Source: a virus. Taken from it: a DNA stretch of 64,000 nucleotides. The stretch is from IMG/VR virus record IMGVR_UViG_3300044995_000220. One strand, given 5' to 3'. Below are positions 1 through 64,000 of the stretch, one piece after another. Positions within the stretch are counted from its first letter, which is position 1, and each line of letters begins with the position of its first letter. The position numbers and the translations under genes were made by a program. The notes below the pieces were generated by a model, which had not been told where the DNA came from, made no database searches, and saw only the letters and a program-made list of their open reading frames with translations.

Positions 1-1383
1 TGCACCTCGCGTTGTTTGATATTGGTGCCCGGTGTACGGATCTGTTAGCGTAAGAAGATCAGTTTTTGCAGGTTCAGTTGCACGATAGTATGCGCCAGGT
101 CCGATAGATAGTTGGCCAAAATTGCTAGGCGCATATGCTTTTTGTCGTAGATAGTCTGTGATGCCGCCGCGCTTTTCAATCCATTCGCTAAATGGAGCGA
201 TTAGATCGTCGTTTACGGCGTCGGCGCGAAATTCGACAAGCGCGCCTAGTTTGGTCTCGACGTCGGGGTAACGTGCAATGATCTCGTTTAGTACTGGCTC
301 TAGCGCAACGAGGCGATCGAGGTCTGCATCACTTGGTGTAATGCCGGCTGTCTTAGCAAATAGATCAATTACTTCGCCTGTTGCTAGCACGACACCACGC
401 GATGTTAAAGACGCTAGTGTGCGTGTTACCCCAGCTGTTTTTGCTGTGGTGTAGATGTCATCAGGTAGACGGGGCCATTCGCGTACGAGCTCTTCGGCTT
501 GTACGCCGTAAGTGCTGTTGAGGGCTTTGGCCGTTTTGACAGCATTTGTACGAATTTCAATTGCGCGAGATTCATATGATCGGAGCTGTTCTCCAAGGTC
601 TGCGCTATAGCGTAGCGGTGCTTCGCTAGCGACTTTTTTCAGCATCCAGCCTGTAGGATCTGCTGGGCGAAAAACGAAGCTAATATCGAAAAATTTTGGG
701 CTTGGGTTCAGCACTGAAACTTTGCGACCGTCAGGTAGTACGCGGCGCAGCATTTGTCGTGTATGTTCGCAATACTGCGCGCGTGTTGGTGCGCGGTGTC
801 CGCAGATGGTACAGACATCCCATCGAACATGGCACCCCATACTGACGGCGGGGAAATCCCCGTCAGCGATGCGTTGTGCAATTTCTGGATCACGGCTGTT
901 GACGAATTTTAGTAGTAGTTCAACTCGGTGCATGTACGAGTTGTATAGTGCTTTGGTAATCCATCCGAGGGATTTTGTTGGGTCTTTGTTAACATGGTGT
1001 TTGTAGATACCACCATATCTTTCAAACGTTTGGTAATGGTGATGTAGTGTTTCAGGCTCAGAGACCCAGCCGTCGAGAGATTTGGTGCACTCTGGATGGC
1101 CACATGAGGCGAGTTCACCAACTTTGTATGGCGCATTTGGGAAACCGTCGCCGTTACGGTTATCGTCGTAGAATTCGTATGCGCCTAGGGCGTTGACAAG
1201 GATGTACGAGATACCTTCTTCTGGTTGTATTGTTGAAAGGAAGTCATAGAGCGGCGACTGGCCTTCGGCGAATGCGCGTTTTTCAATGCTCAAACCGCCG
1301 TGTGGGCCGCGCCACGCGACTAACTGTACCGTTGGTTCCCCGGTTTTTGGGAAGCGCGCATCTAGTTCTAGGAGCTTTTCCAT
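1..1383 (-). CDS. Prohead/capsid maturation protease with C-terminal extension (3'-truncated by window edge)
   Basis: Not in the ORF track. Translated by hand from ATG at 1383, open to position 1: MEKLLELDARF...YILVNALGAYEFYDDNRNGDGF...IYKHHVNKDP...DFPAVSMGCHVRWDVCTICG...YCEH...KFFDISFVFRPAD. The His, VSMG Ser and DISFV..PA pattern matches HK97/T4-fold phage prohead proteases; lies in the portal operon. Confidence 0.8.
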   Translation of the reverse strand, partial: MEKLLELDARFPKTGEPTVQLVAWRGPHGGLSIEKRAFAEGQSPLYDFLSTIQPEEGISYILVNALGAYEFYDDNRNGDGFPNAPYKVGELASCGHPECTKSLDGWVSEPETLHHHYQTFERYGGIYKHHVNKDPTKSLGWITKALYNSYMHRVELLLKFVNSRDPEIAQRIADGDFPAVSMGCHVRWDVCTICGHRAPTRAQYCEHTRQMLRRVLPDGRKVSVLNPSPKFFDISFVFRPADPTGWMLKKVASEAPLRYSADLGEQLRSYESRAIEIRTNAVKTAKALNSTYGVQAEELVREWPRLPDDIYTTAKTAGVTRTLASLTSRGVVLATGEVIDLFAKTAGITPSDADLDRLVALEPVLNEIIARYPDVETKLGALVEFRADAVNDDLIAPFSEWIEKRGGITDYLRQKAYAPSNFGQLSIGPGAYYRATEPAKTDLLTLTDPYTGHQYQTTRGA

Positions 1384-1568
1384 TGTATAGAAGAATATGT
1401 CGTTAGCGTGTGACGATATTAACACACAGCGCTAAGGACGACAGCGTTGTGCATGCGGTGTGTAGCACCTAGTAACATAGCAGGCGCACCGACACGCAAT
1501 GCACTTCGAAGTCGATTTTTGTCAAGTGTTCTGTTTTTATCGAACACGTTGTATGCATTACTTACGTA

Positions 1569-3059
1569 TTATGCCTTTATTGAGGGTTTGAAATTAAACT
1601 TTTCAATTAACTCTTTTTCTATATCTTTGATTTCTTTTTTCACACTATTTATCCAGTATTGTATCTCCGCTTTTTCTTCACGGGTTTTAGCGTTTTTGAG
1701 TTGCTTCTCCAATCTTGCCAAGTTTTTATGTCTAAAGTTGTATGTGTCGATAAGTTCTTCCTTAGGTGTCAGCATCGGTGTTGACTTAGTCGCTGTCTGC
1801 TGCGGTGCTTGTTGAACCGCTGGCGGGTGCGGCGCTTGTTGAACCGCTGGCGGGTGTGGCGCTTGTTGAACCATTGTCTGCTGCGGTGCGGGTTGTTTCG
1901 CTGGCGGGTGTGGCGCTTGTTGAACTGCTGGCGGGTGTGGCGCTTGTTGAACTGCTGGCGGGTGTGGCGCTTGTTGAACCGCTGGCGGGTGTGGCGCTTG
2001 TTGAACCGCTGGCAGGTGCGGTGTTGGCTGTGTTTTTTTCATCGATTTCAATGTTTCTCTTATTTCTTTGTATGCGTTTTCCAATTGTCGTTTACGTTGT
2101 GGCAAATTACGAGTTTCTTCTCGTACTAGTGACAAACTGTCGCGCATAAATTTGTTTCTATTTGAAAGGCCTCTCAGAGAGTATCCATAGCCATAGCCGC
2201 TTGCTCCGCCTAGTGCCGCGCCCATTAGACCTAGCCTTAACGCGCCACGCAATCTGTCATCATCATCAGCAAGTGCGCCAGCGCCTGCTCCCATAATTCC
2301 GCCTGTGATGGCGCCTCCTATACTAGGTATAATTGGATTTTTTATAAATTTTTTATAGAGTTTTGACTTATCCCAGTTAGCCCATTTAAAGTGTGTTTCG
2401 TGACTTAGTTTTGGTATTTCTAGCAAATCTCTTGATTTGGCTAAGTATTTTTTCGAGGCTTTGTTGATTGCTTTTGCTAGTGAGTTGCCTTTCGTTATTT
2501 CGCGGGTCACTAGCGCTGAAAGCGGAGCATTGAGCGCTGCACCTGTTGCAGCGCCAGCTAAGCCGTAACGCAATGCTCCTCTAACTGGATCTTCGCTGTC
2601 GGTAACTGCGCCGATACCCGCACCGAGAGCACCGCCAAGAGTGGTACCTGCAAGAGTGCCGCCGGCAGTAGCTAGCCACGGGTTTTTTCTAAGTGTTTTA
2701 TTGACACCCAAAATATGCATTTTAACATTGGCATTTTTTTGAAATTGGTTAAAGTCTCGCAGCGCAGATTCGGCGTTTAGATTGCGCAAAAATTCAATTT
2801 CAGATAGTGTATAGCTACCGTCGGCTGCAAGCTTATCCAGGGTTTCGTCAACTATGGCGGCGCCGACTAGCGACGTGACGAGGGCCTCTCGTGTTGCGCG
2901 GTCTGCACTCAATTTAGTACCAGCGTCACTCGATGCCCAAGCGTCCAATGCAAGGTGAGCTAAACCTTCAAGTAAAGTGGGACCTTGCTGTGCGGCCGCT
3001 GTTTTGATATTGCGCCAAAGTGATCGCGCTTCGTAAGGCTTTATGGCGTTATTTATCAT
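1569..3059 (-). CDS. Putative virion internal/ejection protein with glycine-zipper helices and Pro/Gln repeats
   Basis: 496 aa ORF; GxxxG runs (AGGTLAGTTLGGALGAGIG; IGGAITGGIMGAGAGAL; LGLMGAALGGASGYG), QQAPHPPAV repeats, C-terminal charged helix. Confidence 0.55.
   Translation of the reverse strand: MINNAIKPYEARSLWRNIKTAAAQQGPTLLEGLAHLALDAWASSDAGTKLSADRATREALVTSLVGAAIVDETLDKLAADGSYTLSEIEFLRNLNAESALRDFNQFQKNANVKMHILGVNKTLRKNPWLATAGGTLAGTTLGGALGAGIGAVTDSEDPVRGALRYGLAGAATGAALNAPLSALVTREITKGNSLAKAINKASKKYLAKSRDLLEIPKLSHETHFKWANWDKSKLYKKFIKNPIIPSIGGAITGGIMGAGAGALADDDDRLRGALRLGLMGAALGGASGYGYGYSLRGLSNRNKFMRDSLSLVREETRNLPQRKRQLENAYKEIRETLKSMKKTQPTPHLPAVQQAPHPPAVQQAPHPPAVQQAPHPPAVQQAPHPPAKQPAPQQTMVQQAPHPPAVQQAPHPPAVQQAPQQTATKSTPMLTPKEELIDTYNFRHKNLARLEKQLKNAKTREEKAEIQYWINSVKKEIKDIEKELIEKFNFKPSIKA
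1803..2020. repeat. In-frame 27-bp tandem repeat (QQAPHPPAV, about 6-7 copies with one interruption)
   Basis: Unit ggcgcttgttgaac(c/t)gctggcgggtgt repeated within the 1569-3059 CDS. Confidence 0.95.
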
Positions 3060-3306
3060 TATGCCATTCCTTTTCGGCGTTTAGATTGTACAGTTCCTTA
3101 TATGCTGTGATACCGTCACGGATAATGCTTTGGTTTACATGATCTACAGCGATCTTCATAGCTAAGGCTTTGACGGCTTCTGGTAGCGTTGGCGCAGCAG
3201 GGGGGTAGCCACCTCGTCGATAAACAACTTCAAATGCGAGTTTTGCCCAGCCGTGTGTGCGTAGCGCTGCGCGTAATCGCGGTGAAACTAGGTTATCAAT
3301 GTTCAT
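3049..3306 (-). CDS. Hypothetical protein (85 aa)
   Basis: Fills the gap between 3306-4745 and 1569-3059 with overlapping stop/start codons. Confidence 0.7.
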   Translation of the reverse strand: MNIDNLVSPRLRAALRTHGWAKLAFEVVYRRGGYPPAAPTLPEAVKALAMKIAVDHVNQSIIRDGITAYKELYNLNAEKEWHNDK

Positions 3307-4745
3307 TACGCATCACGCCCTTTTGCGTTTTGGATGAATTTTTCAGTTTCAGCCATCAAACGGATTGTCGCAAAATCTAGTCCGGATCCGTGCATTTTTG
3401 CCATAGTTGCTTGCCGAAGAAAGCTGCGAGTTGCTGATGGATTTTTAGCGATTGACGGCGCAAAATTTTTGAGTGTGTCGTATGCATCGATCAATCCTTT
3501 AGGATTTTCACGATATTCAGCTTGGAGCATGTCGTCACTTTCTAGTGCTTTTTGGAATGCTTCGCGGTGTTTTGGATCATCGAAAAACTTTTTCTTGAGG
3601 ACTTTATGAACGGCGTCGATTGGTTCTCCTACAAATTTTTGAGCAAGCTGGTTGGCCAGCGCCTGGGCCATGGCGTTCTGCATTAGAGGATAGACTTGTG
3701 TAGACGCTGCCTGCTTTTCTTCAGCGAAGTCATCGTAACTGGCGTATACAGACATTGTTGGCATAGGTGTCGTCATGTCGTACGCCGCGTTGTTCATGTA
3801 ATCTTGTATGCGGGCGTCCTGTTCAGCGGCAGTTGGTCCTCCCCGAAGTAGAGATGAGCCGAGCGCGAGACCACCAACGGTTAGTCCGATTGGTAATGCA
3901 TTACGCTCGATCCAACCTGGTTCAAGCGTTGAACTATAATTATCTGGGATTTCGGTCGCAGCTACGTTTTGTTGCGCCTGGTGTGAAGTTTGAGTAGTGG
4001 GTGTTGAAGTTTGAGTAGTGGGCGTTTCGGGAAGTGCGGGAGTTTGAGCAGTAGATTCTACGGGAGAAGTGGGAGTTTGAGCAGTAGATTTTGCGGAAGG
4101 AGTGGGAGTTTGAGCAGTAGATTTTGTGGGAAGAGGAGTGGGAGTTTGAGTAGCAGGTTGTGCGTTATGTGATGTGTTAGATGCCGTAGAGGTTGATGCT
4201 TCCTGAGGAGTACGAGTTGCTGGACGCGCCCGGTAATGTGCAGGTACTTTGTGTCCCTGCATTTTGAGGTACTCTTCAGGCGTCATATTTGAGTAATTGT
4301 TACGCCACGCGCGTCGATTAGCGAGTAGTCCATGCTGTCGCGCAAGTTGCGCAGCATTACGTAATTCCTGCTCTTCTCGCTGTAGCCTTCGTAATTGTGC
4401 GACGGCTTTATCGGCTGCGCGCACTGCGGAGAATTCTTGTTTTGCTCCGGCTAGTGCGCCGCGCAAGCGTTCGCTCATACGCGCAAAAAAACCAGGACCT
4501 CTTGCACCAACACCGACGCCTTGTGCGACGTTCGTTGTCAGTAGGCCTTTACGTGGTAGTGCGCCATGAGTATGCAGCGTATTGATTGCACGTTGGAGTG
4601 CTGCACGTGTTTTTTGGTTGCGCGCTGCTTCTGCCGCACCTTGACGAAATCCGCGTAGACCTGCGGCGATTTGGTGAAAAATATTGGCGTTTTTTTCTAG
4701 GTTAGCGTCAATGTATGAAAGTACTTCGTTAGTAATGTTATCCAT
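3306..4745 (-). CDS. Putative virion internal protein with basic N-region, Thr/Pro linker and one hydrophobic helix
   Basis: 479 aa ORF; Arg/Ala-rich N-half, STAQTP repeats, LPIGLTVGGLALGSSLL segment, helical C-domain. Confidence 0.6.
   Translation of the reverse strand: MDNITNEVLSYIDANLEKNANIFHQIAAGLRGFRQGAAEAARNQKTRAALQRAINTLHTHGALPRKGLLTTNVAQGVGVGARGPGFFARMSERLRGALAGAKQEFSAVRAADKAVAQLRRLQREEQELRNAAQLARQHGLLANRRAWRNNYSNMTPEEYLKMQGHKVPAHYRARPATRTPQEASTSTASNTSHNAQPATQTPTPLPTKSTAQTPTPSAKSTAQTPTSPVESTAQTPALPETPTTQTSTPTTQTSHQAQQNVAATEIPDNYSSTLEPGWIERNALPIGLTVGGLALGSSLLRGGPTAAEQDARIQDYMNNAAYDMTTPMPTMSVYASYDDFAEEKQAASTQVYPLMQNAMAQALANQLAQKFVGEPIDAVHKVLKKKFFDDPKHREAFQKALESDDMLQAEYRENPKGLIDAYDTLKNFAPSIAKNPSATRSFLRQATMAKMHGSGLDFATIRLMAETEKFIQNAKGRDA
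3988..4155. repeat. Degenerate in-frame tandem repeats (STAQTPT / TQTSTP linker)
   Basis: Recurring gggagtttgagcagtagatt and gaagtttgagtagtgg units in the 3306-4745 CDS. Confidence 0.85.
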
Positions 4746-5598
4746 GACGCGTAACTTTCTTTAGGTTAGCAATTTTTGTTGCGATTTTGTTTTGGCGTTC
4801 GATAAGTGTTTCAAACTTAGCACGAATTTCCATAGCAACTTTAAGGCGATTCGTAAGCTCGTCTGGTATACCGACCCATTTTTGTTGTAATTCGGCGAGC
4901 TTCATTTTGACTTCGTTTTCTGCTGCACCTTCTCCTAATTCACTGCGGCCGCAGCGGTAACGAATAGCATTCAGCTCTGGTAACACATCGGCACCAAAAA
5001 GTGCCACTGCGTTTTTTTCGAAATCGTCGTGGTTCCAATTTTGGTATCGTGTATGTTCGACTATAGCGTTTATGGCGTCATCCCATGCGAAGTTCAATTG
5101 ATGGCGCTCGATCGCGAGATCGGCAGCTTGTTTTTCTGCGCGACGTAGTTCTACGAATGGGGAACGATAGGATGGTAAGAAATTATCGATTTCGTGGGTC
5201 AGTGCAGCAATTTTTTCTCGTGCGAAGAGTTTAGGGTTTGGAGGAGGAGGCGCGTATTCGTCAGGTAAATCTGGATATTCAGCCTCAGCTTGTTTTGTGT
5301 GAGCAACCGCTACAGTTTGTCGTAGATTTTCAATTACGGCTTCTGGGTCAGCTAGTTCAAAATAAGGTGAGCGATCTGCCTGCCCTTTTAATGCTGCGTA
5401 TTTCTGCTCAAATGCTTTGGTGTTGGTGTTGCGGCAGAGGCGGCGGATTTGTTCGGGGTTGAGACCGTTGTCGCGTGCAACTTTTGTTGCGAGTTCATTC
5501 AGTGACGCGCCGTTTTGGTCGCGGCCGGCCCAAAAAGCACGCGCGATGGCGGTTGCCTCGCGATCAAAGTCAGCGTTATCCCATGTAGCCATCGGCAT
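4738..5598 (-). CDS. Hypothetical head-operon protein (286 aa)
   Basis: Long ORF in operon; helical, C-terminal coiled coil. Confidence 0.75.
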   Translation of the reverse strand: MPMATWDNADFDREATAIARAFWAGRDQNGASLNELATKVARDNGLNPEQIRRLCRNTNTKAFEQKYAALKGQADRSPYFELADPEAVIENLRQTVAVAHTKQAEAEYPDLPDEYAPPPPNPKLFAREKIAALTHEIDNFLPSYRSPFVELRRAEKQAADLAIERHQLNFAWDDAINAIVEHTRYQNWNHDDFEKNAVALFGADVLPELNAIRYRCGRSELGEGAAENEVKMKLAELQQKWVGIPDELTNRLKVAMEIRAKFETLIERQNKIATKIANLKKVTRHG

Positions 5599-5618
5599 AT
5601 CTCAAGAATAAGAGGTAT

Positions 5619-6323
5619 TTATTCTTTTAGGATTTCGTCTCGTGTTATGCCAAGTTCTTCAGGTGTTTTCGTTAGACTTTTACTTGTCAAAGCAAATTCT
5701 AATGCAGCTAGTGCGTCTGATACGCGGTTTGTGGCTGTTGCGCTTTTGATAGTGGCAGCTGTTGCGGCAGCAGCACGTCCCCATTTGAACGATTCTTGCG
5801 CAGCTTTGCTAGTAATGGGTTTACCTCGATGTTCGAATGCACGGCTGTATGCCTCATTCATTATGTCTTCTAAGACTACTTGTGGATCTAGTGCTGGGCG
5901 TGGCTTTAGACGGTAACGATCGAGTAAGCGCGTGGCGCCTTCTATCAGTGCCAGTTCGTAGATTTCGCGTTCATTTTTAGTTAGTTGAAGCTGTTCAACG
6001 TATTGCCGCATTGCAAAGACGCTGTTGAAAACTGTGCGATCAAAGAACAGGGTCTGGTAAACGGCGTAAACTCCTTCGCGCAGTTCTAACGCTGATTCGA
6101 CCTCGGTGGCATTTGCTGCACACAAGCACAGCGCGTCCATGACGTGATGGTATGGTGAACGGTAGATTTCGTAGGCAGTCGCTACAATTTGGTTATCTGT
6201 CTGTCCACGTAATATATTGAAAAGTGCAAGATCGAGCGGATCCGCTGGCGGTTCAGCGTCCTTCTTTTCAGCAAGCGCTGCGATCTTTTGGTAACGGTGG
6301 CATGGTGCGACAGTGGGCAACAT
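5619..6323 (-). CDS. Hypothetical head-operon protein (234 aa)
   Basis: Long ORF in operon; no motif recognised. Confidence 0.7.
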   Translation of the reverse strand: MLPTVAPCHRYQKIAALAEKKDAEPPADPLDLALFNILRGQTDNQIVATAYEIYRSPYHHVMDALCLCAANATEVESALELREGVYAVYQTLFFDRTVFNSVFAMRQYVEQLQLTKNEREIYELALIEGATRLLDRYRLKPRPALDPQVVLEDIMNEAYSRAFEHRGKPITSKAAQESFKWGRAAAATAATIKSATATNRVSDALAALEFALTSKSLTKTPEELGITRDEILKE

Positions 6324-6413
6324 GTTACGTTGATTATGTTGTTCGCGGTTCTGTCTGCAACATGCTATGTTAATTATGCCGTACGCAGCTTTGTCGGTTA
6401 TATGCTGCGTTAA

Positions 6414-9146
6414 TTATGTCGTGCGCTGATTTTTAGGTAACAGTTGGTCGCCGTACTGTTCTAACGTTAGAATCGCATCGCCCAGCATACGGAATACGTC
6501 GCGGACGACTTGCTCCATTGTTATATAAGCTTCTTCTCCAATTCGTTCGCGGATTTGCTTGCTTTTTATGTAGAGCAGCAAAAGTGTGCGTCCTAGGCGA
6601 TCGAGCGCATTGTCAAGTGAAGGTAAGTAATTTTGAAGGAGAGAACGGATACTACGCACGTTAGCAAGTGACGCTACCGCCGCTACGTCGAAGACTCCGT
6701 CTTGATCGAGTTCAATAGCTTGGTCAAGGAATTGTGGTGCAATTTGTTCGGCAAAAAGTGTTGGGTTTGGTTCTTTAGTCATTACCGGTTGCGGTAGAGA
6801 TTGCCCTTGCATTGCATTTGGATCACCGCTTTGCATCGCGTTCGGATCAACGTTTTGCATCGCGTTCGGATCAACGTTTTGCATCGCGTTTGGATCAACG
6901 TTTTGCATCGCGTTTGGATCAACGTTTTGCATTGCGTATGGATCACTGCTTTGCATTGCGTATGGATCACCGCTTTGCATTGCGTATGGGTCTACGTTTT
7001 GCATCGCGTTAGGATCAACGTTTTGCATTGCGTATGGAACAGCTTCCTGCATTAGTGGATAGCCTGGCCCTCCCTGCATGAAATATTGTTGATTCATATC
7101 TGGAACGGGTGCCATAGCTGATTGCCCCATCATGTTTTGTGCTGGTCCCGCTACCATGCTTGCTGCTCCAATGGGAGCGGCCATTGCGCCACCACCCTGG
7201 TCGATGCTTTGGGCTCGGTTTTGAAGTTCAAGAAGCATTTGTTCCATTTGGTCTAGCGCTGCACGCTGCGCTTGGATTAGTTGCATCTTTTCTGCGATGG
7301 CGAGGTCAATCCCTGTCATTTGTGGTGGTGTTTGTGTAGCAGCCATCGCATTTGGATCTTGCATTTCGGGCGGAAGTTCGTTGTTATTAGGTGCAGCCAT
7401 TTTCGGCATGGCCCATGCTTTGAGTGGTAGATCATTAGCTACTGCTTCAACGACGCGCGAAGCATCTGGAACGCTTACGCCGTATAGATTGGCAACTTTG
7501 ACGACAGCTTCGAGTGCTGATAGCTTGGTGCGTTCATTACCTACACGGAACCCGTCATGATCACGTGCAACTTTGATACGTATGGCGCCAGTTTTTTCAC
7601 TGATCTTTTCTTCGATTGCTCTCATAATTAGCTGTGGGCGCGTAAGTAAATCACGTTCGGTAATCTGTTTTTTGATTGGAAACCAACGATAGCTTTGTGG
7701 GAAAACCATGACGTTTTGCGAGGGAGGCGCCACGATTTTTGATCCCCGCATTTTTTTTGAAATTACAATTGTTATATTGTTATCAGTACCAAAAGAAATT
7801 ATGTCACCGCGAGTTGTAGGTTGCTCCGCGGTGAATGGCTCGGTTGCACGTAGTGTCAAATCTTCAGACGAGATCAATACGCCTCGTTGATTTGCTTGTG
7901 GGCTTTCACGTGTCAATGCTTTAAGCATTGCAGTGATTTCACCGAATGTATCGTGGACGATGGGCTCCGCGACGAGTTCTGAAATGCATCCGCCTCGCCC
8001 ATCAACAAAAAGCACGAGGTACTTTCGGTCGCTTTTGTTGTATGGGGAAGGTACTTCGTTGAGTGTTTTACGGTTGTATGCACCGTATGCCATCACTTGA
8101 TGGTCTGTTTTCGGTGGTTCCACGCAAATTGGATGTGTTACAATGATTGCTTTTTCATTTGTGCCATCTGCTAAGTATACACGGTAAACGCCGGGGTACT
8201 CGGGTGTTGTTAGCGCTAGTGCTTCTTCGTTGAATACAGCGATATCACTTAGCGGACCAGTCCGTCGGTCCTTGATATAGAAGCCGTAGTAACGCAGTGC
8301 TTGGTAAGCTCTAGGTACTTCGTCTGGTGCGATTTCTTTCCGCACTTCTTGCAGAGGGGTACCTGCGACGGCAAGATAAACATCGTGCTTAAGTGGTATT
8401 TCAGTACGGAATCCAGCCGCTGTTTTGGCTGGCGCTTCACGCATAGCGAATGCGTCGCGTAGGACGTCCGCGCCGTAAATTTCCGCCATTTTACGGAGGT
8501 AACGCGGATGCTTTGTTAACCACTTCGTGTACGCTGTTTTGATGCCATCTGGCAAGCGGCTCACTAGTTCAGGAAAAACAAATGGGGCGTCGTTTGCCGC
8601 GCGTTTTTCGTTTTCATATGCAGCGCGAAATACTTCGAAAAGTTCTTCGTCGCTGACTGTTGTAGGATCAAATTCGGCAGCGTAACTATAACGTCCCGTT
8701 GTAGGCGGTACGACAATATTTCTGATGTCGACGTCTGTGTTAAGATCTTGGGGTAGTTCAACGCCTTGGCCGAGGGAGCTTATACCGTTGGTAGTGACTT
8801 TTTCGATCCATGCAGCTGTAAGCGGATAAAATCGGTCTTTTGACCGTACATACATTATATCGAGGGGCTTTACGGCGTTATCTACAACTACTGCTGGGAC
8901 AAATAGAATCTCAGCTTCACGTTTGAGGATGAACGCACCGATGCCTTCACCAGCGGGTGCGTCAGTTGCTAATACGCGGAAGGATACGAGATCTCGATAT
9001 AGTTCTGGGTGAGTCTTTTGAAATGCTTGATACGCAAGGTCTGAAAATCCTTTAGAAAAAAGCTCCTCTTCGTCGCTAGGACTTACGGGCTGAGCGAAGC
9101 TTTGTGTACGAGGCGACTGTGAGAGCGGAAAACCGTTCATGGGCAT
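6414..9146 (-). CDS. Large hypothetical head-operon protein (910 aa) with Met/Gln/Pro-rich repeat region
   Basis: Long ORF; AGGAG Shine-Dalgarno upstream; AMQNVDPN repeats. Confidence 0.8.
6806..7037. repeat. In-frame 24-bp tandem repeat (AMQ[NV/SG]DP[N/Y], about 9-10 copies)
   Basis: Unit ggatcaacgttttgcatcgcgtt(t/c) and variants within the 6414-9146 CDS. Confidence 0.95.
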
Positions 9147-9160
9147 TGGGAAGAGCTCCT

Positions 9161-9204
9161 AAAAAATAAACGCCTACCGCTAAAGTATACGGCGGTAGGC
9201 GTTT
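9161..9204 (-). terminator. Putative intrinsic terminator (13-bp stem, 11-nt loop, T-tract)
   Basis: aaacgcctaccgc (9168-9180) pairs with gcggtaggcgttt (9192-9204); followed on minus strand by ATTTTTT; downstream of 9260-10219. Confidence 0.65.
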
Positions 9205-9259
9205 TGTCATAGATTCAGTTTTTGTTTTGATTATGTCTACGTTGTTTTAGCACCGAAAG

Positions 9260-10219
9260 TCACTCTTCTTCTTCTTGTGTGTTTTGATTGTGCTCCCTGA
9301 TTGCGTGTTCTTTGATTGCGTCCAGAGACTTAGACATTGTTAGAGCACCTATCGGCGCGCCAATTGCCATGCCAATACCGTGTCTTTTGAGTCCGCTAAT
9401 AAGTGGCTTATTATGGCGATAGATTCCACGTGCCACTCGTTTTGCCTTTCCTTTAATTTTTGCGGCTGCGCGTCCGATAGCTTTGCCTACGCTACGAGCT
9501 TTGTTTTTTAGACTTTTCAATGTATCTTTTGCCGCTGCAACTTTTGGATTAATTAGGACATGGTCTTCGTCATCGACGTTATAGTCATCATCGATTAGTC
9601 CATGTTTAGCAAGTACATATTCGATTGCTGCAACAAGCGCAGGGTCTGGTTCTACTCCATGTTCTTGATGCGTATCTAGTACATGATCAAGTGTGTTGTC
9701 GAGTTCTTCTGCTGTTTTTACGTTTTCAATGATATCAACCATTACTTCAAGGCCAGGTGTGCCACTGTCAGCTAGAGCTGCTGATGCAAGTACAAGTTTT
9801 GGTGTTACAGGTGCATTTCGATTGGCAAGGTTTTCTACAAACATCGCAGCACGCGCGATTTTTTCACCTGTTTCCTCATTATTCAAATTTTCAGTAGCAT
9901 CTCTCATTTTTTTTCTGTGAGCAGCGTTGCTTTCTAGAGCTTTGCTAAAAGCATGACTGAAAACTAGATCACTACCTAGCGTTGCGCCGATTACTACCCC
10001 AGGACCGTGTCTTCTAGCTGCGCGCAGAAGTGATTTACCTAATGAGCGTGACTTCTTATTAACTTTTGATGCTGCGCGGCCTAAGGCTTTACCCGCAGCG
10101 CGCGCTTTGTTTTTAATAGTTTTCAATACATCTTTTGCAGCTGCTTCTTTTGGGTTGTATGCAGCGTTATAGATGTCGTAAAAGTACGGCAGTCTGGAAT
10201 TTTGAGTAATCCATGACAT
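9260..10219 (-). CDS. Modular head-operon protein, paralog of 10334-12514
   Basis: Basic/Gly-zipper - acidic module - basic/Gly-zipper; shares EKIARA...PVTPKLVLASAALA...VKTAEELDNTLDHVLD with its neighbour. Confidence 0.85.
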   Translation of the reverse strand: MSWITQNSRLPYFYDIYNAAYNPKEAAAKDVLKTIKNKARAAGKALGRAASKVNKKSRSLGKSLLRAARRHGPGVVIGATLGSDLVFSHAFSKALESNAAHRKKMRDATENLNNEETGEKIARAAMFVENLANRNAPVTPKLVLASAALADSGTPGLEVMVDIIENVKTAEELDNTLDHVLDTHQEHGVEPDPALVAAIEYVLAKHGLIDDDYNVDDEDHVLINPKVAAAKDTLKSLKNKARSVGKAIGRAAAKIKGKAKRVARGIYRHNKPLISGLKRHGIGMAIGAPIGALTMSKSLDAIKEHAIREHNQNTQEEEE

Positions 10220-10265
10220 GGTCGGGGTGTTCCTCGTTTTAGTACATTGGGGTTATTTTATTAAA

Positions 10266-10305
10266 ATGAATGCCTGTTACTATGCATACTATAACAGGCA
10301 TTCAT
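10266..10305 (-). terminator. Intergenic hairpin, possible terminator (14-bp perfect stem, 12-nt loop)
   Basis: atgaatgcctgtta (10266-10279) pairs with taacaggcattcat (10292-10305); short T-run after it on the minus strand. Confidence 0.5.
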
Positions 10306-10333
10306 ATTCGGTGAAATAGTTGTGAATGTAGGA

Positions 10334-12514
10334 TCATTCTTGGCGCAGCTGCGCAATGTAACCTGCCCGCAGTTCTTCAGGCATACCAGCAAGTGCAATT
10401 ACGTGAGCACGTTTTTCTTTTTGTGACATCGTTGCAGGGAGTAAACCACCCCACTTTGCGGCCGCAGCTTTTACTTTTTCTTCAAAGTTTACGCGTTTAT
10501 TGTTACGCGCATTTAGCAAAGCGCCAACTTGCCCGACATTTGGCATATCAGTTTCACCGTTGTCTGTGATGTATTCGTCGGGTTCGCGATTTTCTTTGTC
10601 GAGTTCAGCGTTGGCATTGTATTCCGCTGCATCTTCAAGTGTATTTTCGTCCACTTCATTCAGTGAACCGTCTGCTGCTGCTTTCAACACTTCGAGAAGC
10701 TGTGCTTCTTTTTCGTATTCGTTTTCATCGAACTCTTGCTCTTCTTGGTCCGCGCCTCGATTATGCAGAGCATGCATTGCAGCAGCACCGCCAGCTGCGC
10801 CCAGAATTGCACCAACAGCGGCTCCAGGACCATGCCTCTTGGCCGCTCTTCCGACTGCCGCTCCAGCCCTAGCTGCTTGTCTCTTAACCTTTGAAGCTGT
10901 CGTTCCTAGGGTGTTTTTAGTCTTAATTGCTGCACGTCGGATTGCTTTACTTGCGCTACGTGCAGCGCTTCGAATCTTCTTCATTACATCCTTTGCAGCG
11001 GCGACTTTTGCGTCGTCGTTTTCATCAGGTTCATAGTCATTGTCTTCATCAATCAAACCTCGATCTGCGAGTTCTTGTGCGACCGCAGAAACAAGTTTTG
11101 TATTTGGTTTAGCGCCATGCTCTTCTTGTGCATCCAGTACGTCATCAATAGTGTTGTCAAGTTCTTCAGCCGTTTTTACGTTTTGCATAATATGCGCCAT
11201 TACTTCGAGGCCAGGAGTACCTGCCTCGGCAAGCGCTGCTGACGCAAGAACAAGCTTTGGCGTCACAGGTGCTTCGCGATTGGCGAGACCTTCTACGAAC
11301 ATTGTGGCGCGCGCGACTTTTTCAGCTTCCTCTGAAACATCTTCTTCTACATCTTGGTCCACGTCCCGATTATGCAAAGCATGCATTGCAGCAGCACCGC
11401 CAGCTGCGCCCAGAATTGCACCAACAGCGGCTCCAGGACCATGCCTCTTGGCCGCTCTTCCAACTGCTGTTCCAGCCCTAGCTGCCTGTCTCTTAACCTT
11501 TGAAGCTGCCGTTCCTAGGGTGTTTTTAGTCTTAATTGCTGCACGTCGGATTGCTTTACCTGCGCTACGTGCAGCGCTTCGAATTTTCTTCATTACATCC
11601 TTTGCAGCGGCGACTTTTGCTTCGTCGTCGCTGTCATAGTCACTGTCATCGTCACTGTCATCGTCGTAATCCTCATCAATCAAACCGTGATCCGCGAGTA
11701 CCTGTTCAATCGCTGCAACGAGCTCTGGATCAGGTTCAACGCCATGCTCTTGTTGTTTATCTAGTACGTGATCAAGAGTGTTATCGAGTTCTTCGGCAGT
11801 CTTTACGTTCTCAACAATGTGGGCCATCGTTTCAAGGCCAGGAGGACCCCCTTCAGCAAGCGCTGCTGACGCAAGAACAAGCTTTGGCGTCACGGGTGCT
11901 TCACGTGCAGCGAGGTCTTGAATAAACAGCACAGCTCGCGCAATCTTTTCACTCGATTGTTTATCTAAGTGCGTGAGGCTGTTGTCGATCGCGGGGCCTT
12001 TCGGAGCCATTGGGTGAGGAATTTGCCTACCGACTACACCGCCTTCAGGCATGTCGGTGTTACCTGCGCCTACAAGGTATTGGAGCGACGATCGATTTTC
12101 TTCGTCGAGATCAGCGAGTGCGTTAGTTTCCGCTGCGCTCTCTAGCGTGTTAGGTCCAGTATCGTTTAGTGACGCTTCTTCTGCGGTTTTGGCCATCATG
12201 TAGGAGGCAATTTTCATTGCTCGCTCTTCTAACGGCATATAGGATGCCTGCTTTGCCATCGCTTGGACCGAGGCGGAGGGCCCATAGCCGCGCCTTACTG
12301 CCTCATCTGATGCGTCGATGAGCCATTGGCCGATCTTGATGTAGGCATCGTTCGGCAGCGGTCCTTCTAGGATCTGTGGTAGGCCGAGGTCAGTTGAAAT
12401 TTTATCGAAGACTCCGATGGCGAGGTCGTCATCTGCAAAAGGCGCCATGCGTCCAGCATCGGACATGCCGTCAGCCATGCCCTTGAGAAATGTGCGAGTA
12501 AATAGAGTTGACAT
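10334..12514 (-). CDS. Modular head-operon protein with internal 609-bp duplication
   Basis: 726 aa; two tandem copies of acidic module plus basic Gly-zipper module; similar N- and C-terminal motifs (SLN..NTLE.AA..NA...LD.ENR...Y...G.TDMP). Confidence 0.88.
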   Translation of the reverse strand: MSTLFTRTFLKGMADGMSDAGRMAPFADDDLAIGVFDKISTDLGLPQILEGPLPNDAYIKIGQWLIDASDEAVRRGYGPSASVQAMAKQASYMPLEERAMKIASYMMAKTAEEASLNDTGPNTLESAAETNALADLDEENRSSLQYLVGAGNTDMPEGGVVGRQIPHPMAPKGPAIDNSLTHLDKQSSEKIARAVLFIQDLAAREAPVTPKLVLASAALAEGGPPGLETMAHIVENVKTAEELDNTLDHVLDKQQEHGVEPDPELVAAIEQVLADHGLIDEDYDDDSDDDSDYDSDDEAKVAAAKDVMKKIRSAARSAGKAIRRAAIKTKNTLGTAASKVKRQAARAGTAVGRAAKRHGPGAAVGAILGAAGGAAAMHALHNRDVDQDVEEDVSEEAEKVARATMFVEGLANREAPVTPKLVLASAALAEAGTPGLEVMAHIMQNVKTAEELDNTIDDVLDAQEEHGAKPNTKLVSAVAQELADRGLIDEDNDYEPDENDDAKVAAAKDVMKKIRSAARSASKAIRRAAIKTKNTLGTTASKVKRQAARAGAAVGRAAKRHGPGAAVGAILGAAGGAAAMHALHNRGADQEEQEFDENEYEKEAQLLEVLKAAADGSLNEVDENTLEDAAEYNANAELDKENREPDEYITDNGETDMPNVGQVGALLNARNNKRVNFEEKVKAAAAKWGGLLPATMSQKEKRAHVIALAGMPEELRAGYIAQLRQE
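10759..11950. repeat. Intragenic direct duplication, offset 609 bp (203 aa)
   Basis: Blocks 11368-11620 and 10759-11011 are nearly identical at DNA level; the upstream acidic modules are also similar. Confidence 0.9.
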
Positions 12515-12547
12515 AGGTGAAGGTGCTCCTTGGCTCTAGTGTGTAGT

Positions 12548-13225
12548 CTAAGTTGTTTGAGACGATTCGTCAGTGTTAACAGTTTTATTGAGTGGAGAGC
12601 GGCTCTTCCACACACGCATTAGGTGCCGTGGCACATTGAGTTCGAGGTTTTCAGGTGTTGGTGGAGGAGCAAGCTTTGGATCAAACTTTGAACCAACGTA
12701 GCGTGCAGCACCTTGCACTGCGCCTTGTACTGGGATGCCAAGCAAGCCTAGGCGCGCTGTGAAGGGCGCCACTACCATACCTGACACCGCATGCGCAATA
12801 TCGCCACGTCGTGTCGCTGGGTCTCCTTGTAATATAATGTTACCAAGTTCTAGTGCTGGCATGCCAAGTGATAGCGCTTTCACCCATGTCGGAGACCCAG
12901 GTGAAAGATAGAAATCTTTGATTTGTCCTCCTATTGTGCGCGCGAGGCTACCTGTACGCTTGTAGCGCTGGGACAGTTGTTGCGCTAGGGTGATTGGGCT
13001 GCCGAAGATGGCTTCTCGGCCAAATTCAGCGACGTGTTTACCGAATGTTTTGAGTTTATTTGAAAAGCCGCGACCAGCAGGCGCTATTTTGTGCTCACGA
13101 AATAGGTCCTTTAGACCGTATCGGCCAAAAATGCGCGAGCGCGCTGCTGTCTTTACGGTGTTTAGGCGTTCTTCGAAGTCAGAATGTACCACTGGAACCA
13201 TGACGGAATTCCGCGCCGTAAGCAT
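12548..13225 (-). CDS. Hypothetical head-operon protein, basic with hydrophobic C-terminal helices
   Basis: ORF 12548-13270 in track; ATG at 13225 (or 13201) reduces overlap with the upstream RNAP gene; start uncertain. Confidence 0.65.
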   Translation of the reverse strand: MLTARNSVMVPVVHSDFEERLNTVKTAARSRIFGRYGLKDLFREHKIAPAGRGFSNKLKTFGKHVAEFGREAIFGSPITLAQQLSQRYKRTGSLARTIGGQIKDFYLSPGSPTWVKALSLGMPALELGNIILQGDPATRRGDIAHAVSGMVVAPFTARLGLLGIPVQGAVQGAARYVGSKFDPKLAPPPTPENLELNVPRHLMRVWKSRSPLNKTVNTDESSQTT

Positions 13226-14984
13226 ATGCTGGTACGGGATGTGTGCTGTGAATGTTTGAAGTTTCACCAAAATGTGCGGCTTCTAGGATTGTATTTTTGA
13301 GATAACGGTGAGCAAGACGCGCCATCCAATCCTTTTCTAACAAAGGATTCATAGTAAATGGTTTCATTACGAATTCAACTGGGGGCATGCTGCGATTGAT
13401 GTAAACCTCAGTTACGCCATGTGAGGCTAGTTCTCGTGCTAGAGCAGGCGTAATAAGAGTACCAACGGTATGATGCAGCACTTCTTGTCCAAGTCGCTGT
13501 CCGACAGCATTATCTAGCGGTACGCGCGTTGATCCTTCGCGATAGGCTTCGCGAAAGGCGTTATAGTTGATAATGTCGCCTTTTAGTAGTTCAGGGTGGT
13601 TTGGATCTGTGTCAAGTAGACGTACATGATTAATTTCACTTTTTGCAAGTAGTTCGAGATGACGTCGATCAAGATTAATGCCCTCGTTTTTGTAGAGGTT
13701 GTGCATTGCGTCAACAAAATACGCGCGTCCAGCACCGAGGCCTTTATATCCGACTATTTTTGCAGGATGAGGCACGCCATCGGTTAGCGCGTCACCGCGT
13801 TCAACCACGTCACCTTTTTTTACACGCAATGTTAGGTCAGGATGGGTATATACTTTCTTTTCGCCAATATAGATGTAGTGCCCTCCTTGCGGGGCTTTCT
13901 CAATTTTCGTTATAGTTCCATGCTCAGGAGCGAGAACTGCTTCATGTCGAAATGATGCGGGCACTTCTAATAATTGGCGTACACCTTTTAGTCCTGTTGG
14001 AAATTTATTCGTTGATTTGATTGTAAGTGTACCGTGACGTGATGAAAGCGCCATCTGTGTTAACGGTTCAGCCATAGCTTGCGCGGCTCGTACGCCGACA
14101 GGCGTACCTATTTGGTGTAATTTTCCTTTTTCATTGTGCCCTTGGCACATTTGGCAAACACCGCTTTGAGCGATGCACGTCATAGGTGAGCGTACAAGTA
14201 GACGATCAACATGTTTGGCTTTTAGTTGTTGAACAATCTGTGGCGTGACTAGAGTATTGCGGGGTAAACCATGATCAGCCTGTGTAAATCGGTCTAGGAT
14301 ATGGCTGTCATCGATTGACATCTTTACGCCGTTCATGGTTCCGCAGTCAGTTGTCGTCACAACAGTGGAAATAGTGTTTGCAACGAGTACTTTGGCCATT
14401 TCGCCAGGCTCCGATACTGAAATGCGAGCCTTAACTTCGTTTTCGCGGATTTCTGGGCCAGTCATCCAGTACTGCGCTGGAGTGAGTCCTTCGGCGTAAG
14501 ATCGATCAATTAGTTGGTGAATCACGCCATGTTTAGGGTGCACTGTTGCAAGCGGCGTTGCGACAATTTTCATAAGTTGGGCTGGATTCCCGCGCGCGCC
14601 AGATAATGCCATATGTGTCATTGAACCGGGGTGTTTTTTAGTATGAGCGAGTAGTTTCTCTTGTGTTTCAACAATCAATCGTTGACGCGCTGTTGGGTCT
14701 TTGAGTTTTTCAAGTTTTGCAAGTGCGGGACGAATGATAGCATCACGTTCTTTGTAATTAGGCTCGATGTCGTCTAAACCGACGGAAATTCCTTCAAGCG
14801 TTGCAATTTCGTCCCCACGTCGTTTAAGTGCTTGTATTGTTGAAACGTATTTTTGTGGGTCAGTTTTGGCAAGATTGACAAGATGGTCATGTAGTTCTTT
14901 GTTTGTAATTGGGCCACGGATTTCGTAGCCCTTAGGCATTACATCATTGATTAAAAAATGTCCAACTGTCGTCGCCATAGGCAA
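13179..14984 (-). CDS. rpoC: RNA polymerase beta' subunit, C-terminal half (RpoC2-like)
   Basis: SGARGN, bridge-helix region YAEGLTPAQYW...PGEMAKVLV, DCGT plus SPMTC...GVCQMCQG zinc site, trigger loop GVRAAQAMAEPLTQMALSSRH, GLKGVRQLLE. ATG at 14978 is the likelier start. Confidence 0.93.
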   Translation of the reverse strand: MPMATTVGHFLINDVMPKGYEIRGPITNKELHDHLVNLAKTDPQKYVSTIQALKRRGDEIATLEGISVGLDDIEPNYKERDAIIRPALAKLEKLKDPTARQRLIVETQEKLLAHTKKHPGSMTHMALSGARGNPAQLMKIVATPLATVHPKHGVIHQLIDRSYAEGLTPAQYWMTGPEIRENEVKARISVSEPGEMAKVLVANTISTVVTTTDCGTMNGVKMSIDDSHILDRFTQADHGLPRNTLVTPQIVQQLKAKHVDRLLVRSPMTCIAQSGVCQMCQGHNEKGKLHQIGTPVGVRAAQAMAEPLTQMALSSRHGTLTIKSTNKFPTGLKGVRQLLEVPASFRHEAVLAPEHGTITKIEKAPQGGHYIYIGEKKVYTHPDLTLRVKKGDVVERGDALTDGVPHPAKIVGYKGLGAGRAYFVDAMHNLYKNEGINLDRRHLELLAKSEINHVRLLDTDPNHPELLKGDIINYNAFREAYREGSTRVPLDNAVGQRLGQEVLHHTVGTLITPALARELASHGVTEVYINRSMPPVEFVMKPFTMNPLLEKDWMARLAHRYLKNTILEAAHFGETSNIHSTHPVPAYAYGAEFRHGSSGTF

Positions 14985-15010
14985 AGACTACGTGTTCTCA
15001 GTGGCGCATG

Positions 15011-15349
15011 TTATTGTTGAAATGAGGCTCTTTGCCCTGCTCCGAACACTCGACCTGCACCATATGCTGCTGCGCCAGTGGCTGCCGCAGCGCCGAGAGC
15101 TTTGCCCGCAGCCGGCAAACCACCTGCTCGCTGAAACGCCTTAGCACCAGCTGCAATGCCTTTACCAAGATTTTGCATCATACCGCCGCGTCCACGCTGA
15201 TATGCTTTGGCACCAGTAGTCCATGCGCGTGTTGCTGCGTTGCCGAGTGTAGAAAGTACGTTACCAATTTTATTCAGGCCGTAAAGGGTCAAGATTTTAT
15301 AAGCTCCACGTGCTCGTGCGTTATCAAGTGCTTTTTTCGTAAGCATCAA
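15011..15349 (-). CDS. Small basic Gly/Ala-rich protein
   Basis: 112 aa; cationic amphipathic segment followed by GKALGAAAATGAAAYGAG hydrophobic stretch. Confidence 0.7.
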   Translation of the reverse strand: MMLTKKALDNARARGAYKILTLYGLNKIGNVLSTLGNAATRAWTTGAKAYQRGRGGMMQNLGKGIAAGAKAFQRAGGLPAAGKALGAAAATGAAAYGAGRVFGAGQRASFQQ

Positions 15350-15729
15350 ACTCCTCCGTACGAAATGTTAGGACTTAGCCCGTTGCGATCACCAGGTTCA
15401 TTTGGTAACCCCATAGAGGCACCCCAAATTGGATCACCTGTCCGTTTTGGGGTTATTGGAGTGTCACCGTAGCCAAAATTATTTTCAGAGAAAAGTTTAG
15501 CAAGCGCTTCGATTGGTTCACCAGACTCATCAAGCAGAGCGTATTTAGTAGCAACTTTGCGGATTGCACGCGCTCTAACTTCGTTAGCAAATTTTTGTCT
15601 TGCAGCAGTGTTGAAGCTTTTTGTTACGCCGTAAAAGCCTGGGTCTTTTTCGAAGTGAAAGCCTCTTTGACGTTTTTTTAGTCGTGTAGTTATGCCGCGT
15701 ACAATGTTATTTAAATCTGCCATCAGCAT
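15346..15729 (-). CDS. Hypothetical protein (127 aa)
   Basis: Fills operon gap with overlapping start/stop codons. Confidence 0.7.
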   Translation of the reverse strand: MLMADLNNIVRGITTRLKKRQRGFHFEKDPGFYGVTKSFNTAARQKFANEVRARAIRKVATKYALLDESGEPIEALAKLFSENNFGYGDTPITPKRTGDPIWGASMGLPNEPGDRNGLSPNISYGGV

Positions 15730-16208
15730 CCACTCCGAAGGTAGCGGCGCATATCGTCAGCGTGCTGTTGATCTATGAAGGCACCTTCTTGTGCTAAGGC
15801 GTTGAGTGCTACGTCATTGGTAGTTGCTCGGAATAGCTCTGACCATTTAGCTACAACTTCAAGTTCCATAGAGAGTAGTGTTTTGAATACCGCACGAGGG
15901 TCATTTAGTCCGACAATCGCTGGAGGTGACGGATTGGCGTGTGCGTCTGCGCCAAGCGCTGTGATCTTCTTGTTCAATTTATATATAGATTCACGCTCTT
16001 CTTTGATGTGGTCTTGGAAATGTTGGTAGATCCCGTCGCGATAAAACGCTCGTAACTGGTCGCCGTAGTGAATGTACGCAAGTAGTAACGAATACTTCTT
16101 TGTTAGAATGTCCTGGAGGCGCGAGACATGCGCGCACATTGCTGGCGTGGCGTTTTCAAAGGACTTTGATTTTGTAGGGTCAAGTAAGTCATCTAAGAAG
16201 TCGAACAT
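15723..16208 (-). CDS. Ferritin/bacterioferritin-like four-helix-bundle protein (degenerate ferroxidase centre)
   Basis: LLAYIHY...FQDHIKEERESIYKLNKKITALGADA...LLSMELEVV...IDQQHAD follows the Bfr pattern (QY..H / EE..H / RI..LGG.P / E / EE.H) with several ligands changed. Confidence 0.7.
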   Translation of the reverse strand: MFDFLDDLLDPTKSKSFENATPAMCAHVSRLQDILTKKYSLLLAYIHYGDQLRAFYRDGIYQHFQDHIKEERESIYKLNKKITALGADAHANPSPPAIVGLNDPRAVFKTLLSMELEVVAKWSELFRATTNDVALNALAQEGAFIDQQHADDMRRYLRSGC

Positions 16209-16221
16209 TAGAGTCCTCGTT

Positions 16222-19200
16222 TTAGTTATTTACGCCTGTCAGCAACTCTGGCGGAAAATAGAATAAGGCTTCGTCAGGGCTAATGGAATAAACTGGCGCA
16301 GTGAGGTGTGGTCCTTCACTATAGTTATCAGCGCGCTTTTCGGTTTCGTTTTCAATTTCGATAGCGTCTGATAGCTTCAATTCGCCACGTCGATATGCTG
16401 CGAGTGCGTCTTCTCTCGTTTTGAATTTGCGCACTGGTCCAGTAGGAATTGTGTGTTTTGATGCGAGCGTGAATGCGATGATAGCTTCGTGTTGCGGAAA
16501 GACCATAAGTTTGTTCCGTTGTTGATCACTTAACAATAGGTTGCTAAGAGTCATTTGCTTAGCTTCTTGCACAGCTTCAGGACCGATTGGGAAGTGTACC
16601 TGCAAAGTGTCACCGTCGTAGTCTAGGTTCATACCTTTTTCGGCGAATGAGGACACGCGTATTGTTTTGCCGGGTACGGGTTTAGCGTACGCAGCGATAA
16701 TCGACCCTCGATGCAGTGTGGGCGCTCGATTGATAAGTACTGGGCGCTCGCGAATTTCTTCCAACAGCGCATTTCGCGCGGCAGGCGCGCGTTCATTGAC
16801 TAGTTCACGCGCTTGGAGCGCAGGGTAACCGGTGCGGATCAACCGCGCGACAATTAGTTTGTCAAGTGCCTGCCACAGCATATCCTCCGGAATACCAACT
16901 TCGTCCATACTCAAGTTTGAATCGGGTACAGCAGTACCACGTCCCGATACATCTTGTGTATGACGCATTAGCTTACGCTGGAAAAAACCTCCTTTTGGTG
17001 TACCGACGCCTGAAATATTTGCAAGTAAGCCTTTAACTTTCTGTTGTTGAAGTTTTGGGTCGCGAGGCAGCGCTATACCATATAGCTCTTCGACTTTTTC
17101 GTAGAGATCCAAACGATGTTTGCCTAAATCTGATGGTACAGCTGTTGTCTTCAGCGTTTTGTTCGAATCAAGAAGTTGACTGTAGAGTTTATTTACGTCG
17201 GATACCATTAGTTGCGACGGATCGTGAACGCTTGGCAAAATTGGACGGAATACTGGAGGAATGACTGGTACCTTGCTGATCACGTAGGCGTCGGCGGGGT
17301 TTAAATTATGCTTTTGAAGTGCTTCTAAGTATTTGATTTGCTTGACTACATCGTCGAGCGCAGCTCCTTTGGCGGTTTTGAGCTGTTCACGTAGTTCACG
17401 AAGTTTACGCGGTACATCGATCTTCGAGAGTTCATGGCGAAACCATGCACCCCCGTTAGTTCGCAGTGCGGTCCTGAATTGTGTTTCAGTCATGCCGAGC
17501 AGACGGCGTACGGGCTCTTCGAATACAGGATTTGGGATAGGCTCGTGCAAATCAATATGAGAAAAAAGTGCGCCTTGTAGACCGCCGGTCTTACGAGGAT
17601 CAAATAGACCGCCGGGCATTGGTTTGAGATCTTTCGCGCGCACCGTTGTGTTATTTTCGATTGCTCCCGAACTGCGCGTTAGCACATCTTTGTCAGTCAT
17701 TGGTAGTAGCGAGAATTTTGAACCACGCTTATCTACCTTTACGCCTGCGCCTTCTAGCATTCCAATAAACTTATTGAAGGCAAACGATGGCTTTGGTTCT
17801 GGTAGCGGCAATCCCATTTGCACGGCTTTCCAATATTCATCGTTCTTTTGACCACGAACTGTTGTTGCTTCGCGCAGAAAGCTGCGTGCGTTGTGTGCGA
17901 GCAGCGCATCAAATTCCATTTTACCGATGCTTTTAGCGCTTTCGTCTCCCCCAGTCTTGAGAGGCTGTTCGTTGATGTCATAGGGTCCGACACCGTGACC
18001 AGAGAAATTGGTGTCAGTACTTTTGAACAGTTTATAAATATACTGTTTACCGACTAGTACGCCTTTGCTGTCGGGCCCAATAATTTTACGTTTGAGTATT
18101 GGATCGTAGAGTACTTCTTTGTCTTTGACGCCGTGTTTGTTCAGTAGGTCACGGGCCCATTTGACAGCGTCATGGCCTGCCGTGTTGTCATATACGATTG
18201 GTTTTCCTGTTTTTTCAGCGACTTTTGAAACAGCTGTTTCAATAATTTGCGCGGGGTTGATACGTGATACGACTCCGGCCGACGTCATTAACAGATCAAG
18301 TGGACGCCCTTGTTCATCACGCAGCATTTCGTGGTCTGGTACGATTTTGGCGACGACACCCTTATTACCGTAGCGACCTGCGAGCTTGTCGCCAATTTGC
18401 ATAGGTTCGCGTGTTTTTACAAGGATTGTAATTTGTTTATTTGAGCGTACTACATCGATAATTTCACCAGGCACACTGTGTTCCCAAGTCAGTGCGATGT
18501 CTTTGAATGGTTTGACAAGTGATTTACTAAGACGCCCAAGTATGGCGTCGGTACCAGTTACAGATTGTTTCATTAGGCCCGCTACAAGTAAGTCTTTCGG
18601 ATCAACTTTTGTGCCTTTTTTGATTACACCGCTCTCATCGAGTTTACTGTACATTGACGCGGGGTATTTAGCACCGTAGTAAAGTTGATGCTTTGCACGG
18701 TTCAGTTCGGTGCCCGTACTAATCGGAAAAACCTCGCGATACATGTGTTCGCTGGTTAGTTTTCGCGCTGCGGACTCCGAAATTACGACGGCATCGTTTG
18801 AGTTGTAGCCGTAGTACGGTAAGTATCCAACGAGTAGATTTTTGCCTAATGCAAGCACACTGTTACGCGTGTAGTTTGACTCTGCAAGGCGCTGACCTTC
18901 TTTAACTTTGTCACCAGGCTTTACGCTGACAGTGTGATCTAGGAACGTTTTCGAAGGAAACGGAAATTTTTGATAGTAGGGCACCTTAATGAGTCCAGCG
19001 TCGCCTGCTGCTGCTCGTTTTTCAGCATGTGGCTTAATGTATATGAATTGATTGTCGATCTTCGCGACGGTCCCCGAAACCGGTGCAGTCGGCACGATCA
19101 TATGGCCATAAATTGTTTCAAATGAATGGCCATCTGGATGATGTGATTTAACTTGCACAAGTGGTGCTTCGCGCTCCACGAGCGGCAACGCTTGCGTGCC

Positions 19201-20730
19201 CATCTTGGATCCCATGATCGCGCGGTTACCTTGGATTGAGTGGATCAATGGGATTAGCGTTGTTGCTGGTGAGTACATGTACTTGACGTGATCAAGTTGG
19301 TGTGTCACCTGACTTGCAGGTACACGTGTTTGTTTGCCATTGACGAATGCGTCGACTGTGCCTTTGAGTTCTTGGTGAGGAAACGCAACGACATATTTGT
19401 GCAAGTCGCCAGCTCGTATAAATTCCTCTTTACCAGTCTTTACATTGCGTAGTACTGTGTAGAGGTTACCTTTGTCGTCACGGTGCGCGGCAATTGTTGC
19501 CCGAATATCTACACCTGAGTGGTTTGATTCAGGTGTGCGAATTGGATCCAGTGCACCAAAGTGCGTGTTGTGGATCATGCGCGCGTCCAGGGGGATTGCG
19601 CGGTCTGAGGGAATTCCGCCTTCACCGAGACTCGTCACTTTCACTGCGTGATCGATGATTTCCATTGGATTGATTCCCATGGGAACGCTAGAAAGTGACG
19701 ATGTTGTGACGAACTTACGGATTGCATCCGAGAACGGCGCAGGTTTAAGGGCGTCTCGGATTACGTTTTTGTTTGTTAGTGCTAGTTTTGCTTTAGGTAT
19801 CCATTGACGAGAGGACAGACGAATTCGTTCTGAGATGAAATCATCAAGCGCATGAAATGTTTTGAATTTTAGTGAGTCAGTGTCATCAACTTGCGCTTTG
19901 CCAGCATGGACATCGAGTATTTTCTTCGCAGCGCTAAGCAGCGTCTCAGGTGCGACCTTAGTGTGCGCAGAACCAAGTGTTTCGCTCGTTACTTCAGGAT
20001 CAAGCGTTGATTGGTTATAGTGCTTTTTGATAGCTTCGACTTTTGCTTCATGTGACGCGTTTGGATCCAGCACAGCTGGATGCTCTAGCTTTGTGTAAAG
20101 CTTGTTAATTGTTGGCGCAATTTGGTGTCCGTACTCTTTTTCATTGGCGCGCGCTACGCCTTCGCCTAAGTGCTTAGCAATTTGGCTGTGCTCAACGCCA
20201 AGGCCTCGCAATACGGCGTAAAGAGGCAAATTTGACGTACCATATTGAAGGTAGAATGTTCCTTTATCAGGATTAAATGTGAGATTGAAGTTTTTTCCGC
20301 GCCCGAGGTTGAATACTGTTTTGAGTTCGCCGTTGTCAGCTCGCTGGGTGTAAACTCCCGGTTTGCGGCGTAATTGGTTTGCAATTTGATATTCGTTGCC
20401 ATCTACGATGATGGTGTGGCGCGATGTTAAGTACGGTATGTGCGCTAGCGTAAAGTTTTTTGCTTCGTCGAGAATTTTTCCGTTTGCGTCTTTAAGTACA
20501 AGTGTGCCTTTGACTGGTTCATAAAGTGATGAACCTTTCATAAGTGCGTTGTATTCGTCCGATGGTGCAAAATCTTGTGAATTTACACGTACATCTTTGA
20601 TTTCCAGCGTTTTACCCTTGAGTTCAAGGGGGAAAACAGTAGTTAACGCCTTAGTTGTCTTTTCGTGCAGTTTTTGGCGAAGTGTAGCTGCGCTGGTCAG
20701 TACGGGCGTTGGTGCACTCATCTCAATCAA
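16222..20730 (-). CDS. rpoB: RNA polymerase beta subunit fused to N-terminal half of beta'
   Basis: beta motifs: IIVDGNEYQIANQLRRKPG, INPMEIIDH..VTSLGEGG, HFGALDPIRTPES, NRAIMGSKM, GYNSNDAVVISE, GDKLAGRYGNKGVV, SRIN, GKMEFDALLAH. From about 17730: beta' motifs GGLFDP, PVIPPVFRP, SDVNKLY, VLINRAPTLHR, NLDYDGD. ATG at 20721 is the likelier start. Confidence 0.95.
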   Translation of the reverse strand: MIEMSAPTPVLTSAATLRQKLHEKTTKALTTVFPLELKGKTLEIKDVRVNSQDFAPSDEYNALMKGSSLYEPVKGTLVLKDANGKILDEAKNFTLAHIPYLTSRHTIIVDGNEYQIANQLRRKPGVYTQRADNGELKTVFNLGRGKNFNLTFNPDKGTFYLQYGTSNLPLYAVLRGLGVEHSQIAKHLGEGVARANEKEYGHQIAPTINKLYTKLEHPAVLDPNASHEAKVEAIKKHYNQSTLDPEVTSETLGSAHTKVAPETLLSAAKKILDVHAGKAQVDDTDSLKFKTFHALDDFISERIRLSSRQWIPKAKLALTNKNVIRDALKPAPFSDAIRKFVTTSSLSSVPMGINPMEIIDHAVKVTSLGEGGIPSDRAIPLDARMIHNTHFGALDPIRTPESNHSGVDIRATIAAHRDDKGNLYTVLRNVKTGKEEFIRAGDLHKYVVAFPHQELKGTVDAFVNGKQTRVPASQVTHQLDHVKYMYSPATTLIPLIHSIQGNRAIMGSKMGTQALPLVEREAPLVQVKSHHPDGHSFETIYGHMIVPTAPVSGTVAKIDNQFIYIKPHAEKRAAAGDAGLIKVPYYQKFPFPSKTFLDHTVSVKPGDKVKEGQRLAESNYTRNSVLALGKNLLVGYLPYYGYNSNDAVVISESAARKLTSEHMYREVFPISTGTELNRAKHQLYYGAKYPASMYSKLDESGVIKKGTKVDPKDLLVAGLMKQSVTGTDAILGRLSKSLVKPFKDIALTWEHSVPGEIIDVVRSNKQITILVKTREPMQIGDKLAGRYGNKGVVAKIVPDHEMLRDEQGRPLDLLMTSAGVVSRINPAQIIETAVSKVAEKTGKPIVYDNTAGHDAVKWARDLLNKHGVKDKEVLYDPILKRKIIGPDSKGVLVGKQYIYKLFKSTDTNFSGHGVGPYDINEQPLKTGGDESAKSIGKMEFDALLAHNARSFLREATTVRGQKNDEYWKAVQMGLPLPEPKPSFAFNKFIGMLEGAGVKVDKRGSKFSLLPMTDKDVLTRSSGAIENNTTVRAKDLKPMPGGLFDPRKTGGLQGALFSHIDLHEPIPNPVFEEPVRRLLGMTETQFRTALRTNGGAWFRHELSKIDVPRKLRELREQLKTAKGAALDDVVKQIKYLEALQKHNLNPADAYVISKVPVIPPVFRPILPSVHDPSQLMVSDVNKLYSQLLDSNKTLKTTAVPSDLGKHRLDLYEKVEELYGIALPRDPKLQQQKVKGLLANISGVGTPKGGFFQRKLMRHTQDVSGRGTAVPDSNLSMDEVGIPEDMLWQALDKLIVARLIRTGYPALQARELVNERAPAARNALLEEIRERPVLINRAPTLHRGSIIAAYAKPVPGKTIRVSSFAEKGMNLDYDGDTLQVHFPIGPEAVQEAKQMTLSNLLLSDQQRNKLMVFPQHEAIIAFTLASKHTIPTGPVRKFKTREDALAAYRRGELKLSDAIEIENETEKRADNYSEGPHLTAPVYSISPDEALFYFPPELLTGVNN

Positions 20731-20758
20731 AATTTAAAGACAATACGTGGTAAAAGTT

Positions 20759-20784
20759 TTTAGCGGGGTTTTGTGTCCGCTAAA
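20759..20784. other. Intergenic hairpin upstream of RNAP gene (8-bp stem, 10-nt loop)
   Basis: tttagcgg (20759-20766) pairs with ccgctaaa (20777-20784). Confidence 0.5.
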
Positions 20785-20871
20785 GGAGGTGAGAGTGACG
20801 TGCTAATACGCGCGGTTTTTCGTTTTGTCATTTTTGTTGCGCGGTGATTGTGATAATGATTGCTGCGCACT

Positions 20872-20909
20872 TCGGGGTGTGCCGTGGTTACAACCGCGGC
20901 ACACCCCGA
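20872..20909. other. Near-perfect 38-bp palindrome over the stop codon of 20888-21298
   Basis: tcggggtgtgccgtggtt-ac-aaccgcggcacaccccga: 18-bp arms with one mismatch/wobble. Confidence 0.85.
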
Positions 20910-21298
20910 GAACGAATCCGCGCTTCATTTTGCGTTACTTCGGGTTCTTCCCACGCGATCGTAACGTAGATTTCACCTCGATCATTTGAAAATTCGCGTG
21001 CGTGTAGTTTCCAGGGCCCTGCATCGCCTGCGTTTCGCAGCCGGTTTATTAGTTCAATATACTCGTTGTGCCGCGTGTGTGGACAAATGTAATCGCCTTG
21101 TTCAGGTAATAGTTCAGGTCGTTCTTGAATTGCATCTTTGCAACGATTACAACTGTTCCAAGGCCGAAACACTGAGTATGTTTCGTGAAAAACTTTCATC
21201 CGGCGCGGGGGTTCTTCCGCCGGTTCTGAAAAGCCTATACGTGGTCCTCGGATAGTCTCTTCGTGTTTTGCTTGTTGTGAGTTCATCCAGTCTTCCAT
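20888..21298 (-). CDS. Hypothetical protein with putative Zn ligands
   Basis: 136 aa; CNRC and CPH..H motifs; directly downstream of the portal gene. Confidence 0.7.
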   Translation of the reverse strand: MEDWMNSQQAKHEETIRGPRIGFSEPAEEPPRRMKVFHETYSVFRPWNSCNRCKDAIQERPELLPEQGDYICPHTRHNEYIELINRLRNAGDAGPWKLHAREFSNDRGEIYVTIAWEEPEVTQNEARIRSRGVPRL

Positions 21299-21299
21299 T

Positions 21300-23021
21300 T
21301 CAACCCTGCGCCTTCATGTAAGCCAATTGGTTTTGCTCTATTTGTTGTAGCAATTCTTTTGTGATGCAGTACATAATGAAGTCTTCGCCTTTGAGTGAAT
21401 CAAGCCGTGAACGCCTTGTACCTGCGTCGTATTGTGCTAGTTCTTCAGCGATTGGTTGTGCTTTGGCGATGATTGCCTGTTGATCGTACGCGAAACTGCT
21501 CCGCGATTGAAGCGCTTGTTGCTGTGCTTGTATTGAAAGTGATTGTTGAAGTTTTTGAAGTGCAACTTGGGTTTCTTGTTCAGCCCGAGTGTCGGCTAGA
21601 GTATCTTCGCGTCGCTGTTTACGTTCATGATCAAGATCAATGTCAAGCATTTCTGCCATTGTGGTGTTCGAAATTAGTTGGCTTTGCCATAGTTGAATTT
21701 TGAGTTGTTTATTTTCGATGTCGTCAATCATTTTGAAATCAGCAAGGCGCATTTTGATTGACGCCCAACCCATGAATTGTGCAACTTTGCGTTCAATCCA
21801 CTGGATGAGTGCGTTGAGATTTTCAATATGTGTTTGTAGTTGGTTTTCAATCATTCGCAATGTGATTTCACCTCGGGTTTGCCCAAGACCCCCTGTAAGA
21901 AACTCCATCGGTACGCCGAGTGAAAGTACAATTGCTCTTTCAGCTTCTTGTAGTTCGCCGAGAGTGAGCAACGCACGACCTTCACCGCCAATGTTCTGAA
22001 CGCCGACAGGTACAGGCGAAAATTGAATACGTAGCGGATCTCGACGGAACAATCGCCAGTTACGTTCCATTTCCATTTTCCAACGATCAAGTGGAATGGT
22101 CGTAATAGGGTCTCCTTGTCCGCTAGCCGCTATTGGATGGATGATTCTAAATGGTGTGATGTATTCGAGTGCAATCGCTTCATTTGCTCGTCGAAGTATT
22201 GCTGTAAAGAGGAAATTTTTAATTGCACTCGTGATTGGAGGAAATCCCCATTGAGCTTGTACACCAGCAGGTCCTGGCATTTTTAGATGATAAAGTGAAC
22301 CTTCATCAAATCGAAAAGTCTTGCGCTCTTGCATTGCGCGCAAGATCTCCATCGGCATGTGATTGATGAATGTTTTGTTGCCGGCTCGCACCTTTGCTAT
22401 GTCATCGCGTGGGATCTGGTAGTAATAGACACTTTCGCCAGTGACTCGGTTGTGTTCAATGTCAATTAATTTTGGATCCCATCGAATTAGTGTGAGCTTA
22501 GTAGGGTCTTTGAGTTTGTAGTCTTCAACCTTTGAGATCACACCTTTGCGTTTACACTGCTTGCAGTCGTGCGTGAATTGAAGTTTCGGGAGATTGAATT
22601 TGTATGATGCCGCTGAGATGTCTTCTCGTGTGCCGCAGTACTCACATACCAGTTCGCGTTTGATCGGCTCATAAACTGAAACGAACGCGTTGCCATATAG
22701 CCAGACGTCGTAGCTTACTAGCGTTAGAAAGCCTTTGAGTCGTAGAGTTTCTTCGAAGAGTCTTTTGTGGCGCGCTTTTTCTTCATCCGAATTCGATTCG
22801 TAAATGAATCGTGTGATTGGGTATTCGCCGAATTTACGGACTACGCCGTAAATATGCGCTGAATGGAATCCAAGGTATTCTGCCCATTTGAACAGGTCTT
22901 TGAGCTTCCGAGGTACAAACCCCGTTAAGTAGTCAAACATGGGGTTCGCATGCGACATCGCATGACGTCCTCCGAAACCCAGCAGCATATCGTCATAGTT
23001 CACTCCGCTGTCGATGGTCAT
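21300..23021 (-). CDS. Portal protein
   Basis: VWLYGNAFVS, WGFPPI, ALEYITPFRII, LGVPMEFL patterns typical of phage portals; CEYC/CKQC zinc-ribbon insertion; Gln-rich C-terminal helix. ATG at 23021 preferred over GTG at 23048. Confidence 0.8.
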   Translation of the reverse strand: MTIDSGVNYDDMLLGFGGRHAMSHANPMFDYLTGFVPRKLKDLFKWAEYLGFHSAHIYGVVRKFGEYPITRFIYESNSDEEKARHKRLFEETLRLKGFLTLVSYDVWLYGNAFVSVYEPIKRELVCEYCGTREDISAASYKFNLPKLQFTHDCKQCKRKGVISKVEDYKLKDPTKLTLIRWDPKLIDIEHNRVTGESVYYYQIPRDDIAKVRAGNKTFINHMPMEILRAMQERKTFRFDEGSLYHLKMPGPAGVQAQWGFPPITSAIKNFLFTAILRRANEAIALEYITPFRIIHPIAASGQGDPITTIPLDRWKMEMERNWRLFRRDPLRIQFSPVPVGVQNIGGEGRALLTLGELQEAERAIVLSLGVPMEFLTGGLGQTRGEITLRMIENQLQTHIENLNALIQWIERKVAQFMGWASIKMRLADFKMIDDIENKQLKIQLWQSQLISNTTMAEMLDIDLDHERKQRREDTLADTRAEQETQVALQKLQQSLSIQAQQQALQSRSSFAYDQQAIIAKAQPIAEELAQYDAGTRRSRLDSLKGEDFIMYCITKELLQQIEQNQLAYMKAQG

Positions 23022-23048
23022 TGCGTCTCTAACCGAAAGAAGTAACAC

Positions 23049-25109
23049 ATGATCGTAGAAGGCGCTCTACTTAGAAAATCTATACCTGTTTTCCGTATAG
23101 CAGTGCCAGAACAATCGTTTCTTGCACGAGCATGGGGAGGCGTGTATGACAATGGTACATGGCTATTTCCCGCTTATTTTCCTTTCGCGAAGTGGGCGTT
23201 TGAAGATCTTCGTAAGTTAGCTCCGCAGGCAGTATGGGATGATGCCGCTCTAGGACATCTTGCTGCGGTACGTGCTGCTGATAAAGCATGGGAAGCGGCT
23301 GTTACTGCATGGAATCATCATGAACCGGTGCCTTTGCCAGTTAACGACGATTTTTTCGCACCTAACTTTACACCGTATAGTCATCAGCGCCTTGGTATTG
23401 CGCGCCTTGTTTACTGGTGGCGCTCGTTCCTTGATTGGGACATGGGCACAGGTAAGACGCGAACTGTGATCGATGCCCTACGCATACTGCGCTTTCAAAA
23501 AAATTTTCGAAAAGCTCTTGTGCTTGGACCACCTGTTGTATTGGAATCATGGGTGAGAGAGGTTGCGCGTTGTTCAAACGGTACGTGGACGGCTGTAATT
23601 TGGGACGGTACGCCAGAGGCTGAAGTGGCAGCACAGACTGCTGATATTGTATTGGTGTCGTACACTCGCGCACGTATGGAACGCGAGGCGGCGAAGAATG
23701 CGGTGCGAGAGTTAGCGATTACACCTGCGCAGCGAGAACGTTATAAACTTGCTCCTCTTACTCAAGAGGATATTGCGCGTTTTACGCGCCTTGCAGCACA
23801 TCCTTTATACGCGCTCGACTACGACACCATTATTGCCGATGAGAGTCATTACTTAGGTAATTGGACCTCAGGTCAAACACAAGCGGCGATTGAGCTATCG
23901 GCTAAAGCTGTGCGACGTTACTGCTTAAGTGGTACGCCTGGCGATGATCCACGTAAGCTTTACGGCCAACTTTATTTCCTGTCTCCGGCACTTATACCAC
24001 TATCGTACCATAAGTTTGTAGAACGCCACGTTGTTTATTCGCGGAAAAATAAGCATATTGTCGTTGGCTTTCGTTTCCTCAATGAGCTCAACGAGCGATT
24101 CCGTAACGTCGCACTCCGCATGAAGAAAGCCGATTGCCTTGATTTGCCGCCAGTTACGACTGTTGATCTGTACTACGACCTCGGCGTTGCACAACGTGCT
24201 CGGTACAATGAGCTTGTTATGGAAATGGCGATGTCTGTTACGCCAGAGTTGATTTATGCGGAGCCAGCACGTGTCACTGAAGAGGTTACAGCGCAGCGGC
24301 AGTCAGTGCGACTTCCACACGGCGCTACACGTGTCACCAAGCTGCTTCAGGTACTCTCTGGTTTTGTCATTCAAGGTGCAGATTACGCAATTTGCGATGC
24401 GTGCCCCCGTATGGAGGCGTGTGTCGAGGCCAAAATTCGTCCATACACCAAAAAATGTGAGGTTGTGCAATCCGCACCTGAGCGCTGTGTATTACGCGAC
24501 ATTGAAAATCCTAAGCTAGACTTGTACAAAGAACAGCTCTTTCTAATTTTGAATACTGACGAAACTAATAAAGTTATTGTTTGGGCAAATTATCTTGAAG
24601 AACTTGATGATCTTGAGACAGCGACTAAAGCTTTAGGCGTTGACTATGTGCGCGTCGACGGTCAAACACTCTCTCGGCAGAAACGCATTGATCGTTTTCA
24701 AAACGACACTAAGTGCCGAGTTTACATTGGGCAAATACGTACCGGCATTGGTGTCACGCTAACGGCAGCTAATTATACGATTTTTTACTCATTGCCGTGG
24801 GATCCACTTCAGTATCGGCAAGCTATGGATCGTAATAATCGGCCTGGACAGCGCCGTGCGATGACGGTCTATCGCTTGCTCACTTCAGACGCTACATGGG
24901 GTTTGGACCGCTATGTGGCTCAAGTTTTGACTTTCAAGGAAAATATCACACTTACTCTTACTGACTTAGTTGCGTGTGCGGGTTGCGATCAGCAAATGAC
25001 GTGCGCGCGCAACAAAATTCTTCCCTTCCGAAAGGGATGTAAGTACGCTGCTAACGTTTCACGCCCTATTGCTAACGTGGAGGCTATTGAACATGCGTCT
25101 AACTCTTGA
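23049..25109 (+). CDS. SNF2-family (SF2) helicase/ATPase
   Basis: DMGTGKT (Walker A), DESH (Walker B), LSGTP, RVDG, GIGVTLTAA, QAMDRNNRPGQ. Confidence 0.92.
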   Translation: MIVEGALLRKSIPVFRIAVPEQSFLARAWGGVYDNGTWLFPAYFPFAKWAFEDLRKLAPQAVWDDAALGHLAAVRAADKAWEAAVTAWNHHEPVPLPVNDDFFAPNFTPYSHQRLGIARLVYWWRSFLDWDMGTGKTRTVIDALRILRFQKNFRKALVLGPPVVLESWVREVARCSNGTWTAVIWDGTPEAEVAAQTADIVLVSYTRARMEREAAKNAVRELAITPAQRERYKLAPLTQEDIARFTRLAAHPLYALDYDTIIADESHYLGNWTSGQTQAAIELSAKAVRRYCLSGTPGDDPRKLYGQLYFLSPALIPLSYHKFVERHVVYSRKNKHIVVGFRFLNELNERFRNVALRMKKADCLDLPPVTTVDLYYDLGVAQRARYNELVMEMAMSVTPELIYAEPARVTEEVTAQRQSVRLPHGATRVTKLLQVLSGFVIQGADYAICDACPRMEACVEAKIRPYTKKCEVVQSAPERCVLRDIENPKLDLYKEQLFLILNTDETNKVIVWANYLEELDDLETATKALGVDYVRVDGQTLSRQKRIDRFQNDTKCRVYIGQIRTGIGVTLTAANYTIFYSLPWDPLQYRQAMDRNNRPGQRRAMTVYRLLTSDATWGLDRYVAQVLTFKENITLTLTDLVACAGCDQQMTCARNKILPFRKGCKYAANVSRPIANVEAIEHASNS

Positions 25110-25764
25110 ACACAACGATGTAATTAAGGCGCTAGCTCTGTATGTTCGCTCTAAAGGCTTCGTTGTTGAGGCAACGCCTGAGAATTTTGTGATTGTTAAC
25201 GAAAGCGCAGATCCTTCTAAGTTTGACCTCGTTGTTACGGTTAAAAATGCTGATACAGCGCCTACTGATGGGGCATCCGCCACTCGATCTATTTCACGTC
25301 CAACGCAGGGAAGTCAGGTTTCGCGTTCAGCAACGCGTCCAACTCCACCACAACAAGTACCAAAAAATGATCTTTTTCGGCCTATAGCACCTCCTCGACC
25401 GATTCCGCCTGCGCCAAAACATCGTGTACTCGATAAGCAGGCCGCGTCGTCACCTGCGCTTATGTGGGCTGCGCAACATCCACATATGCCAAGGGCTAGT
25501 GTCATTGTACCGGCGTTTGAAGACTCCGAAAAAAAGGCTGAAGATCTGGTAGATGATTATGCGCCGCCCTCTGTGTCTCGTACGCCTGATGTGCCATCTG
25601 AAAGTGCGTTGATCGTTGATCCAAGCGAGATGTCGCCCGACGATCGCGCCGTTTTTGAGGACATTATTGCGCGTTCGCAGGCAGCTGTAAAAGAGGGCCC
25701 GCAATATGCTGAGGACTCTTTTAAAGATCCAGTCCAGCCGGAAGGCTACGTGGAGGATGAATGA
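25093..25764 (+). CDS. Hypothetical protein with Pro-rich disordered centre
   Basis: ATG at 25093 preceded by GGAGG; folded-looking N-terminal about 55 aa. Confidence 0.7.
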   Translation: MRLTLEHNDVIKALALYVRSKGFVVEATPENFVIVNESADPSKFDLVVTVKNADTAPTDGASATRSISRPTQGSQVSRSATRPTPPQQVPKNDLFRPIAPPRPIPPAPKHRVLDKQAASSPALMWAAQHPHMPRASVIVPAFEDSEKKAEDLVDDYAPPSVSRTPDVPSESALIVDPSEMSPDDRAVFEDIIARSQAAVKEGPQYAEDSFKDPVQPEGYVEDE

Positions 25765-26573
25765 ACGAGAAACGACATCTATCTGTTATTCCCCCGGAAC
25801 TTGTGGACCCGGGATTGCCGGGTGGTGCATTTTCGCACGCCCAGTACGAGACATATAAAAGCTGTGGTCGGGCTTATGAGTTTAAGTACATCAAGGAGCA
25901 GCGGATAGCTCCAAGTCCAGCGACAGCACGGGGTATTGCAATCCACACTGCTGTTGAAACAGCTCTTCGACACAAGCAACGACAAGGTGAAGTTCCATCT
26001 CTCGATGGTCAGCTTGCAGTCGTTGCTGATACTTTTGAAAAAGCTAAGGAAGAGGTCGACTGGGGCGACGAGGACCCTGGTAAAGTCAAGGACGTTGCGC
26101 TCAGTCTTTACCGCGTTTACCACACTCAAGGGTTACCAAAAATTTTGCCTGTTGAGGTTGAAACTCCCTTCGTTGTTAAGGTAGGTAGCGTCACCGTGCG
26201 TGGCGTTATTGATCTTATTGACTTAGAAAAAGAACAGCCGGGCGACCCTGGTCGTCTTGCCGTCGTTGATCTTAAGACGTCATCGTCGAAGTGGTCTGAG
26301 AATGAAGTAAAGAACGATACGCAACTATCTCTTTACACTGCTGTTAAGCGTATCATCCATGGACGCATCGACAACCTTGTCAGCACTAAGACTCCAGCGT
26401 TGCATCGGTTGTCAACGACGCGGGGTCCGCGTGATCATCGCAACTTAATTGAAGACTACGAGCAGACTGTTGACGCTATCAAGAAAGGTATTTTTCTGAT
26501 GGCGCCGATAGACTCATGGAAGTGTACGCCGAAGTATTGTAGTTACTATAGTCAGTGCCGAGGACGCGATTAA
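25761..26573 (+). CDS. PD-(D/E)XK nuclease, Cas4/RecB-like
   Basis: N-terminal SC, RGVIDLID, VVDLKT, QLSLY, C-terminal C...YC.YYSQC (1+3 Cys Fe-S pattern). Confidence 0.88.
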   Translation: MNEKRHLSVIPPELVDPGLPGGAFSHAQYETYKSCGRAYEFKYIKEQRIAPSPATARGIAIHTAVETALRHKQRQGEVPSLDGQLAVVADTFEKAKEEVDWGDEDPGKVKDVALSLYRVYHTQGLPKILPVEVETPFVVKVGSVTVRGVIDLIDLEKEQPGDPGRLAVVDLKTSSSKWSENEVKNDTQLSLYTAVKRIIHGRIDNLVSTKTPALHRLSTTRGPRDHRNLIEDYEQTVDAIKKGIFLMAPIDSWKCTPKYCSYYSQCRGRD

Positions 26574-26630
26574 CTAGTACGGAGTACGTCTTTATGATGC
26601 CGTGCTCAACTTACAACAACGGAGGGGCCT

Positions 26631-26822
26631 ATGGGCGAGAAGTACGGCGTTGTCACGAATTTCAATACAAAAGTGGTAGAAGAAAACGAAGCGGAGCCTT
26701 TACGGCGTATGGCTGATGTGGCAAATCTCAGCCGGTGCCCAAAGTGCGACGCTGTCATTCAAGAAACCGCGACTCTATCTCATCAGTGTCCGAACTGCGG
26801 AACGTTGCCGTTCGAGCACTGA
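26631..26822 (+). CDS. Small zinc-ribbon protein
   Basis: 63 aa; CPKC and CPNC; GGAGG upstream. Confidence 0.7.
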   Translation: MGEKYGVVTNFNTKVVEENEAEPLRRMADVANLSRCPKCDAVIQETATLSHQCPNCGTLPFEH

Positions 26823-27184
26823 AGAATGAGTCACACATTCTTTACGACGCGCGCATCCACCAGCGCGTCGTCAACTATTTATTTACGGCTTACTTTACAT
26901 CCCCCTATCCTGAGGAGATTGTTGCGGTAGAGATGTGGGCATGTTACCGTCATCTTCTCGAAGGGGGTGCGGTTAGCGAGTTGCCGATTAGCCTCATCAA
27001 CAAGCGAGCCGCTGTTGCAGTAATTCGAAAAATTTTGCGTGGCGAGCTCGTCTTGTTTGACGATTCTGAAACTTTAGACCAAGGAGACCAAAATGACTCA
27101 AGAGAGCACGGAGAACAAGCTCAAGGTAAAGGCAAAATCGAAGTCGTCTGTCCAGTCCGAATCGGACACGGAGCGAGTTCTTGA
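26735..27184 (+). CDS. Hypothetical protein (start uncertain)
   Basis: Fills gap between the zinc-ribbon gene and ParB, but in-frame starts are GTGs overlapping the upstream gene. Confidence 0.45.
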   Translation: MPKVRRCHSRNRDSISSVSELRNVAVRALKNESHILYDARIHQRVVNYLFTAYFTSPYPEEIVAVEMWACYRHLLEGGAVSELPISLINKRAAVAVIRKILRGELVLFDDSETLDQGDQNDSREHGEQAQGKGKIEVVCPVRIGHGASS

Positions 27185-28151
27185 TCCTCTCGGTTTTGAG
27201 TATGAGTTCTTGCCGCTGCCACTTGAGGTTGCGGCGTCAGGCGTCATTACGATTGCGCCTAAAGATCTCGTCGTCAGCAAAGTTGACGCGCGTTCGGCGC
27301 CAGCTTTGGTCGACGAAGATTTCGTTGCGTCGATTAAGAAAGATGGATTGATCCAAGATCCGTGCGTAACTTACGCACGGCACAAGAAGACGGATAAGGA
27401 AGTTTGGCTAGTTGTCGCCGGCCGTCGTCGTCGTGAAGGAGCAATCAAAGCTGGTCTTAAGACCATTATGTGTAAGGTCAAAGAGATCTCAGACCTGAAG
27501 GAGTACCTTATTCTCGCAGGTCAAGAAAATCTCAAACGAGACCAAATGACGTTCTGGGATAAGTATGTGTACTTCCAGAACCTCATTGCTGCCGGTCTTA
27601 AACAATCAGAGATCAAAGATGTGCTTTCAATTTCGGAAGGCAACGTCTCCCAGGTGCTTGCTGTCGGCAAGCTTGATGAACGTGTGCAAAAAATGGTGCG
27701 CGAAGGCACCAAAGAGCCCTTCAAGAGCTATGCTCCGTCAGTTGTACGCGAACTCAAACGCGTCACTGATCCTGAAGTGCAAGTGGCATTTGCACAGCAA
27801 GCGATTGACGAGAATTTGGAGCCTCGTGCACTTAAGTTTCTTATCGAAAAATGGCTCAATAAACAAGCTCAGGCCCAAGCCCAAGACGAGGGCAAAGGAA
27901 AGAACAAGAACACAAAGACTGGCGGACGTGGCGTAAAGCTACCTGACGAAATTACGGCTAAAGATCTTAAGCCGATCACGAAAGCCAGTCTTGCTGCGAT
28001 CTACAATTTCTCAAACGCTCGCCTTGCTAAACTCAAGGCGAGTGAAAAAGCCAAGCCAGAAACCGTTGCGTATGAAAAAGGCCGACGTGATGGGCTGGCG
28101 CAAGCCGCAGGCCTCATGGAGTTGCCTGCACTCTCTGAGGATGAAGAGTAA
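27093..28151 (+). CDS. ParB/Spo0J-like protein
   Basis: GLIQDP.V, VVAGRRR (GxxR CTP motif), ENLKRDQM, central HTH QSEIKDVLSISEGNVSQVL; AAGGAG RBS. Confidence 0.85.
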   Translation: MTQESTENKLKVKAKSKSSVQSESDTERVLDPLGFEYEFLPLPLEVAASGVITIAPKDLVVSKVDARSAPALVDEDFVASIKKDGLIQDPCVTYARHKKTDKEVWLVVAGRRRREGAIKAGLKTIMCKVKEISDLKEYLILAGQENLKRDQMTFWDKYVYFQNLIAAGLKQSEIKDVLSISEGNVSQVLAVGKLDERVQKMVREGTKEPFKSYAPSVVRELKRVTDPEVQVAFAQQAIDENLEPRALKFLIEKWLNKQAQAQAQDEGKGKNKNTKTGGRGVKLPDEITAKDLKPITKASLAAIYNFSNARLAKLKASEKAKPETVAYEKGRRDGLAQAAGLMELPALSEDEE

Positions 28152-28154
28152 TCC

Positions 28155-28979
28155 TTAACTAAGTATATCTGCGAGGCTCTTGATCTCTTCTTCAGAGAGA
28201 TGAGCTCGTAGACGATTGAGAGCGCGTTTTTGTATTCCTTCCACGCGCGCGGCAGTCATTTGTGAACCGTCGATCTCGTACAGGATCTGACCAATTGTCC
28301 GCGCGTCTTTTGGCTCACCTCCGCGAAGTCCAAACGCGTAGATCAATACTAGCCGCTCAACTCGCGTTAGCTGTGCTTGCGCTAGTAGGGCTAGGGGGTC
28401 TACGCGTCGGCGTTGAACGTCGCTTTCGATGTCGACGTTGTCATCTATAATTACAACGTTGTCAATCGACGCGATTGAAGGTTCTTCGAAGTCTTCGACG
28501 GGCTCACCGAGTACTTGCTTTCTTTCTTTTTCGACACGTGTGCGCCGCATCGCTTTCCGGGTGTGGTTTGGAACGTGAACCGTTCGCATCCGGTAAATGA
28601 CTTCTTGCATTTTTACATTGACCCAGTTCGCTGCGTACGTGAGAAAGCGATTACCGCGCGCAGGGTCAAATAGCGTGATTGCATGGAGTAACCCTTCATA
28701 GCCTGCCGAAAGCAGTTCGGCGAACAATGCGTCGTCGTGCGCTTTGCGCCTCGCTTGTTTGATTACAAAACGGTAGTAACCACTTGCGATCGCATTGCGC
28801 AACGTATCACGCAGTTTTTGGAACTGCTCACGTTCGACTGGGTTGGTCGCTAACTCTGCACGTGTTCGTGCTTCTTGGTATGCTGTGAATAGAGTATGCT
28901 CCTCTTGCGCCGTTCGGATGGGATGGTTGCCCACATCGCGGAAATGCAGATCTAGCAGCGCGCTCGTTGTCTTAGACAT
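28155..28979 (-). CDS. RNA polymerase sigma-70-family factor (sigma 1)
   Basis: Region 1.2-like LHFRDVGNHPIRTAQEE, region 2 GLLHAITLFDPARGNRFLTYAANWV, region 4 RVERLVLIYAFGLRGGEPK. ATG at 28979 preferred over track start 29051. Confidence 0.88.
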   Translation of the reverse strand: MSKTTSALLDLHFRDVGNHPIRTAQEEHTLFTAYQEARTRAELATNPVEREQFQKLRDTLRNAIASGYYRFVIKQARRKAHDDALFAELLSAGYEGLLHAITLFDPARGNRFLTYAANWVNVKMQEVIYRMRTVHVPNHTRKAMRRTRVEKERKQVLGEPVEDFEEPSIASIDNVVIIDDNVDIESDVQRRRVDPLALLAQAQLTRVERLVLIYAFGLRGGEPKDARTIGQILYEIDGSQMTAARVEGIQKRALNRLRAHLSEEEIKSLADILS

Positions 28980-29067
28980 TTTGCTAAAATCTTTACATAG
29001 CGCCAGACACAGGGTAAACCAACTATCTGCTGTGACTGGCGCTTCAGTCACTTACAAGGAGAGCATC

Positions 29068-30207
29068 ATGGCCAATAACAAGCAGAACAAGCAGAATACA
29101 CAATCGTCTGACACCGCGGCACCTACGGGACCTTCGGCTGCAACGTCCTCAGAGCTGGCAACGGTCAGTTCTGCCGAAGTCGCTGAAGACGTAGCTGATG
29201 TGCCGGTACATGCGCTAACCAAACGCTACAGTGACGCGCTACCCCATCTAGCTACGTACCTAGAGCGGGTACTGCCACCTACACCTGGTGAGCTTCAGAA
29301 TGCGCTTGCGGGGCTGTCGCCTGAAAAGCGTGCAGCGTTCACCGCAGCGCTTGCTCGTATGAACCCGGTAAAGGCTGGACAGCACACTACGCGACAGGAG
29401 TTTCGCTTGCCTGAGATGCGGGTGTTTCACGGCACGGGAACCGACGAGCTTCGCCCGCGAGATTGTCCACAAGGCGGCATTTATACGACTGATGGTCGTA
29501 TCTTGGCCGCACCGAAGGAAGCGCTTAGCAACCTTAAGCACAATCCTAAGTACGCCAAGCTCGGTACAACGGTGACATGTTTTGTTATCGGCGTACACGA
29601 AGCGTACACTTTCTGGCCTCCGCGGTCAGGTAATAACCCGCCCGGCGTTGAGGTGCGTCCTAACGTACCCATTTGCCGCAGTCTTGATCGCAAACGTGGT
29701 AGCTATTTCGGTGCATGCGAAGCGTGCGCGTATCGTCCTTTCAAAGACGGCAAGGCAAATACAAAAGATGCATGCCGTAACGAGGACCATCTTTACGTCG
29801 TTTTGAGCGATTTCAGCGGCATCTACCGCTTGGTAGTACACGGTAAGTCGATCAAGCCTTGCTCAGCAGCCATCAAAAAGAAGACACGCCCGTGGGTGAC
29901 ATACTACGAGCACGCCTTTGAGTTGGAAGCGAAAGAAGCAAGGCAGGGTACCGATCGTTGGTTTGAGCTTACTGCTTCAGTTGCGACTGACGTACCTGAC
30001 CCCTCAGAGCAAGAAGCGGCTTTGCTCGACGTATTGGTGCGATATGTCGACTACGAAGTTTACTTTCCACAACTGTATACAATTTACACAACGGAGCCTA
30101 AGGTGAATGAAAATAATGGCTCTGTATCCGACATGGATGAGTTGTTGAAGAATGCCAACGCCGTTCTGTCGGGTCAGATGAAGGACTTTAGCAACAACAA
30201 CCTTTAA
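29068..30207 (+). CDS. Hypothetical replication-module protein, possible ssDNA-binding/recombination protein
   Basis: ATG at 29068 with AAGGAG RBS; CRSLD...GACEAC metal motif, beta-rich core, acidic C-terminal tail; SSB role inferred from context only. Confidence 0.5.
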   Translation: MANNKQNKQNTQSSDTAAPTGPSAATSSELATVSSAEVAEDVADVPVHALTKRYSDALPHLATYLERVLPPTPGELQNALAGLSPEKRAAFTAALARMNPVKAGQHTTRQEFRLPEMRVFHGTGTDELRPRDCPQGGIYTTDGRILAAPKEALSNLKHNPKYAKLGTTVTCFVIGVHEAYTFWPPRSGNNPPGVEVRPNVPICRSLDRKRGSYFGACEACAYRPFKDGKANTKDACRNEDHLYVVLSDFSGIYRLVVHGKSIKPCSAAIKKKTRPWVTYYEHAFELEAKEARQGTDRWFELTASVATDVPDPSEQEAALLDVLVRYVDYEVYFPQLYTIYTTEPKVNENNGSVSDMDELLKNANAVLSGQMKDFSNNNL

Positions 30208-30218
30208 TCATATGAGTT

Positions 30219-30286
30219 ACGGCCTGCGTCCCTGTACTGCGTAAAGTGGGAAAGGGACGCAGGCCGTTGTTTTCTTACTGTTTTTT
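30219..30286 (+). terminator. Putative intrinsic terminator (15-bp perfect stem, 19-nt loop, T-rich tail)
   Basis: acggcctgcgtccct (30219-30233) pairs with agggacgcaggccgt (30253-30267); followed by tgttttcttactgttttttt. Confidence 0.65.
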
Positions 30287-30304
30287 TGCCTGACGGAGCG
30301 ACCT

Positions 30305-31420
30305 ATGGTGAACGGATACGCTGAAATTGTTCTAAAGCATGCACCCTGGTCGATCTCTAAGGTCAATGTGCTGAATCAGTGCGGCAAACAGTATTTTCAC
30401 AAGTACGTCGAAAAATTACCTGAAGGAAAGAAAGCTGACGCGTCCCGAGTAGGGGTTGTAGCTCATGCTGTGATTGAAACTGGTTTGCGGACACCTGGCA
30501 TTGATCTCCATGAGGTGCTGCGTAATCAATGTGAATCTAACCAACTTTCGCGGGAGGAGATTCTTACATGCTCCACGAAGATGGTAGCGATAGAAGACTT
30601 TCTGGGACGAGTCGATGTTTTTAAGAAAAACAACGGCGTTATTGACGAATTTATCGAGCACCAGCTTGCAATTTCCCCAACGCATGAAGCTGTGTCATTC
30701 AAACTTACCGCCGACTCATCTCCAAATCTTTGGCGCGGTCAATTTATTTGGCGGGGAGACAACGTTGTAGAATTGGTAAATGCGCCACTAATCGATCACG
30801 CTAAATACAGCCCATACGCCACTTGCGTCGTTGTGCCGAAAGGTCCTTTCAGGGGCACATTCGATGTTGTTGAAGTTGGACAAACAACCCTTCGTCTTGC
30901 GTCGTTTCCACCTACTACGAAGTCTCTGCCTATCACTGTTGGTGATGTTATCGAAGGTGGCATTACTACAAAGCCCTTACTTCGTGGTGTCATTGATCAT
31001 GCAATGCGCACCAATGACGACTTCTTGATTGTGCTTGATCATAAATCAGGCAAGAAGAAGCCAATTGGAGAGCACGCAACACAATTTTATGCGTATATGG
31101 CGCTTGCGATAGTTAACTTCCCGTGGGTACGCGGCATCCAATCAGGTATTCATTATATTGGTGAACCAAAGGTCGAGTGGTTTCCACGCTTTGACGGTAC
31201 GTCAGGCGCATGGACTCGCGAAGAGATCATTCGCATAATATTTCCTTGGTTGAGGCAGTACCTTAATAGAACTGCACTCAAACTTGAACTTATTGATGCC
31301 GGTACGCCTAAAGTTGAAACTGGCTGGCAATGTAGCTTCTGCGGCTTCTCTGAAAGCTGTGAACAAGGACAAATTGAAATCAAAAAACGTGCTCAGAAAA
31401 AAGGAGAGATCAACGTTTAA
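30305..31420 (+). CDS. PD-(D/E)XK nuclease, Cas4/RecB-like, with internal insertion
   Basis: WSISKVNVLNQC, LRGVID, VLDHKSGK, QFYAY, C-terminal CSFCGFSESC. Confidence 0.85.
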   Translation: MVNGYAEIVLKHAPWSISKVNVLNQCGKQYFHKYVEKLPEGKKADASRVGVVAHAVIETGLRTPGIDLHEVLRNQCESNQLSREEILTCSTKMVAIEDFLGRVDVFKKNNGVIDEFIEHQLAISPTHEAVSFKLTADSSPNLWRGQFIWRGDNVVELVNAPLIDHAKYSPYATCVVVPKGPFRGTFDVVEVGQTTLRLASFPPTTKSLPITVGDVIEGGITTKPLLRGVIDHAMRTNDDFLIVLDHKSGKKKPIGEHATQFYAYMALAIVNFPWVRGIQSGIHYIGEPKVEWFPRFDGTSGAWTREEIIRIIFPWLRQYLNRTALKLELIDAGTPKVETGWQCSFCGFSESCEQGQIEIKKRAQKKGEINV

Positions 31421-31441
31421 TACATAGGGTGAAGGGCACCC

Positions 31442-34400
31442 ATGACACGAAAGACCGGAAAAACCGGAACAACTAAGTTTTCGTATACTGACGGCCACAA
31501 GTTCCTGACCTTGTTGGACGTTACGCAGCTTAAGACGCTGCTTGAACACACCTTCCCTGAGAATCGCACTACGCAGATTGGTGCATCAGTAGTCAGAACA
31601 AATTGCCTTGCGGGTAGCGTCACTGGGCACATCGATAAAAATCCATCGATGTATATTGACGTCGCGCGAGGTACTATTAAGTGCAAATCGTGCGGGTACT
31701 TCAGTCGTAATCTCTTACAGCTTTTCCAAGACGCGCGCGGCTGGGCATATCGCGAAACACTCTCGCACGTGCTTACATATACTGGCCGTCGCCTTGTCTC
31801 AGAGAAAACTGAAAGTGACGTCGAGGCGTATGATATCCATAACCTTGCTGTCACCACGTTGTTATATGTCTGTGCAACGTACGCGCAGCGCTTACTTGCA
31901 CCACCAGTTGATCCAGAAGATCGTAAAAATTACGACGAGATTGCGCTGCATGCTGCTGCACCAGTTTTAGAGTGGCTCTTCCAACACCGTAAGCACAAGC
32001 CCGAGTATATTGGGATACTGCCTTACGGGATTTGGCCACCGCAACATTTACTGTATAGCTATGCTGTTGAAAGGCTAGAGGCACAAGCCAGTGCGCAATA
32101 TGCGCGCTTTCAGAATACGCATCTAACGCCTGAACGCCGCGAAAAGATTCTTGCTCGCATCAAGACTATTGCTGAACCAGCTGGCTCTGAATGGACTAAC
32201 ACAGTTGCATTCTTCAATGGGCACGGTTTGCGTACACCAGGTAGGATTCGATTACGTAGACCGCACAACGAAGACGAAAAAGACGGCAATCACCTCACGT
32301 TGCCAGGTTTTACTGAAGACGAGCCAATTGGTTATTTTGGACTGTTTGCACCGCACCTTGGTGGACTCGATCCTGCTGAAGCTAAAGCACTACGGTTTTA
32401 CCTTGTTGAAGGCGAAAATGATGCAATAACGGCGCAGGAACATTTCATAGCATCCGGTCTTACTGGCTTCGTTTTTCTCGCTTCAAACGGAGCACACAAC
32501 GATCTAGATGCGCTTGTCGCAGCAGGAATTGATACAATCTACATCATCCCTGACCATCCTTCACGTGGTAAAGGCGAAGTATGGTTGCGAGGGCGGCTGC
32601 TTACTGGGTCTGAAATTGGCATCAACATCTTTCGAGGATGGTCGGAGCTCGACAAAGTCCCGGGCATGCCAAAAGACCCCGATGACGTAATACAGCTCGG
32701 TGGATTTGAAATATTTAAGCGCACCGTCATCGACGAAGTAACTAAATGGTTTGTGCCTGTTGATGTTTGGGCATTCGACCGCGCTGTAGAAGATGCCGCG
32801 ACACTCGGATCCGACGCCGTTAGAGAACGTACAGCTGTTGCAGTTACGTACGGTGAAATTGTACGTAATGCTGCACAGCTTTCTCAGTATGTTGATCGCA
32901 TTTGTGCGCAACTCAATTTAAGTCCAGCAGTCGTTAGAAACCAAATTGTTCGTAGTAAGGATGATGAGGCTGGTTTGATTGCCCGTCTTATCGATGTCCT
33001 TACACGGTTGTTTCATCCGCTTTACAAAGAAGATACATCACGCGGAGCAGTCCTATATCTACATCATCGAGTTAAAGACCGTACAATCCGCTTTGGCACT
33101 GATGATGGCATGGGTGCGCTTTCAGCTCTGGCGAACGTTGTTGGAGACGTACACACGTTCTTTGCTGAACAAGTAGGTATTCCTGCGTGGATGTTGCCAC
33201 AGCAGGGCCTTGGCACAATGCAGCCAGTTCGTGAGCTTCAACGTATTTTTGCCGACTATCTCAAAATCGCTATTCAGTCGATCTTCCAAGATATACCTAC
33301 GCGTGAGGAGTGCACACAGTATGGACAAGGTGTGCATGTTATTGAAGATCTGAATGTGCCGTTTGGCGTTGTGATCATAGTGGTCAACGGCCCGAGTGTT
33401 TATGAAGGTACATACGCTTCAGACGGATCGCTCACACTTACATGGCGAAAACTCGATGGGCCGTCACGTGGGCGCGCGCTTTTTCTTACTGAAGCAACGC
33501 CACTTTTTTCAGAGTTGCGCAGTGTTGCGGATCTCGAAGAAGCAAATCATTACACGATTGACGACGTACGCTACTACATCAACAAACTTATACAGTTTTA
33601 TCGCACTGGCTGGCGTACGCTAAATACTGATATCGATGCAATTTTTCTTGCATACTATCAAGCGGCGTTTTCTGCACCTCATCTTTCTCCATCAAAAGTA
33701 CACTTAGAACTTGTTGGGCAACATTCTTCAGGTAAGTCTACAGCTCTAAGTACATTTTGTGGTGGACAATTCCCTCATCTACAGATTTGCCCTTGGGCTA
33801 AGGGCCTTGTGAATTATTCGCCGGCTTCTATTTATCAAGGATTCAATCGGGCCGCAGTGACATTAGGTTTGGAAGAGTTCACGCGGGATTTGACGTTCAC
33901 CACTCTAAAAACTGTTCAGGTACAATCAATCAATGAATTACTTCGACAAGTTATTTTTCCTGGCGGCGCAGTAATTTCACGCGCACTTCCAACCGGCGGT
34001 ATGCGCCAAATGGTTGTGCGTACTAATGTTGTAACGGCTTCCATACACCCCGCGCATGATCCTCAAGACGCAAGCCGTCGTTTGACGATCGAGACTGTAA
34101 AAATCGAAGGGCTCAAAGATCCCCAGATAGTGTTTTCTGAGCTTTTCCCACCCGAAGAGCTTACACGTATGCGCCGTGTGCTGGGTCTTGGCTTGATCAA
34201 ATTTTATCGGCCTTACCGCGAGCACTACGAAAAAATAGAGCGCGAACTAGGTACAGGTAAATTAATTACGTCGTTTACGGTCGACACACGCTTTTTGCGT
34301 AACTTTTATCCTATCGCGCCTCTTATGGCGTTGCTTGGTGAAGACTGGAGATCTTTCGTTATTAGAGCTACTGAATCGCGGCGTGGTCGGCTGCTCGCTA

Positions 34401-34933
34401 ATGCTCGTAGCGATGTTCCGACACAGTTGTTTGATACGATTTTTCGCACCAATAACTTGCGGATTGGTCAATCAAGCACAGTGACTTCCGTAGCTGTAAT
34501 GCTTGGATCAAAAGATCCAGCTCGCTGGCTTGCACTAAACCATGCGCAAGCTGGAGTGTATTACTTTGAAGATCTTGGATATCTTGTCGTTGATTGGATT
34601 TCAATAGTTGCACCCGGCGGCTTACTTCATCGTGTTGAGCCATATTATCGTACTCCGCCAAACTTACTTAAGCACCAGCTTGATCAGCACCCTCTTTCTA
34701 AACGCGAACATCAATATGACACAGCTAAAGTTTTGTCCGCTTTGCGCTCTTTTGGCGGTGTAATGCGGACTGACGAAATTACCGTTATAGATGTTTCAAA
34801 GGTCGTTTCTGATCTTCGTAAATCGTTTGTCGAACGGCAACCCAACATTGACCGTAATCAGTCCAATGGTTCAGTCGACGATGGTCCACCTGGACTAGTA
34901 CGTCGCAATCATATTCTCAATAACAACTTATAA
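31442..34933 (+). CDS. Primase-helicase fusion (zinc finger + TOPRIM + P-loop NTPase)
   Basis: C...H.D.NPSM...CKSCG zinc finger, LVEGENDAI TOPRIM, GQHSSGKST Walker A, LEEF Walker B. Confidence 0.85.
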   Translation: MTRKTGKTGTTKFSYTDGHKFLTLLDVTQLKTLLEHTFPENRTTQIGASVVRTNCLAGSVTGHIDKNPSMYIDVARGTIKCKSCGYFSRNLLQLFQDARGWAYRETLSHVLTYTGRRLVSEKTESDVEAYDIHNLAVTTLLYVCATYAQRLLAPPVDPEDRKNYDEIALHAAAPVLEWLFQHRKHKPEYIGILPYGIWPPQHLLYSYAVERLEAQASAQYARFQNTHLTPERREKILARIKTIAEPAGSEWTNTVAFFNGHGLRTPGRIRLRRPHNEDEKDGNHLTLPGFTEDEPIGYFGLFAPHLGGLDPAEAKALRFYLVEGENDAITAQEHFIASGLTGFVFLASNGAHNDLDALVAAGIDTIYIIPDHPSRGKGEVWLRGRLLTGSEIGINIFRGWSELDKVPGMPKDPDDVIQLGGFEIFKRTVIDEVTKWFVPVDVWAFDRAVEDAATLGSDAVRERTAVAVTYGEIVRNAAQLSQYVDRICAQLNLSPAVVRNQIVRSKDDEAGLIARLIDVLTRLFHPLYKEDTSRGAVLYLHHRVKDRTIRFGTDDGMGALSALANVVGDVHTFFAEQVGIPAWMLPQQGLGTMQPVRELQRIFADYLKIAIQSIFQDIPTREECTQYGQGVHVIEDLNVPFGVVIIVVNGPSVYEGTYASDGSLTLTWRKLDGPSRGRALFLTEATPLFSELRSVADLEEANHYTIDDVRYYINKLIQFYRTGWRTLNTDIDAIFLAYYQAAFSAPHLSPSKVHLELVGQHSSGKSTALSTFCGGQFPHLQICPWAKGLVNYSPASIYQGFNRAAVTLGLEEFTRDLTFTTLKTVQVQSINELLRQVIFPGGAVISRALPTGGMRQMVVRTNVVTASIHPAHDPQDASRRLTIETVKIEGLKDPQIVFSELFPPEELTRMRRVLGLGLIKFYRPYREHYEKIERELGTGKLITSFTVDTRFLRNFYPIAPLMALLGEDWRSFVIRATESRRGRLLANARSDVPTQLFDTIFRTNNLRIGQSSTVTSVAVMLGSKDPARWLALNHAQAGVYYFEDLGYLVVDWISIVAPGGLLHRVEPYYRTPPNLLKHQLDQHPLSKREHQYDTAKVLSALRSFGGVMRTDEITVIDVSKVVSDLRKSFVERQPNIDRNQSNGSVDDGPPGLVRRNHILNNNL

Positions 34934-35023
34934 AAGCCGTAGATACTGAAAGACAAACGAACATCTAAGTTCCAGTATTACAAAACGGTCGAACTCAAAC
35001 CCTTTCCGAAATGGAGCTGTTAA

Positions 35024-38000
35024 ATGGCGTCAATCTCGCTATCGGAAGCGCCCCCTCCGTTTCACTGTGATATTTGCGCGCGCCCCGAATTTGCTTACAA
35101 AGCAGGTCCGGGGTGTACGTCGTGCCCTGCCTTTAAGGGTACACACTACTTTCCCTACTCGGATGGCCCAGATTACGCGGACATCCTCGTTATTGGTGAC
35201 GCGCCGATTGCACCTCGTCTGTCAATTGTCGGCGGTCAAACCATTCCAGACAACTCGCTGTTTCATCAACCGTTCCGTGAGGACGGTGCACGCGTTCTGA
35301 AGAACGCGATCAAAGAAGTACAGCGCCGGCATCCAGAATTTGCTGTGCTGAACTTTCGATATGTGTACGCCGTAAAGTGTGCTGTCGACGCACCTAGTAA
35401 AGCAATCATCACAGCATGTCGCACACCGCTCAAGACTGAAGTTACTCGGTTAGCGGCTATGCGTCAGGCTAACGCGCCAGAGCGTTCGATTACAGTTATC
35501 GCGTGTGGTGTACCATCGCTTCATGCGCTTGGTATCCCAGTGCGGTCTGAAAAAGAAGCTATTGGGCGCGTTTTCGAAAATGTGAAATTTGGTGATGCGT
35601 ATCTCACAGTTGTCTTTACACAGTCGCTTAAGTCCCTCGCCGCTGCGGTCGGCAAATATAGTTCTGTATTAGCCGACGTTGAGCGGGCTATGCGAATTGC
35701 GGCACACGCCGAAATTCGTGTACTTACGCGAGCAGAAATTGAAAAAGATTACATCTATCCAAAAACCATTGCTGAGGTGAAAGATCTCGTACGGCATGTT
35801 TTTGATTATACGCGACCTGGCATCGATCCTCTTGATTGGAAAATTTCGTTCGATACCGAAACTAATACACTACATCCACATTGGACTGGCACTAAACTGA
35901 TCGCCGTTTCATTCGCATGGGATGATGGTAAAGCGGCTACAGTGCCTCTTTGGCACAAAGATACGCCGTATGATCCATCCGCAGCATACGAACACATTGT
36001 TTGGCTATTGCGAAGTGGTAAACCGTGTATTTGGTTCAATGCCAAGTACGATTTCAAAGTTTTCTGGCGTTTGGGTTGGCCTCTTGGTGAGGTAGGAAAA
36101 ATTGCGTGGGATGTATTTTGTGCTGAACATGTGCTCGAAGAAGACAAAAAAGGGCAATACAACCTCAAGTATTTGACTAAACAATTCTTGCCCTTTCTCG
36201 CTGGTTATGAAGACCGCTTGCATGATGAACTAGTAAAAACTGACGTTGCGCGCTTTACGGAAGTGCAAGTTTCGACGAAACGTGCAGTTAAACTACCAGC
36301 TACGGTTGCGGCAGCACTTGAACGTGCCATTGCTGCTGGACACGTTAAGAATGCCCGCTTTCGTACTGAAACAATTAAGAAAGCCATAGAAAAGCTCAAA
36401 CAACTACCCTTAGGAAAAGTTGACCAAGCTCACATTCAGCAGCAATTAGACGATCTAAATTTGTTGCTCGCCGCCAAAACTAACGGCGAATTTACAGGTA
36501 AGGCTGAGCGCGAAGCCGCTAAGGAGCGTAAGCATAAAGGAGGTTTCGAAAATATCTCTCTTGATGAGCTTTACTTCTACGCCGCTGTTGACGCTGACGC
36601 TACACGACGCCTTGCCATCAAACAAAGTGCACGTATGTATGATGAAGATGACAAGTTTGATCGCTGGCGTCGTCAAGTCCATGAAGAAATTGTTTCAGGG
36701 CCGCCAAATAGTGAGCTGTCAAAATATCGCGTTGAAGTTCTGTGCAATCATCCTGCGCCGTTACACCGATTGGTAAAAGAGGACTACCTTCCACGACAAA
36801 CACAGCTTGCGAAGATCGAATATCTAGGCATCAACATTGACCAAGATTACTTAGAATGGGGCAACCGCGCGCTGGATAACACAATCACTGCAACTACTGA
36901 AAAAATTTTCGAATTGTGCGGTGAGAAGTTTCCATTGAATAGCCCGAAGAAATTATCTCACTACCTTTTCTATGGAGGCGTAGGTTACAAGCATCCAGAT
37001 CCAGAGCTCGCTGAACAAATTGCGCGTGAAAACCCTGATACTGTTCGCTATGTCGGCGGACGAATCATGTATCGCCCCGAGCATTACACCGTAAAGGGGC
37101 AGATGCAAACTAGCGAAGCTGTACTCAAGAGTCTCGTTACGCGGTACAAGTGCCCGCTTGCGAATTTGCTGATGACACTGAAGAAAGCTGATAAAGCCAA
37201 AAACAGCTTTTTCAAAAACATCGGCATCTTGTCTAATATGTTCGGGGATGGACACATTCATCCTGGTTACAACATTACAGGTACGTCCACTGGACGCCTC
37301 TCATCGTCCTCGGGCGTTGAAGGCATCGGCTTCAACAATCAAAACATTATCAAGGGCCAAATTGGAGCTCTGCGCAATATGCGCGGAAATCTTGTGCTCG
37401 GCTCAGATGGCAAACCTGTCTTTGAAGGTGTGAAATGTAAAAAGCTCTTCATTCCTGACGATGACAGTTATTGTTTTGGTAATGCTGACGCTAAAGGCGC
37501 TGAAATTTCAATTTTTGCGGGTTATGCCAAAGATACTGAATTGATCAACGCCCTGCTTGAAGGCATGGATCCGCACTGCTTTTTCGCATCACAATGCCTT
37601 AATCCTGATCTCGTTGCCGCCGGATTACACGGAGAAGAACGACGCATCGCATTGGCGAACGCTGCCATTGACGATGAACATGCGTGGTCGTACGACGATT
37701 TCCTCAAAGGCAAAGATGATTTGCTGGAAGATAAAGCGTATGGTAGGCGGCTCAAAGCTTTACGTGACAATATCAAACGTCTTGTCTTTGGGCTGCTTTA
37801 CGGTGCCGGTGTGAAGAAAATCGCTGAAATTGCTGGCATCAACCTCAATTTGGCGCAGCAAATCAAGAAATTACTATTTACTAAGTTTCCAACATTAGAG
37901 ACGTTCATCAACCAGACAATCTGGGAGATGCGTACTTTCGGCATTGTAGAAACTTACCATGGACGGCGTCGCCGTTTTTCGCTCGGTAAGTATGCTCCTA

Positions 38001-38473
38001 GTGCTCTTCGCGCCAAAGCGGAAAGGCAAGCTGTCAACTTCAAAATACAAGCGACTAACAGCGATATTGTTTTGACAGTGCTGTGTTGGGTTGCTGACGT
38101 AATTGAACGTGATCTCAAGGGGAGGATTCTACTCACCGTACATGACTCAATTGGTTTTCAAGTACCGAAAAAGTACGCGCATCAAGTACCAGAAATTTTC
38201 AAAAAGTACGGTACCGAACGTGTGGCACGTGAGTGTCCATGGCTTCCCGTGCCATATCGATGGGATGTTGAGCTTGGCCCAAACTATGGTGAATTGATGA
38301 GCGCAGATAAATATCTTGCTCAACTTCCGCCACCGCTTCCAATCGCTGAGCTAGACGGTTACACCGAAGAAGAAATCTTCGAAGATTTGCGTGATCCAGA
38401 TGAACACGAACTCTCGCCGGTAACTAAGTCAAAAAGAGCATCTTTGTACACGAGCGATACAAGCGACTTATGA
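35024..38473 (+). CDS. polA: Family A DNA polymerase with N-terminal family-4 UDG-like domain and 3'-5' exonuclease
   Basis: UDG-like ILVIGDAP, YAVKC, VIACG; exonuclease SFDTET, FNAKYD, YAAVDAD; polymerase TGRLSS, DAKGAEI (A), KRLVFGLLYG (B), LLTVHDSI (C). Confidence 0.93.
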   Translation: MASISLSEAPPPFHCDICARPEFAYKAGPGCTSCPAFKGTHYFPYSDGPDYADILVIGDAPIAPRLSIVGGQTIPDNSLFHQPFREDGARVLKNAIKEVQRRHPEFAVLNFRYVYAVKCAVDAPSKAIITACRTPLKTEVTRLAAMRQANAPERSITVIACGVPSLHALGIPVRSEKEAIGRVFENVKFGDAYLTVVFTQSLKSLAAAVGKYSSVLADVERAMRIAAHAEIRVLTRAEIEKDYIYPKTIAEVKDLVRHVFDYTRPGIDPLDWKISFDTETNTLHPHWTGTKLIAVSFAWDDGKAATVPLWHKDTPYDPSAAYEHIVWLLRSGKPCIWFNAKYDFKVFWRLGWPLGEVGKIAWDVFCAEHVLEEDKKGQYNLKYLTKQFLPFLAGYEDRLHDELVKTDVARFTEVQVSTKRAVKLPATVAAALERAIAAGHVKNARFRTETIKKAIEKLKQLPLGKVDQAHIQQQLDDLNLLLAAKTNGEFTGKAEREAAKERKHKGGFENISLDELYFYAAVDADATRRLAIKQSARMYDEDDKFDRWRRQVHEEIVSGPPNSELSKYRVEVLCNHPAPLHRLVKEDYLPRQTQLAKIEYLGINIDQDYLEWGNRALDNTITATTEKIFELCGEKFPLNSPKKLSHYLFYGGVGYKHPDPELAEQIARENPDTVRYVGGRIMYRPEHYTVKGQMQTSEAVLKSLVTRYKCPLANLLMTLKKADKAKNSFFKNIGILSNMFGDGHIHPGYNITGTSTGRLSSSSGVEGIGFNNQNIIKGQIGALRNMRGNLVLGSDGKPVFEGVKCKKLFIPDDDSYCFGNADAKGAEISIFAGYAKDTELINALLEGMDPHCFFASQCLNPDLVAAGLHGEERRIALANAAIDDEHAWSYDDFLKGKDDLLEDKAYGRRLKALRDNIKRLVFGLLYGAGVKKIAEIAGINLNLAQQIKKLLFTKFPTLETFINQTIWEMRTFGIVETYHGRRRRFSLGKYAPSALRAKAERQAVNFKIQATNSDIVLTVLCWVADVIERDLKGRILLTVHDSIGFQVPKKYAHQVPEIFKKYGTERVARECPWLPVPYRWDVELGPNYGELMSADKYLAQLPPPLPIAELDGYTEEEIFEDLRDPDEHELSPVTKSKRASLYTSDTSDL

Positions 38474-38514
38474 AAAATGTAGACTCATCTATATGAACAA
38501 ATAAAAAACAGATA

Positions 38515-38537
38515 CTCCACGGTATAAGTACGTGGAG
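38515..38537 (+). promoter_or_regulatory. Hairpin occluding the RBS of the PcfJ-like gene
   Basis: ctccacg (38515-38521) pairs with cgtggag (38531-38537), which contains the GGAG 5 nt before ATG 38543; loop contains TATAAG. Confidence 0.35.
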
Positions 38538-38542
38538 ACGAC

Positions 38543-40168
38543 ATGAACGTCGAAACCAAGAACATAATTTCGCAAGCGGCCGACGAGTGGGGGTGCGCGC
38601 CAACGGCGCGCGCCTTCCGATGCGTCGCCGAAAGAGCACGGCGGGGCCTTGAGCCCCGCGGCATTCCGGTCACTGACCGGAGTGAACGGATCGCGCGATG
38701 GCGCGCGATCTTTCGGCGGTATGCGCCGCAGCATAAGCTGCGGATACCGCCTTTTATGCCCCCGCGGGAGGTGCCTGCGAGGGCATTGGCCGCCGCCGCT
38801 GTTGCGCTCGCTCGCGACGCGGAGCGGCAGGGTGGCCCCCACGCCAAGCGTGGGGGCTGGGACGCGATGGGCCATTACGGCCCATCAGGGCGAGTTCTGC
38901 TGAACGCTTGGCGGCGTTCAGCAGGGTCGGTGCGTCGGTTTGTGGCGCTGCTTCTATGGTACAAGCGCCACCCCGGTGCACCGTTGCCAGACGTCGGAGG
39001 CCTTAGTGCCTCCCAGGCCGCGTGGGCTCTTCGTGCGGCCCACGCGGGTACATACCTTGTCGCCGCAAGAGCACTTGCGGCGCTAGGTCGGCTTGCGGCA
39101 GTGCCGCGAGCAATCGCGCTCCAGGGCGCGCTAGATCGCGCCCGACAGGAGGATCGGGCACGGGAGGTGTCCGATCCGGACCACATCACCACTGTCCGCA
39201 CGCGGCATCTTAACCTTAATGCCGCGATTGAGGCGGACAGAAAGATCTCGGCGGCGCCACCTGAGCGCCGCCCGGCGATCGCCTGGGCGCTCGCCGAGGT
39301 TTTTGATCTTGATGTGCGTTTTGTTGCGCGTTTGCGCAACTACGCCATCGCAAAAGGCGGGGCCCTTTGCCCTGCCTTCTCTCCGTACTTAGAGCCGCGC
39401 ACGATTGCGCGGCTCGTCCTGGGCGAGGCACCTGAAGTCGTTCGCCCAGGGCTTACGCGGGGGGAGGCGGTCGCCTCCCTCAAAGAGGGAATTTCCGAGA
39501 GCCGGCTGCCACGCTGGCTCTTGGAAAGCGATGAAGCCTTCCGCGAGTCTCAGTTAGGACCCGCGGCACGGCTTGTACGGTCTGTTCCGGTTGCGCGCTG
39601 GATCCTAAAAATTGCGCGGCGACCGGAACAGGAAAATGCGCTTGTGCGGTACCGCGAATTTCGCGGGCCGCACGGCGAAGTTGTCCACGGGCGCTATCTC
39701 GATTACCTCGGCGAGGTAGCGCCTGAGGACCTTACCGGCGAGGGTGGCACAGGTGTGGATGCCGTCATGCGGCGCGCAATTGCGCGTGTGACGGCGGCAC
39801 GTCTTGCCGCCCTCGCGGAGGAGAACAGGGAGCTCGCCCCTGCGCCTCCGTGGGAGGCGAAGCTCCCGAAAGGGGTGCGCGTGTTGCGCACCTCTCGCGC
39901 CCTCGTAGAAGAGGGCAAAGACATGGAGCATTGTGTGGGGGGCTATGCTCCGTACGTGCAGCGCAAGGAATCAATAATCCTTGCGTTGCGATCAGACGAC
40001 GGTACGCGGAGTACTGTCGAACTCCGTCCTATGGGCAACGGTACGTACACCGTTGCTCAACATTACGGGCGTCGGAACACGGCGCCTTCGAAGAGCTGCC
40101 AAGCTCTTCTCGATCAAGTTCTCGCCGTGATATACGGCCACGGCGAAAACACAACTGACGCCCCGTAG
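38543..40168 (+). CDS. PcfJ-like domain protein (GC-rich)
   Basis: C-terminal LVEEGKDMEHCVGGY...STVEL...Q.YGRRN pattern of PcfJ domains; markedly higher GC than flanks. Confidence 0.8.
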   Translation: MNVETKNIISQAADEWGCAPTARAFRCVAERARRGLEPRGIPVTDRSERIARWRAIFRRYAPQHKLRIPPFMPPREVPARALAAAAVALARDAERQGGPHAKRGGWDAMGHYGPSGRVLLNAWRRSAGSVRRFVALLLWYKRHPGAPLPDVGGLSASQAAWALRAAHAGTYLVAARALAALGRLAAVPRAIALQGALDRARQEDRAREVSDPDHITTVRTRHLNLNAAIEADRKISAAPPERRPAIAWALAEVFDLDVRFVARLRNYAIAKGGALCPAFSPYLEPRTIARLVLGEAPEVVRPGLTRGEAVASLKEGISESRLPRWLLESDEAFRESQLGPAARLVRSVPVARWILKIARRPEQENALVRYREFRGPHGEVVHGRYLDYLGEVAPEDLTGEGGTGVDAVMRRAIARVTAARLAALAEENRELAPAPPWEAKLPKGVRVLRTSRALVEEGKDMEHCVGGYAPYVQRKESIILALRSDDGTRSTVELRPMGNGTYTVAQHYGRRNTAPSKSCQALLDQVLAVIYGHGENTTDAP

Positions 40169-40219
40169 TTACGCTTCGTAAAATTAGAAGGTTTACGGAG
40201 TAAACGGGGCGTTTTTTTT
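40158..40219 (+). terminator. Terminator between convergent PcfJ-like and methyltransferase genes
   Basis: acgccccgt (40158-40166) pairs with acggggcgt (40204-40212), with an imperfect inner stem; T8 run follows. Confidence 0.65.
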
Positions 40220-40227
40220 GGCTTTGA

Positions 40228-41136
40228 TTATTTATGCTCCTTTTTGTTTTTTTGGTATGGTTCAGGATTAAATCCTACCCACTCAATACCTTCAACATTT
40301 TCAAACCGCTTAGCCATTACTACTAAAGCATCTAAATTATTGTCGACAAGAATAAATCGGCGACCCAGTTCAAGTGCCGCAACGCCTGTAGTCCCACTTC
40401 CAGCAAAAAAGTCTAGTACTAAGGCGTCTGGTCGTGTTGATGCTTGAATTATTCGACGAAGAATACCGAGAGGTTTTTGCGTTGGATAGCCCGTTTTTTC
40501 TGAACCGTTCGTTGGAACAATCGTATGCCACCACGTATCGGTTGGGAGCTTTCCGCGCGCAGCCTTTTCCGGTCCAACAAGTCCTGGAGTCATATACGGG
40601 ATACGCTCAATTTCATCGACATTGAAAATATAGTTGGATGGATCCTTAGCGTAGAGCAAAATATTATCGTGTTTTGGAGGCCATTTGTTTTTTGGCCGAC
40701 CGCCATAATCGTACGCCCAAATAATTTCGTTAAGAAACGAATTACGTCCAAAAATACCGTCTAGTAGTATTTTGCAATAATGAACTTCACGGTAATCTAT
40801 ATGGAAATAGAGACATCCATGAGGGGCTAGAACGCGATGCGCTTCAACAAGTCGTGGCTCTAAGAAGGCTAGATAGTCGTCGAAGATGTCGCTGAAGCAT
40901 TTTGTGCCGACAACGATGCTCTTATAGCGACGACCTTGAAATCCTGTGCGATCACCTTCAACGGAGCTTACTGTCTTAAGTTGCGTTCGTTGCTGGATCT
41001 TCCCTGTATTAAATGGGGGATCGATGTAAATGAGATCTACAGAGGCTGACGGTAGTGTTCGAATAAACTCAAGATTCTCAGCGAAGTGAATGCTTCCAGT
41101 TGTGCGTGTTCCGTTAGTAAACCGTGTGGTGTTCAT
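40228..41136 (-). CDS. Site-specific DNA methyltransferase (N6-adenine/N4-cytosine, beta class)
   Basis: DLIYIDPPF (motif IV) precedes YPTQKP and VLDFFAGSGTT (motif I). Confidence 0.93.
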   Translation of the reverse strand: MNTTRFTNGTRTTGSIHFAENLEFIRTLPSASVDLIYIDPPFNTGKIQQRTQLKTVSSVEGDRTGFQGRRYKSIVVGTKCFSDIFDDYLAFLEPRLVEAHRVLAPHGCLYFHIDYREVHYCKILLDGIFGRNSFLNEIIWAYDYGGRPKNKWPPKHDNILLYAKDPSNYIFNVDEIERIPYMTPGLVGPEKAARGKLPTDTWWHTIVPTNGSEKTGYPTQKPLGILRRIIQASTRPDALVLDFFAGSGTTGVAALELGRRFILVDNNLDALVVMAKRFENVEGIEWVGFNPEPYQKNKKEHK

Positions 41137-41175
41137 GCTAGAGAACCTTGTACAGGTTCTTATTCAAACACCTTC

Positions 41176-42909
41176 TTAGTCATCGTCAATAGATGACGTC
41201 AAATTCACCTCTTGATTACCAATTTGTAGAGCCATACGTGCAAAGTTCAGTGAGTGCAAGAAGTCATCGGGTTGATTCGGTGCGTGGCGCCAAACCTTAC
41301 GCGTTGCTCCCGTTTGCCCGATCACTTCTTCATACTCCGCGAGGATGTCCTTGAAGGGCTGTTCCATGATCGTGTCAGACTCACGCGGAAATTGAAACTC
41401 CTTGCGAAGGAGAGCTGTCATAAGAGAGTCAATAGAAACTGTACGGTTTACCGTTACAAACTTACCTTTGTTATTCCACGATAGATACGTTGCTGCCGTA
41501 CCTGAGTAGCGAAACTTTATTACACGCTGCGGGTTTTGGATTTTATTGCGTAACATGTCCATCGACATATTACCTTCACCCGCATCGCCACCGATAAACA
41601 TACGGTAGTGAGTAACCTTATCGTAGAGCATCAAGGTATCAAAGATCTCTTCAAATTCTTGAAGTGGCGATGTGCCTGGAAAAATCTTGTAGTAAAGTAA
41701 ACGTGTACGGCCAAGACCAAGCTTACCGATGATTGTGAGCACTGTGCGGGATTTGATTGTAACTGCGCCTTCAGGTCCCGACTTTGTTGCCATACCGCCG
41801 CCAGACCAATCAATACCCGCAGCAATCTTAGTAACTCCTGTGAGATTATCGCGTGTCGGCGTTCGACTAATTAGCGGACCATCGCACGCAGCTTGAAGTA
41901 CTTCTTTAGTAACAAGTCGACGACCTTGAGAGTCACTTACCCCCATAACCTCATTCCTAAAAACTGAGATTGGGTAAGCTTCAGGTCCTTCGAGATTGTA
42001 TAAGACATCAGTTTTCCATTTTTCAAGCGCTGCATCACGCAATGGTCCTATGGGCCATGCCGCAGGCACAAACTGAGGCATCATTGGCCGTGATATGTGG
42101 TAACCTTTGGTTTGACGAATGTGCCCATCCTCATCTGGTGGCTGTGGATTCATATCAACCCAAACACCATTACGAGGATTCAAATATGATTTACACTTCG
42201 TGCAGATTGGGCCCCGCTTACCGCACTGAGTTTCACTCAACAAAATGGAGTATCTGCCGCAACTGTCGCATTTAATCGCCCACTCAGTTTGCGTTGATTC
42301 TTGGAACATCTGCTCAATGCCGTTCTCCATCGTTTTCGGTGTACCGCAAAGGACGAGGTAGCCCCCCTTTTTTGACATCGCAAGACATTCTTTGATAACG
42401 GGGCGAACAACATCAAGCAGCATATCTTGTACTTCGTCTAGCATCAGACGATCACAAGAACGGCCACGACAACGATCAGCATCGTCAGAGGCATAGCTAA
42501 ATTCAATTTGTGACCCATGCGCAAAGTAACGCGCTAACACACGATTTGTGGTTTCCTCATTGACAAATATGTCACGAATAAGCGGCGAAAACTGCATTAA
42601 TTTGCCGACACGAGAAACTGAAAAAATTTGAGTTTGTTCTTTAGTCGGCGCAATAAAAAATGTTTTAAAGTGCGGAATCACAACGCACTCACTAATTGCA
42701 AATGTCGCGAGCGTCATGCTCTTGCCGACTTGCCGGCAAGTTTTGAGTAGCATTTTTTGAGGGGACTCATCATAGATCGCCCGGAACATTGGGTAGTCTT
42801 CCAGGCTAAATGGTTTCCCCTCCCACATTAGGAGACGTTCGGCAAAGTATGAACGTGTCCCTTCAATACAACGCTTCGGCTGATTAGACGGAGTATTGTA
42901 AGATTGCAT
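41176..42909 (-). CDS. terL: Terminase large subunit
   Basis: KTCRQVGKS (Walker A), RGRSCDRLMLDEVQD (Walker B), GTPKT, CDSC/CTKC ribbon, AGIDW and DDFLHS nuclease motifs. ATG at 42909 preferred over track start 43050. Confidence 0.92.
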   Translation of the reverse strand: MQSYNTPSNQPKRCIEGTRSYFAERLLMWEGKPFSLEDYPMFRAIYDESPQKMLLKTCRQVGKSMTLATFAISECVVIPHFKTFFIAPTKEQTQIFSVSRVGKLMQFSPLIRDIFVNEETTNRVLARYFAHGSQIEFSYASDDADRCRGRSCDRLMLDEVQDMLLDVVRPVIKECLAMSKKGGYLVLCGTPKTMENGIEQMFQESTQTEWAIKCDSCGRYSILLSETQCGKRGPICTKCKSYLNPRNGVWVDMNPQPPDEDGHIRQTKGYHISRPMMPQFVPAAWPIGPLRDAALEKWKTDVLYNLEGPEAYPISVFRNEVMGVSDSQGRRLVTKEVLQAACDGPLISRTPTRDNLTGVTKIAAGIDWSGGGMATKSGPEGAVTIKSRTVLTIIGKLGLGRTRLLYYKIFPGTSPLQEFEEIFDTLMLYDKVTHYRMFIGGDAGEGNMSMDMLRNKIQNPQRVIKFRYSGTAATYLSWNNKGKFVTVNRTVSIDSLMTALLRKEFQFPRESDTIMEQPFKDILAEYEEVIGQTGATRKVWRHAPNQPDDFLHSLNFARMALQIGNQEVNLTSSIDDD

Positions 42910-43567
42910 TTTGACGCACACGCCGTTCCGTACGCTCGTCGCAATGTACACGGCACATGGCCAAATGATGAATTTGTACGTCGAGCGCTGTAGTCGGCTC
43001 TTCACGTAGTATACGCTGTAAAGCCTCGTAAGGCAGCTTTTTCTTTTCAAGCCACACTTGCTCGACGCGATTTACGAAGTCCCAGTCAAGTTTTGTAAAT
43101 TTATCAAGCACATCTTGAGCAAAGCTCAACGGATCCGGCGCCAATACCATACCTTCATCATGTAGCACAGCGGCAACAGCAGGATCGATTGTATCTGGAT
43201 CAAAGCCGTGATCCTCAGTGATACGCTCACCCGTTAATCGCTCAATCTCCAAAACAGCCCAGCAAAGTTGCTCAGGTGTCGGATGAGGAATTGCGTTAGC
43301 AGCAGCTGGGATCCCGTCGCAAGCCAACGCCATAGAAAAAAACACATCATGGTCGTAAGTCCAAACAGACCCCGTCACAATAGTCTGCGCAGCTAATAGC
43401 TTCGCCATCAACGAGTCAGTCGCAGGTACTTTGTGCCGTTCTAGTTCAATGCGAATAGTATCTGGTTCCCAAACTCCAATCGTAGTGCCAAGTGCATGCA
43501 TTGCAGCTTGCCATGCTACACTCAGCTCAACTTCAGGATTCCGGAGCAACTCTATCGCATGTGACAT
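42884..43567 (-). CDS. Hypothetical protein (227 aa)
   Basis: Long ORF in terminase operon; no motif recognised. Confidence 0.7.
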   Translation of the reverse strand: MSHAIELLRNPEVELSVAWQAAMHALGTTIGVWEPDTIRIELERHKVPATDSLMAKLLAAQTIVTGSVWTYDHDVFFSMALACDGIPAAANAIPHPTPEQLCWAVLEIERLTGERITEDHGFDPDTIDPAVAAVLHDEGMVLAPDPLSFAQDVLDKFTKLDWDFVNRVEQVWLEKKKLPYEALQRILREEPTTALDVQIHHLAMCRVHCDERTERRVRQNAILQYSV

Positions 43568-43569
43568 TT

Positions 43570-44631
43570 TCAGCCTTGAGTAACAGGTACACCTGCTGCG
43601 CGAAGCTGCCTAGCAAAATCTGCTTTCATGTCAGCTGGTAACGTGTTGACAATCTCTACTACTTTTTGAATATCTAGTTGCCCATTTGGAGCAATTTCAC
43701 GGATCACGTCTGAACCAAGTGCATCGGAATAGAATGTCAAGGGCAAACGCTCCAAATGAATCGGACGAACAAATACACCACCAAGATCGATCGCATCGTC
43801 AGCAACTTTCTCAGCGTTAAAAACAGTCGCTATTGGATCAGGGATTTTGCGATCGTAGTATTTAGCGAGCCCAGCGAGTTCATCGAGCTCATTGATTGCT
43901 GCTGCAATTTTCACTCGCGTTTCATAATTACGCAGCCCATGCCGATCAGTGATCACAGCTTCAGCTAACTTGCTATAACCAGATTTCACTTCCTCATCAT
44001 TAGCAAGCATCGCACGAACTTCCAATGTCGAAGCTAGTGCGTACGGATCCGTTGAAGCTCGGCCTGCCCAGCGATACGACTCGGTACGTAGTTCTACTCC
44101 GTGCGCATCAGCTGCTGCTGCAAGCTTACTGAATGCAGCGGCACGTGTTTCAGGACGTAGCTTACGGATTTGCTCCAACAAACGTTCTTCAGCAATCTTA
44201 ATTTCATTAGCGTCGCGCACAGGATAAGACTTAGTCTCTGGAAATAGACAATCCTCTTCACGAAGTTCAGCTACCTTCTCTTGAACGGCAGCAAGCTTTG
44301 AACGTTTAATACCGTAAGCATCGAGCGCCTCTTCAATCGCTGCTACAACAGTCGACGGTACGAGGGGCACAATGCGTCCTGACGCCGCAACCTTTGTCTG
44401 CGCTGCGCCATGTTTGGCGTACAGGTATGAAACCACCGCATGTGCTGGAGTGTGCACCGGAAACATTTCGCGTTCAGGCCACGCAAATGCTGTAGCTGGT
44501 ATTTGGTCGCGTCTATCTTCAAATTCTGCGCCCTTAACAAATGCTACCGCACCTGGGTGGCGATCAAGCAGATAAGAAAGCAAACTATGGCCGGGATCGT
44601 TGTACAGGTCGCACATGACGCCCTCAATCAT
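43570..44631 (-). CDS. Hypothetical, probably virion-associated protein (353 aa)
   Basis: Two copies of a F(A/P)..PE...(F/Y)PV motif; several K-x-A sites. Confidence 0.65.
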   Translation of the reverse strand: MIEGVMCDLYNDPGHSLLSYLLDRHPGAVAFVKGAEFEDRRDQIPATAFAWPEREMFPVHTPAHAVVSYLYAKHGAAQTKVAASGRIVPLVPSTVVAAIEEALDAYGIKRSKLAAVQEKVAELREEDCLFPETKSYPVRDANEIKIAEERLLEQIRKLRPETRAAAFSKLAAAADAHGVELRTESYRWAGRASTDPYALASTLEVRAMLANDEEVKSGYSKLAEAVITDRHGLRNYETRVKIAAAINELDELAGLAKYYDRKIPDPIATVFNAEKVADDAIDLGGVFVRPIHLERLPLTFYSDALGSDVIREIAPNGQLDIQKVVEIVNTLPADMKADFARQLRAAGVPVTQG

Positions 44632-45635
44632 ACGCTGTTAGGATCGAATGTGGGACAGACCTCATAAACACGAGAAAGCGCATCACGCTCAGCAGCGCGT
44701 GCGTTATCAACGATGCGTTGTGCTTCAAGTACAGCCGCTGCAAGGCGTTCGCAGTTAGCGCTGCATGCTGCGATTTTTGCTGCATACTCATCGCGCGCGG
44801 CTTTTTTGGCAGTAAGCAGTGCTTGGTATGAACGATTGTCGCCAGCAAATGCTCCTTGTTGGAGTACAAAATCTTTTACATTAGTCGTAAGTGGTGTACC
44901 AGGCGGAATGCTCGTATCCTGAAGATTAACAACGATTGTGCGCGCAGCTTCGAGAAACGCTACGTCAGCAACTAAAAAATCGTAAATTGCTTTGTCTGTT
45001 GCACAAGCAGATTCACACGCGTTTGCAGCGGCTTGTGCTGCATCACGGTCTGCTTCAGCTTTAATACGTGCGTTGCGCGCAGCGATGTATGCTCTTTTGC
45101 GCTCATCTTCAACAGAAACACCAGGTACAGGCAAGTCGTAAGATTGCGTCGGATTAGTGGCAAACGGCGTAAAGACTGCACGCCAGTCTTCAACTAGCGC
45201 TGAAAGCCGAGCCAGAATTTGCTTGTACGCTGCGTCAGCCGTTGTAAGCGTATCGTAAACGACTGTCATAACTGACGAAAGATATTCAGTGCGACCGTTA
45301 CGCACAGCAGCGGTGCGGTCGCGAAATAAACCCGTAAGTTCATCGATATTAGCAACTCGCGCGAACGTATCGGGTGGAATCACAATTAAATCATTAGCTT
45401 TGACTTTTACATATTTTGGTGAATTAGGATCAGTCTGCCGTATGTCATATGGAGTTGCAACACGCGCGAGCACATCATCTTTTGGATCATTGGCGTCGGA
45501 GATCGATAAGACAAATAAATCTTTGAAAGGCAAATCTCCTTTATCAACAACAATCGTTGTGATTTCAAATTTTTGTGTACCGTCAACTAGAGTGATCGGA
45601 CGCCGTTGTTGTACAACTTGTGGAATAGTGCTCAT
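44628..45635 (-). CDS. Hypothetical putative structural protein with C-terminal coiled coil
   Basis: 335 aa; shares LFV...D..ARVA module with the next two genes; CxxxC pairs in Ala-rich helices. Confidence 0.7.
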   Translation of the reverse strand: MSTIPQVVQQRRPITLVDGTQKFEITTIVVDKGDLPFKDLFVLSISDANDPKDDVLARVATPYDIRQTDPNSPKYVKVKANDLIVIPPDTFARVANIDELTGLFRDRTAAVRNGRTEYLSSVMTVVYDTLTTADAAYKQILARLSALVEDWRAVFTPFATNPTQSYDLPVPGVSVEDERKRAYIAARNARIKAEADRDAAQAAANACESACATDKAIYDFLVADVAFLEAARTIVVNLQDTSIPPGTPLTTNVKDFVLQQGAFAGDNRSYQALLTAKKAARDEYAAKIAACSANCERLAAAVLEAQRIVDNARAAERDALSRVYEVCPTFDPNSV

Positions 45636-46030
45636 CGGCTTTCTGTAGAGTATACAAAAGTATGTTGTCCACCGAATAACACACCAGTTTCACCTGCATA
45701 ATCACGGTTAACGGCTTTTAAACGTCGCCTCACATCGGTAGCAAATGCAGCGGCCTTTTCTTTAATCGTAAATTCACGCGTAACCTCTGCCTTCCGATAA
45801 AAATCAAGATATCGTGCAATAGCTTCTTCTTTAGTGGCAGGCCAACTTTCAATGTCGCGTACGAGAGCAACGTTACTAAATTCGTCAGTATCAGTTGCAA
45901 AAACAAATAATTCACGTGGGATAACACTTGCTTGATCAATCGTCGTTGTCACTATATAGGTCGTAACTTCAGGTGGAATACGCGGCACTACAATCTCTTT
46001 TTGAGTGACAACAATCCAAGACATCTTCAA
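45632..46030 (-). CDS. Hypothetical putative structural protein (132 aa)
   Basis: ELFVFATDTDEFSNVA module; overlapping start/stop with neighbours. Confidence 0.7.
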   Translation of the reverse strand: MKMSWIVVTQKEIVVPRIPPEVTTYIVTTTIDQASVIPRELFVFATDTDEFSNVALVRDIESWPATKEEAIARYLDFYRKAEVTREFTIKEKAAAFATDVRRRLKAVNRDYAGETGVLFGGQHTFVYSTESR

Positions 46031-46938
46031 GGCCCCACAGTAGTAGTAATCAAAACGGTGAACGCAGTATTGTTTCGCGTCGCAGCACGTTGAAGATTTG
46101 CAACTTCGTGGCGCACAACGTTGAACAAATCAAGTGCTGCATCAAGTGTAGGTGAAACGGTTGTATTGCGCACACTACGGACTAATGGTGCTTCGATCTC
46201 ACGCATCGTCGCACCGCCACCTCCAGCCACTATTAGAGCACCGCCCCGCCGTAGTTCCCACGAAAGACCTCGTTCTCGCGTCGGAAAATAGCGGGGCTCT
46301 AACCCAGCAAAGCTTTCCTGCACACGCACCCACGGGAAAGCCCATGTACCGCCAGTGTCGTTAGTAAACGTCTTGTTAACTCGCGCTGTAGACCCTGTGT
46401 AACCAAGGATCTGAGCGTAACCGTTGTTTGCAGGGTTCGCAAAACCACTCAGTAAAATCCACCGCCCAATATCATCGTTAGTGAACGTATAGCCAGGCAG
46501 TTGTAGCTGAGCCCCTGTAAAACAACTTGCAGCAGTTCCTTGTACACGATTTTCAATTTGTGCAATGATGAAGTCTTGATCCGTGTACGGCGCTTGATTT
46601 TGAAGCCAATGCGGAAGTGAAGTTGTAATGCGTAGTGTATCTCCAGGCAATGCTCCTAAAAAGAAGGAGTCTCCACCAGCACCGCGTACATCGAAGTACT
46701 TCAACTCACTAACTGGCAATGTGGCGAAGTCGGCGAGAGTCGCAATACGTTCAAAGCTGTCAAATCCACCAACGTTGCGCACAACGAAGAGCTGTGCATA
46801 TGATATCGGATCCGTAGCGATTGGTGGATCAGATGGTGGATCACTTACCGGCACCGTGACAGCCCACTGCGTAGCTTGGTACCCAGTGATGCGGACATAG
46901 CCTTGTTGGCGGATGCGTATGGTCACAGGTATAGACAT
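46027..46938 (-). CDS. Hypothetical putative structural protein (303 aa)
   Basis: QLFVVRNVGGFDSFERIA module plus a beta-rich insertion resembling virion structural proteins. Confidence 0.7.
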   Translation of the reverse strand: MSIPVTIRIRQQGYVRITGYQATQWAVTVPVSDPPSDPPIATDPISYAQLFVVRNVGGFDSFERIATLADFATLPVSELKYFDVRGAGGDSFFLGALPGDTLRITTSLPHWLQNQAPYTDQDFIIAQIENRVQGTAASCFTGAQLQLPGYTFTNDDIGRWILLSGFANPANNGYAQILGYTGSTARVNKTFTNDTGGTWAFPWVRVQESFAGLEPRYFPTRERGLSWELRRGGALIVAGGGGATMREIEAPLVRSVRNTTVSPTLDAALDLFNVVRHEVANLQRAATRNNTAFTVLITTTVGP

Positions 46939-47509
46939 GCAACTCTACCTTGGCGTCGATCAATCGCTTCAGCGACCAGGCCTTGCGCTTGTAGCACCTG
47001 ATGGTACTGTAGTGTACACTGCTATCACTAAGGTAGGCGAAAAACTCCGAGGTGCCGAACGCTTAGGTGCGATCTATCGCTTTATCGCCGACACGCTCAC
47101 CTCGCGCAACGGGCGCGTTCTCCATGCTGCGATCGAAGGTCCGAGCTTTGGCAGCGTGCATCGTGAATTTGCCCTCGGCGAGGTAAGTGGGGTCGTTCGC
47201 TTTACAATCTATCATTTATCCGCCGTGGAACCTCTTATCGTCGCGCCGTCTCAGCTTAAGCTTTTCGCCTCCGGTTACGGCGCCGCTAACAAAGATGATG
47301 TACTAAACGCCGTAAATCGGCAATGGGGTACGGCGCTTACAGATGATAACGAAGCCGACGCAGTAGTCTTAGCACAAATCGCTCGCGCCGTTCATCAGCG
47401 CATTCGCTGTCCAACACGAGCGCAAGCTGAAGTTGTGCACGCATTAGTTACGTCGTCTTCGAGGCCGCGTACGCAACGGACACGGCGTAAATCCACTACC
47501 AACATCTAA
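46937..47509 (+). CDS. ruvC: RuvC-like Holliday junction resolvase
   Basis: YLGVD, AAIEG, LKLFASGYGAANKDDV, DNEADA: D/E/D/D catalytic set. Met at 46937 gives the usual spacing to the first Asp. Confidence 0.9.
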   Translation: MQLYLGVDQSLQRPGLALVAPDGTVVYTAITKVGEKLRGAERLGAIYRFIADTLTSRNGRVLHAAIEGPSFGSVHREFALGEVSGVVRFTIYHLSAVEPLIVAPSQLKLFASGYGAANKDDVLNAVNRQWGTALTDDNEADAVVLAQIARAVHQRIRCPTRAQAEVVHALVTSSSRPRTQRTRRKSTTNI

Positions 47510-47519
47510 GAGGGGTCAT

Positions 47520-49898
47520 ATGGAAGGGTCTCTCACAACATCGTCTATTGTTTCAACTCCAATCAACTCGGTATCTAAAACATCACAACATCGCGTGAGT
47601 AAGAAAGAAGACCAGGTCTTCGTCATTCGTGATGAAAATCGTTTTCGCCTCGACCCCGCGTTCGTCGCTAATTACGTCGACAAGCAACCCCCATGGGGTT
47701 TTGGGCTTCTCAGCCGAATCATCTACGAACGCACCTACGCGCGGCCTGTATCGAAAAAGCTCCTTAAAGAGCAAGCCATGTTGTACCGAGGTATGAATGA
47801 GCAGGCTGCGAATGAATACGCGAAGAGGAGTAAACAAACACACGAGCAATATTGGCAAACAGTACTACGTGTAGTTGAAGGTGTTAGCTCAATTCTCAAA
47901 CAACAAGTACGCGATACAGGGCAGCCATGGAGTGACGACGAAGAGCAACATCACGCACAAGAGATGTTCAAACGTATATGGCTTTTTAAGTTCACGCCCC
48001 CTGGTCGTGGGCTGTGGTTTATGGGTACTGAAGCTATGGAGATCAAAGGTGGCGCGGCCCTAAATAACTGCGGCTTCGTCTCAACTGAAAACATCGATCA
48101 AGATTTCGCCGAACCTTTCTGCGTGCTCATGGACTATTCCATGCTTGGGGTCGGCATGGGATTCGATCTGCGTGGCGCAGGTCGTGTCACACTTGTTTCT
48201 CCAGCTACGTCGCTTGACACACATGTTGTTGAAGATTCGCGCGAAGGATGGATTGAGTGCGTGCGCATCGTACTCAATGCATTTGTCGGGCGAGGTGCCC
48301 TACCACGCGCATGGGATTATTCGCAGATTCGAAAAGAAGGCACTCCTCTCAAGACTTTTGGAGGCACCGCAAGCGGATCAAAACCGCTGGAGCAGTTGCT
48401 AACCACGCTTACAACCATGTTGTACAGCGTTGTTGGGCAGCCTATTAGTGGCAAGACCATTACGTCAATCATGAACATGATTGGCAAATGTGTCGTTGCT
48501 GGTAATGTGCGCCGTAGCTCAGAAATCGCTCTCGGCGATCCAGAGGACACTGATTTTATCACGCTCAAGGATCCTACTGAGCTCAATGCTATGCGTGCGC
48601 GCCTGGCTGAAATTGAAAAAGCTAACCCAGAGTGGTGCGCTCTACAAAAAAAGATCGACAAACTTCGCCAAAAACGTGCAGCCAAAGGGCTCAGCGTACT
48701 TGATCCCGAATTCGCTGCTATTCAGGCCAAAATTGATAAACTAGAAAAAAAGCAAAAAGCACTGCTGGAGCGTGATCCTGCATGGAAGGCACTTAATGCT
48801 GAGATCGATGCGCACCCACTGATGTCTTATCTCTGGGCTTCGAACAACACTGCACTTTGTCCTCTAAATTACAACTATGAAAAACTTGCCGCCAGTACGG
48901 TGCTCAACGGGGAGCCAGGTTACGCATGGCTCGACGTAATTCGCGCCTACGGACGATTGGTTGATCCGCCGGACTGGAAAGATCAAAACGCTAAAGGTTT
49001 CAATCCATGTGGTGAACAAACATTGCACGATATGGAGCTTTGTTGTCTTGTCGAAACTTACCCAACAAGGCACGAAAATCTTGATGATTACTTGATGACA
49101 CTGAAATATGCGTACCGTTATGCCAAAGCTGTAACTTTGGTACCGACACACAATAAGCGCACTAACGCCGTTATGGTGCGCAATAGGCGCATCGGTACGT
49201 CGATGGCGGGTATAATTGAGCAGTATTCTAAATTAGGTTTGCAAGAGTGCATCCGTTGGTGGGACGCGGGTTACCGCGAAATTTGTAAATGGGATATTGA
49301 GTATTCAAGTTGGCTTGGTGTCAATACATCAATCAAACGCACATCGATTAAACCAGGGGGTACAACGCCATTACTTGCAGGCGTTGAAGGGGGTATGAAA
49401 GCTCCGACCGCACGTTACTATATGCGAACCGTTCGGTTTGATTACCGTTCGCCACTAGTCAAACAACTCGCTAAAGCGGGCTACCGTGTCGAAAAGGATC
49501 GTACAACGCCTCGCACAATGGTTGTGTATTTCCCATGTAAGACTAAGCCCGGTGTACTAATAGCTGAAGAACTGAGTTTGTGGGAGCAAGCACAAATTTT
49601 TACAGCGCTCCAACGTTACTGGAGTGATAACATGGTTTCTGCAACACTTACTTTCCAACCTCATGAAGCCAATACGTTAGCTCGCTTGCTCAAGTGCTTC
49701 GAAGGACAATGGAAATGTGTTTCATTTCTGCCGCTTTTGAACCACGGTTTCCTTCAAGCACCATATATTCCATGCACTAAAGAACAATACGAAGAAGCAA
49801 TCGCTAAAATTTCAGAAGTGGATGAACTGACCGTTAAACACGACACCGACGATAAGTGGTGCTCCGGCGGCATTTGCGAACTGCCTATTAGTCAGTAA
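47520..49898 (+). CDS. nrdJ: Class II (adenosylcobalamin-dependent) ribonucleotide reductase, monomeric RTPR type
   Basis: PPGRGLW, LNNC, GVGMGFD, GNVRRS, GEPG, NPCGEQ.L...ELCCL, RRIG, TSIKPGGT, C-terminal C.GG.C. Confidence 0.92.
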   Translation: MEGSLTTSSIVSTPINSVSKTSQHRVSKKEDQVFVIRDENRFRLDPAFVANYVDKQPPWGFGLLSRIIYERTYARPVSKKLLKEQAMLYRGMNEQAANEYAKRSKQTHEQYWQTVLRVVEGVSSILKQQVRDTGQPWSDDEEQHHAQEMFKRIWLFKFTPPGRGLWFMGTEAMEIKGGAALNNCGFVSTENIDQDFAEPFCVLMDYSMLGVGMGFDLRGAGRVTLVSPATSLDTHVVEDSREGWIECVRIVLNAFVGRGALPRAWDYSQIRKEGTPLKTFGGTASGSKPLEQLLTTLTTMLYSVVGQPISGKTITSIMNMIGKCVVAGNVRRSSEIALGDPEDTDFITLKDPTELNAMRARLAEIEKANPEWCALQKKIDKLRQKRAAKGLSVLDPEFAAIQAKIDKLEKKQKALLERDPAWKALNAEIDAHPLMSYLWASNNTALCPLNYNYEKLAASTVLNGEPGYAWLDVIRAYGRLVDPPDWKDQNAKGFNPCGEQTLHDMELCCLVETYPTRHENLDDYLMTLKYAYRYAKAVTLVPTHNKRTNAVMVRNRRIGTSMAGIIEQYSKLGLQECIRWWDAGYREICKWDIEYSSWLGVNTSIKRTSIKPGGTTPLLAGVEGGMKAPTARYYMRTVRFDYRSPLVKQLAKAGYRVEKDRTTPRTMVVYFPCKTKPGVLIAEELSLWEQAQIFTALQRYWSDNMVSATLTFQPHEANTLARLLKCFEGQWKCVSFLPLLNHGFLQAPYIPCTKEQYEEAIAKISEVDELTVKHDTDDKWCSGGICELPISQ

Positions 49899-49910
49899 TC
49901 AACACGTAAA

Positions 49911-49960
49911 TAACGTAAAACGGCCTCGAAAGCGTTGTCTTCCGAGGCCGTTTTACGTTA
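49911..49960. terminator. Bidirectional terminator-like hairpin (18-bp perfect stem, 14-nt loop)
   Basis: taacgtaaaacggcctcg (49911-49928) pairs with cgaggccgttttacgtta (49943-49960), between convergent nrdJ and tail-fibre genes. Confidence 0.75.
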
Positions 49961-49976
49961 GTGCATTATATGGCAA

Positions 49977-52769
49977 TTAGCTACGACGTAAAATATAGCC
50001 TGAACACCAGACCGTCAAACGTCCATACGTAATAAACAATCTAAAAGAAACACGATATTCAACATCGCCGAACGTCAAACTTGGTTTCAAGATCGGAGTA
50101 TAATCCGAGTAACTATAATTAGCACCTGTTGAATTCCATGACTGAACATAGCCTTCAGCATCAATAATTGGACTTGGATCAGCCGCATCAGAGCGAAATG
50201 GTACACGGCACGTTCCTGCGATCAGCGCACCGGCACTAGTTCCCACCACAATTCGTATACGGCAAATCCAGCCCTCAACTGTATATCCAGAAGGGATTGC
50301 AGCGGTTACGGGATCAACGGCCACTGGATTAGGTAAAAAGAACGAAGTATCAAGAGGCAAAGTATCCAAATCAGTGCGATCAACCAACTGTACTTCTTTA
50401 GTAAAAAGATACGTACGCGTATATGTACCCCCATGATGATGGTTATTCGTTGCGTCAACAGGAGTACCAGTTTCAAGACCATCAAGTAACTGTTTATCAG
50501 CAGTGATAAGAATGTTCTCAGTATTACGTTCATTAACCTCCCCAACACGCCAACGCGCACGATCGCCACAAAAAATGGTTCCTTTCTTAGTCTGTTGACC
50601 AAAATTTGGCGTGAAACCAGGTGCAGCGTTAGTGAGTACTTCGAGCCAAGGCGTGTTGTTCGTCGCCGAGCCAATCACTATACCGGGATAGCGTGAAGGA
50701 GGTTGATGGAAACCAAATTTTGTTAGTGAATTCGTACTACCAGTATATTGCCCTGTAAGAAAACTTACTGTTGCCCCAGCATAGCTTGTAACTGAAGAAA
50801 AATCAGCGGGCGTGTTGTCAAGTTTTCGCAAAACGAATTCACCGAGCGTAGGGCCTGTGTCGCTCGTAAAGCGTTCAAAAATATAAATCGTATTTTCCTC
50901 ACCCGTAGGCGAAATTAGCCCTTGAACTCGCACGAAAATCAACGGAATTAGAGCTCCATCAGCAGGGTCGACAAGGCTGTACGAAATGTACGCCGGCAAA
51001 AATGGCCAAATAAACGGGAATCGTACTGCAATATCGCTTGCACTCAATTTCAAGCGAGACGGCGTAGTACCAGCACTAACTGGTTCTGTGGCATTAAGCC
51101 CTGAACCTGAACCAAACCAAAAAGGCATAAACTGGATATCCGCCCAGTCAATATTGCCAGAACGAGGCAAAGAAGTGTTATTGGTGCTACGCAAATAAGC
51201 TGAGAAACGCCGCGCACCGTTCGACAACAATGTAAAATCTTTGTTAATTGGGTTTTGTCCTTTCAGTTCATGTCCATCTTCGTTTACGCGGAAATTCAGA
51301 CCGCCACCAGTTGTGGCAGTAGGTGCGGCGTTAAGCAACGCATCCAACGCTTGCCGAAGTGAACCTGCTGTGCGACCCAAAGCTCGATTGCCAATTGTTG
51401 CGTTGCCTGTAACGCTTTCGACGCCAACTCGTCGGGCACCGCTATTTCCAGCCACCGAGGATCCAAGGTGCGAAACAACCGCATCAATAGCAGCTTCAAC
51501 AGTGCCAGATGGAATGCTTGGATTAGGCGAAGCCGCAGCATCAGCGTGCCAAAGACCAGACCCATCATATCCTACAAGCGTGGCACCCGAGGACCCGAAT
51601 ACAGTACTTGCAAGCGCGGCCCTCATGACGCGACTCTCCCCCAACCGAATTGTTTCACCGACTGCGACTCGCGTACCGTCAATGAAAACAAATTCGCCGT
51701 TGATTATTTTACCAATTGGCACTGCTCCTGGAATCTTTTCAGGCTCTCGACCAGTTGAGAAAAGCGACCAACCGACAGTTGGCGTAATATTCGGTGTATT
51801 GCCACCAACACGATCAATAGGCAAATCCCAAATCGATTGTCGCCGTCCTCCGCGTGGGGTAGGTACACCGCTCTCAACTGGCCCTTTTGGATAGCCAATG
51901 GCGAGGCCTTCACCCTCACGCAAAAGATTTACCTGTACGCCGTTCTCAGTAGCAGCAAAGAATGCTGCCATTTGTGCTGCTGTAACTTGATGTGCTTCTG
52001 CATCATACGCGCCTTGCACGATGCCACCGGTGAAAGGTGTCGGAAACACCGCTGCTGGAGACGCCGCTGTTGTTGATGCTCGCAAAAAGTTTGCAATACC
52101 GTATGTCCCTTGCGACGTATAGTCAGTGTTAATCGCATTGATTAATGCAGCCAACGTCGTTACACCACCGTTAGTGCCATAACGGATCGTCCATTTTGTC
52201 TTCGGAATTTCAGTAACAGAGAACTGAACAACGTTGGTTGCTAGTGTAGGGTCGGCAATGAGATCGACTTGTATGCGGTTAGCACCGAGCGAAAGGCTGT
52301 TAGCGATCGCAAAGTCGTCAGCGTCAAAATAGCCACGCTGTCCTGTATACTGCGAGCTCGCCGTTAATATCAGGTCGTTGACGAGAGGCGTACCGGAGTA
52401 TGGCAAGCCCCCGACAAAAACGCGCCCACCGCGCGGGCGACCCCCACTATTCCTACCAGGTGTAAGCGATGGATAGATCCATAGATCATCTCCAACCATT
52501 GATAGTGCAAAGTTACCCGGTGTCGGTTCAGTCAGCGTAAAAGCCGCATTTGAACGAATGATTAAACAGCGGTCATAGTCCAAGTAGTACAGTACGTTCT
52601 GCATGTAGCGCCGGAGAATCTCCGTGCGAGCCCGTAAATTTTCGAGTGGTCGGTTAGTAGTGCCACTCCAAACTACTTCCGCTGGGGCAATGGGTTGGAT
52701 TGATGCAGCGTCGGCCTGCCCAGTATCAGAGCCTTGTTTGAAGTTTACGTTCTCGTCAAAGTTCGCCAT
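49977..52769 (-). CDS. Putative tail fibre / receptor-binding structural protein (930 aa)
   Basis: Last gene of baseplate operon; N-terminal NRPLENLRARTE motif, Gly/Thr-rich beta-type sequence. Confidence 0.6.
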   Translation of the reverse strand: MANFDENVNFKQGSDTGQADAASIQPIAPAEVVWSGTTNRPLENLRARTEILRRYMQNVLYYLDYDRCLIIRSNAAFTLTEPTPGNFALSMVGDDLWIYPSLTPGRNSGGRPRGGRVFVGGLPYSGTPLVNDLILTASSQYTGQRGYFDADDFAIANSLSLGANRIQVDLIADPTLATNVVQFSVTEIPKTKWTIRYGTNGGVTTLAALINAINTDYTSQGTYGIANFLRASTTAASPAAVFPTPFTGGIVQGAYDAEAHQVTAAQMAAFFAATENGVQVNLLREGEGLAIGYPKGPVESGVPTPRGGRRQSIWDLPIDRVGGNTPNITPTVGWSLFSTGREPEKIPGAVPIGKIINGEFVFIDGTRVAVGETIRLGESRVMRAALASTVFGSSGATLVGYDGSGLWHADAAASPNPSIPSGTVEAAIDAVVSHLGSSVAGNSGARRVGVESVTGNATIGNRALGRTAGSLRQALDALLNAAPTATTGGGLNFRVNEDGHELKGQNPINKDFTLLSNGARRFSAYLRSTNNTSLPRSGNIDWADIQFMPFWFGSGSGLNATEPVSAGTTPSRLKLSASDIAVRFPFIWPFLPAYISYSLVDPADGALIPLIFVRVQGLISPTGEENTIYIFERFTSDTGPTLGEFVLRKLDNTPADFSSVTSYAGATVSFLTGQYTGSTNSLTKFGFHQPPSRYPGIVIGSATNNTPWLEVLTNAAPGFTPNFGQQTKKGTIFCGDRARWRVGEVNERNTENILITADKQLLDGLETGTPVDATNNHHHGGTYTRTYLFTKEVQLVDRTDLDTLPLDTSFFLPNPVAVDPVTAAIPSGYTVEGWICRIRIVVGTSAGALIAGTCRVPFRSDAADPSPIIDAEGYVQSWNSTGANYSYSDYTPILKPSLTFGDVEYRVSFRLFITYGRLTVWCSGYILRRS

Positions 52770-52781
52770 GGTTTTAGATCC

Positions 52782-53291
52782 TTATGCAGTTACAGCGATA
52801 CGCCACGTATACGTGACAGTAATGGCGCCAGTCTTAGCGATTACAGGATAGACTTGTCGAGCGAAGAGCTGGCCGTTACCTAAAAACAACCCCACCTCTC
52901 GCAGAGAATGTCCGTTAGCTTGGAGCGTAGTAAGCGTACCTGTAATAATGAGTTCCCCAGACGCAGGTACGACAGTACGATTCGCCGCAGTAAGATGAAT
53001 TTCATCAGCCGGACCAAGTGGACTACCGAGCGCAAGATCCCCGATCGTCGGCGGTGTTCCGTTAGTACCAGGCACTAATTTGACTATGCGCCAGTCAGAC
53101 GGATCACCCGAATCTTGCGACCAGAGATATAGCGGTGAATTGAAACCATTATACGTGATTTGATTTCGAAGCGCATAACGCCGTAAAGGTCGTTTATCCC
53201 CAGGTCGCCATGTCTCAATTTGGAGATCTCCGCGGAGTTTGAATTCAGGTTTGAGTGTTGGGGTATGAAGATGCTGGATATACGTGTTCAC
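52782..53291 (-). CDS. Tail-collar / fibre-attachment protein
   Basis: NQIT..G...ANGHSLREVGLF...LFAR.V...IAK...ITVTYTW pattern of myophage tail-collar fibre proteins. Confidence 0.7.
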   Translation of the reverse strand: MNTYIQHLHTPTLKPEFKLRGDLQIETWRPGDKRPLRRYALRNQITYNGFNSPLYLWSQDSGDPSDWRIVKLVPGTNGTPPTIGDLALGSPLGPADEIHLTAANRTVVPASGELIITGTLTTLQANGHSLREVGLFLGNGQLFARQVYPVIAKTGAITVTYTWRIAVTA

Positions 53292-56200
53292 GCACCAAGA
53301 GTAATCTGCACTGCTCGATCAACCAAGCCCAATTCATTCGCAGATTGAGTCGCTGCGCGATAAATCGTTGGATCGGTACCGCCATGCGCAAGGCGCGTTT
53401 CTCCTGGATCCAGAGGGTCCCCATCGTTGCGATGGCGTCGGATACAGTAAACGTAGTGCAAGATGTTAGGACCAGCCGGAAAACCGCCAAGGATCGTAAT
53501 TTCCATCGTATTGTAGTTAACGATGTAATCCACCCCTTCAGCGGGTCGTCGTACACCACCGATCAATACAGTGGGGTCAAAACGCGCTTTGACCAGCGTA
53601 GTCTGCACATCTCCAGGTGGTAGTGTAGCTGGCAATGTGTATGTACCAGGCGCGCCTGGCACTCCCGTCGTAGTCTCAGTGTATTGAAATGCGTCGCCAT
53701 GTCGTACAATGCCAGGAGGTCCAAAGATCAGGTTGTTATGCACTATCCTTATAGTCTCAGGCACAAATGGGCCATAACCTAGCGTAAAATTCTCATTCAA
53801 ATGGACCTTATCGACAAAATCCGTCAATGAATCAAGATAGATATAGGTATGTGATGGCTTCGCCTCGTTAATTAGGCGTACTACATCAGGAATAAATTCG
53901 CTTGGTAACGGCGTGTTTTTATCAATGCGAATCAAAACCGCATGATACTTCAAAAAGCGGTCCATCATAACAAATGCGACAGTACGACGATAAAGCAGTG
54001 GTGGCAGCTTTACATCGATCTGCACCGGAGGGATTGTACCCTCCGCTTCGGGCGGGGGAAAACGACCAAGTGTAAGAGTAACGCCATCAGGTTGTACTGC
54101 TTCAATAGGGAAATATCCCTTAAAACCAGGCGTCGAAACGATAATATGCTGACCGATGTCCCGCGTCCGCGCAGTTGGTACACCAGGGTCAAATGAAAGC
54201 ACAATACTGTTCGCGCCGTACCACCATGCTTTACCGGCGCGATCTTCGCCAGGCTGACCTTCGTCGTCAACGTCGTACGCAAGGCCAAAATCACCATAAA
54301 CAGGTGTGTCTAGTGCTCCATAGATATGTTCAATCAGCGTTGGCGATACTTTGCGTCGACTTGATACATCAACATCAAGCTTGAGAACATCGCTAGGAAT
54401 AACGACGTTGTGCCACCACGTTGGGTCACGCAAGTAGTCAACAACTCGAAAAGCGTCAGTTAACGCCTCAAATGCACGAAACTTGAGTACATTGACGCTA
54501 GCTGGATCAACTATATCCGGCCGCATCGCAACTAACAATGGAAAGTTATACGTAGCACGTGACGTTATAACACGCTGTTGATTAGTTCGTGAAAGAGCCC
54601 ATGTAAGACCTGACTGATCAGTGAAACCATATGGCGTCTCTAAAATGACAGTTGTGTTGTTCTCGACAGCAAGAATGCGAAAGACGCCATTGTTGCGCGC
54701 AAAGCCGGAACCTTGCACAATAATCGAGCCGTTAACGTCCTCTTGCCCAAAAAGATACGATCCCGCTGTCACGCGAAAACGCGTAGTAAGCGCAACGTGA
54801 GTATACGACCAAGTAACGTTAACTGCATCCGGCGGTGTTGGCGCTACAACGACCGTTGTCGGTGAAAGTACAGCAGTAACAGTATATTCATCAACTGATG
54901 TGCCATTTTGCACACGAATTACTGCACCAATGTCCGACGGAAAAAATCCTGCCGTAGGTGAATAAAACTGTTCAAGCGCTGCGTTTAGTACACCGTCGCG
55001 CCCCTCAGCAGAATCAATCAACTGTCCGTCTACACCTGATGCTACGATACCGTTGTCATAACCGCGCAAAACTTCATCGTCGTCGCGAACAACGGGGAAA
55101 CCCGCCATGACATTCATCGCGCTCTCAAATCGTTCCAACGTCGGACCAAGCAAAAAAAGCTGCGCGACGCCACGCAAAAACGTACGATACTGTTCGCTCG
55201 TCGGTTTTTTGTAACCGAGTAAGTACCCAAAATTATTATAAAGCGCTTCTTCGTCTACTAATGTATTCGCACCCCATAGTGCCATAACTGGCACGCTAGC
55301 TGTAACATTGAATTCAAATGGAGGGACATATGGTCGAAAGAAAGCTATGCTGAATACCGGGCTACCTGGGTCCGGTGCAAAACAGATATAAACTGTACCT
55401 CCATGAGTTACGATATCACCGACGTTATACGCCGCAAAAGCGGTCCATTCACCGCGATCGACGTAATCGTAGACAGCAACAGCACGCATCCAAGTGTAAT
55501 TAGCGCGCGCCGGCAATGTATCACTCCACGCTGAGCGCACAATAATTTTGCCAGCCTCATAATCGACAACATAATCAACGCCTTCAATGACGTTTTCACC
55601 AGCAGGGTACGTAGTCGTCGAACCATCAGAATTCATTATTACAACAGGCGTGGCACGACGTGCGATAATCGAAAGGCTACCAACATCAATAAACGTTTGC
55701 GGTAGCAGCAATTCAGGCTGCATATTCGCAGTGAACGTACCCGAGTAAAAGACGAACGTTATGCGCACACGGTTGTTCAGCGTCGCAATAAAATTACGCG
55801 GACGCCATAGAGTTACTGTGCCGAAGTTCGAACCTCCAAAACAGTAAAATAGTCCACTATTCTCAAAAGATTCAGGGTCGTCTACATAGATATAACAATT
55901 CGTGATTTGATCCCACATCGTGGGGTCAAAAACAGGGCCCGAGACGTGATCGACCTTTGCACGGTAAAGTAGCCAAACTCCGTTGTGTACAAGGTCACCA
56001 GCTGTGTATGATGTTGCCGGCGTCCAAAAGCCCTTGAAATACGGTTCAGTGGTGAAAACTACCTCCATAGTGCCAGGATTGATTGCGGCGTCAGTAAGAT
56101 TATTTGATGCGCGAACCGTAAGTCGTGGGTTGGCAGGTAACAAAACACCTATTTTCTCACGATCAAAAGGTGTACGTACAACACTAATGCGTACATTACG

Positions 56201-56854
56201 TCGCGCAAAATTTTGCTCAAATTCTGGTGCAGTATCTCCTAGCAGTAATTTAGAACCATCAACGCCAACAATACGCACAAGAATCGGTGAACCGCCACCA
56301 AGTACACGTAGACGAAACCAATCACCAATTTTTACACCAGCTGCCGCCCAATTACGCCCAACTGGATCAGTAAACTGTGCAGGCTCAACAACCGACAATG
56401 CACGAACTGGAAATAACGGTTCTGTTGTGCCATTACCGTCAACATTGAATAAATCGCGTCTGAATCTAATTGCGCCGTCACGCACATAATAATCGCGGGT
56501 TCGAACTAGCGTCGCAGTGGGCGCTACAACACGATTTAGAATGCTGGAAACGTCAGCTAGCGTAAGATCTGGTGGTGAAAATTCATAAGTATCTTCAGAC
56601 GGCGATGCCCCCTCGACGTAAAACAGACGATCCCGTCGCAATTCTAAGTACTTATAGTAATATCGGCTAAACAGCGGCATGTCTTTAAGACTCGTGCCGA
56701 GGATCGTCTGAAGCATTTCTAAGTAAATTTGCCCAAGATTGAGCTGTACGCCTTCATAATATGCAGTCAGCTCATCAGCATCACGGAAAAACGCTGTCCA
56801 AAATCCCGAAAGTGCATTGATAAAATTACGAGAAGAATCAGGAATAAGCGGCAT
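53288..56854 (-). CDS. Baseplate wedge protein (1188 aa)
   Basis: Follows baseplate-J-like gene; NFGYLLG...LFLLGPT core; two W..A..Y..GD.V carbohydrate-binding-like motifs. Confidence 0.65.
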   Translation of the reverse strand: MPLIPDSSRNFINALSGFWTAFFRDADELTAYYEGVQLNLGQIYLEMLQTILGTSLKDMPLFSRYYYKYLELRRDRLFYVEGASPSEDTYEFSPPDLTLADVSSILNRVVAPTATLVRTRDYYVRDGAIRFRRDLFNVDGNGTTEPLFPVRALSVVEPAQFTDPVGRNWAAAGVKIGDWFRLRVLGGGSPILVRIVGVDGSKLLLGDTAPEFEQNFARRNVRISVVRTPFDREKIGVLLPANPRLTVRASNNLTDAAINPGTMEVVFTTEPYFKGFWTPATSYTAGDLVHNGVWLLYRAKVDHVSGPVFDPTMWDQITNCYIYVDDPESFENSGLFYCFGGSNFGTVTLWRPRNFIATLNNRVRITFVFYSGTFTANMQPELLLPQTFIDVGSLSIIARRATPVVIMNSDGSTTTYPAGENVIEGVDYVVDYEAGKIIVRSAWSDTLPARANYTWMRAVAVYDYVDRGEWTAFAAYNVGDIVTHGGTVYICFAPDPGSPVFSIAFFRPYVPPFEFNVTASVPVMALWGANTLVDEEALYNNFGYLLGYKKPTSEQYRTFLRGVAQLFLLGPTLERFESAMNVMAGFPVVRDDDEVLRGYDNGIVASGVDGQLIDSAEGRDGVLNAALEQFYSPTAGFFPSDIGAVIRVQNGTSVDEYTVTAVLSPTTVVVAPTPPDAVNVTWSYTHVALTTRFRVTAGSYLFGQEDVNGSIIVQGSGFARNNGVFRILAVENNTTVILETPYGFTDQSGLTWALSRTNQQRVITSRATYNFPLLVAMRPDIVDPASVNVLKFRAFEALTDAFRVVDYLRDPTWWHNVVIPSDVLKLDVDVSSRRKVSPTLIEHIYGALDTPVYGDFGLAYDVDDEGQPGEDRAGKAWWYGANSIVLSFDPGVPTARTRDIGQHIIVSTPGFKGYFPIEAVQPDGVTLTLGRFPPPEAEGTIPPVQIDVKLPPLLYRRTVAFVMMDRFLKYHAVLIRIDKNTPLPSEFIPDVVRLINEAKPSHTYIYLDSLTDFVDKVHLNENFTLGYGPFVPETIRIVHNNLIFGPPGIVRHGDAFQYTETTTGVPGAPGTYTLPATLPPGDVQTTLVKARFDPTVLIGGVRRPAEGVDYIVNYNTMEITILGGFPAGPNILHYVYCIRRHRNDGDPLDPGETRLAHGGTDPTIYRAATQSANELGLVDRAVQITLGA

Positions 56855-56855
56855 C

Positions 56856-58925
56856 TTAGACGCCTCGCTGCTCCAACGCTACTTGATCAGCAACTGCAAG
56901 ATAACGTACAGTACGGTCGCTAACACCTTGACGCACAAGCTGTCGGGCTAACGCAGCATAATATCCCGTAGTAGGTAAACCAAAATCCTCAGGGTTAAGT
57001 AAACGCGCTGAAGTTGTCACGCCATCTGGTACAACTGAAACGATATCATCAGTGGCATAACGATAGACTCGCCCGTCAGGTGCTAGCAACTCATACTTGA
57101 TTGTAAACGGATACGTCGCAGCAATATTACTGTCCGCGTTTTTGGCCGCCTGCCCGATGCCACCTGTATCGGGACGCGTACCGAATGGCGTCTTAACAAT
57201 GTAATCAATAATCGCTCGCTGTACGGCATCAGTATTTACAGTAAATGTGCCGTTTGCATTGAATACATCAAGTGTGTTACGCGGAACGATCCTCGCACGG
57301 TATGGTAGCGAAAACGACAAGTACACTGGATGAAAAGCTCTAACGAGTGGATTAGCGCCAAGTGTACGGTTAAAGTCGTCCTTTACGTAATTAGCAATTG
57401 GTCCAAATCCAGCGAGAGTTTCGTACGTAACTTCTAACGTCAGACCTCCAAAATTGAACGCAGGCCAGCCAATTTCGATAAGCGTTACAGCTCGCTGCGA
57501 TTGAGCTTCTAGTGGATTTTTACAAATTACACGAAAACCGAGCGCAGTACCTGGTGTAGGAGTATTAACAACAGAGGAATTGAGGCGATTAGTAAATACG
57601 ACGTTGCCTGTAACTGGATCACGGTACGGGTCAAGCGCTGGTGGCGCATTGAGCACCTCAACCTGCTTTACACGGTATACCGGTACACCAGGTAACATCG
57701 CACGATTGAATTCCGCAATACGGCGCGAAGTTGTAATCGTGTTGAGCGGCCCATGAATTACTTTGTTGTTAAATGCTGGATAGTTGTTGCCAACTGTGTA
57801 TGCAATCGCTGGTACCGGTGTTTGCTCATCAGTCGCAATTTCAAACGGCACGCGAGACGAAATCTCTAACTCAGTCGCGCGTACTTCTCTCACTACGTAT
57901 TGAAACGGTGCGTTGGGCGTACCTGAGACCAACACAAGTATATCTCCAGGCACAACACCTGCCGTAATAAAAGACCCAGTTGGAGGTGCTGGATCACGCA
58001 AAATTGTAACAAGATCATCAGGACGAGGTGTCAAATCTTGTACAACAACGCGCTCCACGACTTCTTGAGTTTGAAGTCGGATATAGATGTCGGCGTGCCC
58101 TCCAACATGCAACTCAACGCCTGTCGCAGGATCACTCGCGATGTCTCGTTGCATTTCTGGATCGCCGTAATTTACCGTAAGCAACGTTTGAATCTCAGGA
58201 AATAGCTCACCACGCAGCAATGCATCATTTGATCGCGCATTGACAATAGCACGTAGTGAAAGAGCATTCTCACTAGTTGCAATAAACTCTGCTGTTGATT
58301 GAAGATCATCTCCAAACGCAAATGCCGTCACATTCTCCGCATAACTAAAAAACGGACTGAATGGATCGACAGCAACAAAACGCCCAGCTGGCTGATTATA
58401 CGCTTTACCCACACGCGCAGCGGTGAGGTTAACTTGAGTAACGTAATCAATTACACGGCCACTCGCATCAATATTTGGCCGCAAACTGTTTGCACTGATA
58501 AGAATGTCAGCGTCGCTATCGATATAAAACACCAGTTGCGGTGTTTTGAAAAAGCGTGTACGGCGTGGGATCAGCGCATCAACTCGTTGTGTAAAATGTA
58601 ACGTTGCAACGCCTTTAGCAAAACGGCCTTGCTTACGTGTTCTATAAAAATTCGACAAGATTGCGTCAGCTGCATCACGCACGCTCTCGGTATCAGGCAA
58701 CTTCTGAATATCTCGGAGCGACAAACGATTTTTAATTTCTCGAATCTGATTGCGTAGCAACGCAAACACAGTCGCATGACCATCAATCAGCGTACTGCCA
58801 AGTACTGAGCCTTCACTGTAATCGTTGTCAGTACCCCGCTGTTGACTACGCGTTGTAAGAACGTCTCGGAGTAGAATCGCACTCTCCTCAACGTCCCGCT
58901 CGTTGATTTTATAATCCGTCGACAT
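56856..58925 (-). CDS. Baseplate J / gp6-like wedge protein
   Basis: DYSEGSV, VNLTAARVGKAYN, FAFGDDLQST patterns; gp25-J-wedge synteny. Confidence 0.75.
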   Translation of the reverse strand: MSTDYKINERDVEESAILLRDVLTTRSQQRGTDNDYSEGSVLGSTLIDGHATVFALLRNQIREIKNRLSLRDIQKLPDTESVRDAADAILSNFYRTRKQGRFAKGVATLHFTQRVDALIPRRTRFFKTPQLVFYIDSDADILISANSLRPNIDASGRVIDYVTQVNLTAARVGKAYNQPAGRFVAVDPFSPFFSYAENVTAFAFGDDLQSTAEFIATSENALSLRAIVNARSNDALLRGELFPEIQTLLTVNYGDPEMQRDIASDPATGVELHVGGHADIYIRLQTQEVVERVVVQDLTPRPDDLVTILRDPAPPTGSFITAGVVPGDILVLVSGTPNAPFQYVVREVRATELEISSRVPFEIATDEQTPVPAIAYTVGNNYPAFNNKVIHGPLNTITTSRRIAEFNRAMLPGVPVYRVKQVEVLNAPPALDPYRDPVTGNVVFTNRLNSSVVNTPTPGTALGFRVICKNPLEAQSQRAVTLIEIGWPAFNFGGLTLEVTYETLAGFGPIANYVKDDFNRTLGANPLVRAFHPVYLSFSLPYRARIVPRNTLDVFNANGTFTVNTDAVQRAIIDYIVKTPFGTRPDTGGIGQAAKNADSNIAATYPFTIKYELLAPDGRVYRYATDDIVSVVPDGVTTSARLLNPEDFGLPTTGYYAALARQLVRQGVSDRTVRYLAVADQVALEQRGV

Positions 58926-58926
58926 G

Positions 58927-59376
58927 TCAGCTTTTCACCTTAGCGTACGGAATCAAAACTGAAAGCGTGCTTCGTGCCACGTTGACGATGCGCACCCAGA
59001 TATCGAATGAAAGAGTATCAACTTGTGTAAACTGAAGTAAATTCACAGTAAATAAACGTTCAGTGTCAGGTAATGACAGTTGACGACTTTGAATAGCTTT
59101 TAGTTGAGTTGTAGCGTCTTCGATGTATTCCAAGATAGCTGTCTGAATAGTGTCCACATCATCAACATTGCCACCAATAAGATATGCAAAGTTAGTCCCT
59201 TCAAGACGACGCCAAGGATGCGATCCTTTTGGCGTCAAAAAAATCTTAAGCCACTGATTGGCAAGCTTTTGAATTCCATCAACGAGAATCGGTGATTTGA
59301 ATCCAAAAGTAAAGTTGGCGCCATACCGCTGTTCGGTAGGGTCAATTAGCTGAATGTGTAAATCTTTCGCCATCAA
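58927..59376 (-). CDS. gp25-like baseplate wedge / sheath initiator
   Basis: 149 aa; GIQKLANQWLKIFLTPKGSHP...GT.F pattern; directly precedes J-like gene. Confidence 0.72.
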   Translation of the reverse strand: MMAKDLHIQLIDPTEQRYGANFTFGFKSPILVDGIQKLANQWLKIFLTPKGSHPWRRLEGTNFAYLIGGNVDDVDTIQTAILEYIEDATTQLKAIQSRQLSLPDTERLFTVNLLQFTQVDTLSFDIWVRIVNVARSTLSVLIPYAKVKS

Positions 59377-60620
59377 TACACCTCTCCGTCACCCCACAAA
59401 CCTGTTGTGTAATTGTATGTGTGAGGCTCAATATTCGTAACTGTGGGATGGATGGGTGTGAGTGACACTCCGCCCTCAGCAACTTCCGCAGCTAAAGCCC
59501 CAGTGTCGTCAGCTTCAGTATGAGTCGAACGTAGTCGCTCGATAAAAATCTGCCTGCGTGTCTGCGTCTCTATATCGTTAGCACGCTCAGGCGCAGCCAA
59601 CGAAATATACGCACCAAGAAAAAGTGACTGCGCACCAGCTGTGTCAACAGTCCCGATCGCAGTACGTGCTACGTCACGTGCAGCAATGGCACGTGGAGCC
59701 TGCGCAGGACGAAAGATCTCAGTTGCAAGATCAAAGTTCCCTTCGTTCATGATAGAAACTGAAAGCGCACTATCGTCGGTCGCGCTATAATCGAAACCAT
59801 TGTGTTCAGTGTTTTTCCATGCACCATTTGAAAAATTACGATGAGTCAGTTCACCAGCTAGAGTCGACGCGGTATAGATTAAAGCTGGTGTAGTACCATC
59901 AGTCGGTGTACTGATAGTGCGTGGTATAGTTGGATACGCCGTAAAGAGTTTCGCCAAGAGAATTGCCAACGTAAGCAACTGAAGACTCGTGTAAGGCAAC
60001 TCGAAAAATGCGTCAGTACGCCCAGCTTCAAAATCTGTACGTGCAATGCCAAGCGCGCCTTCAAGTCCAATAAAAATGCCGTGTTCACTGCGCGCAGGCA
60101 CGACACTCGTACGATAGTCCAACGCAGGTCCGACAGCAATCCCCCCGTTGCGATCAATCAAGAAATGGTACGCTGGACCATTACGACGCTGCGTCATATT
60201 GCGACGAACAACGTCATTCTTTTGTACTGAGTAAGTCTCCTCCGTTAGTTCTGCCGAAACAAGTACATCAGGCAACGCAGCAAACGGCGCAAGACCACTA
60301 ATTCCTGGTCCCCTCACCGTGCGTATAACTGTGTTGCGAGCAGAGAAACGAGCAGCGTCGAGCTGAAGCCCATATGCACACAATACAATTTGACGTATAT
60401 CCCGCGGATTGTCATCGTCTGGAGGCGTAACATGCGCTGGGTTAGCGTTGATATAGCTAAACTGAAGCGCCTCTAAAAAACCTATGTCACTCAATAGGCG
60501 CTGAGGAATTGTTCCAGAGCCCGGACGAGGCGTTAGGTTAGCATACTGCGTAACGCGGCGACGACGATCATTGGCAAGGCGCGTAAGAGCGCCGCTAAGT
60601 ACATCAGCAGGTGTGGGCAT
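59373..60620 (-). CDS. Amidase_2 / PGRP-fold peptidoglycan amidase-like protein (degenerate)
   Basis: RQIVLC, AYHFLIDRNG, IGLEG, YTSLQLLTL..LLAKL..YP, THRN follow the amidase-2 layout with changed Zn ligands. Confidence 0.62.
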   Translation of the reverse strand: MPTPADVLSGALTRLANDRRRRVTQYANLTPRPGSGTIPQRLLSDIGFLEALQFSYINANPAHVTPPDDDNPRDIRQIVLCAYGLQLDAARFSARNTVIRTVRGPGISGLAPFAALPDVLVSAELTEETYSVQKNDVVRRNMTQRRNGPAYHFLIDRNGGIAVGPALDYRTSVVPARSEHGIFIGLEGALGIARTDFEAGRTDAFFELPYTSLQLLTLAILLAKLFTAYPTIPRTISTPTDGTTPALIYTASTLAGELTHRNFSNGAWKNTEHNGFDYSATDDSALSVSIMNEGNFDLATEIFRPAQAPRAIAARDVARTAIGTVDTAGAQSLFLGAYISLAAPERANDIETQTRRQIFIERLRSTHTEADDTGALAAEVAEGGVSLTPIHPTVTNIEPHTYNYTTGLWGDGEVY

Positions 60621-60623
60621 ACC

Positions 60624-61322
60624 TTATCGTAACCGCTGCGCTTTCTCTAGCAACGCTTTGATTTGATTAAGCTGATACGAAAGCTGTCCTTGCGTCAATC
60701 CTGTGGCGCGCATGATTTCCTTACCGCTTTTTACGGCACTACCTCCGTACCCAGTGCGCATCTCGAATATTTTTTTCTGTATTGGCGTCATATCGTGATA
60801 AGCGAGGTGTACGACCTCAGGGTCGTCCATATATTGTATGAAGGTAGGCCCTTCACCTGATTCCATGAACTCTTTTTTGCCCACCAAATCTACAACTTCA
60901 CGAAGCTTTGATGGAGGTACCCTCATGTAATCGGCGATATCGTTGAGTGATGGAGGCCTACCATGTAAATCTTCGAGCTCACGGTATGCCCTGTTGTAGT
61001 TGTTAAACAGCAATCGTTTTTGCTCAGGCACACCAAGCGTCGACTGCCTCGCGTACGCCGTACGTGAAAGTTTTTGAAGTTGATTAGTCAAATGCGTTGA
61101 AAGTGACGCTCCTGCTGTTGGGCTATAAGTTTGAAACGCTTTGATAGCTAACAGCTTTGCTTCATTTTCAAGCATTGTCTGTGGTACAACGGCAGACCAG
61201 CGCATAGTCTCCCGTCGAATTACCGGCCACATCTGCTTGATCAGAGCTTCAAGATCAGCTGGAGACTGCGTTCGTTTCCACTGCCGCCACAGTTCTAAAT
61301 CACGATTCTTTGTGTCGTCCAT
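60624..61322 (-). CDS. RNA polymerase sigma-70-family factor (sigma 2)
   Basis: Region 2 AIKAFQTYSPTAGASLSTHL, region 3 LEDLHGRPPSLNDIADYM, region 4 MTPIQKKIFEMRTG...SGKEIMRATGLTQGQLS. Confidence 0.82.
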   Translation of the reverse strand: MDDTKNRDLELWRQWKRTQSPADLEALIKQMWPVIRRETMRWSAVVPQTMLENEAKLLAIKAFQTYSPTAGASLSTHLTNQLQKLSRTAYARQSTLGVPEQKRLLFNNYNRAYRELEDLHGRPPSLNDIADYMRVPPSKLREVVDLVGKKEFMESGEGPTFIQYMDDPEVVHLAYHDMTPIQKKIFEMRTGYGGSAVKSGKEIMRATGLTQGQLSYQLNQIKALLEKAQRLR

Positions 61323-61331
61323 AGCAATAAC

Positions 61332-64000
61332 TCATGTTCCTGGACTAAGCATGCGACGTACCTTTTGGACGTAAAGTTCAAGCACGCTGTCCCAATCGGC
61401 ACGGGTCTGCGGATAATCAGCAGGTACACCTGCCGTTGTTGAGCTTGGTTGTATATTGGGAGGATCAGTATAACCACGTTGCTCAACAGTCGGTTCAGAA
61501 CCAGGACCAGGTCGCAGCCGAAATATTCGCTCGTAGTACACAGCAGACGCGCGACTTGTCGGCGCACGAATCTCAGTGCCTGCCTGTCCAGTTGCAACTA
61601 CGTCGTTAACGGTTTCGTTATAGTACGCAAAATCAAATTTTGGCGTTTCAACGTCACCAGTCACAAGCAAGTCGTTAATTGTCCGACCACCATGCCAAAA
61701 GCGAATGTACTGCTCTAACGTGCACACAGGACGCGCTGCGAGCTGCATTGCCACGTGATAATTGTCAAACGCATCGGCGTAAACAGTGCGAGGATTAGGT
61801 GCAAGTTCTTCATTTGGGTCAAGATTATGTCGCACTGTTTGTTGACCCTCAGATGAAACACCTCCAGCTCGCGCTGACGAATTTGCGCTTGCCGGATTCG
61901 GCTGCGTATTCTCAGCACCAGCTGTGGCTTCTTCATTGGCTTGTGCACGTATAGCGGCATCAACAGCTTGCTGACGCGCCACAAGAGTTTCAACAGAGTC
62001 TCCAATGATCTGAATCTCTTCAACGTCAAGGCCGCGCGCGTAACCCAAAACACGATCCCAGCGAAACACCGCTGGCACGCGGTTAGGTCGCGCGCCACCG
62101 TAAAAGAATCGCTGATAGAATTCTTCGGCGCGATTTTCGTCTTGAATGATTACGCGGATTTCATCGATAATTTCAGCTGGCGCTGATGTAACACGTCCAG
62201 CAAAGCGATTAGCATCATTGCGTACATCATTGATAAATTCATGTATCGTACGGCAAAACGACATTTGCACAGTCGTTGCCATCGATACTCCACCAGACGT
62301 AGCAAAACCAGTATGCACAATCGTTTGGATGTATCCAACACAATGCATACGTGTACGCATTGAATCAAACAGCATTGCAGGAAAGCCAGGAACAAGATAT
62401 GGATTGAAACGCAGATTCGCTCCTGCATTACGCTGTGAATAGCGTTGTTTGAGATACTCGTATTGCGCATATAGCCGAAAAAGTCTGGCAAACTGGTTGC
62501 CTTCAGTTTCTTCTTGCGCGTTGACTACGTCCCCGTATGTCACTCCCTGCACAGTTTGCTGTGCAGTGCCACTAGGAACACCTTCACGATTAGGCTGTGT
62601 AGCACCTACGTTAGCCGTGCCAGGTAGCGCTGTTTGCCCACTTGCAGCAATTCTTGGAATACGACGCGTAACAACAGTTTCCTGCGCACGCGGACGGCCC
62701 CAATTCAACAACGGGCGATCCTCTTCTCGAATCAATGGGCGGTAAACGGCACCTGCAAAAGGTCGTTCCGAAATGACATCAGGAGGAATCTTATTTTCGC
62801 GAAACAGCGAACGAATGCGTGTAAAGAAACTTGCTTGCGATCGCGTGCGCGCAAAGCCTATATCGCCCCGTTGTTCAGGATCTGACACTTTTTCTGTGTT
62901 GTAGTAACCGCCATAACCAAGCGCGATGTAATAAAGATCCGGACGGATAGGTGCATAATCCTGCCAAAACGGATTAGTTGTATAACCGCGCGATGCAGCA
63001 AAAGCGTTAAATTCTGCGCTACCACGCCCTGTAAGCAGTACACGCAACGCCATCTGCTGATTATGAAGCAGCCAATTGACAAATCGCTGCGCACCTTCTT
63101 GTGGACTCGTAGCAGCGACATAGGGCTGCCGATCCCACGGATTAATTGTCCAATGTCCGACTGGTGAAGTAGCGTACTGCTTTTGATTACCAAGAGCCCA
63201 TGAAACGTAGCCTGTAACGCCCTGCTCGTTGAATGATACCCAGTACAGAGCAAACGTAACTGCAAAAAGCTGATCTTCAGTTAAACCACTAAACGCTTGT
63301 CGACAAATAGGTAACAACAGACGCATCATTTGCGCCATCTTTTGCACTGTTGAACGGCGTTCAAACGCCGTATCACTCTGTGCTTGCCGTCCACGTCTGT
63401 TTGTAGTGCGTGGAGGAGGCAATGGCCAAAGGGCCGTTTGCTGTGCAATCACGTAATTCGCTGGATCAAGGCCACCACCAGTTTGTAGCCAAAAACGGGG
63501 TGCGGGTGAACCATTAAGTGAAACGCGAACAATGTTACCTAAAGATACTCGGGACGCATAAGTTGCCTGCGTTTGATCAGTTGTTGACGCAATCAACGCG
63601 TTGTTAATGTCGTAAGTTGTCGATCGCGGAATTTCAACAGAACGCGTTGTAAGTGGAACAATGTTCGCAGGTAACTGTGCACTCTGACCACTCGTCGTTG
63701 ACTGCGGTGTCGAATTCTCCTCAGCACCTTGGCTGTTTGCAAACTGCCGAAGCATTTGAAACCATGACGGCAGTGACATACGCGCCGTAACAGGACCCTT
63801 GTAAAACTCTTCTGGCCAAATCAACAAATTACGTCCCGATTCAGTCGCACCTGGTGCACCTCCTGCACCCTCATTTGCACTTGATGCAACACGATGGTGC
63901 ATTAAGGCATCGGCCTCCTCAGGGTAGCCTACAGTGAGCGCATGAAGCATGAATTCGCGATTGCTACCTTGTGCACGCAGCAATCGCGTCATAACACTGT
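61332..64000 (-). CDS. Putative baseplate hub protein with inserted GH73-like domain (5' end may lie outside window)
   Basis: Frame is open from the window edge through ATG 63992; ANLRFNPYLVPGFP...GYIQTIVH hub-like motif; internal NEQG...GYTTNP segment. Confidence 0.55.
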   Translation of the reverse strand, partial: SVMTRLLRAQGSNREFMLHALTVGYPEEADALMHHRVASSANEGAGGAPGATESGRNLLIWPEEFYKGPVTARMSLPSWFQMLRQFANSQGAEENSTPQSTTSGQSAQLPANIVPLTTRSVEIPRSTTYDINNALIASTTDQTQATYASRVSLGNIVRVSLNGSPAPRFWLQTGGGLDPANYVIAQQTALWPLPPPRTTNRRGRQAQSDTAFERRSTVQKMAQMMRLLLPICRQAFSGLTEDQLFAVTFALYWVSFNEQGVTGYVSWALGNQKQYATSPVGHWTINPWDRQPYVAATSPQEGAQRFVNWLLHNQQMALRVLLTGRGSAEFNAFAASRGYTTNPFWQDYAPIRPDLYYIALGYGGYYNTEKVSDPEQRGDIGFARTRSQASFFTRIRSLFRENKIPPDVISERPFAGAVYRPLIREEDRPLLNWGRPRAQETVVTRRIPRIAASGQTALPGTANVGATQPNREGVPSGTAQQTVQGVTYGDVVNAQEETEGNQFARLFRLYAQYEYLKQRYSQRNAGANLRFNPYLVPGFPAMLFDSMRTRMHCVGYIQTIVHTGFATSGGVSMATTVQMSFCRTIHEFINDVRNDANRFAGRVTSAPAEIIDEIRVIIQDENRAEEFYQRFFYGGARPNRVPAVFRWDRVLGYARGLDVEEIQIIGDSVETLVARQQAVDAAIRAQANEEATAGAENTQPNPASANSSARAGGVSSEGQQTVRHNLDPNEELAPNPRTVYADAFDNYHVAMQLAARPVCTLEQYIRFWHGGRTINDLLVTGDVETPKFDFAYYNETVNDVVATGQAGTEIRAPTSRASAVYYERIFRLRPGPGSEPTVEQRGYTDPPNIQPSSTTAGVPADYPQTRADWDSVLELYVQKVRRMLSPGT

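Follow-up and report, generated by a model that had tools for sequence, protein, structure and literature searches.

The window analysed here is a 64,000-nt stretch of DNA from an uncultured hot-spring phage (virus record IMGVR_UViG_3300044995_000220), for which the sequencing runs listed are DNA runs labelled as hot-spring or microbial-mat metagenome. Its minus-strand head block opens with a homologue of the portal protein, which abuts a divergent helicase gene starting at 23049, and continues with a 136-aa ORF, a fused RNA polymerase (RNAP) gene two genes downstream of the portal homologue, three small genes, the gene for the C-terminal part of β′ (β′C), eight further genes and a prohead protease gene (Table 1). 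The order portal, RNAP, β′C and protease is kept in IMG/VR relatives down to ~45% identity and in Salmonella phage Arash, the nearest isolate, and a portal homologue lies upstream of the RNAP gene in 12 related loci. The co-oriented placement of the RNAP genes between portal and prohead protease, pointed out in a preliminary description of the sequence, is thus confirmed, with two corrections. The segment 16222-21298 was said to hold both RNAP genes but holds one only, as the 136-aa ORF is not an RNAP gene and the β′C gene lies outside the segment. The genes were also said to be closely coupled, which holds only in part: a spacer precedes the RNAP gene, the protease gene is ~12-15 kb away from it and terminator-like hairpins lie between the two.

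Arash gp204, to which the portal homologue is related, is annotated as the portal and was detected in virions; the homologue itself gave no Pfam, PHROG or PDB sequence match, and its alignment profile also returned nothing useful against PDB sequences. For the 136-aa ORF we found no match to RNAP or any other family, no lead in a search of the Atlas and no similarity to Arash gp205. A ferritin-like gene follows the RNAP gene after 13 nt.

Table 1 Features of the RNAP locus and of related genes in the window
Feature	Position	Strand	Basis or remark
Prohead protease, gp21-like domain and long C-terminal extension, 635 aa	1..1383	-	Continues past the window start; L003:110-2017
Protease site B, K-V-A	628-636	-	Domain end; K.A in 106/113 homologues
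Protease site A, K-R-A	1273-1281	-	N-terminal boundary; K.A in 109/110 homologues
RNAP β′ C-terminal subunit (β′C), 601 aa	13179..14984	-	ATG 14978; Pfam Rpb1_5 (PF04998), E 5e-16
Ferritin-like protein gene	15723..16208	-	Pfam Ferritin, E 1.6e-10; kept in close relatives
Fused RNAP, β and N-terminal part of β′, 1502 aa	16222..20730	-	Probable ATG 20721; Pfam Rpb2_6, Rpb2_3, Rpb1_1, Rpb1_2
Acidic C-terminal tail, 35 aa	16225..16329	-	Tail alignment; motif DEALFYFPPELLTG at 16234-16275
Site 2, K-R-A, junction of β′N body and tail	16330..16338	-	Candidate cleavage site; EKRAD ~16327-16341
Catalytic Mg-binding loop NLDYDGD of β′	16609..16629	-	Translation; inside Rpb1_2 match
Hypervariable β loop HAEKRAAAGDAGLIK	18985..19029	-	Holds site 1, K-R-A 19012-19020, a protease site candidate
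Conserved non-coding spacer before RNAP gene, 157 nt (166 nt to ATG)	20731..20887	-	Alignment of six relatives
136-aa ORF (CxxC...CPH), function unassigned	20888..21298	-	Kept between portal and RNAP; relatives 26-94% identity
Portal protein homologue, 582 aa	21300..23048	-	Arash gp204 homologue, 33% identity, E 6e-92
Second sigma factor, 298 aa, replication module	28155..29051	-	Pfam Sigma70_r2 above cut-off
Sigma factor, 232 aa, baseplate/hydrolase operon	60624..61322	-	Pfam Sigma70_r3 above cut-off

RNA polymerase, sigma factors and upstream signals

The β part of the fused protein matches Rpb2_6 (PF00562, E 1.7e-44) and carries the GDK..GR.GNKG-type motif as GDKLAGRYGNKG. The N-terminal domains of β′ follow (Rpb1_2, PF00623, E 2.7e-20), with a catalytic loop, NLDYDGD, that keeps all three Asp residues of the β′ loop NADFDGD, and the protein stops ~100 aa past it. 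The C-terminal half of β′ (Rpb1 domains 4 and 5, which include the bridge helix and the trigger loop) is supplied by β′C, as identified by its PF04998 match; its start, MATTVGHFLINDV, presumably corresponds to ‘..TTVGRAIL..’ of E. coli β′. Homologues of the fused protein number 1,790 at E<=1e-10, and in a distant relative (L020) the whole of β and β′ is one ORF. The Arash counterparts are Gp206 for the fused subunit (36% identity) and Gp216 for β′C (30% identity).

A second RNAP set, which the preliminary description had suggested looking for elsewhere in the genome, was not found: the 123-kb record, ~71% complete, has one locus with PF00562, PF00623 and PF04998 matches, and a search of the complete Arash genome for the β family gave a single PF00562 match. 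No α subunit was found. A search for T7-type RNAP (PF00940) gave no match, but its control likewise gave none. We conclude that this RNAP is the only one of the phage, a two-polypeptide bacterial-type enzyme that lacks α and presumably works with phage sigma factors. Two such factors are encoded in the window. The 232-aa protein is homologous to Arash gp10 (29% identity, E 6e-25) and the 298-aa protein to Arash gp196 (BLASTP E 4e-13), which appears in neither the text nor the mass spectrometry (MS) table of PMC10585845. Because there is a single RNAP set, the model shifts from a switch of polymerases to a probable switch of sigma factors.

Alignment of the spacer upstream of the RNAP gene in six relatives revealed conserved blocks and two stems with compensatory changes; three relatives have ~450 nt extra. 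The spacer comprises a hairpin that spans the upstream stop codon, the sigma70-like element ATGACA-N17-TATTAG (20803-20831), which occurs once in the genome, and another hairpin with a T-run behind it. We found no genome-wide promoter motif: CATAATNAA with its related words and the RNAP upstream element occur at one or a few places each, and the count from a sigma70/terminator scan was below shuffle expectation. Since a conserved sigma70-promoter-like element belongs to the RNAP gene itself, early expression by the host RNAP is possible, and the late expression that had been proposed for it is not established.

The prohead protease and K-x-A sites

We modelled the protease with AF2 from a multiple sequence alignment (pLDDT 81), which replaced a single-sequence model of pLDDT 39. 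The model has the fold of T4 gp21 (5jbl_B; Z 12.4, rmsd 3.0, 147/164 residues) and matches herpesvirus proteases with Z 5-7, and the sequence matches the PHROG ‘head maturation protease’ (E 4e-10); its alignment profile gave nothing useful against PDB sequences. H130 and S181 (in HHVNKD and SMGC), which do not vary among 36 diverse homologues, are candidate catalytic residues. The two K-x-A sites of the protease are conserved at its domain boundaries (Table 1), and site B falls in a disordered linker of the AF2 model right after the gp21-like core. A 183-aa acidic scaffold-like protein encoded beside the protease contains 11 K-x-A, with 2.4 expected (P ~4e-5); the small proteins neighbouring it are enriched too, as are Arash gp223, gp220 and gp225. 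The major capsid protein (MCP) has an invariant K-x-A near residue 28-30, which is weak evidence because the surrounding region is conserved throughout. K.A is absent from β′C (0, with 3.1 expected), the 232-aa sigma factor and the ferritin-like protein (joint P ~0.006).

In the fused RNAP bare K-x-A is not enriched (11 observed, 10.2 expected); the signal there is positional conservation, not number. The EKRAD that had been described before a short C-terminal tail is indeed present, its K1465-R-A1467 (site 2) followed by 35 residues. Of 82 unique tails, 80 have a K.A no more than 12 residues from where the body ends (shuffles averaged 16.5 and reached at most 26), with the next commonest X.Y pattern at 36/82. 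An aromatic-proline motif conserved in the tail, DEALFYFPPELLTG, is absent from all other proteins of the genome. In 15 of 100 homologues, as in Arash, the protein stops immediately ahead of site 2, and these ends match the mature end expected from cleavage. The tail emerges at what we take, from the E. coli β′ sequence, to be the split point of β′, where it may be a removable propeptide or a docking peptide. Its conserved K-x-A boundary and its absence from some homologues recall the targeting propeptides of T4 internal-protein type, with targeting here putative.

The other site, K571-R-A573 (site 1), lies in a β loop that exceeds the Thermus loop by 8 residues. The preliminary description had this EKRAAAGDAG segment at the right position but called it an insertion; relative to E. 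coli-type β it is none, but a hypervariable loop. The conservation that it proposed to check was borne out: among 88 unique loops, 70 have K.A in their first 12 residues (shuffles averaged 25.7 and reached at most 39), and within the last 14 residues it occurs in 63/70 (shuffle max 36). In 38 homologues the loop holds mutually unrelated inserted domains of 90-208 aa, InPase, AAA_18 and Gly-zipper domains among them, and 33 of these 38 loops have K.A on both flanks. The loop is therefore a candidate insertion slot for passenger domains. As the homologues are related, all these counts overstate the number of independent events.

K-x-A had been read at the outset as a cargo motif; from its places at the protease boundaries, in the scaffold-like protein, at the RNAP tail junction and at the ends of the β loop, it looks like a real protease motif. 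The signatures would be consistent with a protease that processes itself at the domain end and cuts MCP, scaffold and cargo at a short P3-x-P1 motif. Because the motif is conserved in RNAP and tied to a gp21-fold protease, trimming of RNAP by this enzyme is plausible.

Packaging, processing and alternative readings

The virion content of the lineage is documented for Arash. In MS of a sucrose-gradient preparation, the fused subunit Gp206 was the most detected protein (3516 spectra, 128 unique peptides), with 1210 spectra for Gp216 and 467 for the sigma factor Gp10 (PMC10585845). Per residue, these data correspond to ~2.0-2.3 spectra for each of the three proteins and to 1.5 for the portal. Non-structural ribonucleotide reductase (RNR), ligase and primase were also obtained, and the authors left contamination possible (PMC10585845). 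Arash RNAP, the one homologue covered by proteomics, has neither of the K-x-A sites and no tail. Packaging thus does not need cleavage, and the evidence for packaging and that for cleavage come from different sub-lineages (36% identity). The virion packaging put forward in the preliminary description is supported by the Arash data, the conserved place in the head module and the conserved K-x-A sites; we regard it as well supported, with virion presence shown for the 36%-identical Arash homologues only. Given its position inside the head genes and its two conserved protease sites, RNAP is most likely packed, trimmed and delivered with the DNA; injection followed by host-independent early transcription would complete this course.

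The explanation that we favour, and which as a whole we think slightly more probable than not, is that RNAP is packaged with the 232-aa sigma factor, cut at K-x-A in the prohead, ejected and later switched to another sigma factor. The assembled enzyme, made from genes of the head block and probably bound to that sigma factor, would enter the prohead, where the protease of gp21/herpesvirus fold would recognize K-x-A and cut after Ala. It would take off the acidic tail at site 2 and probably also nick the exposed β loop at site 1. The processed RNAP would be ejected with the DNA and begin transcription, and the second, non-packaged sigma factor would redirect the same polymerase species later in infection. 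A bolder version, which we put forward tentatively, makes the β loop a cargo slot and RNAP a polyprotein carrier from which passengers are excised, so that the product of two genes would become a three- or four-piece enzyme that then exchanges its sigma factor. The passengers would be pyrophosphatase-like, P-loop kinase-like, glycine-zipper and several unknown domains.

How far the K-x-A sites speak for cleavage is the point on which other readings divide. That a motif of such low information matched by chance at the two EKRA strings, which would then mean nothing, is extremely improbable: although ~10 K-x-A are expected at the size and composition of RNAP, and the genome-wide excess of EKRA (6, with 0.75 expected) is not significant after correction for all 4-mers, the occurrence of K.A at tail junctions and both loop ends far above every shuffle maximum contradicts it. 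(A further EKRA, at residue 180 of a 910-aa protein, was rejected as a candidate since relatives do not conserve it.) RNAP might instead be packaged uncut, with K-x-A serving in docking or recognition (for example by the protease-scaffold or another core protein during incorporation) or as structural caps and the tail staying in place, where it may help β′N and β′C to assemble. The emergence of the tail at the presumed split point, its conserved motif found nowhere else in the genome, the dispensability of both sites in packaged Arash RNAP and the lack of any global avoidance or enrichment of K.A in the fused subunit agree with this; we nevertheless think it unlikely, as K-x-A at protease domain boundaries and 11 times in a scaffold-like protein is typical of cleavage and not of docking, tail-less homologues stop just before the motif, and two motifs bracket unrelated inserts.

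We are similarly doubtful that RNAP is an intracellular, non-virion middle or late polymerase whose gene the host RNAP transcribes early from a promoter of its own, and which then serves later genes with the two phage sigma factors, with its detection in Arash virions due to carry-over of an abundant DNA-bound protein and the conservation of K-x-A in RNAP due to some other cause. The conserved sigma70-like element and hairpins that set the RNAP gene apart from the portal gene would suit such a role, as would the replication module, which begins just 2.3 kb away, and the evident contaminants in the Arash virion list, whose authors state this alternative (PMC10585845). Against it, Gp206 was the top-detected protein, β′C and one sigma factor equalled it in spectra per residue, and the other sigma factor was absent; placement in the head module is kept across deep divergence; and conserved protease-type motifs in exposed regions of RNAP would be puzzling in an enzyme that never encountered the prohead protease.

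Relation to known systems

Packaging and trimming as favoured here would make this RNAP a variant of the phiKZ-type virion RNAP (vRNAP) theme. Like the enzymes of phiKZ, 201phi2-1, SPN3US and AR9, which reside in the virion head and are ejected together with the DNA, it is a multisubunit β/β′ polymerase without α, with its β gene in a head-gene region that includes a gp21-like prohead protease, as described for vRNAP β genes of phiKZ-like phages (PMC5694885). The vRNAP β subunit of 201phi2-1 undergoes processing, and autocleavage of the protease is C-terminal (PMC5694885); processing of vRNAP by the prohead protease occurs in 201phi2-1 but not in SPN3US (PMC5694885, PMC7598289). Loss of a single RNAP subunit in SPN3US leaves virions devoid of all of them. 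The phage studied here differs from these in having one RNAP set instead of two, with no second, non-virion set found; in dividing the enzyme between two polypeptides instead of four or five, with no several-way split of the β and β′ genes; in its canonical sigma70-family factors, one of which was found in Arash virions; in its genome of ~180-190 kb; and in a protease motif that is probably K-x-A, not S/A/G-x-E. Sequence similarity between the two groups of subunits is weak.

With Arash it shares the architecture, the order portal, fused RNAP, β′C, protease and MCP, and the protease family, with K-x-A at the boundaries and in neighbouring core proteins. The two are set apart by their 30-36% identity, by the Gp206 loop, which is short and without K-x-A, by the absence of the C-terminal tail from Gp206 and by an inverted gene block that separates the Arash RNAP genes. 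The Arash K-x-A sites include K30-Q-A32 and K218-V-A220 in the protease and K27-E-A29 in MCP. ‘Moraphage’ (PMC12619734) is of a different lineage, one that has no RNAP.

The T4 gp21 and herpesvirus assemblin systems share the protease fold and, judged from the signatures here, probably P3-x-P1 recognition and autoprocessing at domain boundaries; a site-rich scaffold-like protein is also common to them, as would be cargo that loses a terminal peptide in the prohead. Herpesvirus proteases, whose scaffold substrate has R and M sites, cut after Ala at a V/L-x-A-S consensus, which the Ala at P1 and frequent Ser at P1′ here resemble. T4, by contrast, cuts after Glu (L/I-x-E) and has N-terminal targeting peptides, whereas the candidate propeptide here is C-terminal. 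Further differences are the Lys at P3 and the nature of the cargo, here an RNA polymerase that has an extra internal site. Cellular precedents exist for each change in subunit architecture: the rpoC1-rpoC2 split of cyanobacteria and plastids, located after the catalytic loop, and the rpoBC fusion of Helicobacter. Here fusion and split occur together, and on our reading of the sequence the split point is earlier than the cyanobacterial one.

Until now, delivery of a multisubunit RNAP in the virion has marked out the phiKZ- and AR9-like jumbo phages, which have two polymerase sets. A widespread and mostly uncultured lineage with genomes of ~180-190 kb now appears to be host-independent in transcription by means of one fused and split enzyme and its sigma factors. 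Should the β loop be a cargo slot, the temporal programme would run through exchange of a co-packaged sigma factor for a newly made one, not through exchange of polymerases, and cuts in the loop would mean that the split-subunit state of phiKZ-like vRNAPs is reached here post-translationally instead of at the gene level. K-x-A would be a motif readable from sequence that predicts which head proteins are processed, where the polymerase would be cut and that its loop carries foreign domains. Arash, one cultured member of the lineage, makes these predictions directly testable.

Polymerase genes and their neighbourhood

In a 123,104-bp IMG/VR virus record, estimated to be ~71% complete, the window covers bases 34492-98491 in reverse complement. 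Its 1502-aa ORF matches the Pfam families Rpb2_6 (E 1.7e-44), Rpb2_3 and Rpb2_2, then Rpb1_1 and Rpb1_2 (E 2.7e-20), and ends ~100 residues beyond the catalytic loop NLDYDGD. The β′C product begins with MATTVGHFLINDV, which we take, by comparison with E. coli, to be the continuation of β′ past a surface hairpin. Since β′C is a separate gene that continues β′, the enzyme is both fused (β–β′N) and split (β′N/β′C). The preliminary description had placed two RNAP genes within 16222-21298. That interval misses β′C and takes in a 136-aa ORF with no RNAP or other match in family searches, and thus holds one RNAP gene. As for a second set, the ~71% complete record has a single one, and the complete genome of Salmonella phage Arash, the nearest isolate, has one match to PF00562 (β), the only family searched there; no α subunit was found in either. 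By contrast, phiKZ and AR9 have separate virion and non-virion RNAP sets (PMC7598289). Homing-endonuclease or intein-type domains (PF14528, PF05204) occur in many fused-RNAP homologues of 1800-2600 aa, which suggests frequent intein invasion of the gene. In a 34%-identical relative, β, β′N and β′C form one unbroken ORF of ~2100 aa (L020:~9760-16111); the 10 kb upstream of it contain no portal gene.

On the minus strand the portal homologue is followed by the 136-aa ORF, the fused RNAP, a ferritin-like gene with two small ORFs, and β′C. Eight genes, among them counterparts of gp218 and gp220 from the Arash virion, then lead to the protease-like gene, and past the window start lie small acidic proteins and a 307-aa major capsid protein (MCP). 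IMG/VR relatives down to ~45% identity, and Arash (36% identity), share the arrangement portal, small ORF, fused RNAP, β′C, gp218-like. The RNAP genes do lie between portal and protease, as first described; that they are 'closely coupled' was overstated, because strand and order are shared but a spacer precedes the RNAP ORF and terminator-like hairpins occur. Phylogenetic footprinting of the spacer revealed two hairpins, supported by compensatory changes, together with a conserved ATGACA-N17-TATTAG, found once in the genome. This private element argues for separate control, which makes the proposed late expression less certain. The terminator-like hairpins after the 319-aa and 726-aa genes make it likely that the 'head operon' comprises several transcription units.

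A divergent replication block (helicase, exonuclease, ParB-like protein, sigma factor) adjoins the portal gene. At its longest, with a GTG at 23048, the portal ORF directly abuts the divergent helicase ORF (ATG 23049); comparison with aligned relatives points to a true portal start some tens of codons further downstream. The spacer separating the RNAP gene from the 136-aa ORF is longer by ~450 nt in three relatives (L009:4388-5022, L011:~9560-10000, L014:~9542-10000), which marks it as an insertion hot spot. The ferritin-like gene (15723-16208, minus strand), whose product lacks K-x-A, follows the RNAP gene after 13 nt and is kept in close relatives. Repeats mark a 910-aa protein (6414-9146, minus strand; ~10 tandem copies of the octapeptide DPNAMQNV at residues ~700-780) and a 496-aa protein (1569-3059, minus strand; APHPPAVQQ). 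Close to one contig end, a gene-poor region holds four tandem 47-bp repeats with TGACATTGTGG...TGTTTAGTAC and further arrays of ~40-bp and 11-bp repeats; these might act as promoters or mark an origin or terminus.

Coordinates of the features discussed (L003, a stretch of the same genome reaching past the window start)
Feature	Position	Strand	Details
Protease-like gene	1-1383, extending past window start (L003:110-2017)	-	starts 1383; 635 aa
Acidic 183-aa protein	L003:2042-2593 (just beyond window start)		directly downstream of protease gene
Strong terminator-like structures	9147-9259 and 10220-10333	-	hairpin + T-run; after 319-aa and 726-aa genes
β′C	13179-14984	-	601 aa; Pfam Rpb1_5, E 5e-16
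Fused RNAP (β + β′N)	16222-20730	-	1502 aa; likely ATG 20721; Pfam β then β′N domains
Site 2, K-R-A at tail junction	16330-16338
β loop, site 1	18985-19029		minimal form here, single K-R-A
Spacer upstream of fused RNAP ORF			157 nt, or 166 nt to likely ATG 20721
Conserved gene	20888-21298	-	136 aa; kept in relatives
Portal homologue	21300-23048	-	33% identity, E 6e-92, to Arash gp204
Sigma factor, gp196 homologue	28155-29051
Sigma factor, Gp10 homologue	60624-61322		232 aa
Contig-end repeats	window-equivalent 96858-97040 and 95228-95475; G000:C1 ~1450-3270

K-x-A sites and the prohead protease

A model of the first 240 residues of the protease-like protein, built from a 36-sequence alignment (pLDDT 81), superimposes on T4 gp21 (5jbl_B) with Z 12.4 and rmsd 3.0 Å over 147/164 residues; herpesvirus proteases come next (Z 5-7). 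In diverse subsets of the 3188 homologues, K-x-A, usually K-x-A-S/F, occupies a fixed N-terminal point amid indel-rich surroundings in 109/110, and K-V-A lies just past the last core strand, in a stretch disordered in the model, in 106/113. C-terminal autocleavage is a conserved trait of phiKZ-type gp21 relatives (PMC5694885). The gp21-like domain (~240 aa) is followed by a C-terminal extension of ~385 aa with more K-x-A, a layout that recalls the herpesvirus protease-scaffold fusion. The herpesvirus protease consensus is V/L-x-A↓S, and K-x-A resembles it in P3-x-P1 format, in P1 Ala and often in P1′ Ser.

The 183-aa acidic protein contains 11 K-x-A against 2.4 expected (P ~4e-5), mostly as T-K-x-A-S/E and at intervals of 10-25 residues; the two small ORFs that come next (L003:2779-3159 and 3156-3545) contain 4 and 5, and Arash gp223, gp220 and gp225 are similarly enriched. 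On sequence criteria this density is the signature of chopped-up scaffold or core proteins, and the 183-aa protein is probably one that is degraded at maturation. About 120 homologues and Arash all have K-x-A at MCP residues 28-30, which adds little because the whole MCP N terminus is conserved. Conversely, β′C, the 232-aa sigma factor and the ferritin-like protein have none (joint P ~0.006), a pattern that would fit avoidance of the motif by proteins that have to withstand the protease.

Both EKRA strings reported in the fused RNAP are present. The first had been called an insertion, which overstates it: aligned with HMMER to solved β subunits, the loop is 8 residues longer than in Thermus but no longer than in some other bacterial enzymes, and is therefore a variable loop with no lineage-specific insertion. 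Among 88 unique homologue loops (12-208 aa), 70 have K-x-A within the first 12 residues (shuffle mean 25.7, max 39) and 84 have K-x-[AGS] there; a second K-x-A lies 9-12 residues ahead of the loop end in 63/70 longer loops (shuffle mean 22.9). Inserts of 90-208 aa occur in 38 loops, with K-x-A on both flanks in 33. They are mutually unrelated (InPase/pyrophosphatase-like, AAA_18 P-loop, glycine zipper, several without assigned family), and this tolerance indicates that the loop is exposed. The inserts occur at one equivalent position in the homologues P0009, P0014, P0015, P0117 and others.

A C-terminal tail is present in 85/100 homologues. K-x-A lies ≤12 residues from the conserved body end in 80 of the 82 unique tails (shuffle mean 16.5, max 26), with variable P2 (K, T, H, R) and mostly E, A, S or D at P1′; the second commonest X-x-Y pattern reaches 36/82. 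Beyond it, a variable acidic linker leads to a conserved motif, here DEALFYFPPELLTG, found once in the genome. The remaining 15 homologues and Arash are tail-less, ending 0-5 residues past the body end, the very point at which cleavage would create the mature C terminus. Relatives at ~50% identity keep the loop motif without the tail; neither is present in Arash or in a 34% relative.

Probable virion packaging and alternative explanations

In sucrose-gradient Arash virions analysed by LC-MS, the fused β–β′N Gp206 topped detection (3516 spectra, 128 unique peptides), with 1210 spectra for Gp216 (β′C) and 467 for the sigma factor Gp10; the other sigma factor, gp196, is absent from the virion protein list (PMC10585845). 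Spectra per residue, a crude measure computed from the same table, are ~2.0-2.3 for these three and 1.5 for the portal. The K-x-A positions would lend packaging a second support, independent of the Arash proteomics; the two lines of evidence come from different sub-lineages, only 36% identical. On virion abundance in Arash and positional conservation of K-x-A, we consider RNAP packaging in this phage likely, as had been proposed. Phages like phiKZ offer a precedent for a packaged, protease-processed RNAP encoded in the head region: their vRNAP β gene lies there with the protease, and the 201phi2-1 β subunit is processed (PMC5694885).

The SPN3US counterpart is unprocessed, and its vRNAP assembles before incorporation (PMC5694885). 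The RNAP here might likewise be packaged uncut, K-x-A acting in docking while the tail promotes β′N–β′C assembly; we hold this to be unlikely, set beside the tail-less ends and the K-x-A sites of the protease itself. Comparably improbable is an intracellular polymerase that is expressed early under a promoter of its own, the Arash signal being carry-over. The spacer element and the Arash list speak for it: the list's 116 proteins include RNR, ligase and primase, and its authors note possible carry-over of abundant enzymes (PMC10585845). The per-residue signal above that of the portal and the K-x-A positions speak for packaging. As a bare tripeptide K-x-A is uninformative (11 observed in the fused RNAP, 10.2 expected), and the EKRA excess (6 against 0.75) is lost after correction for all 4-mers; given the positional counts in loops and tails, chance origin of the EKRA strings is very improbable.

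The simplest account would be that the polymerase meets the prohead protease and is trimmed; meeting it would mean being inside the prohead, where the tail would be lost and the β loop probably nicked. Trimming by the protease is plausible, and the genes may be expressed late. Four features would set this system apart from other virion RNAPs: a single enzyme, both fused and split, that works with sigma factors; a protease code, K-x-A; a putatively cleavable C-terminal tail; and a passenger-hosting loop. The enzyme would be ejected and make the first transcripts, and the two sigma factors may each serve one class of promoter, early or late.
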